From positions 12,090,001 through 12,154,000 of the forward strand of contig CM022671.1 in assembly GCA_012295275.1 (NCBI GenBank): a stretch of DNA of 64,000 bases. The letters run 5' to 3'. A program made the position numbers and the translations under genes. This DNA is from Chrysomallon squamiferum. Lineage: Eukaryota; Animalia; Mollusca. Of the stretch, positions 1 to 64,000 are shown in pieces; within the stretch, counting starts at the first letter, position 1, and each line of letters starts with the position of its first letter. A model generated the notes under the pieces. That model searched no databases. It was not told the DNA's origin and worked only from the letters and a program-made list of their open reading frames with translations.

Positions 1-2326
1 ACCATTCAAACACACACACACACACACGATGATGAAAGTAACAGTAGAAGACTTTTAAAGTAATAAAAGTGGGAGGTTTAGCCAAACTAAAACTACATAA
101 ATTAACCTCCAGCCTCCGTTAAACACCAACACAAAGCTGTAACATGAAATACAGCCTCTTTCACTTAAAAAGTTTTGAAATGGATGTTTTAATAATGAAA
201 CTGAAAATGAGTTACTTAGTCAAGTGTACCATTATAATGAATAAATATTAATTTCACAGACTGAACAAAACTACTTGTTTTTTGTGTTTTAAAAAAAAAA
301 AAAAAAGTTATATAAGAATGTTGAAATTCGGACACTATATGGTCCAGTTCATTAGAACTCTGTGCTTGCTGTGGAAATAACAGCACGTACAAAACAGTTC
401 TCGTTCAGGAATGTCCACACTAAATGGTTATGATTTCTAGAAAACAACCAAGTGAGCTTCTTTTATGTAAAAAAATTTATTATTAAAATGATTTTCTAGA
501 ATGTTACAAAAATATACACACATGATTCATGAATTTTTAGAATTGATGTACACATGAAATTAAAAAAGCATAGAACAATAAAAATTACATATTTTGAATT
601 ATTTAAATTAAATACAAAATCAACATTATTTGAAAGATTTGGTAACATTTTCCGTTTGTCTGGAAAGGTGTGTTTCATGTTGCGTTACAAAGCACTGACA
701 TGCTAAACATCAATAATTAAATAAAAAAGTAATTGTACAGATAGATTTTAAACTATAATTTAGTTTTCTCTAACAAGATTTCAGAAATATACTTTTTTAT
801 TATTAATCCACACCAAAAAAGTGTCAGTTTGCAAATGCAGTTTTTATTTTTAAATAACATCTAAAAAGTCAGATTTAGAATGAACCACTCCTCACTGTTT
901 TGTATGATGTGTGAAAAAACAGTAAACTCAAAACCTTTTACCTGAATTTTAAAAATTATACTTCTTACATGACTCGTATACTGTATATGGTTGATACATG
1001 TATATATAATTATTGATAAAATTATTATCAATATGAAATATAAAACACTGCCAATTTTCCTCAAATTGTAACTGCTCTTTTAAAATTAAACATTTAAATA
1101 TTTATTTAAAAACTATATACATTGTAAAATCTAAAATTTGGTTTATTAATAATTGTATCAATCACTGAAAAATATACTGTGGAAATTGAATATTTTAAAT
1201 TCTAATAAACTATTCAGTGTAAACACAACCAAATTAATCTTCAGAACCAAGGATATTCACCAGTAACAAAATTATCTATACTAAATAAAATACTTGCTGA
1301 TAAATGTATAGATATTAATTCAAAATTCAGCTTGCTAAAGACAAAGACCACGTATGGCATTTCATACTGAGATTTGATTCACAACTATAGAGCATATAAA
1401 TATAAAAATAAAAATATTTGTAAAAAAAATTCTGCATCTTATGAACTACCTATTAGAAAAGTATCTACTAATTTTTAACACCTGTGAAAGAAAACAGATA
1501 TTATTATTAAATGTTTGGAAGAACACAGATTATGGCAAATTCTTTGTTTATAAAAAGTCGTGTAAACAGTTGTTACCTTTTTTGAAATCAGGATTTAATA
1601 GTCACCATTAAGTTTGAAAGGATTTTACAGTAGCCAGTTGTAATTATCTGAGAAAAATTAGGTGTATACAAATACTCTCATTATAACAAATATTATATCA
1701 TAAGGAATGTTATGAAAAAATAATTATAGATAAAAGCTATGGTTATCAATATGCTCACAAAATATTTTATGTACATATGATCATGGAATATATGAAATTA
1801 TTTTGATCAAATGACTATTACAAAATATATACATTATAAAACATGTAAGCGGACTTCTTAATTACAAAGGAATAAGAGATAAATACAAATGGTTTAAAAA
1901 GTAACCAGGAATGTTTGTAGGTAACACATAATAACTATACTACTTCCATGTGGATGATCTGTGTGGTTTGTAGTCAGTTTTAAAAAATGGTAGAAAATAA
2001 TTATTACAATGATTTTTAAAAACTTCAGAACAACAAAAATATTTTAAAATTTATATTAAACAGATTTAAAAATAACACATTGGAAAGTTAAAATAAATTT
2101 TCTTTCATTAAAACTAAGATTTAAAATTATGCAAATAACAGGAATATTTATCAAAATTACTCATGGATAATATTCATTTCTAATTCCACTGAAATTAATT
2201 GTATAATCTTAAACCATGGTGTACATAATACTTACAAATAAAATTATTTTAAACGCATTGTCTAATTCTTCTAAGCGTCATCTAGAGTAAAGGTTTTTGT
2301 GAAAATCAACATCTGCTGCAGCAGAC

Positions 2327-5300
2327 CTAGACAAAAGTGTCAGTGGGTGGAACAACCTGTTCCGGGGACATCTCCACAGTGTATCTCTGGTTTCTAGGAT
2401 ACCCCTGTTGGTCAAACTTGTCTGGTTCCCTCTCATCAACATCAGGGTCATAGCCAGATGGTCGGTGATAATCTTCATAATCATCATAATCTTTTGGTGA
2501 TGATGGTTCCTGAGAATAGTGACCAGAATATCTGTCATCACTATGGTGACTGTAAGGCCGCTTTTCCACACTTTCTCTGTCCAGAGACTGCTGACTTCTT
2601 CGTTTGTAGTCATCATCATCATAGTCATAATAACTGTGAAATATTTAAGTATAATAAAGATATTGAAATGTAGAGTGCAAGTACATGGAAAGGCTAGAAA
2701 TTTTTCTATGTTATCAAAATAATGGAAAAACATCAGGAGTATGTGATATTAAGTAATATTTTAAAAGGATTTTATAATTTTTCTTTTTAATATTTTTAAC
2801 ATTTGTTATTATAAAGGTAAAAAGATGAATAATTCAATTGGAAATAATTAATAACATTTTACCTGTCCCTGTCTCTGTCATCATAATATTCATTAGAGTA
2901 ACCTTTAGGTTCTGATCCAAAGTCAGATGACTTGCTGGGTATTCTGTCTGTATCTATGAAATACAAAGAGATGTGAAGGAGTTAACAACATACAGCATCA
3001 GCTGATAAAGTTACATCTCACTGATAAGCACTGAATAATGTTGTCACTCATATACAGAAATCAGGGATCATCGAATATCAAACTAATTTGGTTCACACCT
3101 TTTTTTACTAAAACAATCATTGCCCTCACAATATAAAACCCAAATGACATGATATAACATCTTTTTGAACTTTGTTTTAAATAATAACTTGCTGTCTCAC
3201 ACTCTCTCATTGTTTTGCTCTGTGTTGTCTGAGGACAAATATAAAACAGATTCAAAAGATTTAATTAAAACTACAGGAACTGTTTTTCTTGAATACAATT
3301 TGTTTTCCAAAAAAACCCAAAAAAAAAACCTAATAATAATAATAATAATAAAAAATTAAAACAAAATAAAAATAAAGAAAACAAAAATTACTTTTTGAAA
3401 TATTAATTTCATTATTATTATTATTATTATTATTATATATTATACTGATTTTATTTTACAACTGTAACTTGTAAATAAGTTTTTTAAATTTATTTTTAAC
3501 TTATTAACATTTCAAACTTGGCCATCAGAATTTCAATTTCTACTTACATTATTATGTTATTCCAACACCATCTACATTTAGTTCTAGATTAGTATTTAAA
3601 AAGCATCTATTCAAGAACTATCTACAATTAATTATTTATTATTTTATTATTATCAAGAAAATAGTAAATAATTAATATCATATGTAACTAAACATAGAGG
3701 AATTAAAGATTATAAATAAAAGACAAAATCATAAATGGAGGTAAAAAAAAATAAAAAAAATAAGGAGACCTTTAAAAAATGTAAAACAACAAATCTGTTA
3801 GAACAAACTTATAAAATAAATTAAAGGTAGAACTAGCTTTGTGAAGGATTACTGAGAACTGGAATAACATCACAAACCTGGAAAGGATATTCAGTAAATG
3901 GAAGGCACCACCATCATTCAACAGCAAAGAAGTAAGTAAAACAGGAAGGAACATTAATTCGTATGGCAGATGACACAATTAAAAGGGAACATAATCATAA
4001 ATGATACACAGAAAAACAATGAAAGATATCTGATAGAAAAACAGGAATGGATTAAAAGATTACAACAGGTTACAGAACAGGTTAAAACATGAATGTTCTA
4101 TACATCTGTCTTGGCCCGAATTGTTTGTCCAGGACAGTTTTAATATTAATATGTTGGTGATTAAAGAAGCCACAGTGATATTACACTTCAGTTTGTCCAA
4201 TAAAATCTTCACTGTATATATGAACTATTTTGAGTCAAACTGTACTGGACTATCTTGGTGAAGGGGGACAAATCCAGTAATTATCACAGTTCAAGCTCAC
4301 ACTTACTTGCTGGTGCAATGGAATGGGTTAAAGATACTGGCAAGTAAAAAAGTGCAGAGTCTTGAACGGATAAGAACTGTCAATGAAATAGTACTACAAA
4401 CAAGTTAAAACTGTATAAAACACAAGAATGGAAAGAATTAACAACTGAAAGTGAAGAGGAAAGAAAATTTGTTACAAACTTGCCTGAACAGCAGCAATGA
4501 GAAAAATAAAAACAAACATTAAAACAAGTAAATCTGTGTAACAAAGACATTATAACCACAGGTGTAAGATATGAACAGCTGAATATCTCCTCAGACGTGG
4601 ATGTTTCACTGTTACGCTAATCTAACTCACATGTACAATGTCATCAAGAAAACAATATACTGCTTACTTTTATTTGCTTTGTTATTGTTGAAGTTATTAT
4701 TATTAATGAAGTGCAACCAATAAATAAATAAATAAATAAACAAATAAAGTTAATATTTTGTGTTAATATAAAAATAAAAACATCACATTCATCTAATGTA
4801 ATATAATACCTTCAATGAAATATTTAAACTTTATTGTAAACAAAATGAGATAGAATTTTTTTTTTAAATCTCAGCTGTTACATTATAGTATTAGATTGTT
4901 GTGTAATTCAATGCCTAAAAAACTCAAATACTAGTAACAACATTTACAAACTGTCAAACCTAAAAATCAAAATCAAAATCAAACATTTAAAGACAAAATT
5001 TATAACATTATTTATTTTAGACACTGCAACTAGAACTAAGGTAAAGAAGTTACCTGTGCAATATACAGATAAACATTACTAACTGTACTAACAATTCAGA
5101 GAAAGGATGCAGAGAAAAGCAAGTGTTTGTAAACAAAGCAACTAAATTCTAAATTTTGCTGTCTGAAATTTATATAAATTTTTGAAAATATTTGAAATAT
5201 TTATTTGTCAAAGAATTCAGATTGTAACCAAATTTGTTACTTCAAATCACATCCACTCTTTTTATTTTTAAGTGATGGAATTCAGATTGTGTAACTTTAA

Positions 5301-8300
5301 TTGTAACTACAATGAAATCTGCTCTTTTGAGTGAAAATGAGATGAGTGTTTTCAGGTTGTAGTACCTTGGATATACAGACCAGAAATATTAAGTTTAAGT
5401 CATGAAAATGTGTTTGCGGGTCATTTAGGGTGAACGAAAATGTATGAGTGGCTTGCATCAGATTTTTATTTGTCAGAAATGTATCATGACACCAAGGAAT
5501 TTGTCAAAAGTTGTGAGGTGTGTCAGAAAACTGGGAAACCAAATCAAGTTATTCCCCCGGCACCCTTAACATTGGTACCAGTCAGTGGACCTGCTTTTTC
5601 AAAAGTACTAATAGATATTGCCCAGAACTAACCAGGGTAATGAATATCTGCTGACAATAATGTGTGTGAATACTAGGTTCTCAGAGGCAATCCCATTATG
5701 TAAGCTGACAGCTAGTGTGGTAGCAAAAGCGCAGATAAAATATTTCACCATGACTTGTTTACCAGATGAAATTCAGTCTGATCAAGGCTTAAAAAGCATG
5801 TTGAGGTGTTATTGCAATGCACATGGTCAAGATTGGGATCAGGGGATACCCTATGCACTATTTGCTGCTAGAGATTCAAAACAAGAATCACTGGGTTTTT
5901 CACCATTTGATTTGATACATGGGCACACTCCCAGAGGTCCCCTAAAATAAATAACTGGTTACAAGAAAATAGCTCAGACAATCTTCTGAACTATATAGCT
6001 AAAATAAAAGACAGGTTATGGCAGGTGACTTGGTTAGCCCAAATACTATTATATAGTTAATACACCAGATCGAGGTAGGTCAACAAAGTTTTGCAATAGT
6101 AATTTGTTGACGCATATCATGATCGGGCTCCAACCAATCAACGATGATTGTGGAAGTTAACCAGATGGAAACGTTGCTTCATCAGCCAGGTGAAAAGTCC
6201 GACATTCGGCTGGCTAACAGTGAAATTCTTTCCAACTTGGACCAGAAATTACATGACCTCTCAAGTAAGAAACAAAATGTCTTGAAAAAAGTGATTATGG
6301 AGCTCCCTGGACTGCTTCCTGATGCACCCAGTATGACCGATATCATTACCCAGGATGTGGAAATATAAGATGTACCTCCAATAAAGCAACATCCCTACAC
6401 AATGAATCCACATAAAACAGCCATAATGAAGTCAGAGATGAGTACATGCTTGAGCATAGCATCACTGAACCATCATAAAGTGAGTGGTCAAGTCCATGCA
6501 TCTTGGTTCCAAAGCCAGATGGAAGGCGATTTGCACAAAATTAATCAGCTGATTAAAGCAGATTCCTACCCTTTGCCAAGACCAGACGACTGCATCGACA
6601 GCATTGGAAATGGCAAATACATCATCAAATTGGATTTGTTAAAAGGATATTTCCAGATTCCTTTGACTGACCAAGCTAAACAGATTTTAGCTATTGTAAC
6701 GCCTGATGATAAGCCATTTGATTGAAGACAGCCACTGCAGCATTCCAAAGATTAATGAACCGTGTGCTTGCGGATTTGCCTAATGTCCAAGTATACCTGA
6801 ATGATGTTGTCCTGGCAAATGACACTTGGCAGGACCACATAAATGACTTAAGAGGACTGACTCTTTGCTAGACTTCGAGAGGCTAAGCTGACTATTAACC
6901 TCACCAAATGTCAATTTAGCCAAGCTCAGGACATATAGTTAGCCCTGGAAAAGTGGCACCAATAACAGCTAAGGTAGCTTGTATAATTCAGTATCCATCT
7001 CCTGCTACTTGAAAAGAAGTGAGACGTTTCCTCGGTATGACAGGCTATTATCGTCATTTCTGCCCAAATTTTGTGGTTGCTGCTGCACCCATAACAGCTC
7101 TGTTACAGAAGGGTAACAAATTCAACTGGACAGAAGAGTGTTCTCAAGCCTTCCAGGAATTAAAGAACATTCTATGTTCAACACCAGTAATGGCAGCACC
7201 CAATCACCAGCAGCCACTGTAGATGCTAGTGATGTTGGTTCCGGGGCAGTGCTATTTCAAGAAGATCACAGTGGGATAGACCATCCAATCAGTTTCTTTT
7301 CAAGAAAATTTAATAAGCATCAACTTAATTATTCAACTGTTGAAAAGGAAGCTCTTGGATTGATTCATGCCTTGAAACATTTTCAAGTATATGTGAAATC
7401 TGCACTTCACCCAGGAACTGTGTATACAGACCACAATCCACTCACCTTCATACATCGCATGAAGGAAACTAATCAGCAATATTTACTCTGGAGTTTGATG
7501 CTAGAGGAATACCCAATTACCATAAAACATATTGCTGGGACTAACAACACCATTGCGGATGCTCTTTCCAGAATATAATGTTGTTTTTTCTGGCTTGTGT
7601 CTCTTGTTCAGGGCTCTGGACCTGATGATGTCTATTGATCAATCCAGGGCGAACCAGGGAAATAATATCTTACTGAAGCTGTAACATTGATAATGTTACT
7701 CTTTTTATTTTAAGTATTGTTTGACAAAAACTTTCATATGTAGTTCATGCCACTGTTTGACAAAAACTTATATATATATATATGATATGCCATTGTTCTT
7801 TATTATTATTATTATTATTATTGTATATCATGTGATACCAGACAATTTCCATATCTTAGGTATGCTAAATTTTCTAAATTTGTGGAGGGGGATGACACAG
7901 AATTCAGATTGTAACCAAATTTGTTACTTTAAATCACATCCACTCTTATTTTTAAGAGATGGAATTGAAATTGTGTAACTTTAATTGTAACCACAGTCAC
8001 ATCCGCTGTTTTACTGTTTCCGTTAATTTTCATGACTCCATGCCATTGTTATAAAAAGGCTGGCAATGATAATTAAGCAGTGAGAGCAAAGGAAAAGGTC
8101 AAGACGAGAATTCAGTCAGGTGGGGAACCCAATGCTCTTGAATGACATTGTCTTTACAGATGAGTATGGTAAGAAATTGTCTATTCTTATTTTGATAGGG
8201 TGTAATGTGCAATTAAACTGTGTCAATAACATTTATTATACCTAAAATTTTAATTGTTTAATCTGTCCTCTATAGAGATTCTTATTTTGTCTTGGTTCCC

Positions 8301-11300
8301 CATATGACCTTTCTTGTATCATTAATCAAAATTACTTAAACATATGTTTTATGATTGTATAATGTATTATTATCAAGTCACCATGTTTATCATAATTAAA
8401 TAATTATTATGAACCTTAACTGGTGTTGTGTTTATTTCTCTAGTTGATAAATAGATTTATTGATTTATATAGATTGCTGTCAATTTAGCATTTATATTCT
8501 TGTCAGGTGGCAATTTAAGCACCGTGTTACCCTAGACTGAGCCTTAATAAAAGAGCCAAGGTACACACATTATTGTATTAATGTAACTGATTATATTTTA
8601 ACACTCTATTGACCATTTCTCTTTTTCTGAATACTGCCTGAACAAAAGCACATTTTAAAAATCTTTTAAGTGATTTATTAAGTAACAGTCAGATGCTCTG
8701 AGAATCTTGGGTTGTTGATTTTTACAAACTTGTTTGAGGCAGACAGCACAATTTAGAACGCATGGAAAACTCTCAGGTCAGCATTTTTAACATTTACCAT
8801 GAATTTTATATAAAGATATGTGACAAATTACATTTAACTAATAAAAAAAATGTAAGTGCCACTTAGAAAAAGTGATGATATTTAACAAAGATGAAAATAT
8901 ACAATGAAACCCCCAAGGATGAAAATTTAGTTTTCCAGAAAAGACCTATCACCTGAGAGTTACCACAGTTGTTAACTACAAAGCATTACAACAGAGTCAA
9001 ATGTTAACTTACTTATACCTGTATATTCTGTGTCCCTGTAAGCTGAGCCACGCGAATCCCTCGATCCTGCAGCAAATTGGAATCCTCTCTTGAAGCAGAA
9101 GTACACCAGTATACATATTAGTATTATCACAATGATGGCCAGTAACATGCCAATGAACCACCAGATGTTCCCAATCAGAGCTGAGGCTGCAGCTATGAGA
9201 AAAAAATAAAAATAAAAATAAAAATAAAATAATAAACCAAAGAAAAGAAATCTTTTGCATTACAATACAGCTAAACAAACAGGCACATTTAAGATACCAT
9301 TTCAGCCCATAATTAATTAATTTGATTCTTACCAATTCCTGCTGTATAAACTTCTTCTATGTGTGATGCTGTTCTGAACTGTCCATTTGTTGCTACAACT
9401 CGGACCTCATATGTGGTTCCTGATTCAAGATCTGTGATGTCCTTCCAGTTGTTGACAACTTCATCAGTGGTTCTCAGCCACTGTGGAGCACCTGTCAGCA
9501 ACAGACATAACTCACTTGTAATTTTAACATTCCTGCACTTTCTGGTAACCATATTTGATAAAATCCATAAATGCTTAATGATTGTTATCAAAACACATGT
9601 ATGCAAGTACTCTTGGAGCTCAGAACTTTCTTATATACAGGCAAAATAGTCAATGAGGAACATTAATAATATATTTAAAGAAATAAACTTCTCAACTATA
9701 AGGTGTTATACCTGACTCTTAACTGTCAAACAAATAAGTACAATTAGGAGATTATTTCAAAGGGAAAACACTCACACTGACGTAATTTACTTTCTATTCA
9801 TTTATGGATGTATTAATTTCATAATTTACATTATCTTTTAAAATAAATAAATCACAAGGGTAACAAATAATTTTTTTTTTTAAAAACCCTCTAATTATGA
9901 CATTACCTTCTTTACGATACTCAACAAAAATGACAGTCCCTGAAGTAGCATATCTATTAAGAAACCAAGTGATATTAATGTGTGTTTCTCCAACCTCTTG
10001 TATTGTAAATCTTGGTGTATACGGTCCTGAAAAAAAGACAACAAAAACATGTCATCTGTTTAAATACAGAAAATATAGGCATAAATAATGAAAACAGACT
10101 TATCTGCCCTGTGACCACAGTAATAAAATAGAAAATACCTAATGAATTAATGTACATTTTTTAAATGAAACTTTTAATTTTTATCAAGCATGCCAATTAT
10201 GAGGAAACCTACTTTTACAATGGTAACTCTCAATAAGTGATTTTTAATATGTACCTGCCTATAGACAGGAAAAAAAAAAAAGGCATGAAACAACTGAGGA
10301 TGTTTGATCACCAACCAGAAACCTTCAGACAGATAATAAGTAAATAAAACAATTAGCACTGATCTGTTATTCAGTCTATGATGTTTCTTTGAACTGTAGT
10401 TCTTTCAAATACACTTCTCACACTTGCTATATTCATGTTATGTCCTCATGTAGACTTAATGAATACATAATACTACTAAAGCTGACATACATTTAGGAAA
10501 TACTTAATTCACAGAGAAAATAATTCACAGAGAAAAGTTATGCTTACGTCCTTCCACTGTTGTTGTGAGTTCAATGAAGTACTCTTCACCCCGCCCCCTG
10601 GCAGTGCGGGCCCAGATGTACACTCGGTATCTGGTGTTTGGCAGCAAGCCGCCCAACATTTCTGACGTTTTGTCTGGGTTGTTGATCTGTGGTTCTCGGA
10701 CTTGCATTTCTCCAAGGTCAAGGCCATAAACTGTAGAAATACTTTGTTACCCAGATTCAAGTATTCACAAAACACAGCTACATGGCTGTAAACTGTAAAT
10801 TCTTCTATGACATCACAATTTAAATAACTATCTAATTTTAGTTACAGGTGAATCCATCAAAGCAGCAGATTTTAGAATGTAGAATGAATAAATATTTTTA
10901 AAATCAGTTTTTACTGGACAACTGGATTTCAATGTAAACATTTTTTTTTTAAATTTCAAATCTAATTCAGTGACATGCAGTTTTTTTTTCTACCAGAACC
11001 AACAAGAACTATAATTAAAAACAAGATTGTTATAAAATGGTATTCGTAACTTAAAGACAAAATGTTATTAAATGAATTAGCGATAATAACAATTATTTAA
11101 AAATGAAATGTTAAGTGTGATATTTATAATAACAATAATTAAAACTGAAATATTATACAAACAAGAGTAATAATCGAAACTAAAAATATAAATATTAAAA
11201 GAATATAAATAATTAAAAATGAATAAAATACAACAAATTAAAAACAAAAATAGTACATACCAGTCTGATAGCCAATGTCATATCCAACTAAATATCCATT

Positions 11301-14300
11301 TTTATCCAGTGGCTTGCCCCACTCCAGATTGAAATGATTGTCTCCTATAGTGAAAGCCCTTAAAAACTCCACAGGTCCAGGTACTGAAAATATGTCACAA
11401 AATTATAATTTTTTAATCATTCTGATTATATAAAACTGGCCTTTTCTTAAATTTACTTTCTTTAAATAAATCAGCATCTATTATCACAGATACAAAATAA
11501 GAATTGAGTTCTATCCTCAAACTATAATCATGTTACAAAAGAATACTTATAAAATTAGAGATATCTTTGATTCCAGACATTACAGATAGAAACTTTTCAG
11601 TTTTTAATGTTAGTTTTTTACTTTGCTGTCTATCATTTACCTCCTTCCACAGTGTGGAACTTAACAATCTCAGAGGGCCGGCTCACGTAGAAGTTGTTAA
11701 ACACTGACACTCGCGCCTCCATGTAGGTAAATGGAAGCATGTCTCGAACATGGGCTTTAATGAGGTTGCCAACAGCAGAGGCCTTAGCTAATGCAGCAGG
11801 TATGTCAAATTCACGAAACGTTGTTTTCTGATAACCTTCTCTCCACAGCTGAACCTATATTTAAATTAAATATCATATAATGTAATGTAATAACATTAAT
11901 AACATACAATATAAAAATATATTTAAAATTTTGAAATAATAGAAACATTTACACTGAGTGGCTGACATTTTCTGTGGTTACTTTAATTAAAAGAAAAATG
12001 AAAAGAGCAAAATTTGTAAATAGAACTGAAAATGTTCACTATATCCACAAAAATGGTATTAATTGCTGGAAACAAAAAGAACTAAATGGGACACGTTGTA
12101 ACAGATATATTTACCTTAAATCCTTTGAATTCACCTCTAAGTTGGCTGTTTGGCTTATCTATTTCATCCATGGGAAACATCCATGTCAAAATGACCTCTG
12201 TGGCATTGGTCTGTACAACTTTGAGATCTGTGGGTGCTATTGATGGAACTGAAAAACAATATTAACATTGTTTTATATATACATGTACAGTCATAAATAT
12301 AGAAATCTCAATTTCAAACATAATTAAAACCCAATGTGAATAATAACTATACTTTATTAAAAAAAAGCCTAAAATTGTATGGACAGTTAAAATATAAAGA
12401 ACTGTTAGGGGTGGCCTATTTCATTTAAAAAATAAATAACACAATAGTTAATTACTGTAAAATTGTCTGGAAATTCAAATGGATTATACTTCAAAAATAA
12501 TTTACTGAAAATGTAGCTTATATTTTATTTTTATGTACTGATATCAATACACATGAAAACACATAAGCAATACAGTTTTCGTGTGACAACTTACTGTCCT
12601 CTCCGGAATATCCTATGATCGTTCTAGCAGTCGCAGATGCTTCCCCAATACTGTTTTTAGCTTTCAGCGTGATCTCATATGCTTGGTAGACGTCATTGGT
12701 CTGGTAATCATAACGATGTTTCTCCCAGTTCGAAAAAGTCTCAACATGTGCCGCCTCATCGTTATCTCCGACTCGCTTGAATTCCAACACATACTCAAAC
12801 AAAGGCCCGTTGTGGTCTATCTGAGGCATCGGCTGAAAAGAAAAATCTATTTTATAAAGTAACAAAAGGGAAAGGGGTTTTGAAAAATAGAAAATTAAAA
12901 ATGAAAGACTTTGTTACAGTTTAAATATAATAATTTACAAACTAATGTGATGTCTATCTTGTCCATGATATGAACCATTTTTTGAACTTCAAAAATTCTG
13001 AAGAATTTTCCCTCTTTTACAATCAAAGGAACAATCAAAATGAAAAAAAAAGAAACACCCACTACAGAATTACTTATTATATAAAAATAAACAAAAAAAG
13101 ACATATAGAAAAATGAAAAGATATAATACTTACAGTCCATTCAATAGTCAGATTATTTTTTGCTTCTCCTATTGTTCTCACATTGGAAGGATGCTTTTTG
13201 GGTACATCTGGATTTGTTTCGCATACATCTTTTGTGTGAAAGCTTGGATCACTTTCACCTAATTTATTGTAAGCAATCACTCGGAAAGTATAAGTAACAC
13301 CAGGTGACAATGTTATATTGGCAGTGGTTTTCTGTGCTTCAACTTTGGTGGAATATATCCACTTGTCCTGCATAAATGATGTGTTATACTGAACAATGAA
13401 GTACTGCACAGGAGCATTGTTGTAACTTCCTGGTGTCCACCGAACTGTTGCGAAGCCAGAATCACATTTGATAATTCGTACCTTGGTTGGAGCATCTGGA
13501 CGAGCTGATAGAAAGACAAAAATGTCAAGTAACAGTAAATTAAAAATGTATGTATAGATACAGGCATGCATGCTCTCTTTTTCTCTCAAACATTCACACA
13601 ATGCATACATACTCACACGCCAACCACATGCATTGAAACTGGCAGCAGTTGACAATAAAATATGAAAACAATACCTTTGACAGTTAACATAGCTGACCAT
13701 GATGAATTGTCTAATCCATTGGTTGCTACACAGGTGTATGTTCCTGAATCACGCACAATGGTACCACTGATTGTCAAAGAGTTATCCTGCTTGTTGGTTG
13801 TCATTCTTTGGTCATTAGCTGTGATATCTTTGTTGTCCTTCTGCCAGATAATTTTCAGATTGTTTACTTCTTCAGGATCTGTTGTTCCTGAACATGTGAA
13901 CTTGGCATCCAGTCCAGCATACACTTCCAGATCCAGAGGTTTCTGTTCTATCTGTGTTTTACGTCGCACCAACAGGATCCCATTAGCTTTTTCTTTTCCA
14001 TATCGGTTCTCCGCAATACAGACAAAATGCCCCGCATCTGCTAACACCACTTTCTGAAAGAGAGGAACTTTCATTTAGTACAAATATACTAAAACAGAAC
14101 TGAAAAATATCAAAACAGTCAATGATTAAAAAAAACTAATTTACCGTGTTTATGTGAGGATGAGTTAAAAAATGGTTTACCTAAACTGAAAAAAAATATC
14201 TGAATGTATTTTCATTCAAATTAAGTTCAAACAGCTTGTTTTCTGGACTGGTAATGTACAGCATCAATACAAGGCTTTATAAAGTAATGAAAAGAACAAT

Positions 14301-17300
14301 TATGTAAGATATAATGTCAGGATTTCATACGTCAATGTGCAAAGAACCATCCAGCATTGTCCTGTAACGACCCCCTGTTATCTGTTGATCTTCTTTGAAC
14401 CAGGTGATCTGTGGGTCTGGTTTACCAGTGGTCACACAGGTTAGGTTGACCGACTGACCTTCAGCTGTGATCACCTGGGCTGCTGGAGGTGTGATAATTG
14501 TAGGAGCTTCAGCTATCAAAATAAAGACAGAATTCTTTACAAATATTATTTCTATACATTTGTCTGTTATGACTATGTAACATCTGAAAGCCAGATTCTA
14601 TGAAAAATAGATTTATATGAAAGAGTAAAATCAGTTTATAACTGTATTATGTAAAACTAATTTCTTTTTCTTCTAAATACTACAGAAATATTTATTTGTA
14701 ACTAAGCAAGATAAATATATATTTTGATATTACATGTAAAAACAAATGGTAATTTTGACCAGATAACTTAACAAAGAGAAAGGTTATTTTATAATACAAA
14801 TATAAAAACATGTTCAAATTTCAATTTGATAGCTCTAGAAACATTTATTTTTAGTAAGAACAAAGTTTAGATTTATTTTATACTTTTGATAGCAGCATAA
14901 AAATAAATTCTGATTTCTGTGATAAAACCATACAAACTATGGTTTGTAATTCAGTATACTCTGGGTAAGTGTGTTACAAACATACTTTTACAGATTCTAA
15001 ATTGAAAATATACTTACAGAGGACATTGAGGTAAAAATCTCCCCAAACGTATCCATGTTTATTTGTGGCATTGCATTGAATCACCATGGCATCTGTCTTT
15101 GAAACATTTTCAAAAATAACCAACTGGTCATTCAGTTTGCGAAACCGATGATCAATCCGATCGTCAGTGACATCTGCAATCAAATTTTGTTTTATTTAAT
15201 TATTTCTGGCACAATAATCTGAAAACAATAACTTAAAATATTTTTAAGACTACATATTTACATAACAATAAAAGCACTATATGAATAATATTTTCTATAT
15301 ATTCAGTTTTAAACTGACTACTTAAAGTCAAATACAATTTTCAGTAAACATCAAAATGACTGATGTAATAAAATAAAAACAAAAATCGAGGTATCAGTTG
15401 TACTTCATTCTATAAAGATACTTATTTATTCCTCCAGTTTTTCTATGTGAAATCAGATTTAATCAGTTAAACACACCTCCAAGACTAACTCCATTGATGA
15501 ACCAGAAGTATCTCGGTTTTGGATCTCCATCTGCAATACATCTGAATTCAGCCCTCCCTCCAATACCAATTTCCACATCCTTTGGTTCTTCAACCCAGTA
15601 TGGTACAGCTGTAATCAAATGCACAATTATATCAGAATGTTAACTTAATACTTTATGTTAATTTTCAGCAATATCAATTCAATCAAACCCAGTATGGTAC
15701 AGCTGTAATCAAATGCACAATTATATCAGAATGTTAACTTAATACTTTATGTTAATTTTCAGCAATATCAATTCAGTCAAACATTTGTTCATCTGTATGC
15801 AGAAACTGACATTTTAAGGTGAAACACAGAAAGCTCTCAATTTGTTAAATTACTTTTGAAATACATGAAATATGGTACATCATCAGATAAGACAACCACT
15901 AACAAAGCCCCACCAGCCACAGTCTGCTCATGACTAATTTACAACACCTGGAAAACGTTTTCTGCATTATTATGTAATATGGAGTGATTCAAAGTATTTT
16001 CATTAAAAGATATAAAATCAACAAATCTTGGTTCTAAACATGAGATCTTCACTTACATTCCACTCTTATTTTCATGGTTCTCTGGACTCGCTGAGGTGTC
16101 AAGTTGTTTGTAGCCCAACACTCATACTCGCCAGCATCTTCAAGTTTCAGGCCATCAAACTGCATCTCTTGGCCAAAACTTGGAAAATGGACGTGGTCTG
16201 GGAAGGTCTTCCCATCAGTGCGTGCCCAGTGGACATCAGGAGTAGGACTGATATGGAGTTAGTGATGTTAAAAAAATATTCAGTACCAAGAATAATTTTC
16301 AGAAATAACAATGATAACAAAAGTAATTTTATTGTTATAAATTGTTAATAAGATATATTAACACATAACAAGACAAAGAGTTGTACAGAAACTGTTGATA
16401 GAAAAGAATACAGATCCTCTCATTCCACTCTATTTCATGTAAAAAAAGTGGTTCTCAACCAAGAGAAAAGGTAAATATTTATAACTACACTAAATAATTC
16501 ATCAGTGAAAAATTCAACCAGATCTTTGCATTATTTGTAACAGATGGCGGAAAAAATGTTGAAAACCACTAGAGTGAAGTTAACTGATGAAGTACTTCAT
16601 TCTGATTATTAACATAATATACATAGGAATGTGAGTTTTACATTAAAAATTCGTTTTATTTATTAATGCAGTTTTAAAATAATTCTCTTTTTAAATAATA
16701 ATAAGTCTGGAAAAAATTCAGAGCTACTTACTTGCCAGCAAATATGCATTTCAGTTTGAATATGCTGTCTTTTAGTCCAAAATGATCAAGAGGAGATGCC
16801 CACAAATAGCTAACCTTTCTTTGTTCTTCAGTGTCTATGAAACACAGTATAAACATATAGTTTTCCTCCTCAAAAGTACATATTTAATTATTCAATGAAA
16901 TTTTTTTTTTTTTTTTAAATTTAAAAACATGTATCAAAATATTTGCAGAATACCACTGAATTTAGAATGTGCTATTTAAAAATACTCACTTCCTTGAGGA
17001 CGGACAAACTGTTGAGCTCCTTGTGTGTTTTTTCTGACAAAGCCATTCATGGCCATACAGGCATATGGTCTCCCTTCATTTCCATCAGTCTTGATAACAT
17101 TTGTAAAACGAAGACGAGCTGAAATGCAATTTTTGAAGTCACTTTCATACAAATATTATTAAAACATTATTTCAAACCCATTAAAATTGTGTGAAAATTT
17201 AACTGCATTGAACAATGACCCCATCAGAGAACTAGTGTGAGAACAATGTTTAAAAAGAAAATGTCCCAAGTTTCAAGAGTTCAGCATATACATCCCAGCC

Positions 17301-19409
17301 AAAACAAACACCAAATGTGTCCTTATGTGTATACATATACTCTGTTTTGTATTTTTTTATTAAAATTATTTAGAATATACCATAGTTTCTCCATTTTATT
17401 TTACTTGTAAAGATATCAGTAATATTTCAAAAATTAATTTACATTCAAGATCCATTGTTACACGTCCATTAAAGTTGACTGGAGTAAATCCTCCATATCG
17501 GTCCTTTATCACCCAGTAAACTTCAGGTGGTGGGATGCTCTCTGGTGCTACACAGTCCAGTGTCAGTGGCCTGCCAAGTGTGGGATAGTGGGTTATGTCG
17601 GCTTCTATGTCAAATTCCTTCAGCTTAGCCTGTCTTAAGTTATAATTAATGGAGGCTGAAATACCATAACCATTATAAGCAAAACACTGGTAAATTCCTT
17701 CATCTTTATCTTCCGGTCGATTTATAACAATTGTGCCAACATTTGCCAGCTGAACCATCCGATCGTCATGACCACTTGGGTTGAAATCAATCCCATTTCT
17801 CTTCCAGTTGTATCTAAAATAAAATCATTGGTCATATAACTAGTCATATGTGGTTAGTTTTAAACAATATTTATCTTCCTAACTTATCAGTTTGCCCATT
17901 TTGAGGATACATTTTCTGCTGGCTGCTGTAACTACAAGAATTTTGAACTGTCTGCAGCTGCCTGTTTTAAAAGTGTAATACACAATAATAATAATAATAA
18001 TAATAGCAGCAACAACAATAATAAATAACATGTTAAACAACATTACTCTTTTATTATTACTGAAATCATTCTATTCTTTCCACTATATTTGACAATTTCA
18101 TATTTTAACAATTTCAATTTTAACTAGAGTTAAAAGAAGTGCTCATTTTAAAACAAATATCTCTTCCAAATGAAAAATGTGTTTACAAAACTTACTTTGG
18201 TTTAGGAATGCCATCAGCGACACATAACATCTGAACTGTTTCCCCTGCCTTGTAATAAACATTGAAATTCGACTGGATGTAAATACCAGGTGGACGGGTT
18301 ACTGTTAAAAAATATATTTTTAAAAATGTAAACAAAATGTTGGTAAATAATATATAAGATAAAATTGATATGAAATTCATAATCAATCATTATTTTTCAA
18401 TTTCTTTTTTAACACTGAAATTAACAAATTCTTCTTTTTTCAGTTGTAATTATAACAACTTAAAATGACGCAAATGAATGAATTATGTAAATAAAACATC
18501 TTGTTAGTAAGTATATTGTTCTGTCTGTTGAACAGATGAATCTTAATATAAATTATGCTGGTGTCTTACAAGTTCAAAATAAAATATTCTAAACCACTTT
18601 CTTAATTATTTTGAATGGGGTGCTGGTTTTTACAGGCTCATTTTTAACATTTCAAAGCCTTTGTTTAGTTTTCTGCTGACTAATCTTATTTGTAGCATTC
18701 TTTAACAACAAAGGATGACAATAAATCAATACTGTCAGGTAACACTGAGATATCATCATTCAGACATTTTGTTTTGAATTAAATACACAATTCACATTGT
18801 TTTTTACACAACATTTTAGTATCAGTTAAATGAATGATCAAATTAATTTTCAGTATAAACTTATATCTAATCATTTAGATGCAAAACTACATGCACTTTG
18901 ATAACAGATCTATTTATTTACAAGCTGTTCTGTACATTTTTAAACTGAATAGTTGGGACATACACTTGTTGCCTCAAGATAGCATGACATTTTCAATCTT
19001 TATGAACAATTCAGCATATTTATGTGTTAGTTGGGATTTTTTTGTATACATCTATGAATACATTTGTTTATGTATACAATTCACGTGATTGTAACCAAAG
19101 CATGTCTGGCAAAATTCAAATCAGAATGTCTGCCTTCATGGTAGATTTTGCCTTGGAGGCAAGCATAGATGTCCCCCCCAAAAAGTATCTAATATGTTTA
19201 TACTTAAATATATTTTAATAATGTAATCATTTCAAACACTGAATGTTCATTCTAATTCAAATAAAATGTATTCAGATTTTATTGAATAGGAAATGATGTT
19301 TACAACTATTTCAGTCTATTTCACAAGGACAACCTAGTTTTAACTTACTTGCATTTTGTTCATTAATTAAGCAGAGTATGAAACAACAAGATAAAACTAA
19401 GGATTTCAT
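2327..19409 (-). CDS. Nrg: L1CAM/neuroglian-like cell adhesion molecule (signal peptide, 6 Ig, 5 FN3, TM, Tyr/Asp-rich tail ending in the PDZ-type motif DTFV); 21 coding exons
   Basis: GT-AG exons join in one continuous frame: 19349-19409 (MKSLVLSCCFILCLINEQNA), 18196-18301, 17443-17813, 16990-17118, 16732-16834, 16057-16247, 15477-15608, 15018-15173, 14331-14512, 13675-14053, 13134-13504, 12595-12832, 12115-12248, 11641-11854, 11261-11383, 10548-10730, 9907-10026, 9333-9491, 9013(or 9019)-9192 (TM IWWFIGMLLAIIVIILICILVYFCF), 2863-2953, 2327-2633. Ig motifs include DEGIYQC, DAGEYEC and DSGTYTC. FN3 motifs include LSPGVTYTFRVIAYN and LLPNTRYRVYIWART. The 6 Ig + 5 FN3 architecture defines the L1 family; orthology to neuroglian versus a paralog is not resolved. 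Confidence 0.92.
4307..4336 (-). CDS. Candidate 30-nt frame-preserving micro-exon in the cytoplasmic tail of the L1-like gene (xSLTHSIAPA)
   Basis: Minus strand reads ctctgcacttttttacttgccag|TATCTTTAACCCATTCCATTGCACCAGCAA|gtaagt. It has a strong acceptor, a consensus donor, phase 1/1 matching the flanking exons and an open frame. Confidence 0.55.
5206..8569 (+). mobile_element. Decayed, internally deleted Ty3/gypsy-like LTR retrotransposon with INT-RT-RNaseH order (Gmr1-type), inside an L1 intron and antisense to the host
   Basis: Integrase zinc finger (H..GHLG..CEVCQKTGKP) and core at about 5400-5950, RT (DSYPLPRPDDCID, KLDLLKGYFQIPL, YLNDVV) at about 6380-6950, RNase H (DASDVGSGAVL, DHNPL, ADALSR) at about 7220-7578, all with stops and frameshifts. 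A polypurine tract GGAGGGGGA lies directly before the 3' LTR TG at 7893. The first ~115 bp of that LTR are repeated at 5206. The element ends CA at 8569 and TTATT flanks both ends (5201-5205, 8570-8574). Confidence 0.9.
7893..8569 (+). repeat. 3' LTR of the gypsy-like element
   Basis: Starts TG right after the PPT, ends CA before the TSD TTATT, and its start is homologous to 5206-5320. Confidence 0.75.
15592..15779. repeat. 94-bp tandem duplication spanning an L1 splice acceptor
   Basis: aacccagtatggtacagctgtaatcaaatgcac... occurs at 15592 and 15686, near-identical. Confidence 0.95.
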
Positions 19410-20448
19410 CTTCCATCTATCATCCTAGGAGCTGTAATAAAGAAGAAATAAATTATTTATATTTAAGAAAGTATAAACTGTTCTGTAAAATCATAAAAAA
19501 TGCTCTTTGAGCAGTTTTTTATTTTTTTTATTTGTTACTTGAAAATAAGTATAAAAATTTAAAACAGTATGCAAGTATCATTTATTATTATTTTTACTGG
19601 TACGTTAATACTAATAATAATAAGAATAAGAATAATAATAATAATAATAAAAACTTCGGCTAAGACATGTCTCTTTCAGTTTACTGGAAATGAGTCAAAC
19701 TGTCAATCACGACAATACTGAATAACCTTTTTTGAATATCTATTATCTGTATCATAATAATCTTTTCCTTGTTCAAACACTGTTGTTACCTTACCTATGG
19801 CACTAACTTATTAATTTGTATGTGCTGTACGAGTTATATTTACAAATAATAATATTAATGTTTAATGCAATACCTAATGTGATTACAGAATAAAATGCCT
19901 GAAATACCTACATTTCCGCCATTTGCAAAGCTATTTAAAATGGGACAAGGGCAGGTGATTCACAGGTGCAAATATTTCACCTGGATATTGTCAAAATAGT
20001 GATAGAAATAATGTCCGGATTGGAATTTAAATTTTAAATATTGAAATATTCGATGATATTATAACGACAATTAATTTTGTAATAATTAAATTATCAACGA
20101 AATCAATAATTTAATATTGTGAAATTAAAATTAAAATTGATGTGAAATTAAAAACATGAAATAAACGAACACTACTGTACGGATGGGTTTCTCTGTATTT
20201 TCTGTATCCACTGGAATACGGATTGTGTTTTTAATTTTTAATTTTTAATTTTTTATTATTAGTACTAAACTATTAAAATCTATTCCTTAAAAAACAACAA
20301 CAAAAAACAACAAAAACCCAACAAAAAACACAATTACGACATCAAGCTTTATTTTTTGTTAGTAATATTTATGTTAAGTAAAAATGTAATTAACGCATTT
20401 ATCCAAAATTTGTATATATTCCAAAATTTATATTCTTCGAGACGACTT

Positions 20449-20484
<36 letters not shown>

Positions 20485-20879
20485 AATATAAATTAATAAT
20501 AATAAATTTTGTTTAAGTTCAAAAAATGTAAAAAAAAAAAAAAATAAAAAAAAAAAAAAATAATAATAATAATAATAATAATAATTAAAAATAATAAAAA
20601 TAAAAACGAGAATATTAATGCCATTTAGTAACAAGAATGTTTTGTAAATATTTATATTTGATAGGAGGAATTTATCTATTATTATAAAATTGTAATAAAT
20701 AAATAAAATACAAATAAAATAAATAAAAATCGGATTAAGGCAGAAATAAATAAATGCTAAATAAAATTCATACTGCTCGTTTATTATGCCTTCACATAAG
20801 TAAACTAACCTAACATATGCAATAAAAAAGCGTGCTTAAATTTTCTGAATTCATAAAAAGTCCTAATGGTGGAGAATAA

Positions 20880-21070
20880 CTTTACTGACTCGTGGGTGAA
20901 CCATGCATGCGTCCTGTACTCCAGTGAGTCACGTGATACTCGAATCAGTCACGTAAAACAAAGGTCCCGCCCACTGAGTGGGCACTGACTAGAGAAGGTG
21001 GTTTCACACTAGCTCTGCACAGAAAATATATTCCTAATGATTATGAGCGGTGCTCGAACGTTGTGAACGA
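20880..21070. promoter_or_regulatory. Probable promoter / non-coding first exon region of the L1-like gene
   Basis: Locally GC- and CpG-richer island with TGAGTCA (AP-1-like), CACGTG (E-box) and CCCGCCC (GC-box), plus a possible minus-strand donor at about 20885. The ATG exon has its own acceptor at about 19432, so an upstream non-coding exon is implied. Confidence 0.4.
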
Positions 21071-21438
21071 AGATGCAAACTTGTTCACCGTATTCAGTAG
21101 TATAATTAATTATGTATTGGAAAAAAAAATAAAAAAATAAAAAAATAAAAAATAAAAAATAAAAGAAGAGAAGAAAGAAAGAAAAAAGAAAAAGAGTTAA
21201 GAATGGACGAACGTTTATTTCTATTATTATTATTATTATTTTCTTCACTTTTACATAAGAAATCGCAATTTCCAAAGCCGGAGCACCACATAATTCTGAA
21301 ATGCTTCTTAAAAATTCATTATCCATATCAATAGCTTTGATGTGACAAACTTTCTCCAACTGAAATAATAGGTACTAAAAATTAATTTTAAATAAAAATA
21401 AATAGTGTGTATATGTTACAGTCAGTATGTAAAACTAA

Positions 21439-21805
21439 TCATTTGGCCTAATGCATGAAATGTTTAGGCATTTAGCCTAACACCTAATGACTAAAATTTC
21501 TAGGAACTAGGCCAAACGACTGAAATAGACCTCTAGTCGTTAGGCAAAATGACTGAATGAAAAAGAATGACTAACAATTGTATGAAAACATTTATTTCGA
21601 AACACATCTATTTATTACAGCATTTCAAACTTGAGTGACATCTTGTATTGCACAAAAGGCGCTGCTTAAAACATTTACAATGTTTTGTTTACCACCTCGT
21701 TGTCCGCCCACAGTTGCATTTCAAAAATTCTTGTCCTCCTGTGGATGACTCCTTTTACACCGCTGCTGTAAGAGACATTGTGCTTTCTCTGTTCAGATCA
21801 TCCCT
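21439..21805 (-). mobile_element. Remnant of a DNA transposon with an integrase-like (KRBA2/Ginger-type) Cys-rich C-terminus and subterminal inverted repeats
   Basis: Minus strand 21608-21755 translates KESSTGGQEFLKCNCGRTTRW*TKHCKCFKQRLLCNTRCHSSLKCCNK*, which resembles the GGQG..KCNC..C..C.C....CNSRCH....C.NK tail of KRBA2-like invertebrate transposases. Inverted repeat tcatttggcctaa (21439-21451) / ttaggcaaaatga (21540-21552). Confidence 0.65.
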
Positions 21806-22124
21806 GAAGGTAAAATAGCACACCTTAGTAAGTATTTGAATATCCAAGTATATCAAAATAACGATGTAAAAATTAAATAATCAGCATTTATAATATTATA
21901 TTTTGAAAGAGATCTGTGAAAAGGAGGAACTGAATAAGCAACAAATCTGAATGAAAATACGAATAACTTATACATGTTTATGTATCTGTACATGCTACAG
22001 TGTTTAGAGTCTCACCCACAGTTTTTGAAAGGATGTCGAACACACGTAGATAAGTTTCCGATTATAATCACTAATCGGAAATGTTTAATGTAAACTTTTT
22101 TCAGACTGTTAAACACATTCACTC

Positions 22125-22125
<1 letters not shown>

Positions 22126-22192
<67 letters not shown>
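22126..22192. repeat. (AG)n microsatellite
   Basis: Pure GA dinucleotide run. Similar runs occur at about 22958-23045 and 62757-62809. Confidence 0.95.
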
Positions 22193-22195
<3 letters not shown>

Positions 22196-22310
22196 ATTAT
22201 ACATTTAAGTTTCATTCAATAACAACACAGCTGTGACAAAGATTTTCAGCTGAATGATGATCAATATGTCCGAAGTCAAAACATTTTAACACGTAGCAGA
22301 ACGCACAGAC

Positions 22311-22953
22311 ATGGCGACTAGAAAAGTCACACTCGTGTATGTTTTTCTGTGGGTATTACTTTTTGTAAACGGACATAAGATAGCTTATGGAGTGTTTAAG
22401 GTTTGTGATAATTATTGTTGTAATTTTGGTGTTATAATAGAACACCATTTATAAAGGCTATTTCGTGCAAAAGGAAGACGAGAATGAAATATTTCGAAAT
22501 GTTAATTTATTTTTTATATTTATTTATTTATTAATTTATTTATTAATTTATTTTTATCAGGAATGTTAGAGGATTTCAAGTGATAGAAAGGAATATGAAT
22601 AAAGTATTATTATTAATATTTAAGAAAAAAGGAGCTTTAGGTTAATGTTTTTAGCCAAAGCATATGATGAATTTACAAGATGAAAAAAATGCTGTTAAAT
22701 AAATTTTGTTATAAGTATTGATATAGTGCTGTTAAATATATTTTGTCATGAGTTTGGATATAGTTTGTTTAATATGATATTTAAGTCTGAGGTTAGTTAC
22801 TAAGCGGATTAACTTGCCAATTTAGATTTTAATTCATGTTTTTTTCAAACTAAAATTAGGTCTCTCTGTTTGCATTACTTTTTAACGAGGAGAACAGGAT
22901 ATAATATCTAATGTCTGGCATACAAATCTTTGTTGATATATCTACATATTCAC

Positions 22954-23048
<95 letters not shown>

Positions 23049-24871
23049 TTTAACTATATTTAGTTTTCAGTTTTTTTTATAATATTTTTTTATTTTTGCA
23101 GACTGGCCTAAGATGAGGTTTTGACAAACAGTTCCCTTCAGCTAAAGCATTCAAGTCGGAATCATTACTTTAGTATCCTTGTACCATCTAATGAAGTTCT
23201 GTACCACTACTGACTCTTGTAAACTGATCGGTCACTGTTATTATTAGTACTGTTTGTTACAAATCATATATTAATCTAGTTAAACTATGAAAGGTTCAGC
23301 AGTTAAACACTTCAAACACTACGTGTATGAAACAGAAACAATTAGGATTTACTTACAATTAGTGGAGACTCCCATTTTTCTTAGTTCAAGCACCTGGAAA
23401 AAAGAATTTGGGCAGGAATAAAAAGATAAATAAGTTATAATTATTATTATTATAATTGTTATTATTGTTATTATTATTGTTATTGTTATTATTATTATTA
23501 TTGTAAGCAGGACTTCACCTACCACCAATAACTAAATGTCAATAAACAACAACCTTTTTGTTTTAGGTGCTTTTTCTCAGACATTGCATAGTGCCATTTC
23601 CTCCAGGTGCCTTTTTCCGGTGCCATTTTTTTCCAGTGCCATTTTTTCCGCATCCCATTTAGTATACTGGTACGTCAAGCAAAGTTATTGTTTAAACGTT
23701 AAAAAAAGTATAAGCGTTTACGTTATGTTGGGCGTGAGGTTCCAGAGATGAATGTCTATGTCCACTTGTTATCATAAGAAGTAATATAAATATTATTCAT
23801 TATCTTCAGTAAAACACATGCTAAATACGCATTTTCCAAAAACCATATATTTAGTTAAGTACAGCATAGTATTTATTTAGTCGCAACTGACCAGAGTGCT
23901 CATGTGTTAATGTAGATAATGTCGTTTTAGGTCTTACGAAAATGCAGTCAGTTTTGTATCTGATAGAACCCAGTATGAGGCTATTGAATATGAGCAGGGA
24001 TCAGATTTTCATTGTAACAATAATGAGGGATAAATGTTCCGGACACTGCTTCCAGGAAGTGTAAGAATCTTGAAGCCAAAATAAACTGAATTGTTTGCAA
24101 CCTTATATTTAATGTTAAAACCGATTTAAAGAGCTATAGGTTGCAGCCACTATTCGAATTTAGTTTATATTATTTTAAAATATTTTTAAGTTTAATATAT
24201 TGTACATAATGAAAGTAGCTTTAATAACTGATTCCATTTTGTTTCGTTTTTAACAATAATTTTTAAGACGCACTGTTACTGATGAAACAAAGATTTATTA
24301 AGAACATATTTTACATTATGACTTTAACACAATTAAGTGCACCGGCTATGTCTACAGAGGGGGACAGAAAAGTTGACGAACCTCATCTTTTGCTTCTAGA
24401 TGACGCTAAACGTGAAATTTACGTAAGTTATCATCAAATGTTTTGAAGCATCATTTTAAGAATACTATTAGTATTACAAAAAATTACAATACATGAATTA
24501 ATTTTTCAATGAAACTCAGTAACATATACTATAATCTTATATAATCTTATGTAAACCTGATTATTGATGTGGAAACGACATTACTAAACTTACTACATTA
24601 ACAATTATAACACTAAACAGTAAATAATTTTTGTTTGATTATGTATTGTACCTTTTTTCTTCAGAGATTAGATTTAAAAGACCTAAAAACAAGAGAAATT
24701 CGTAAAATGCTACAAGATATTGGTTTCTACAGAAAAACGGATTTTACTGCAGCAATACCTAAAGAATACAGTGAGGGAGTTTCACCTCCAACAGATGGTG
24801 CCACTTTTGATACTTTGGTTTCTGGCAAATCAAGGTGGTCAAAGCATGGGCGTGTACTAGTGAGAGATTAA
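22311..24871 (+). CDS. SELENOM: SELENOM/Sep15-family selenoprotein, 150 aa, in-frame UGA (Sec) at 23114-23116, cysteine-free
   Basis: Exons 22311-22400, 23102-23172, 24338-24422 and 24665-24871 splice to MATRKVTLVYVFLWVLLFVNGHKIAYGVFK-TGLRUGFDKQFPSAKAFKSESLLY-APAMSTEGDRKVDEPHLLLLDDAKREIY-RLDLKDLKTREIRKMLQDIGFYRKTDFTAAIPKEY...LVRD*. It aligns by eye to SELENOM (TCGGU..VKAFV..Y..PELVLL..ERIPL..TREEI..LVQELGFYRK..VPPEY). It has a signal peptide and a SECIS in the 3' UTR. The symbol indicates the family; it may be a divergent paralog. Confidence 0.85.
23173..24337 (+). other. U12-type (minor spliceosome) GT-AG intron in the selenoprotein gene
   Basis: Donor GTATCCTT matches the U12 consensus. 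A branch-site-like CTTTAAC at 24322-24328 lies about 10 nt before the AG, with no polypyrimidine tract. Splicing at these sites keeps the SELENOM-like frame (TA|T = Tyr). Confidence 0.8.
23566..23655. repeat. Degenerate ~14-15 bp repeats (gtgccattttttcc), probably a transposon-end or MITE fragment
   Basis: About five copies of GTGCC(A)TTTTT(T)CC in tandem. The origin is inferred. Confidence 0.55.
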
Positions 24872-24907
24872 CGTTTAGAAAAAGATGATATTTACACACA
24901 CAAACCA

Positions 24908-24981
24908 GCCATCTTGTTATGAAATCCAACGTGTAAAATGATTTGTAATCATAGCTTTGGATGGAACATTTTCTTAATGGC
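24908..24981 (+). promoter_or_regulatory. Type II SECIS element
   Basis: gccat...tgtt ATGA(24919) A ATCCAAcgtgt AAA(24935) ATGATT-tgt-AATCAT agct TTGGAT GGAA(24963) ca...atggc. This gives a UGA/GA non-Watson-Crick core, helix II (ATCCAA/TTGGAT), unpaired AAA, an apical mini-stem and helix I (gccat/atggc). AATAAA follows at 25015. Confidence 0.85.
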
Positions 24982-27793
24982 GTTAGTTTTGTGTGTTTAG
25001 ATATCACTTGAACAAATAAAATATTTAATTTCACTAAGTAATATATTAACTGTTGCTACACAGAAAACAAAACGAGCAAACATTGTTAGAAGTATTCTCA
25101 ACTACGATTTGTCTAATAATTCTGATGTTTTTAAAAAAGATGGATGTAGAAATATAACATAACTATAATTTTTTCACAATATCGTTAACTATATATATCT
25201 TTTGTGTGTGTGTGTATACACACACACACACACACACAAATATATAGGTAACAGGCATTTTGTTTTGTTTTATGCCATGCTTGAATCTGATTCAACTAGT
25301 GGTTAATTTAATCATTGTAATTAGATTTTTTTGTTGTCACTGGGGTTTAACCAAGTCAATGTTAAAAAGCTGTTAATATATATATATATATATATTAAGA
25401 AAAGTATATAGGTAACATCTATATTTTTAATAAACTGATATTTTTAAACGTGTATATGGATGTTGATAATTTGTTAATTTTATTTCTTGTTTGATGTGTG
25501 TGTATATATATATTTGCTTCTTCAAAATAAAATAAAATTAAAAACGGTAACACAAACAAATTAAGGTCTAGTAATTAGCATTTTATTGAAACAAGTATGT
25601 TTGTACAAAATTATTAAGACAAATATCACATGCAATATATGTACAATGAACAGAGTCTGGTGTATATTCATGACCGAAATGACACAAAAATAATGAACAT
25701 GTCACTAAAGAAATGAAAATGAATGAATGAAAACATTAATAAGAAATTACTAAACATGATATACCAACATAATGAATATAAATGTAGGCCATAAAAATCC
25801 TGATTGGCAATATTAGTAGCATTTTATGGGGGGATTTTTTTTATCTTGTAGCAAAATCAAAATTAAATGCGATATAAATACTAACTTTTCTTAGAAAAAA
25901 AAGAAAGAAAGTGAATGAACAATTGAATAAATGATGACTTTAGAATTTATTTATATGCAGAGAATGAGCAAAAAAACCCCACCAGAACTGACAATGTCAA
26001 TCAAATCAAATATAGTTGAGAATCTGAAACGATACATTCAATCTCAATGACTTGTGTAAGAGCTTAAATGATCAATTATATCAAAGTGCATTTCAAACTA
26101 ATATCAAAAATACAATCAAGCAAAACAGATTTTTAAAATATTTTATCAACACTAATTAAAACAGAAACTTACTATTAGCAGCATAGCCATTATTTTTTGT
26201 GTGGAGTACTATATTCCAAATATATTTGTCTAACTTCATTTATAGCTATTGTTTAAATGTTCAATGAAAATCAGAAATTGTCAGTGTTGTTTTAGATAAC
26301 TGCCCCTTCACTCACATCACCATCCAGCCATTCTATAAAACAGCAATGAATTTTGATTTACAATGGGAAAGATTACAGCAAAATCAGTACATAAATGTCC
26401 CCCCCTACCCTCCAGAGTAAACCAGCCTGTCCAGAGTGGGAGTCGTCCAGCTCTTCCTGGAAACACTGGCACAGACTCTGTTACTAGACTTCAAACATCT
26501 GCAGTGAAATTGTGAAAGGCAGATGTAAACAAAGTGGCTATCAGCATTGACTAGGAAGTACTGATCTGGTAAAACACACAAACACGATTTTACCTGAGAT
26601 AAACAGTTGTCCAAGATGTCACATAAAATACAAAAATATGTTGTCAATGAATTAAACACTGTATTTAGAGGCCAAAAGTTATTTCCCCACTCATAACTAA
26701 TAAATGTGTTCAATATTTGTTTCTATTTAGTAAAACTAATTTCAATTTTGTTATTTATAATTAAACATAAGCCAAATATTCTCTTTTCAGTAAAGAACTG
26801 CTCTCTATTGTATTCACTCTGCAACTTGATTTTTCATTCTAGTGTTGTTGGTTTTTTTTTGATATTGTAATTGTATTTCAGCACAATTTCTTTTGCCTGT
26901 GAATTTCTAATTTCTAATTCATTTTTAATAATACATCTGAGAAAATGCATCATAAATAAAATGTTTGAGAAAGGCACTGAAATGATGATGCAGCTGATGA
27001 GTATATATTTTAAGCTAAAGATTTTCGTCAATGATAACCCTTTAAATTTAAAAAAAAAATCTCCCAAGCTAACATCCCAAAAAAACCCAACCAAAACAAA
27101 CTGAAAAAAATAAAATAAACAATAATAATAATAATAATTTATGTGTCAAGAATGCTCTACAATTAATTGTTAATAGATATATTTGGATTAAAATTAAAAA
27201 ATAAAATATAAATTTAAACAATAACAATTATTAACACTAGCAGCAAAAGATGAGTGGCATAAATCTACTAATACCACATGGTGACAATATATATATTATA
27301 TATACAACAAGTATGTGACATACAATACAAACATATACACAATAGATAATATTAAGTAGGGTGAGTTTCAATGATTTAATTGCACATATGGCAAACATAA
27401 AAAATGTTAACAGTCAGATCAAGAAGAAAGTGCTACTTTCTGAACATTTTTTAATAGTGTGAATGCACTAGAAATGGAAAAGTATGTTATTTAAGAGAAT
27501 CTGTAATGGTAATAATGCAAGACATTTCTTCATAAATTCATCCTAACTCTTCACAGCCATATCATTTCTTATTATACATTTAGTGTCTCTTATTACTTCT
27601 TTTGATGATAGATGAAAAGACTAAAATACACTGTCATAAAATGAAGTCAGGATGTCAATCTCTGTGGATGTAAGAACAAAAAAAAAAAAAATTAAAAAAA
27701 AAATTAAAGTTAAAAGTTAAAAAAAAATATATTACAGAAAATACAAAATAAAGATTAAAAAAAAAAAAATAGGAATTAATAATAATAATAATA

Positions 27794-27828
<35 letters not shown>

Positions 27829-29252
27829 TGGAGTGTATAACAATAAGCTTTTATTACTTTATAATCTCAAGTTTCCCTTTAGTTCTAATATTTTACACTT
27901 TTTATTTCAGATGTTCAAATATTTAATTTAGTCCAAATTTACATTACCAATTCTTTATTACTTTTTAATCATTCAAAAGAAGTACTGACATATAATTTCT
28001 TTGTGGACTAGGTGGAAAAGCAGTACAATAAATTACAAACTGGAATCATACACATTATAGTTTGTATACATACACACACTAAGTAATATTATATATATAT
28101 ATATATACATTAACATTCCATAAGGTATAGGTGGCTGAAAACCAAGTACATCATTTAACAGAAAAAGCATCTATATCACAAAATTTATGTGGTCTTTTAA
28201 AAACTAATATCACAACAAACAATACTTACAATAAAATGAGCAAAGAAAATGTATTTAAAATTGTATCAAGAAATCATCATCTAGAGATAAAAATTCAAAG
28301 CTGGAGTCAGTCAACAGTTGATACTTTTTAATATATAATTCATACTGTTATTTTTGCTTAAACAATGTAAATTTTACACATTCTTTACACAGAGTAATGC
28401 AAAAATCTTTATGTAATCTAATGAAAAACCCTGAAATAAACTGAAGGAAAAAGACAAAATTATCTTAGTGACCTGATAGTATAGAAGATGAATTTTAATC
28501 TTTCATGAATAATTTATTAACAAAGCAAGCTTACAAAATTTCTCACTTTTGATTTAAGACATTTTAAATCCATATTTTATATCATATTAACCAAAATATA
28601 GACCATGTTAATTTATTATCATTATTGTTAACTAAGGCAGTAACAAAGCTTTATGAAAACTGAATTGTTTTGTTAAAATTCTCAAGTAACCATACACACC
28701 ATATAAACATTCTTTATTAATGTATATCAATTTCCAATAAGGAAACACTTAAAGAAAAAAAGAAAAACATTAAGAAATTTACTATTCAGTTTTTGTTTAC
28801 ACATCTGTCTGCCACAAATAAAGACCGCCAAAATATTTTTGTTCGTATAATTTTATGAATGCCAATGTAAGAAACCATAACCCTGAGTTAATCTTAAAGC
28901 TGATGATTTTGTAACTTTTTATTTTACAAAAAGGTTAACAACGATCTTCATAACAAAAGGAGTGAAAAAACCGAAGAAAAGAACAAGAAGAAACGCCATC
29001 AATGTTTCATGCATTTGCCATTTAAGAATATCACACTTAAACAATATGTTCTAATTAACATTTATCACAAGCATGCAACATCACACACACACATTACATA
29101 CAATAAAACTGGGTATCAAATTTAGCTAACTACAGAGTGCAAGCTAAAATATGTTATTACACTAAGGATAAAGCATGTGATTTGCCAACCCTGTAGAATG
29201 AAAAATATGTTAAACACTCATGCACAGTAATTAAGTTCTAAATAAAATAATA

Positions 29253-29292
<40 letters not shown>

Positions 29293-30627
29293 TAATAATA
29301 ATAATAATAATAATAATTGTAATTATAATAAAATTATCCAAACAATAACAAAAAATAAAATAAAATAAATAAACAAATAAATAAGAAGTATATAAATAAA
29401 AGAAATAAAATAATTAAAAAAATATATAAAAAATATAAAAACAATAAATTAAAAGAACTGATAATGAATAAAATAATGAAAGAACCCTTCAGTACTTTTT
29501 ACAAAAAACCCCATAAAACTCACTAAGTAGCAATACTAGAGTAATTGTATGACAGTCTCTTATCATCTGTCAGACACAGGGTGACTAGAAAATTAAGTAT
29601 ATATACACTGATAATGAAAGCAGGATTTCAACCTTTTAATTCAAGACAATCAAAACTCTGTTTAATTCATGACTGGTTTAATTATTTATCATCACACTTA
29701 TGTGTAAAGATGATTTTAATACTTTTGTTTATTTTTATTATCTTTCAACAGTTGATTAAACAAATTTCATTTAGCAACAGTTTAAATATCATAGATAATC
29801 GTCAGATTATTCAGTTATGGAATACAAACAAGAAACAGGCATCAAGCTCTAAGTAAAAATGTACTCTCAACAGATTTTAAAAATTTTAAAGAAATAAAAT
29901 AAAAGAAGAAAGGAAAAATACCAGGTGTTTGGGGGAGCAAAAAATCCAATCTTTCTTTGCAAAATGTATTTTTATTTAACAAAAGAGACCAATATGTTAG
30001 TTATTGTTTTATTTCTCATTTAAAAATTAGTTTAATAAATATTTCAAAATGTAAATTTTTTGGAGGATCTACTTAATATAAAACAAAAAATTAATTTTAT
30101 TTATTAAAAATATATATTTATTTTGATTTCCTTCTTATATATAAAAATAAATACTATTTTAAAAGGTGAAAAATAAAAAAAATAAAAATAAAATAGAAAA
30201 AATTTATAAATGGGGGATAATTTACTAATGTTTTTTTTCTTTTTCAGTCAGTTAAATCTTTAATGGTGTACCAAACTGTTTATGTGTAACTAATTAATTG
30301 TTGTTAACATTTATAACAAAACATGTTAGCAATATTAACAGAATATATAAATAAATAAACAGTTGAAAAAAATATACCCCAGTATTTAATTTTACATGAT
30401 CTGAATGACAAATGGATATACTTTAATGTTAATTATTGGCTTGTGATTAACAAACTGACATAGGAAATACATAAAACTAAGTTTATATACATAGGACTAT
30501 TTAATGACTATAACACAATCAAGCACTAAGCATGCATAAGACAAGGGAAACCTGGAGACTTCTGTCCAGCAGAAATAGGCCTATGAATATTTACACAAAA
30601 TATATAACATGAACTAATACAGAGTTT

Positions 30628-31022
30628 CATATACATCATAATTACATCTGATACTGTAATACAGTGATTTTTTATACATGATTTGTCTATCTGATCCTTG
30701 TACATTATTAACATATCTGACAGTGAAGTATAATGATAAATTATAAATTATTAATCTGACATGATATATAGTGGTTATAATATTAAAATATCTATCAAGT
30801 GATCCGTCTACATTACAATTATTAATGACGCATAAATTTTGCTCATACATCATTATGTATCTGACATTGAAGCGTAGTGATCCTAATATATCATTATTGT
30901 CTCTGACACAGAAATATAGCATTCTTATATATCTGACAATAAAAGTTTAATGACCCATACACATCATTATTATTTCACATTGAATTATTAGAGATTTAAC
31001 AACCTACATACATCATTATTAT
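30628..31022. repeat. Degenerate minisatellite, unit about 40-45 bp (tacatcattat..atctgaca......tgatcc)
   Basis: The motifs TACATCATTAT and ATCTGACA recur at roughly regular spacing, about 9-10 diverged units. Confidence 0.7.
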
Positions 31023-31971
31023 AGAAAAACAAAAATAAAGGAAGATGTTATAAGAGATGATACAGGTACCGATCCATTTGTCTGGCTTCCAGAAATTTTG
31101 AAAATTTTGAAACTGGCTTCTTTTAAATTAAGTGTGCTTTGTTTTAATTCAAGTGAGAGAACACTGCTGTGTACAGATGAACCTTTCACAAGAATTATTA
31201 TTTTTTTTTTTTTTCAGTTTACACTCATTTTTATTTATTATCTTGTCTAAAAGACTAGCAGAAATGCAACTTTCTAGTGAAAAGTGTTCTATACAGGTAT
31301 TTTAAGAATTTTAAGTGAATTAGAAAGATCAACCACATAGTGCTTTAGAAGTGTATTGATTTTTATCTGTTTATTACAGTTTCATTATTTTATATTTTAA
31401 TTAAAATCTAGCCTGTATCCAAAAATCAAAACCTCTGGTTCCAAGCTTGCCACTACTTATGTAAATGGTTTGGTACTTGTATGATAGTTTCCAGGCAATG
31501 ATTTAGTGGGTTTTTTTTAAAGTCATTTGTGTGAAAAGATGTATGTACATGCTGGTTTCTTTTATTGTGCATAACTGGATGAAAGGTTAAAGATACAATT
31601 TATACGACATGAAATCATTTGGCCACAAAAAACATTTTTATCCTGTAATAAAAATAATAATGATTATATAAATCCTTGCATTCCTATAAATTAAAATTTA
31701 TTAAATCACTCTTCTCATTTCTTCTCATAACCATTTTGTGAAGATTTTACAAGTAAACAGTCATCTTCACTGCATTAAAAATATCCTTGTCCAGGATGAC
31801 TAATGCTCTGACGGAAACTAATAAAAGTGTGAAATCTCTCTGCTAGATTCCATTTTGATTTCAATTCCAAGAAAAATAATTCTCAGGAATAGGAAACATG
31901 CAATTATGCTCCCAAAAGAACAAGCTAACTAAGACATGCATATGACAATTTGTAACCAGCAAGTCCAGTGC

Positions 31972-34900
31972 CTACTGAAACAATGTCACCAACTGTTTGG
32001 CAGCCTTTGCAATATCATACGCAAACTGAATAATTTGCTGTGTCTTATGATTAGGGTCAAAGTCCTCTTCATGTCCAGCTATGGGTGGACAGTCTAAACA
32101 CTCTGCTCTCAGTTTTGTGGCACTAGTTGTGAGAAGTAGTAAAGCTGCACTGACCGTATCAGTTTTTATAATCTGAAAAATAAATGTTATTGCATTACCT
32201 GTTATCCATGAATTTAATTATGAAACCTATAATTATTTTAAATTTATAAAACTGTGTTATTTATTAATCCAGCAAAAGAGAAACCTTTAGAAGATAATTA
32301 ATAAAAATTCATAATTGTTATTTATAAATCTAGTAAAAGTGAAACATACAGAAAATAATTATTTAAACGTAAAAAAAAAACTATGTCATTTATGAATGTG
32401 ACAAAAGTGAAAGGTTAAGATAATAATCATTTAAAAATCAATAAAACTGTTTTATTTATGAATCTGGCAAAACTGAGACTTGTACAAAAATCATTATTTG
32501 TAATTTATAAAATTATTTTTCACTCCCAATCACTCACTCAAAATTTATGACATTCTCATGCACTAAGGTACAAAATCTCTCAATCTCAAAATAAGTTTAT
32601 ACTAAAAGATTAAAAAAATAAATAAATAAATGAACTGAAATATTTATTTTAAAATTATTTTTAGAGATAGAAAATATTATAAAAAACTAACCTTTGGGAA
32701 AATTGACTCCATCTCAGAAACAGCTGCGTATATCTTGTCAGAACATGGACCATAACTGAAGATAAACAATAAAGTTTTCAAGAATACATAAACAGTAACA
32801 TAACTTGTTTGTAATAAATCACTATGTATGTGATGCATGTATGAATGGATTGCTATAGAGTTATTTAGACTGGTGCTTGACTGATTTATGTTTAGTAAAA
32901 GCTACTAACCAACCATCTTTTAATTATTACATATTAAATTTTTAAAAGAGGAAAGTAAGATGCTTTCAGTGTATTGTTAAATGAAACACTTCTTACTTAT
33001 TTTAAATATTGGCTAATTCTTATCAAATCCTCCCCCTTACCTTTGAAATATAAGTTAACAGTTTGTAAGAAACAACAATTCTAAAACTAGAAGACACTGT
33101 TCAACACACCTAGCAAGATCACCTTCTTGCGCTTTCTGCAACAACTCCTGTATCTTCTTTGTGATTTTTTCTGTTTTATGCACTACCTCTTCCTCAGACG
33201 GTAATTCCACTATTGCATCATCGACAGGCAGCAAGGCTTTGACCCCAGCATCATTAAGCACAGAGGAACAGTCATGAAAAACATCTGAGTGTGGTCTGTA
33301 AAATAATTTTTAATCTATGAGGATTAGTCTCCAACAGAATCAATTACTGTTGTATTCGAAGATATAGTATAATCTGCCATTAAAAATACACATATAAGAC
33401 TGTATATTTAGTGCAAATATACAAATCATATCAGTACAAGTTAATAACATCTACCTGTCTTCTATATTTGGCACAGGAGTATCATAATCTGGATCAGGAA
33501 TATTAGCATTGAGCAAGTCTTGGTTGGGATGATCCTCTGGCAGAGGAAATGCTGCTGATGCCTGTGAGAGAAAACAGTTTATTAAAGAAATAAAAACTAC
33601 ACCAAACTTAACCAAGATATGAATCAACAAGATATAACAGAATAAAATGTGCAAAGATCAATCATTTTTATTATAAATTACATAAGTAAATGCCACTATT
33701 TGAATAACTTGGTACAACTTATAGCTACATCACAAACCTGTCCATCAGCATTAATGTGGATATCAGCAACTGATGAGGAAGTAGCTATTATTTCTTCTTT
33801 GCTAGATCCCTACAACCCAAAATAAAATACATTAGTAATTACAAAACTCTTTGTCATATCAGGAAATCAATAATTTTAAATAATTAGAAAAAATAAAATA
33901 AACGGAACAATAAAATGAAAAAATATTTTTAACTAATATATAATTTTTAAATCATAAAATAATTATTGTAAATGGTGAAAAATATCATTATTCAGATTAA
34001 ATTTGTATGTAAATTATCATAAACTGCTAAATTGTAATTCTTATTATAACCTTCTGTAAGGATGACCTCAGCTGGTCTCTTGGCTCAAACATTGACTGGG
34101 GTCTGATACTAGACTTTGATTTCCGAGACTGAAGACTGTCATCAGAGAAATTTCCAGATGAAGTTCTGATGCTGGTGGGCAGACCATTAGGCAGAGGAGG
34201 TGGTGCACATGCAGCCTCCCTAAGATTTCTTTCTCTTAAAGCTTGATTCTCTTTTAATAATGTATTAATCTTTAAAAAAAGAGAAAATAAAATAAAAATA
34301 AAATAATAGTTTTAATGATTATACAAAAAAAAAAAAAAACCATGCACACATTTACACACACTTACTACATTCAAGATATACAATGGGTGGGCAAAAAAAC
34401 AACAACCACATTTTTGATCATACTGTCATTTGTGGGCAAACTTTCTGTATATTTTTAACATAAGGTTTTCAAAATATCACTTCCAAAAAGATACTCTCAA
34501 GTTTGGACAAGAACTGAATTACAACTTATTTCTCTGATAAAGATTGGCAAAACTCATAAAGGAATATCCTGGTAAGACATGGATATATATCAGTAAACAG
34601 AGTGTTGAAAAAGACAGAAAGAAGAGAATCCACTGAGAAGAAAGAGTGAAGTGACTGATCTAAAACAGCACGTACAAAATCTAGAGGAAGCTATCTGTTC
34701 TCAGGAGGATAATCGAGGAAGCTGCTTAATGACTCATGATATAAACATTTCAGACTAATTGTAAATACTAATTAATATTCTTACTGTGCTCTGCATTATC
34801 TGGAGTCTTTTCTCTAAGTCATGTTTGTCATGTGACAGGAGTTGAATTTTTGATTCAGAAATAGCAAGTGCTTTCTTCACTTCCACATATTCATCTGTAG

Positions 34901-37900
34901 AAACTGGCCCTTCCACTTGTTCTAACATGCTCTGAAAATTAATAATGTAAAAACTTAAATAAATTCACCAGTTTCGCATTTAGATTACTAAGTCAAAAAA
35001 ATATGTATCTGTAATTAACATGAAATTTATAGAAAAACTTTAAATGCAGTTTGTGACTACATCCGTGGTTAGCAGTGTGCTTCATCCCTGGTGGTCAAAT
35101 GCAGTTTGTGACTACATCCGTGGTTAGCAGTGTGCTTCATCCCTGGTGGTCAAATGCAGTTTGTGACTACATCCGTGGTTAGCAGTGTGCTTCATCCCTG
35201 GTGGTCAAATGCAGTTTGTGACTACATCCGTGGTTAGCAGTGTGCTTCATCCCTGGTGGTTGACTGGACTAATAAAGGAGTCAAGGTATGTCTATGGTCC
35301 AAAATGAGCTCACAAACACTGGGGTCAGTTATGGTAGTTGTTGTAATATGATCTTTTGCTGTTTAATACTTTTTGAAATTATGAAAGTTTTTACCTTTAA
35401 ATAGAGAAATTACTTATTGATAATATTTATTTAAGTAATTCAAACACAAGGGGTCAATGTGAGGTCAGCATTACTTGAAGAGATTGATGGTCTAAAGGTT
35501 CTGCCCACTACACTAAAATATAATTTAATTAACAACAGCAAGTCCTCACTAAAGTTCACAAAAATCAACAACAACAATATCCCAACACCCAAAATAAAAC
35601 CAGTAGATGGCAAAGTCAGTATGATTATTATGAATTCAAAAAATTGATACAATTAATATATATTATATAGATTCTGCATTATTTTCTTTTATGGGTTTAT
35701 TATTCAGTTCTGAAATAAACTGATGTTCATCTTAATAACAACACCTATTTAATAAAAATTGTAATGGAAAATAAATAACAATAACAAAAAGAAAACAAAT
35801 GCACACATTCTGAACATTTATCAACTAGAATATAGTATTAACGTTTTCTTATCAGACCTTTGTGATTTTTCTTTTTCATTCATACAGCATCAGATCATTT
35901 GATTACTTCATATTTTGACCTTTTAGATTTTATCAGCAAATTTCAACAAAAAGAAAAAAAAGAAAAGAGAAAGCAACTATATTAGATCACGTGTTTAATC
36001 TGTGAAAATCTACTGAATTAGTTTTTACACAATCTGAACATTGTTCATATGCACCCAAAACTCATCTCTATATTTCAAAAGCTATTTAAATAAAAAAATT
36101 TAAAAAAGAAAGAAAAAAAAAGAAACTAAGGGCAGAGAAAATATGCTTCATGAAAAGTAGATGTGGATTTGTGCAAGAAATAACAGCAAATTTAGCAAAT
36201 TATAGAATTGCCAGAAAAAGAAAAATGCATTTAAATATGCTACGTAACATACCAATCTATGTGTGGAAGTAAACAATTTACCATTATACACAAAATTATA
36301 AAATATCCCTACCTTTTTATATATTTAGTCAAATGTTTATTTAAAAAATTTGTTTTAAAATCAGATGTACATATGTAAATAGGCAGACTAAATGATTTCT
36401 TGATGGAGTTATAATTAAAATTTCTCCAGCTTTTATTATTATAGTTATATTTCATGTTACAGAATGAATGACTGAATTTTTAATAAGAAATGATGTATTT
36501 AATATTAATGATGATTAACTGTCACTTGTCCATTTTGTTGCATAATAATGCTACAAGAGAGGAAAGCACACAAGAAAGCAAAAGATAACCATTCACAGTA
36601 CACTGCTTAGGAATAATTACTGTACTCACGTATACATGAAGAAAATTAATTATAATTAACTATGAATACAGATTATAAAATGTTAACCTATATCTGATTA
36701 GTATGTTCTTGAAAAATACTATTTCAAATTCATTTAAAATTAAAAATTAAACAAATTAATTCAAAGAACTGTTTATAAAGACAACTGCAGGTGCAGGTTG
36801 GTGCAAAATAAAAGCATGACTAAACCTAATAAGAAAAGTGAATAAGGTTAGTAAGCATTTTTTGTTATGAGTATTAGTAGATGGTTATGTCAGCTCTAAG
36901 ATTTATATTAGCTTTGACTTTCTCACCTCAGTAAATGAAATAATGGAAGTTGGAGTAAATCGCTTCGTGGCTTGATCCTACAATGTGTACATTAGTTCAG
37001 TTTCTTATCTCCAGACAAAATCATATAATTTGTTAAATTTTTAATATGCACACTGGTATTTAAATTTTTAAATCAGTTTTAACAGACTATAATAAAGACC
37101 CACTTCACCAGAAGATCCAGTATTAAAACAGAAAGAAACTTTTGAACAAAGTAAATATATAATCACAAAACATTAACTAATAAAAGTAATAACTGTAGAA
37201 AATTTAACTAAAATTTGAAATCTTGTAAATTGTGATATTAAATTAGGATTTGAAAAATAATCAATAAAAATTAATAAATGCTGCAATGCTGTCTATGATC
37301 AAGTAAAATAGTAACAATAGTTTGACTCTTGATTTTATAGTTTCAGTTTTCCTCACTTTTGGAATTCTGGACCAAGTTTGGAATACAAAATCACAAAATC
37401 AGAACTATACTTCCATTTAATTATTAAACTATTCTGAGAGCCCACTATATGATCACACTGACCCTCTCTCAATCTACTTTCAATAACGGTATCCATAACT
37501 ATCCTAATCTAACAAACTTCTTCCAACATAGCCTACATTTTTCTTTACATTTGTATACTGTATGGCACTTGTTTACATTGTTTTTATGTCTGAATATTGT
37601 TCTTACATTATTATATTACTGTATTCAACAGTTGTTATGTGTACTGAAGTTTACTGTTTTGGTAAATTTCAGGATTAATGTTTATATCAATAATTTTTCA
37701 GACTTCTGTATTTTCTTGGATGTGGCGCTCCCCCCTATTAGTCTGTGAAGTTGAGGGTCAACAGTATTCTAAACCATTTTGGATTTTTATTTTATTTTTG
37801 AAATAAATACATTATAAAATATTAGCTATAAAGACAGTAAGTGAATTACAGCTTTATTATTTACATTAGCTAATATTATTTAGAAATATGTTTGCATGAA

Positions 37901-40900
37901 TTCAACATGCAACTTTAATTTTAGTTTTTTGTTTTTATTAATAAAATGTATTAAGTGATTAAAGTATTATTATTAAGAAAAATCAAGAAGTGATGTTATG
38001 CTCAAAAAAAGATATTATACAAATCTTAGGTTACAGTTTTGGTATTCTTGTAAGGATTATACTTAAATATTAGTTGCTTTTGAAAACACAAATGAACAAA
38101 ATAAAAGTTTAAATCCAACATAATGCTCATTATCAATCACACAAAAATGAACAAAATAAATAAACATATGTTTAAAAATAGACACTTCATGCCACAAATC
38201 ATGCTAAACAAATATGTCTTTCGGGACATCTTGATATTATTATTACTGTTAATTATGCAACATAACATTTATTATGTGTCATTTGAATAATAAGAAACAG
38301 GAAGCTACTGTCCTTTAGACTAGCATCTTATTGAATAGCATCAAGGAATAGTTTATAGTATTGTAACTCATATAATGTGCAAAGATGTTGAGTCAGTAGC
38401 TGGAAGGAAAAAAAACCTATTATGAATTATAGACCATGTTGTTATTAGGCTGAAAGATATATTTCTTATTACATTTGTTACCCAACTGTGACAGTCATTA
38501 AAACATTGGCTTTTTAATATGTTTCACTGTCCATGTCATTTAAAAAAAAAAGAAAAAAAGAAGAAAGTTATGCTGTATGCTTAAAGGTACCTCAGCTGGC
38601 TTGTCTTTCTTCATTTCTTCTCGAACACTCTTGATGCTCTGTGTATCAATACTGCTGTAGTCCTCATCTGAAGCAACGCTGTCATAAAGTGGTTCATCGT
38701 CACTAAATGCACTACCCGTTTTTGAAATTCGAGACTGGAAAGCATTAAAATTGGACTTGTCTGAAAATATATAAAAGTTATTCTTAAACTTTATTTGATT
38801 CATAAATAATCGCATTGAATAATCTGTAAAAGATATAAGTAATCTAACAATATCTTTAGCTAAGTATTTCTTAATCTGGTCAGAGCTGAAAACAAAGGTA
38901 ATTAACTTCTGTGTGATAAATAAAGAACACAAACCTTTACCAATGACCCATTTTCCACAGCACATTCCAAAAGCAAATCAACACACAAGTAATCAATTGT
39001 TATTCACTGTTAATTCTCACTAAAAACAAAACCAGTATTACTTTCCTCCTACTTGTCTATATTTCACTTTAGATATGTACATCTCTGTGTGCATTCCTAG
39101 GAAATTGCTGCTCAAGGGGGAATTAGCACATTCATGTTCACTGGAGCGTTGAGCAGGTGTACTGCTGAGAAACAATAATACCTGGATGGACTCAGTGAGG
39201 ATAAACACTGTGTTGACCTGTGGTCAGACAGAGCTATACAGCTTCATTAAGTAAAATGTCACAGGTTGATGTTTTTCAAAATGTAATGAGGTGAAATGTA
39301 TGTAAACATGTCACATTATAATCACAGAAACATGTTTGAAACTCAATTTAGCAACAAGATGTCTTGATAAACTGTACATATTTCACTGCTTTTACTTTTG
39401 TATTTATTTATTTTATTTTATTTTTTATTTATTTTTTTCTTTTATCAAAATCTGTTTTAACTTTAGCCAATCTATTGTTAATAGTCTCTATTACTTATAT
39501 CTGATTAATTAAAATAAACAGTTATATAATAAATCACATACAGAATTACAGTGTGTTTCCTCTCTTCTTATAATCAGATAAATAAAATTAGTCATCAGTG
39601 TAACATTTAGTGAGTAACACAAAGTAAACAGTGTTTAATTCCTCAGTGTATTTAACTTTCTAAAGATATCTTTGCTATGTCTAAAGTAAACTGTATTCTA
39701 ATTTGATACAAATTAACCATTACTTGGAGTAAGGAAGAAAACCCCAATCTTATTAAGACAGACATTTTCATACTTTGTAGTATGTGGTGACTTGACTTGA
39801 TCTCCTATTTCAGAGTAATGGTTGCACAGAAAGGAATGGGTATGGCTGCTCAATTAAATATGGTTGTATAAAATTATGTAATAACTCCTGATTTACAGAT
39901 AACAAATTAGGCACAGAAAATTTAAATTTTTATGGGACTCTTCTTTGTAAAAGTGACAGAATATATGTATGAAGTAACATTTTTTAAAATTTTTATTAAC
40001 ACAATCACACATACACTCTCTTTCAAATATATATATCGACAGATAACAAGGGAAGTAGAGAGAAAGAGAGTGAATGTTTTATTGATTTTATACAGCAATG
40101 TTGATTTTGGATTTGCAACCAAATTCAGAATATTTTGATTTAAATCTGAAATTACACGTTTATAGTGATCAGTGAGAAAGGAGAGATATCTGACTCATAA
40201 ACTCCACATTAATTCAAAACATATGAAACAAACAAAAACCACCAGAACCCTTCACAACCATACTATGACAACCTAATGTAAATGTAGATATAAAAACAAT
40301 ATATTTTTAATATATGATGTGAAATTTTGTATTCAGTTGATAGACTTTGTGATATTAATTGTTTATTTGTTAAACATAATTTCAGTGTTGGCAAAAAACC
40401 CCACCAAAAAACAACAAATCAGTTCAGTATGTCTTAAGCCAGTTAATGAATTTTTTTAAATTATTAAAAAAATTTCACTTAGTAATTGATCTCATATACA
40501 GTTCAAGCAGTGTGTAATGTTAAATACAGTTAAAATTTTAAAAAAATGTATTTTTACAACTGAAAATTAAAAAATAACTCATATATATTATTTTAACTGT
40601 TAGTTTATCCTTTGTTTTCTTCCTAATTTCTGCTTGATAAAACTGAAATTTTTGTTATAAAAGACAACTGGCAATTCCAAGAGATACTGCAGACCATCAT
40701 GTTTTCAGCAAATATTTTGTAACAATTAACTTTATTCTTAAAGACAGATAAAACCTACTGTCAGATTTGCTTTTCAATTTCAGGTTTCATCTTTACAGAT
40801 TGAAAGATTTCATCAAGAAAGTGTACAAACATTTGTTTTGACCACCAAAAATTATTTTCTGCAGAACTGTATAGTTTAAGTATTCATAATTCATATAAAA

Positions 40901-43900
40901 AATCTAAATACAGATAAAATATCTTTTCCTTGTTCATGGTGCATCCCATATAAAATATTTGATTTGTATTAACAGTAAATATCACACTAAATCAGATTGT
41001 ATTTTGTTCAGTAAATTTTAGTTTGCTGGATGTAACAGATAGCCTTAATAAGAATATGTCGAGAAAAACATATATAATGATTTGTAATAATAAAAAATAT
41101 AATATAAAAAATTTAAGTTTTAACATTTATTTCTTTTTAATCTTATTTTATGGAACATCTACCCACCCCTAAAATAGTAACAAAACAAAAAATCAAAAAA
41201 ACAATTTTTTTTTTTTTTTAAAAATTAAAATGATATAAATATAACAAAATTTTACCTGGCTCCTTAGGAGTATGTGTAGGAGATGCAATTCCAGTTTGTC
41301 TTCTTCTGGCATCATTCAGAATATCAATAATAAGCGTTGTAAATTCCCTTGCATTGAATCTTGCCAATTTTTGTCTTCCCTGAAGAAACAAAATAAAATA
41401 TTGGTATAACAGTTGATTCTATTTCAGTCTGATTTTGCTAATTTATTGTGATTTATACATTTATAGTGCAATTGTTCCTTTCATTTTTTTCATTTCAGGG
41501 GTGTATTTATCTCATTATACACTGATTTTTCAGATGTTATGCTTATAGTAATTCTGATTTGAACACACCATTTTTAATATTAAATTATTATGCCTGTGCA
41601 AGTACGTCTTAACAAAAATAAAGAAAAAAAAAGAAAACTGGTATGAAAATAAAAAGCAAATCACAATACAGTATAGATTCCAGGTTTACAGCATTGTTAA
41701 CATACGATAATATAGGAATACAGATATAATCTACTTTCTTTTTAGCTGAGTTCTGAGCACATCAGATTTTCTTTTTAACATTTCAATAAAATAAAAATTA
41801 CTGCCTCTTTGTAAACTCATTAGTCAATAAAATGGAATTACACAGAATATATTCAGGTCATCTGTACCCTACACAAAAAAACACTCGTTAAACATGGTTT
41901 ATTTTCAGTAAATATTCGACAGGAAAAAAATAAAAATAATAAGAAACAACTAACCTGGTTTCTTGTTGTAGATAAATCTGGATTTACAGGCAGAAATGGC
42001 ACAGTTTGTCTATCACTGACTGTTGTTGAGTGGTCATGAGTTGCAGACCAAACTGTTAAAAAATAGTGTTACATACAAAACAGAGAAATGTAAATTATGT
42101 GTGTGTTTATATGTAGTGTACTGTAGTTGTGTGAGTGTGTGTGAGAAAGACATTTTTTTAGCATTCAGTACCATTTGTCAATTGTTATAAACTTATTCAA
42201 ATTAAAGATACATTCTGAATTCTGATTTCTTTTAATTCTTTTTCTTTTTAAAGTCAGTTTCAATCAGAATTCTTTTCATATTTTAGTTTCCTTCTTTGTT
42301 GTTTGTTAATTAAATAAGATATGTATTAATGATTAATACATTTTAAACAGGTTAAAGTGCTACATTCATATTTATAAATGTATTTATTTAAATGAGAATA
42401 TTCTGTCATCTACTATTATTAAAAAAAATTGTAATTTATTATAATATTATTCTATTGTCTTTCTATTTTACCAAATAAATAACTTACTATTATCATTTTC
42501 TCTTCTATCCACCTCATCATAAACATCCATTGCAAGTTCTTCAAAAAGATGATTAGGAAGCTGAATAGAAATTATTATCAGAGTCATAAATATAAATATA
42601 TATTTATTGAAAAAAAGCTAAATGTCTGTTTAGTATCTGAACTATATAGTCACTGTATTGTACCACTATCATGTGCCTATGTGCAGTAACTGCCAGATAA
42701 AGCAGACATATACAGTATATATCTATATATCTATATACCTATATACATTACATATATACCTTACATACATACAACATACTGTATCATGCAGTATGTATTA
42801 TGTTACAGAAAAGAACATATTAATATTATTAAAATCTTTTTAACACATGTAGAAACTATGACAAGACAAATCTCTTTATCAGTTGTAAAAAGCTGTGAAT
42901 GCTTCGAAATCAGAATATTATACAGAATATTTTCATGTTATCAGGAAAAACAAATTCTGTAATGTTATGTGATTGTATATTTGATTATTTATGAATTAAT
43001 AAATTAAAAAATAGATTCAGTTAATTCTTAACATAATTCATTTAGTAAGTAATTTGTACAATAACAGTTCTGAATTAAATTATGAGAGCTTTTAATTTGG
43101 CTAATTATTTAAACAATTTAATAAGAAAATATTAGAAGAAAATAAAAATGAAAAATTTAATTAAATACTCACTGCCTGTAATTTTTTCTTTGCTTGCTTA
43201 GCAAGTTCTGACAAATCTGAATTACTGCAACAAATTTTTTTTTTAATTAAATTTTTCACTTCCAAAAAAATGAATATTCATAAAATTAAAATTAAATGTA
43301 TGAATAAATTTAGAATGCTTAAGTACAAAATAATGAAATAATCTTTATATTTATTTACTGTATAAAATATTTACTGATGTTATGCAATTGTTGTATTAAT
43401 ATGATAATTAAAAAAGAGAAACAGCAAACTAAAAAAGAGAAAATTTACCTGTCTCCCATTTCAGGAATTATAAAATGTATATTTGTTCTATGGTCTGAAA
43501 TTTTAAAATATTAATCTAAATTAAAATTTAAATAAAAAGGTAGTCAATATTTCAGTATACATTAAAAATTAAATTCCACATTATTACATTCTGAGAATTT
43601 TTTTTTTAAATATTATAAAAGCTTTTCAAAGAATTTCTTTTCCTGAATACATTGATTTAACAATATTATTTTCATATGGAAATTTTAAAAAGTATATATG
43701 ATATAAAAGAAAAATAACTATACAAATATATTGTTTAAATTTAAAAATAACTAAATTTTAGGAAACAACATATAAAAAAACAAGATAAAAAAATACCTGA
43801 TAATTTTAAAATATTTTTACAATTATAAGCACATGATACCCTAGTGATTTTTATTTTAACATTTATCATTTCGAAATTAAGTTATTAAATTAAAAAAATG

Positions 43901-46900
43901 TCCAATATGGTTAGTATATTTGGATAAAAGATAACATGAACTAACCTGGCTTTTTGCCACATATGTAATATGCTAATCTGTCAGTTAGTTCATACTGGGC
44001 TTCGACTAGACGATCAGCTAAATCATTGTGACCTTCTGCCCTGTTAAATAGAGCAAATTTATTTGTTTTAATACTAGTTAAAACACCAAAACAATTGTTT
44101 TTATTTATATTTAGAATAATATTATCTGCAATAAATTACTAATTTAGTCAGTATCAGAAGAAAAAATTGAATTAAATTATTGTTCACCAACAGTTCTGCT
44201 GAATATGTTTCAATATCATCTAACCATTTGTGTTTATTTAGATTAAACAATAACATTTTGTAAAACATTAACACATTTATTTTGTTTTGTTCTTTATAAT
44301 TAAATTGATATAAACAGATACAAAAGTTAAGAAATATTATAATAACTGCATTAGTTAAAAAAATATTTCCAGCGTTGTTGTTTTGTTTTTCAGTTTAGTG
44401 TGTGACAGATGAGGTAACTGTTTTACCTGGCATAATCTACTGGAGTTTTGCCTCCAAGATCTAAAGCACCTGGATCTGCTCCGTACACGACTAGAAGTTC
44501 CACCTGTGATGACTGGCCTGCCTGAGCTGCAATATGAAGTGGACAGTTCCCTTTCTCCTGTAAACAAAATATTTTTATTGGCTAAGATATAAAAGATTCA
44601 ATCTAATTCTTTTATTAAAAAAGATAATAATAAGAATAAAATTTAAAAATAACAATAATGCATTAATAAAATAAAATAAAATAAATAAAAATGAATGTTA
44701 CCTCAAGAGATTTTATTATTAAATGTTATTAGATCTCAAGCATACACTTCATGTACACTGTAAAATGACAAAACTCAAAAGACCATGACCATTTTTTTCA
44801 ACATAAGCCTTAAACAGAATTCTCTAGCAGACAATATCAAGTTCTGGGTCTTTTTAGAGCTTCTGGCTGATTTATTGAAAATATTTTAGTCAGCTATTGA
44901 GATTTTCTTTTTTCTCAGATGCCTTAGAAACTTAGAAAATGACAATACGAAATGTTCTGATAGCTGAAACAACAACAAACAAACATACCATATGGAAATA
45001 GTTAGGATCAGCTCCTTTGGAAAGAAGTCTTAAACATGTTTCCACATTGTTTGTTCGAACGCTTGAATGAAGCTCCTGCAAAATACATTTTTAAAAATCA
45101 GATACTTCACAATCAAGTTATCATTTTAATAAACAAATCTTAAAAAACTTAAACTAACCAACAAGAAGCAATAGAAAATAGATTTTTTTTAGATGCTATA
45201 TACAGTGGTACCTTGACTTTCAAGTGTCCCAACTTACGAGTTTTTTGAGTTACGAGCAGCTACCTGGTTGAGTTTTTGCTTCCAGTTGTGAGCCAAAATC
45301 CAAATTGTGAGCGAGCTTCAGATATGCTGCTGCTAGTTGGTGCAACGAACAATACAATATCCAGCCAGCATCCGGTGTCTAACTCATTTACTTCACATAG
45401 TTACCTCATCACAGAAGCATCTCAGTTGTGTTGTGTTTGCATTTTGTGCAGTATTTTGCCCCCAAAAAAATGGATCCTAGGAAAGTGAGTGCAAAGGACA
45501 GTGCTGAGAAGAAGAAGAGGATGATGTCCATTGAATTAAAGCTTGATTTCATAGAAAACCATTATCAAAGTGTGCTTGTAGTCAACTTGGTTAGCCAGTA
45601 CCAGTATCATTTATATATACGTTTTTCTTATTTAAAAACAATACGGGTTGTTTTTGGGGGTAGGAACAGATTAATGACATTTCAATTAATTTCAGTTGGG
45701 GAAATTGAGTTAAGAGCTCGGCCATGGAACAAATTAAACTCATAAGTCAAGGTACCACTGTATTTTTAATATGTTTATTTATAAATCCACTAAGTTAATT
45801 TAGGTAAAGTGTATCCATTTGTTTTAAATACACAAACTTTTGATGCCTGCAGTATGTGTTGCTGTATGCTTTTCTGACTGAACTTACATACATATTTATA
45901 ACAAGAACATGTGACATTATCATTCTTTCTTTGAAAATAAAGCTATATAAAACATCTGGAAGGGTATTTAAATAAAAGCAAATTTACCTTGCTGACATCA
46001 TCAATTGAGCTAACATCACTATCCTTGTGTTTATTGACAAAAGAAAGAAACTGATATTTGGCACGAATAAAATCAGCCTTGTTTGGACTGAAAAATAATT
46101 ATGTTTTCTTTTATAAGAAAAAACAAAACAACTCTTACTTTCTTCATAATGATAAACATACAAAAGTGTTTGTTAATGACTACATTCAGATACATTCTTT
46201 CTTTATTTTTAAATTAAAATATAAATAATAAATTGATAATAATGGTAAATGAATAAATAAATAAAATTAAAAATTCACTGAATAATTGATGTTCAGCATA
46301 AGACCATCTTCTCTGATTAAACTTTTGTCTGGATAATAAATCTTGTTCATGAAATCCTTTTTTACATGACAAAAAATACTCTTTCATGATAAAATAAGTG
46401 AAATTTTACTGTATTAAACAAGGTAACAATTATAAGCTGTATGATTTTGAAAAGATAAGTGACAGTTAATATAAAATTATTTAAAGACTAAAAGATTTTT
46501 TACTGTAATGGATCCCGAGGATTTGGTTTCCTTCGTCCATGTTTGTTTTGTGAAGGATCCAGTAAAGCATGTTCCCATATATTGTTTGCACCCTGATTGG
46601 TCAGCTGATACACCATCTACAATTTTTATTTGCTACATCATAATCTGTGTTTCATATGTAATAACTAACTAAATTTAAAAAAATTAAAGTTGATAATATG
46701 TAACTAATTGTCACAAAAGATAGTAAATAATCCAAAAACAAATTTCTAGACAAATAGTTACAGGATATTTTTCTTCTTTTTTTTTCAAATAATAAATGTT
46801 ACATATTTATAATTAAAAACAGTTTTGAAGATTATTTGTTGTTCTAACATTATAAAAAGGATATAACTTACTGCATGTTGTGTAGCACACCACTGTCCCT

Positions 46901-48439
46901 TTCTAAGAGATTTCACCTGAGAGATGTGTCGACCAAGACTTCTGTGAACACTGCAGCATTCATCACAAATGAGCACACCTCGATTAATGGAAGCCCATGT
47001 TGGTTCTGAAAACAATTTTAATGATTACAAACTGATTTATATAATAATATATAATTGATGGTTAGGCAATGCAAGTGGACCTGAGCAAAATAATTAGTGG
47101 ATAATCATCACTACCTGGAAACCATACAAAGTGAAACAATGCACAGGATGACCAGTGACTCGGTGAGATAAAGAAGAATAAATTAGATGAGTACTTTAGA
47201 AGGATAATTTGGCAGATAACAGCATGAGACAGACATTTGCCCCAAAAAGGCTGCAGAGTATTGATAAATAATTACTTTTCACAATATATATATATTATAT
47301 TTCTGTTTAAGATAGACATTAATAATATTACTAAAACTGAAAATTATGTTTCATCATAACAGTATCCAAAGCAATGGCATTTCTTGACTAATTATTTCAT
47401 AAAATATATTTTGGTGTTGTATTTTTATATAAAATGAACAGAAAATACAAATTAAGAAACTTTAATTAAATAAAATAAAATGATTTTAAAAAAGAAATGA
47501 AAATCAATATCCCTATAAATAATCACTGTGTAAAATATTCCTTAATTTAGTAACAACTTTTCTTTGGTGGTATTTTTTTTTTTTTTTAAAGTTTTTTATT
47601 ATTAATTTCTAAAACAGATGTAAATGCCAACATCTACTGGAAAGAGCTTTTATTAACAGTTCAGTTTCATGAATATTAATTCTGAATTTATCTGTCTGAT
47701 TAAATGCTGTCTAAAACAAAAACATTATTAAGTTGATTTTATCTGTTTCTAGAACACACTATCAGTACTAGTTGGATATTTGGTTCAGCAGGTGGCATCA
47801 GTCTGATATATAACAGATGTGCCGGCTGATACAGGTCAAGAAATTACTGTGGAGATAACAAAAGTTGAAATATGAACCTGACACCATTAGTCTAGATAGT
47901 TTGTGCTATAATGTGAATCATGTAATCCCTTTGAATGTGTGTATGTGTGTGTGTGTGTGTTTAACATAGTCACAGATCAGAAAATATTTTCTGAAATGAA
48001 TGTTACTGACTGAGTTTTACCATGAATTAAACAATTAATTATTTATTGAAAAAACACTTGAATACTGTTGATTTGCATTATCTGGATTCCTTCACAACAT
48101 AAGTTATATATATAAACAAATTTAAAAAACGAGAAAGACTGTATGTGAACAGTGGAGTTAGCAATCATATTTACATTACTATGATTCTATTAATAGTTGT
48201 ATTAATAATTGATATATGGTAAAAATGTTGAAAGATATATATACAGACATAATAATTATTAAGAAAAATGCTGAAACTGAAATTAATCATTTTAAAATAA
48301 TTTGCAGTTGATTAAACAATCACAGTGTAAGTTGTTGTTTATAATTATCATCGACATATTTAACATTTTGATTATTTAAAATAGTACCTGGTGCAGAACA
48401 GTCAGCACAAACTGAGGAATACAGTGTTGTTCTTGACAT
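31972..48439 (-). CDS. GIT: ARF GTPase-activating protein GIT (ArfGAP zinc finger, ankyrin repeats, Spa2-homology domain, coiled coil, paxillin-binding C-terminus); 20 core exons
   Basis: Exons 48388-48439 ([17 protein letters not shown]), 46872-47005 ([29 protein letters not shown]), 46504-46616, 45988-46087, 44989-45075, 44427-44557, 43946-44040, 43449-43494, 43173-43224, 42488-42560 ([16 protein letters not shown]), 41955-42052, 41256-41379 ([13 protein letters not shown]), 38591-38760 (YDSVASDED), 34785-34931, 34051-34269, 33738-33809, 33455-33561, 33110-33295 ([12 protein letters not shown]), 32692-32755, 31972-32172 ([16 protein letters not shown]). All are GT-AG and the frame is continuous. 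Confidence 0.96.
34379..34740 (+). mobile_element. Highly decayed Tc1/mariner-like 5' fragment
   Basis: TA followed by a TIR-like start caatgggtgggcaaaaaa. Broken peptide RVLKK..STE..S....KTAR....[11 protein letters not shown] resembles the HTH-GRP..AR..ICSQED region of Tc1/mariner transposases. Confidence 0.45.
35042..35260. repeat. 55-bp tandem repeat x4
   Basis: aaatgcagtttgtgactacatccgtggttagcagtgtgcttcatccctggtggtc starts at 35042, 35097, 35152 and 35207, essentially identical and without spacers. Confidence 0.97.
36927..36977 (-). CDS. Candidate 51-nt cassette exon of GIT ([17 protein letters not shown])
   Basis: actaat...cattgtag|GAT...GAG|gtgaga, phase 0/0 matching the flanking exons, open frame. 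Confidence 0.55.
45203..45760 (+). mobile_element. Non-autonomous Tigger/pogo-family DNA transposon (internally deleted)
   Basis: Perfect 17-bp TIRs CAGTGGTACCTTGACTT / AAGTCAAGGTACCACTG and TA on both flanks. It retains the transposase N-terminus [29 protein letters not shown] (CENP-B-type HTH start). Confidence 0.92.
47060..47260 (+). mobile_element. 3' fragment of an RTE-clade LINE
   Basis: Broken peptide [39 protein letters not shown] resembles the RTE C-terminal W.P...KR..GRP.TRW.D......W...AQDR..W signature. Confidence 0.6.
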
Positions 48440-48999
48440 CTGTGACAACCCAAGCCTCCTGGCTGTAACCTGATACAATGGCACTTCTCGATCTCAAAGA
48501 ATCCAAAGAGTGCTCAGTTTTGGGAAAAAGTGCTGTCAAATAGTAGGGCTTTTATTAAAATAAAACATCATGGATGATACTATCAGTATTCCCCTTCCAA
48601 AATTCTAAAACATTTAAACTGTTTATAATAAAAGAGGAAACTAGAATGTATAAATTTTGTGAAAAACAAGATAAAATGTAACCTTATCTCCGAAACTCTG
48701 CAGGCAGCAATCACGACTGAAGTGCAAATCTTTTCAATGTCGTAATGTGCCAGTCGGAGAATATGTGTGCTAAATCGTATAAATAAGACTACATTTTTGG
48801 TTCATAGAAAAATTCAGATATCTTTATTTGCAGCCTTATATGAATATATTAATGAACAATGATTTTATAAATACAAAAATGGTAGATTTACGATAATCGT
48901 AAACTGTATTGTTTCCGAATTTTAAATGAGTCACAAAAATGAGGCATTTCATTTCCTAGTTATAGTTTGGAACTGATTATGATTTGTTGTTCATGACGC
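48440..48999. promoter_or_regulatory. Shared divergent (bidirectional) promoter and 5' UTR region of GIT and ANKRD13
   Basis: Only 560 bp separate the two oppositely oriented start codons. The interval is locally CpG-richer and has TGAGTCA at about 48927. Confidence 0.7.
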
Positions 49000-51900
49000 A
49001 TGGCTTCTAAGTCGGTTGAAAGAGAATTTCCGTTACATTGGCTTGTCTGGCACAATGAAACTGAGAAACTCGATTCCGAAATTTCAAAAAATATAGTATG
49101 TATAAACAGTCTTATTTGATTTATGTCCTCTATTTTAAGTATTTATTTCATTTAGAATTTTAGTCATTAATTTATTTTCTAGACTGAGAACTTATCAATA
49201 GCAGTATTTATAGCGTATGCTATTATTACTACTTTCTATGTTAAATTATTATTTATTTTTACTGAGTTTTCAGTACTGAGGCCATGAATTTCACTTAGTT
49301 TATGTAATACCATCTATAATTCACTAAACTTTTTGTTTATTTAGCATTACATTTTCATGTAAATGTAAAGGTAAACTATTTTTGGACAATTTATAGTGGG
49401 GTTTTTTACGAATTTTTCATTTAGTATGACTTGGAATTGGTTGATCCTCGAGGTCGCACGCCTCTGATGCTTGCTGTCACATTAGGCAACGTAGAAAGTA
49501 CTCGAGTTTTATTACGCCATGGAGCCAATGCAAATGCAGAAAATAGTGGATATTGGTCAGGTTTGTATACTGTGAACAGGTACACTTACAGATACTCATC
49601 AAATTAATTTCTGACAATGTTATAATTTAAAATTCCATACCTTAAAAGAATATGTTTTTTGTATAAAAAAATAAACTGATATTGTTTTTAAGTTTAATTC
49701 TCCTTCATTAATAAATAATTAAATATATTTATATATATATATATATTTTGTATTTTTATTTGAAATTAATATTTAACTTTTCTGTTCATTAAGTTAATTT
49801 CTATTGCAGCTGTACTTGTTACCGTTTTTTCTTTTTCTTTTTCTTTTGCTTATAAAATTAAAATCTTTACTATGAATAATATTATAATTTTGTTAAACCT
49901 CATTATGTAGAAAAAGACTGTTATGTACCTGTAATTTTGCACATATTTTTATTTTTTCAGTCTTACATGAAAGTGTGGGTACTGGTGACCCAGAATTGGT
50001 ACAGATGATACTACAGAGTCGAGATTGCCAGCGATATAACAAGCGGACAGTTGGAGTACCTGAACTATTACAAAGACTAAAGGAGGTTAGCCTAATTAGT
50101 TTGTTGATCAACTTAAGTTTAAAATCTTGATGTATGTGTTAATAAGTGGTTTGTGTTTGCTGTGCACTGGAGCACACACAATGCCACAGAACACAGGAAT
50201 GTTTTGAAATAGTATATTTTAAAATAAAAATATATTCCTTGAAGCTGATGCTAGTTGTTTTGTCTAATATGGTTATTCAGTTGAAGATATTTTTCACCAA
50301 ATTTCTCCTTTATTTTGACAAAGTTTATTTTTTATTTTGAATTTTATTTCCTGCCATTAGTGTTCACTTTTGCTGCTTATTTATATCTAAATTTATAAAA
50401 CTGCTTTACCTTTCTGTTTAATTTAGACTCCCGATTTTTATGTGGAAATGAAGTGGGAGTTTGCCAGTTGGGGTAAGAATAAGGCCAGTACAATGTTGTT
50501 GTTTTTGTTTTAATTGAAATGTATTTCATATTTAGGTATTTAGATTTAATATAAATATTATTTTAAAAAGTATTTGAAGATATTATTAAAGTTGAATGGG
50601 GTAAATATTTACATATTATTTTAAAATATTTATTAATTTACCATTCTAAAATTTGCAGACATTTTTGTTGCCATTCAGAATAAAAACAAAGTAATTCTAA
50701 CCCTAGTACTTTATCTGTAAAAAGATAATGTTGGAAAAATATACTTAATCTGAAGAATGTTTTTATATAAATAATTTGGTCATTCCTTTTCCAGTACCTT
50801 TGATTTCAAGAATGTGCCCAAGTGATACGTACAAAGTGTGGAAAAGTGGTATGACTTTTTTCATTTGTCAGGCTCAGTTAAATTAATTATTTTAATATCA
50901 TCTTAATTTTTTTTTGTAACTTATAAATATAAAGTATTAAAAATATTGAATACAGATCACTTTATAAAGTCTAAAACACAAAGCATTAGTGATACTTGCT
51001 AATGTAAAAATAATAAATCTGAAACATCAAAGTGGCTTGTTTAAAACAAATCTGAATGTATGGTTTGTTAATGCTCTTGTTTTACTTTTACTTAAAAAGG
51101 ATCAAACGTGAGGATAGATACTACACTGCTGGGCTTTGACAACATGAACTGGCAGCGAGGAAGTCGATCCTACATTTTTAAAGGAATGGGTTAGATCATT
51201 TTCTTTCATTATGTAACACATATAACTTTTAACTGCAGACATTTTCACAGATCAGTTATCCATTGTAAATTGCAAACCTAGTATTATAAATATAATTTAC
51301 CCTACTAGCAGTCAGTCTTGCTTTAATGGTCACAATACTGCAGAATATCTGGGATGTGTGTCACATCTTCATTAGATGACTGAGCTTTTTCAACTTACAT
51401 CTTCCTTCAGATTTAAATTTAAAATTGAAAGATAATACTCTACGTAGGAATTTACTGCAGAGAGAAAATTATATATTAGATGAAGTTAATGTTGCCTACA
51501 AAACACATATACACACACAAAAATTATACTGTTGTTGTCCAAGTTTTGTTTTATCTCCTACTCTTAAAGGTGAAATTATTTTTAGGCACTTTTGTGAAAT
51601 AGTTTTCTTTTTTAGCTGATTCAGCTACAGTGATGGAGGTAGACCATGATCAGAAAGAAGTGTATACAGAAACAATGCGACTGGTTGATGTCGCTCCACC
51701 AATGTCAACCGTGAAACCATCCGAGGAAGCTGTAGCTGCTAGGCTCACATCTCCAATAGCAACAACTTATATAGATACTGATAAAATCTCCTTTGAACGG
51801 TTGGTAATATTTTACTTTATTTTATTATTACCGTTTTTGCTTTTTCTTTTTTTTTTTGCTCATAAAATTAAAACCTTTACTATGAATAACATTATAATTT

Positions 51901-54611
51901 TGTTAGACCTCATTTTGTAGAAAAAGACTTATTGTTTGAGTAGCTTCTTTTAGTATAGATAAATGAGTTTTTTAAAGTAATGCTTATTAAAATGTTTAAT
52001 GGATGATACTATATATTTTCATATCTAAAATATATTTCTCTTCCTTTGCAGGAATAAGTCAGGGATATGGGGTTGGAGAAGTGATAAGACAGAATTTGTT
52101 AATGGATATGAATGCAAGGTATTGTTTTCTTACATGTTCAGCATCACGGATGTTCAGTTGCAGCTCCTCCACCACTGTTAAAATATAGAAATGATTTATA
52201 CATTTCTTTTTTGTTTTTTTGTATATAATAAAAAACGAAAAACATGTTCAGACTCTCCAAAGCCACGGCTTATTCCACTTTTAATCTGTATGAGATATTA
52301 TCTTCTAAAACTATTAATGATCAGACCTATTTTGTTTCTAACACATATACCTAACATAAAGATAAAAGTATTAGTATCCTCTTATAATATTAGAAAATTA
52401 TGGTGCAAGCATTTTATAAAAATGTATTTGTTTTTGGTCATAGGTATTTAGTGCAACCAATGTGGAATTGGTTACCAAAACTAGAACAGAGCATTTAACA
52501 CAACAGGATAAAGAAAAATCCAAGAAAATTGTTAAGACACCACTGGAATCATTTCTGGGAGTGGCTGAAGAACATACAAAAATTAACAGTGTATCAAACG
52601 GGGTACTTGTCATATAATAGAAGTTCTTTGTTCATTAACCTTTTAACTTGAAATTACTTAGTTATTAAAATTAAACTGAAGATGTCTTAATGTTTTTCTC
52701 CTGTTTTTTTTCACATTATTTTTTAAAAATGATTAATATTTGTAGCCTGAACTGTTGCATTTTAAAAAGCACTTTAAGACCCTGGTTTCCATAAATAACT
52801 ATTAGTTAGTATTTTTGATTACGATAATTAACACTAGAAAATACAACAGTGGGTTTTTAACACATTACAATTAAAAATAAAGTATAAAATTCTCTTATTT
52901 TTCTTCTGGAATTTGAACTCATTTCCAATTTCGTTTACATGCTCTATGATGAATTAAACATTAATCTGGTTTATATACTCACAGGACATAGCAGCAATGT
53001 CTTACAACCCTTGTGATATTTCTGCAGAGGACTATTTTAACAAATATGTTGATTTGGAGGGCAAGGACATTGGTCGCCCTAAGGAGCAGACAACAAAAAC
53101 ACAAAAGTTCAAGGCCACTCTGTGGCTGTGTGAATCATTTCCCCTGTCTCTTCAAGAGCAGGTGATTCCAATTATTGACCTCATGGCAGCTAGTAATGCA
53201 CACTTCAAGAAACTACGAGATTTCATCACACTTCAGATCCCATCTGGATTTCCAGTCAAAATTGGTATGAACAGCAATCTTGGTTCAGTGTGTTCTGTTA
53301 AAATATATTGTTAAAGTGTACATGATAGTATTTAGTAATACACATTTTGTATATTTGGGAATGATTGTTTTATTTGTATTTTGTTACTAATCTTTGCAAA
53401 TCCTGTTGTATGATGGCAATAATTACATGTTGTATAAATAATTTGTATGTATTGAAAAGTTTATAAATAATGCTTCATTTGGTATTTATTTCTAGAAATT
53501 CCAATTTTCCATGTCCTGAATGCAAGGATAACGTTTGGTAACATATTTGCAATGGACCACCCAGTGGAAATGGTGACCTACGTTAGTGAGGAAGGAAATA
53601 TGTCATGTATTATCAATGAATCCTGCTTCGAGGCACCACTTTCATATGGTCGTCTTGGTAAGAACTGTTAAATTCCTGACATGTTTGTGAGTGAAAAGTA
53701 TTTGTTATTCATTGTGGACTCAAGCTGAATAGTCGATTGTATAATCTCATCACATGTTGGTCATTTCCCATCCCAGCAGTTTTTCCATTGCTGCAATGTG
53801 GTTCCTGCCTGCCAGTAATTATTATTTTATATGTTAATTTACTTTCTTATTAAATTATTATATCATTATGTAGAAAACCATTTGTGAAGATTGGCCATTG
53901 AAACTGATACTTCATGCTGTTTACTGATACATTCTACTTGTTCTGCAGGTGATGCCCATCATGAGCGACTGCATGATGAAGATGATGAACTTCTTCAGTT
54001 TGCCATACAACAAAGTTTGGTAGAGGCTGGTTCTGAAAATGATCAGGTGACATTCTGGGAAGCCTTGAACAGATCCCAGCCATCTGCAGCCAGTCTGGGA
54101 GATGATGAAGAGACACAACTCCAAAGGTAATACATGTTTAAAACTATATCACATGTTAGTATTACTGAATCTTGATTTATCTTGAAGGAGAAATTCTGTT
54201 TTTAACAGGGGCTACTCTTTTTGACTAGTAGCAAAGAATCTTTTTTTCAAAAACAATTCCCTGATACAGGGAAAAATATGCCACCTCCTTTGATAAATTA
54301 TTTACAAATATTTCAATTTGATACATGTTAGTAATTGCTAAAATTATGATATATTTAGTTCAGTAAAATTTATTTTTATTGTGTTAAATCATTAACTATG
54401 TTTAAACAGGGCAATAGCAGAAAGTCTAGGCACCGTAGATCCACCTGAAATAACTGACAATCTACCGCCGCCCCACCCGCTGTCTGAGGAGGATCAGGTT
54501 CGACTGGTGCTAGAAATGTCGCAGCAGGAGCAAGACGCTGCTGAGAGAAGACGGAAGTTAGAGGAGGAGGAATTAGAAATGATTTTAAAACTGTCACTCA
54601 CAGATAAATGA
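49000..54611 (+). CDS. ANKRD13: Ankyrin repeat domain-containing protein 13 (ankyrin repeats, central conserved domain, C-terminal UIMs); 13 exons
   Basis: Exons 49000-49095 ([10 protein letters not shown]), 49425-49560 ([12 protein letters not shown]), 49961-50085, 50427-50472 ([11 protein letters not shown]), 50795-50848, 51100-51189 (RIDTTLLGF), 51616-51799, 52052-52118 ([11 protein letters not shown]), 52444-52602, 52985-53264 ([17 protein letters not shown]), 53496-53657, 53949-54126 ([13 protein letters not shown]), 54410-54611 ([15 protein letters not shown]). Confidence 0.96.
49819..49919. repeat. ~100-bp dispersed direct repeat, second copy at about 51829-51929
   Basis: accgtttt...ttttgct.ataaaattaaaa.ctttactatgaataa.attataattttgtta.acctcatt.tgtagaaaaagact is present in two ANKRD13 introns. 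Confidence 0.9.
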
Positions 54612-55957
54612 TGAGAAATAGGAAAGTTAAATTTTTTTAAAGTAAAATTTAAATACATTTTGTTTACAGCAAGTTACTGGTGTGTTAGGTTTTCGTGTCC
54701 AGTTTTTGCTAATTAAAAATGGATCAGTAAATAAAAGATTATTAAGATGCAAGACGGCTGAATTTTATCATTGTTGTTTTGGAGAGAAATTAAAAACAAA
54801 TTTGTGAGAGACAGATTTCTAGTATTTCATGTACTTTCATTTTTATGTTTCTTTTGAGCTAATAATTTAAAAAAGAGAGACGTAATTTCAGCCCTTACCC
54901 ATCTAAGTATGCATATTTTATTATTAGCAGAAACTGGTTACTGGAAATAGTAAATCAGTAAGTTCTTTATACTACTTTAACTGGTACTGAATATTAGTTC
55001 ATAACTTTAAACTTGGTCTATATTCTGAAACTGAGTTTAGCTGAAAGAACTAGCAGAACATTGAATTTATTTCATGCTATTCCAAAAAGATGTAAAACCA
55101 ATTTAATAAGAAAAAAAAAAGATGTTAAATTTATAAATGTCTAAAATAATAATGGGAAAAACAAAGTGAAATTGTTTTTTTGTTTTTTTTAAGTGTTTTG
55201 GTGATTGTTAAGTGTTCATTAATTCTTGTCAGTTTCTTTTTCTATCAGTCATTTGTTAAATATTTTATTTATGTAATTTTTATGTGCAATGACACGTTTT
55301 GTTGTGGATGTGATGCAGTTTCAATTCTTACTGTGGAATCAATAGTTAGATTCCACAGTGTGACATGAAACTGCTGCTAACAGCTAAGTGCTTTACCTTT
55401 TTTCACATTAAATCATGTTTTGAGCCCAGTATGTAAAAGTATGCTGTAGTAGCAACATGTTAATAACTCACTGGTGTTATTGTTGTTACTTACACTAGCT
55501 AAGATATATTTTTATTATAAAGTCTTTAACAGTTGCCAAAATTATTGAGCTTTTAGTGTTATTATTAAAATAAATTTTATTTAGCACTAATGACTGTTAC
55601 AAGTGATATCATTTATGTTATTCATTAAAATTTAAATTAGGTTAATACGAGGAAGAGACTTAAATGCAGTTTTAAAGAAGCGTACAATTTTAGAATTTTT
55701 GTTTAATCCTGTCACAGCTCAGAACTAATGTCTGTGTAATCCTAGAAAATGTTCAATTTTTAAATCTGTAGATAAAAAAAATTGTTTTTATTTGTAACAT
55801 CTGAAATTCAGAAATTTACATTTTTTTTAATTCTGCGAAGGTACTTCATTCCCAAATATATTTCATATAATATATTTTACATACAGAACAATGTTGACTT
55901 CCTTGTTATTTAGATTTTATTTAACTTTTCATTTTTTTTAAATTTATTTATTGCCAC

Positions 55958-56000
<43 letters not shown>

Positions 56001-59000
56001 GTAACCCACTGAGGATCTCTCTTTTCCAAACGCTTGGGACTGTAATATAAGGATGTAACCAGAGAACAGGATTTAAGTCTAAATATTCCATTTATAGCTT
56101 ATACAGATACTCTGCAGGATTTTTTAATTATGATTTTAATAATTTTGTTTGTGAAATAAAGTTTTGTGTGTGCTAAATCAACTGAAATCTAAGATATAAC
56201 CAGTTTGGTTGCTTGCAAGAAGTTTAGGATTTTGAAATTTTGGATGAGGAATCCTTAATCCATCTTATTATTATTATTCTATTTTACCCTCGAGTTAAAA
56301 CTGTATTTCCTCACTGATATTCTCTGTAAACTGATAAGAAAAAAAGAGAATGATTTGAATGCAATTAAAACAAATGGTAATTCTGCTAATGAACAGCTAC
56401 AAACACACATTCACAGCATTAATACATGTGATAAAAATCTTTTTATTTATTTGAAAATTATTATTTATTTGTATTCAAATGTAGAAGATACTATTAATAT
56501 GTTGATATTAGTACTGATGTTTTTTTATTTATTATTATTATTTTTAAATAAAAATATGTATCTTTCTTTTCTGTATTTACTGTTTATTGATGTTATTTTG
56601 CTATTATCTAACTGAGCACTGTACACTGCAATCTTAATATCAGTCAAGAAATACACAAACAGAAATTATATACTTCTTAAAATTATTTTAAATTGAAAGG
56701 TAGAAAAACAAATAGTTTGTATAAACAAGTAGCACTATTGTTTGGTAAATGGTAATGCAGATGTTTTAAAACATTAAAATATTAATTAATTAAATAAATA
56801 AGTAAATGACAAATAATAATAAAATATTTGATATTACTTTTATTTTAAAATGGATTATAAACTTATTTATCATTAAGAATTTGCTTTTTGTATGAGAATA
56901 TTCAGTCCCTAAAATTGTGAACTTTTGGTATACCTCCTGTTACAATCACAAACCAATCACAAACATTCATTGTGCAATTATGTATTTGAACTGATTTGTA
57001 ATGTATATATTTTTATATTATATACTGTAATGCATGAAATGCTTACATACTTTAAATATAATCTTATGTCTTGCTTGTAGTGCCATAAGTCTGACAACAG
57101 CTGTGTTAAAAACTAAATTGAAAGCTATGAACATACTACACACAACACAACAAACCCTACAGTTAAGAAAATTATTATGGTTAGATAAAATATCCTGGAA
57201 AAAATAATATTTTACATTTTAAAAATGTGTAGATTTAAAATTTTGTTATTATTTGATTTGCATATTATTAAAAAAAAACTTTACATATATCGCTGACAGT
57301 ATATTTCTGGTATAAATAAATAGGTCCATTTTTCAATTTACTTTATTTATTTACTTGTTCATTTATTTATTTTTGTTGATGTGGTTCTTGTTTAAAAAAA
57401 TCATTAAATTATTACAAGTGTTTCTTGATAAATAAAATGTTTGTTTTTTTTTGTTTTTTTTTATCAGTAATTTTAATGAAATGGTTAACTGAGTTTTCAC
57501 ACAAAGTAAGATTACAGAACTGTAGAACCTTTACTGATTTTTAATTAGTGGAGCCTAAAATCTAGAGTGGCATGTATCATTAAGTTTATTTACATCATCT
57601 AATTATTTATTGTATTTAATTTAAAATTTTAAGAATCTGAAAAGAAAATATTTATTTTCAAGTACTTCTGTTTTCAGCATTTTGTACATTACTGTAATAT
57701 ATATTCTCAAAGTGATACTTATATAAATATTTTATTATTACATTAACTAGAATATCTAGTCACCAGTTTGTCAGAAATGAACCTTTTATGTGTGTAATAA
57801 TTATATACTGATATATATATATATATATATATAGTATAATTTGTATTTCTTATACGTTTTATTAAAAGTTTTTCCTTGGACTATCTGCCCCTAACAACTT
57901 GGGATACAAGATAGTTGGCTTGTATTGTATATTTTATTACAATGCTGCTTTTCTCTGTTTTTAATTGCCTTTTTAAAATTTATATTCTGTTTAATTTAAG
58001 GCCAAAGGCAATGGAAGTGTTATCTGATGTTTTTGTTTGTGGAGGCATATCTTCAACACATATCATAATCTCTTACATGATTATTAGCATTAGTGTCTGA
58101 TCATTCGAGAAAAGCATGTATCTTGAATAGGTACAGTTTGTTGTGATATTACCAGAGACACTTCAGAATAATATGATCTTATTGGAATTGGTGCAATATT
58201 TATTTGTAAACCATGACAGTATGCTCAATGTATGTGTTTTGTTCACATTGTTAGTTACATAAGCACTGTGTTCAGTATTGCTGTTTTTTCAGTGTTCTTT
58301 GTGATCTGTTAAGTTAAAATTCTGTTAGCACAAACAATTAAACCTCGTGATTTCTGTTAGTGACTGTTTTGAAGTTTAAGACTTTATTCTTTGAAGGTAC
58401 TGATTACAAACATCCCGAATGGTTTTGTATATTTTGAAATAAGAAAATTCTTTATAGTTGCATGCACATCCTTGTGAATTACGCTTTGTGTCATTTGCCA
58501 AAATACTGCTAGGAAAATAATAAAGCAGTAATAATTCATATCAATTATTGTCTTATTTTTTGTTTTTTGCATACTGATTGAAAAACAGATTAAATGATGG
58601 ACTGTTGTTCAAATCTGGTGATTAAAATACACTGTGTCAGTTCCAAGAGTTGGCAAAATGTTGGGAATACTTTGCATGTTAAGGGGACACTATTGAAAAA
58701 TGACAGGATTTGAATAAACAAAATTGGTTTTTAGTTTTTGATATGACCATTTTGAAAAAGTAAATAAAAATTATTTTTCAGATTTATGTTTCAGGGTTTT
58801 TGCAAAAGGAAGTGCACATTCACAGATTACATCTTTTTCTGTACAATCTTAACATCTTTTGGAAAGATGCTGTATGAAAACTGTTTGTGCTATAGTTTCC
58901 AAATTTGGAATATATATATATGAAAAAAATAAAAAAAATAAAAATAACGGAAAGAAAATATTGGAAAAATTAATTATTCATATAACATTTATACAACTTT

Positions 59001-59745
59001 ATTTTGTATCAAAATATGAATGAAAAATGTATTATTTGAAAAAAGAAAAAAAAAAGCATAATTTCTTTCTATAGTGTCTATAATGAACCCCTGCAGTTTG
59101 AATAATATATACATATATTGGTTTAGGTTGGAGAGGTTAATGAAATGGGATACTATAATATTAAAAAAAGCCAAAAATAAAAGTAACAATTTGTCATAAA
59201 AAATAAACTAGTACTAGTAACAAAAGGGGATTATTTCCATCAAGTTTCAGTTCTGCAACAAAAAAATTAAGATTTTGTGATTTTGCAATACGTGTGCCCT
59301 TAAATCACGTAAACTGATAAGATAAATGCCTTTTGCTTTTCCCATTCCCTTGCTTTTTTAAACAGTAATCCCTGCAACTATGGAGGTTTTATTTTGAATA
59401 AGTTGTATATTATACATAATATGACTTTATATTTAGACTTTGGCTCTTAATGTCAGGCTCTCTCCTTTTTATCCAAAATCTGAAACATTGAAATGTCAGA
59501 AATACTTACAGTCCCAGATATTTTGGATATCTCATATAGTCTGATTTGTTTGCAAAAGGAAAGTAATCACCATTTTGTCTGAAAATACTAATCATCTTAG
59601 GTAGATAAACACTGGTTATTATTAGGATAAACTTCAATATGCAACCTGTTTTTTAATTGTTTTTTTAATTATTCTGCCTGCATATCATCTTCACCATTTA
59701 AACCACAACACTGAAGAACAAATACACAAACATTTATAACATTTG

Positions 59746-64000
<4,255 letters not shown>

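What the first reader, a model, noticed from the sequence alone, without database searches (positions are those of the whole stretch)
22311..24981. Hidden cysteine-free selenoprotein: SELENOM-like gene with GxxU active site and intact SECIS
Seen: four exons splice into a 150-aa protein with a signal peptide and an in-frame TGA at the position where SELENOM has Sec (TGLRU vs TCGGU). A well-formed type II SECIS starts about 40 nt after the TAA, and the predicted protein contains no Cys. Established: SELENOM uses CxxU and SELENOF uses CxU, while fish Fep15/SELENOE has Sec without the partner Cys. Inference: this is an independent invertebrate loss of the resolving Cys, giving a mono-selenol thioredoxin-fold protein that would need an external reductant or partner. 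Standard gene callers would truncate it; the ORF track shows only its last exon.
Basis: partly seen in the sequence, partly recalled or inferred. Interest (0 to 1): 0.9.

Follow-up and report, generated by a model that had tools for sequence, protein, structure and literature searches.

The report
Cysteine-free mollusc selenoprotein M variant
A spliced, transcribed four-exon gene, likely of a mollusc, keeps a UGA codon where selenoprotein M likely carries its selenocysteine yet encodes no cysteine at all, so it likely makes a single-selenium redox protein of an overlooked molluscan branch that would need an outside partner to recycle it.

Summary
The gene is real. RNA contigs join all four exons and keep the TGA (one study). 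The frame is 150 aa with TGA at codon 35 and no Cys. Exons 3-4 are SELENOM-type (PDB 2a2p, E 2e-11 by profile). All three introns match vertebrate SELENOM boundaries read from annotation artefacts, which places TGLRU on TCGGU. The N-half alone is not significantly similar. A type II SECIS-like hairpin at 24908-24981 is the best in the window and beats 3000 shuffles, but scores only 17 bits against Rfam's cut-off of 35.

New here: relatives in Solemya, Batillaria, Littorina, Babylonia and an unnamed contig share a distinct C-terminal tail and lack the xDEL-like end of vertebrate SELENOM. All are truncated, so whether they also lack the Cys is untested. Intron 2 looks U12-type.

Independent Cys loss is plausible but not shown: no SELENOE sequences were in hand and the trees are unresolved. 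Sec insertion itself is unassayed. Sec without a partner Cys has precedent (fish Fep15, recalled), and this scan noted it before in protist SelM-like genes. Verdict: new variant of a known kind.

The parts
22311..22400 (+). Exon 1 coding part: ATG, predicted signal peptide, start of the mature chain (30 codons, phase-0 donor)
   Evidence: X2 contig covers 22307-22398 and joins to exon 2; signal peptide by hydropathy only
23102..23172 (+). Exon 2 (71 nt), beginning TGLR-TGA; same length as the T-to-Y span that vertebrate SELENOM splits over two exons
   Evidence: (3 of 4 runs, 0 other letters)
23114..23116 (+). In-frame TGA, codon 35, predicted selenocysteine; Gly32 (23105-23107) sits where SELENOM has the Cys of CxxU
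   Evidence: register inferred from intron positions
23173..24337 (+). Intron 2, likely U12-type GT-AG: donor GTATCCTT, branch-like ACTTTAAC at 24321-24328, no pyrimidine tract; phase 2 within the Tyr codon
   Evidence: joint in 3 of 4 runs; sequence; consensus from PMC2846911 passages
24338..24422 (+). Exon 3 (85 nt); its end aligns with the PELVLL strand of SELENOM
24665..24871 (+). Exon 4 coding part: SELENOM-type helix and GFYRK region, then the molluscan tail, TAA; no xDEL-like end
24776..24868 (+). C-terminal tail (31 aa) shared with the molluscan relatives, absent from vertebrate SELENOM
   Evidence: 27.4 bits on a profile of four other molluscan tails; 0 of 5000 shuffles reach it
24908..24981 (+). 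Candidate type II SECIS: helix I 24908-12/24977-81, core AUGA 24919-22 and GGAA 24963-66, helix II, apical AAA 24935-37, ministem 24938-52
   Evidence: covered by the same RNA contig as the coding exons in X1, X2 and X3
21730..21827 (+). Alternative first exon spliced to exon 2 in one contig; in-frame TAG three codons before the joint, so likely non-productive for the full protein (5' end set from the 98-letter loose end; only its last 30 letters were displayed)
   Evidence: table 7 (X1)

Best explanation
The gene is spliced into a 150-codon frame with no cysteine codon; its UGA-35 is likely read as selenocysteine through the 3' UTR hairpin, giving a predicted secretory-pathway SELENOM-type protein that would work as a single-selenol oxidoreductase recycled by an outside thiol. 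Shown: splicing, retention of the TGA in RNA, zero Cys, SELENOM homology of residues 68-119, and the shared molluscan tail. Inferred: Sec insertion via SBP2/eEFSec at the SECIS, 395 mRNA nt downstream; signal-peptide entry into the ER; and a thioredoxin-like fold over the whole chain. Mechanism committed to (inferred): the Sec35 selenolate attacks a client disulfide or oxidant. With Gly in place of the resolving Cys, the mixed Se-S intermediate cannot be resolved within the chain, so glutathione or a PDI-family or partner thiol resolves it in trans. The conserved tail, which stands where vertebrate SELENOM ends in an xDEL-like signal, likely binds the partner that recycles or retains the protein; otherwise it is secreted. 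Odds: Sec is inserted about 0.9; the trans-resolved catalytic mechanism about 0.55.
For: RNA joints and an intact TGA; 150 aa with 0 Cys. PDB SelM 2a2p is the only hit of exon 4 (E 0.0011) and top hit of the relatives' profile (E 2.2e-11). The spliced protein scores 41.7 bits on a 17-sequence vertebrate SELENOM profile. 3 of 3 introns match vertebrate boundaries inferred from mis-annotated records. Exon 2 has exactly the 71-nt T-to-Y length of SelM with TGA at codon 5. The SECIS pattern is best of 93 matches in the window and 0 of 3000 UTR shuffles pass, with UGAN/KGAW core and apical A's as in PMC3753652 (passages). Five records from four named mollusc species and one unnamed record conserve the frame downstream of the UGA. 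The named ones all start downstream of the Sec position, the 'downstream' error typical of N-terminal-Sec families including M (PMC12822975 passage).
Against: The half that holds the TGA has no significant similarity to SELENOM: exons 1-3 score -0.3 bits, shuffle p 0.09-0.42, and exon 2 finds no PDB hit. The best match of 'KAF' needs a one-residue offset against the U-to-U register. Rfam SECIS_1 scores below cut-off and a snoRNA model scored higher on an overlapping stretch. My SECIS filter was home-made, with thresholds set knowing the candidate. Pfam Sep15_SelM was not hit by any of the 4 single exons. No orthologue's N-terminus or SECIS was seen. RNA support is contigs from one study. An isoform lacking exon 1 exists. 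No catalytic data exist.
Confidence: 0.6

Rival explanations
1. A true selenoprotein that does not turn over as an oxidoreductase: Sec35 forms a stable intermolecular diselenide or Se-S link (homodimer or holdase), or binds metal, as reported for Cys-less SELENOK.
For: No Cys in the chain; strongly diverged active-site half; SELENOK lacks CxxU and forms a diselenide homodimer (PMC9344019 passage).
Against: Sec is kept at the redox-site position of a family whose members show thioredoxin-type activity (PMC9344019 passage); the C-terminal strand-strand-helix core is kept.
Confidence: 0.2
2. Not an independent loss: the gene is the protostome orthologue of fish SELENOE/Fep15, and the Cys-less branch predates the protostome-deuterostome split.
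For: Same outcome, Sec without partner Cys (Fep15 motif recalled; the paper was not held). My trees contain no SELENOE and resolve little.
Against: PMC13134290 (passages) maps the origin of SELENOE to Gnathostomata and did not find it in non-vertebrate outgroups; no mollusc name tried was found in its readable supplement. All 29 non-mollusc hits of the profile are SELENOM-type, and none is named SELENOE.
Confidence: 0.12
3. UGA-35 is a plain stop. The gene is a decaying SELENOM copy, or yields only a C-terminal product from Met58; the hairpin is a relic.
For: Weak Rfam score; divergent N-half; a non-productive isoform; database relatives are all short.
Against: The only stop in 150 codons falls on the Sec position. 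The frame stays open across three RNA-confirmed junctions. The mRNA is steady enough to assemble in 4 of 4 runs. The SECIS core and stems are intact. Exon 4 is 63% identical to an unnamed relative and its tail is conserved from a bivalve to gastropods.
Confidence: 0.08

Closest known systems
SELENOM / SelM (Pfam PF08806 Sep15_SelM; PDB 2a2p)
   Same: C-terminal half homologous; three shared intron positions (inferred); Sec at codon 5 after intron 1; predicted signal peptide; 3' UTR SECIS.
   Different: CxxU is GxxU and the chain has no Cys. The intron between the Sec exon and the next is absent. N-half is diverged beyond significance. A 31-aa tail replaces the xDEL-like end (17 of 17 vertebrate records end in DL/EL, 0 of 6 of the tail group).
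SELENOE / Fep15 of fishes
   Same: Same superfamily; Sec without partner Cys (recalled, not checked in a paper or sequence here); functionally uncharacterised (PMC13134290).
   Different: Reported only in jawed vertebrates (PMC13134290, PMC3316567, PMC3473315 passages); no sequence was available here, so orthology is untested.
SELENOF / Sep15 (PDB 2a4h)
   Same: Same fold family; ER redox protein.
   Different: Uses CxU and an N-terminal Cys-rich UGGT-binding domain (PMC9344019 passage); the candidate has no Cys and no such domain, and 2a4h was not among the 5 PDB hits to E 10.
Nucella lapillus KAL8562588.1 (P0042)
   Same: Gastropod SelM-like protein found by the same profile.
   Different: Does not score on the tail profile (-1.6 bits) and ends in RDEL; suggests gastropods carry a second SelM-like lineage.

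Membership tests
Eukaryotic selenoprotein gene | In-frame UGA retained in spliced mRNA | tested here: met
Eukaryotic selenoprotein gene | 3' UTR SECIS with UGAN/KGAW core, apical A's and helices, on the same transcript | tested here: met
   Pattern and shuffle test; contigs span CDS and element
Eukaryotic selenoprotein gene | SECIS reaches Rfam RF00031 gathering score | tested here: not met
   17.1 bits against 35, full-length alignment; none at gathering score
Eukaryotic selenoprotein gene | UGA or Cys conserved at the same position in orthologues | not testable with these tools
   All molluscan records are N-terminally truncated; no genome is held; metagenome scans were empty
Eukaryotic selenoprotein gene | Sec incorporation (75Se, MS or reporter) | not testable with these tools
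   Needs a bench experiment
Sep15/SelM superfamily (PF08806) | Homology to the Sep15/SelM redox domain | tested here: met
   2a2p E 2.2e-11; 41.7 bits on a SELENOM profile; single exons miss the Pfam model and Solemya P0005 reaches only 12.6 bits
SELENOM (canonical) | CxxU redox motif | tested here: not met
   GxxU, 0 Cys
SELENOM (canonical) | Intron positions | tested here: met
   3 of 3 candidate introns match boundaries inferred from annotation artefacts, not genomic DNA; one vertebrate intron is absent
SELENOM (canonical) | C-terminal ER-retrieval-like tetrapeptide | tested here: not met
SELENOM (canonical) | N-terminal signal peptide | tested here: inconclusive
   Hydropathy consistent; no predictor available
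SELENOM (canonical) | Thioredoxin-like fold of the whole chain | tested here: inconclusive
   Only C-terminal fragments were folded: Solemya model pLDDT 72, top Foldseek hit 2a2p at E 0.61; exon 4 model poor
SELENOE / Fep15 | Sec without partner Cys | tested here: met
   for the candidate; the Fep15 property is recalled
SELENOE / Fep15 | Phylogenetic grouping with fish SELENOE | not testable with these tools
SELENOF | CxU motif and Cys-rich N-terminal domain | tested here: not met
   0 Cys
U12-type intron (intron 2) | RTATCCTT donor, branch site near the 3' end, no pyrimidine tract | tested here: met
   Donor exact, branch element imperfect; consensus from PMC2846911; no PWM scoring done

The most novel reading that the evidence does not exclude
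A mollusc-wide, uncatalogued fourth branch of the Sep15/SelM family, present from protobranch bivalves to caenogastropods. It has convergently lost the resolving cysteine and swapped the ER-retrieval end for its own conserved tail: a secreted or partner-tethered single-selenol thioredoxin-fold protein, hidden in every annotation seen here.
Probability: 0.4. Interest if true: 0.7.

Novelty: new variant of a known kind. Interest (0 to 1): 0.52.

Why it matters
SELENOE/Fep15 remains functionally uncharacterised (PMC13134290). A second, likely independent Cys-less member of the family gives a natural comparison for how a lone Sec works in a thioredoxin fold and which partner recycles it. It also points to a gap in molluscan selenoproteomes. 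A 2012 survey listed no SelM for Lottia (PMC3473315 Table 1), and the molluscan relatives found here are all truncated, mostly as hypothetical proteins. A divergent profile built from them could recover the family across molluscs.

Tried and rejected
No genome is held for this window, so a separate canonical CxxU SELENOM in this organism could not be sought; tblastn finds no second copy within the window. My first exon coordinates were off by 1-3 nt and were corrected. Word-based searches with exon 4 found nothing. The ESM Atlas gave no usable hit for exon 4 and only sub-0.9 Sep15/SelM leads for the Solemya protein. P0004, 1 of 5 hits, is an unrelated DUF4397 repeat protein and was dropped. 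Both metagenome scans found no confirmed locus (69 and 75 pattern matches), and the genome-contig scan did not run. The second read-laying did not complete, so run X5 and the region upstream of 22100 were never laid, and the alternative exon rests on a 30-letter loose end. Two trees did not recover the tail group as one clade; forcing it was not rejected (p-AU 0.19), and no SELENOE or SELENOF was included. The wide structural search was busy three times. The miRNA and snoRNA Rfam hits are low-complexity matches far below cut-off. A second SECIS-like pattern at 24771 passes my filter but lies inside exon 4's coding sequence. A 'CGU' reading in the alternative exon is out of frame with exon 2 and was dismissed. 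No paper on a divergent molluscan SelM appeared in the listings of searches. None on a U12 intron in SELENOM appeared in two searches or in one supplement. The library lacks most subscription papers, including the Fep15 paper and an ER-selenoprotein review. The supplements of PMC3473315 (its alignments could show invertebrate SelM motifs) and PMC8848931 could not be read.

Full report
Observation. The window is AT-rich animal DNA. Its neighbours are an Ig-domain L1/neuroglian-like gene on the minus strand upstream, a GIT ArfGAP on the minus strand downstream, ANKRD13 and a matrix metalloprotease (Pfam; 'neuroglian-like' is my label from the Ig and FnIII-looking exons). The four exons 22311-22400, 23102-23172, 24338-24422 and 24665-24871 give 150 aa with one internal TGA (codon 35) and no Cys. 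Contigs from 4 of 4 RNA runs, all of one study, confirm the structure: intron 1 joint in 1 of 4, intron 2 in 3 of 4, intron 3 in 4 of 4. Exon 2 has no other letters in the 3 runs covering it, and one X2 contig spans all four exons and the 3' UTR to 25102. Introns are essentially uncovered, so this is spliced RNA. One X3 contig (depth 5.5) differs at 24375 (D67N) and 24994; either may be an allele or an error.

Family. Exon 4 hits only mouse SelM in the PDB (E 0.0011). Among 1.84 billion representatives it finds 5 proteins at E up to 0.001. One is an unrelated repeat protein (dropped), one an unnamed ENA record (63% identical), and three come from Solemya velum, Batillaria attramentaria and Littorina saxatilis. 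Their profile returns 36 proteins of 1474 candidates: the four database seeds, a Babylonia 'selenoprotein M-like', a second Batillaria model, a Nucella protein and 29 vertebrate-type SELENOMs, with none named SELENOE or SELENOF. The profile hits 2a2p at E 2.2e-11, and Sep15 is not among the 5 hits to E 10. The host is therefore likely a mollusc (inference). The spliced protein scores 41.7 bits on a 17-sequence vertebrate profile, aligned over residues 68-119 only.

Is the TGA the Sec codon? Sequence similarity does not show it. Exons 1-3 score -0.3 bits, exon 2 has no PDB hit, and 1742 to 8408 of 20000 shuffles match the N-half alignments. Gene structure does support it. Mis-annotated vertebrate records reveal their exon ends: several skip from RGRVE to VKAF (P0035, P0053, P0055, P0057), one from RGRVE to RIPL (P0043), and intron-like leaders precede RIPL (P0063) and, via a Ser, HNL (P0065). 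The window's own read-through ORF has a Ser at the same phase-2 junction. All 3 candidate introns match these inferred boundaries. The SelM span from T of TCGG to the split Tyr is 23 codons plus 2 nt (2a2p), exactly the 71 nt of exon 2, with the TGA at codon 5 as for Sec. Gly32 then sits at the Cys of CxxU. This reading comes from annotation artefacts, not vertebrate DNA, and needs compensating one-residue gaps inside the exon.

SECIS. The element at 24908-24981 has an AUGA/GGAA core fitting UGAN/KGAW (PMC3753652, passages), six consecutive helix II pairs, AAA 12 nt past the core, a 6-bp ministem (type II) and a 5-bp helix I. It lies 395 mRNA nt from the UGA. In a home-made scan it has the best energy of 93 pattern matches on both strands of the window; 445 of 3000 dinucleotide shuffles of the UTR gave any pattern and 0 passed the filter (thresholds set knowing the candidate). 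Against: Rfam SECIS_1 aligns over 1-64 of 64 but at 17.1 bits (cut-off 35), below an overlapping snoRNA chance hit; it is absent; and 2 of 3 unconstrained folds differ.

(a) A conserved tail. A profile of the Solemya, Batillaria, Littorina and Babylonia tails scores the candidate at 27.4 bits and the ENA record at 24.5. Nucella scores -1.6 and vertebrates at most 1.4 (12 of 17 scored); 0 of 5000 shuffles reach the candidate (4001 scored, maximum 11.7). All 17 vertebrate records end in DL or EL, and none of the 6 tail-bearing proteins does. An AlphaFold model of the Solemya fragment shows the strand-strand-helix core plus short tail helices (pLDDT 72); its best PDB match is 2a2p, weakly (E 0.61). 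(b) Every named molluscan record begins downstream of the Sec position, the error PMC12822975 (passages) reports as common for N-terminal-Sec families. This is consistent with a hidden UGA but leaves their motif unknown. (c) Intron 2 has the U12 donor RTATCCTT, a branch-like element 10 nt from the AG and no pyrimidine tract (consensus PMC2846911, passages). (d) One X1 contig uses an upstream first exon ending at 21827, with an in-frame stop before the joint.

Mechanism. Most likely Sec is inserted (about 0.9). The protein then enters the secretory pathway and acts as a single-selenol oxidoreductase whose mixed Se-S intermediate is resolved in trans by glutathione or a partner thiol, with the tail binding that partner in place of an ER-retrieval signal. 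These steps are inferred from SELENOM biology (CXXU, ER-luminal, thioredoxin activity; PMC9344019 passages). Rivals are a stable diselenide or non-catalytic role (0.2), deep orthology with SELENOE (0.12) and a plain stop (0.08).

Comparison and novelty. It works like SELENOM but fails two defining features (CxxU, xDEL-like end), so it is not filed as canonical SELENOM. SELENOE is mapped to jawed vertebrates (PMC13134290 passages; PMC3316567 passages), which favours an independent loss. My trees lack SELENOE and SELENOF, do not recover the tail group as a clade and do not reject it (p-AU 0.19). That Fep15 lacks the partner Cys is recalled; the paper was not held. PMC3473315 Table 1 (passages) lists no SelM for Lottia, which would fit a divergent molluscan gene being missed (speculation). 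No paper on this subfamily appeared in the search listings named under Tried and rejected. Earlier scan notes describe SelM-like genes without the partner Cys in protist-like genomes (unchecked), so the loss may recur in this family; none matched this sequence or genome. PMC2375036, PMC5981252, PMC9183203, PMC2958745 and PMC8557442 were read as passages only and added background.

Verdict. A real, transcribed, probably Sec-encoding, Cys-free SELENOM variant belonging to a likely molluscan branch with its own tail. New variant of a known kind; interest 0.52, rising to about 0.7 if orthologues share the Cys loss.

Noticed in passing
window 21730-21827 (+): Alternative first exon spliced to exon 2 in one RNA contig, with an in-frame stop just before the joint; lies between this gene and the head-to-head Ig-domain gene.
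   Followed up: partly
window 23173-24337 (+): RNA-confirmed GT-AG intron with a U12-type donor and branch-like element; U12 status of the matching vertebrate SELENOM intron is not established.
   Followed up: partly
window ~2300-19200 (-): Multi-exon Ig-domain gene with FnIII-looking exons, resembling L1/neuroglian, head-to-head with the selenoprotein gene (Pfam Ig hits).
   Followed up: partly
window ~5400-7600 (+): Broken LTR-retroelement remnant (RT-RNase H domain; integrase- and RT-like fragments) inside an intron of the Ig-domain gene.
   Followed up: no
window ~31900-47100 (-): GIT-family ArfGAP gene (ArfGap, GIT1_C). RNA contigs at 25495-25700 may be its 3' end, converging on the selenoprotein 3' UTR.
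   Followed up: partly
window ~49400-54600 (+) and ~59700-63700 (-): ANKRD13-family gene and a matrixin (Peptidase_M10) gene.
   Followed up: partly
P0042 (Nucella lapillus KAL8562588.1): A different gastropod SelM-like protein with a long C-terminal extension ending in RDEL, also N-terminally truncated; possibly another hidden selenoprotein lineage.
   Followed up: partly
window 24771-24830 (+): A second, weaker SECIS-like pattern inside the coding part of exon 4; probably chance.
   Followed up: no
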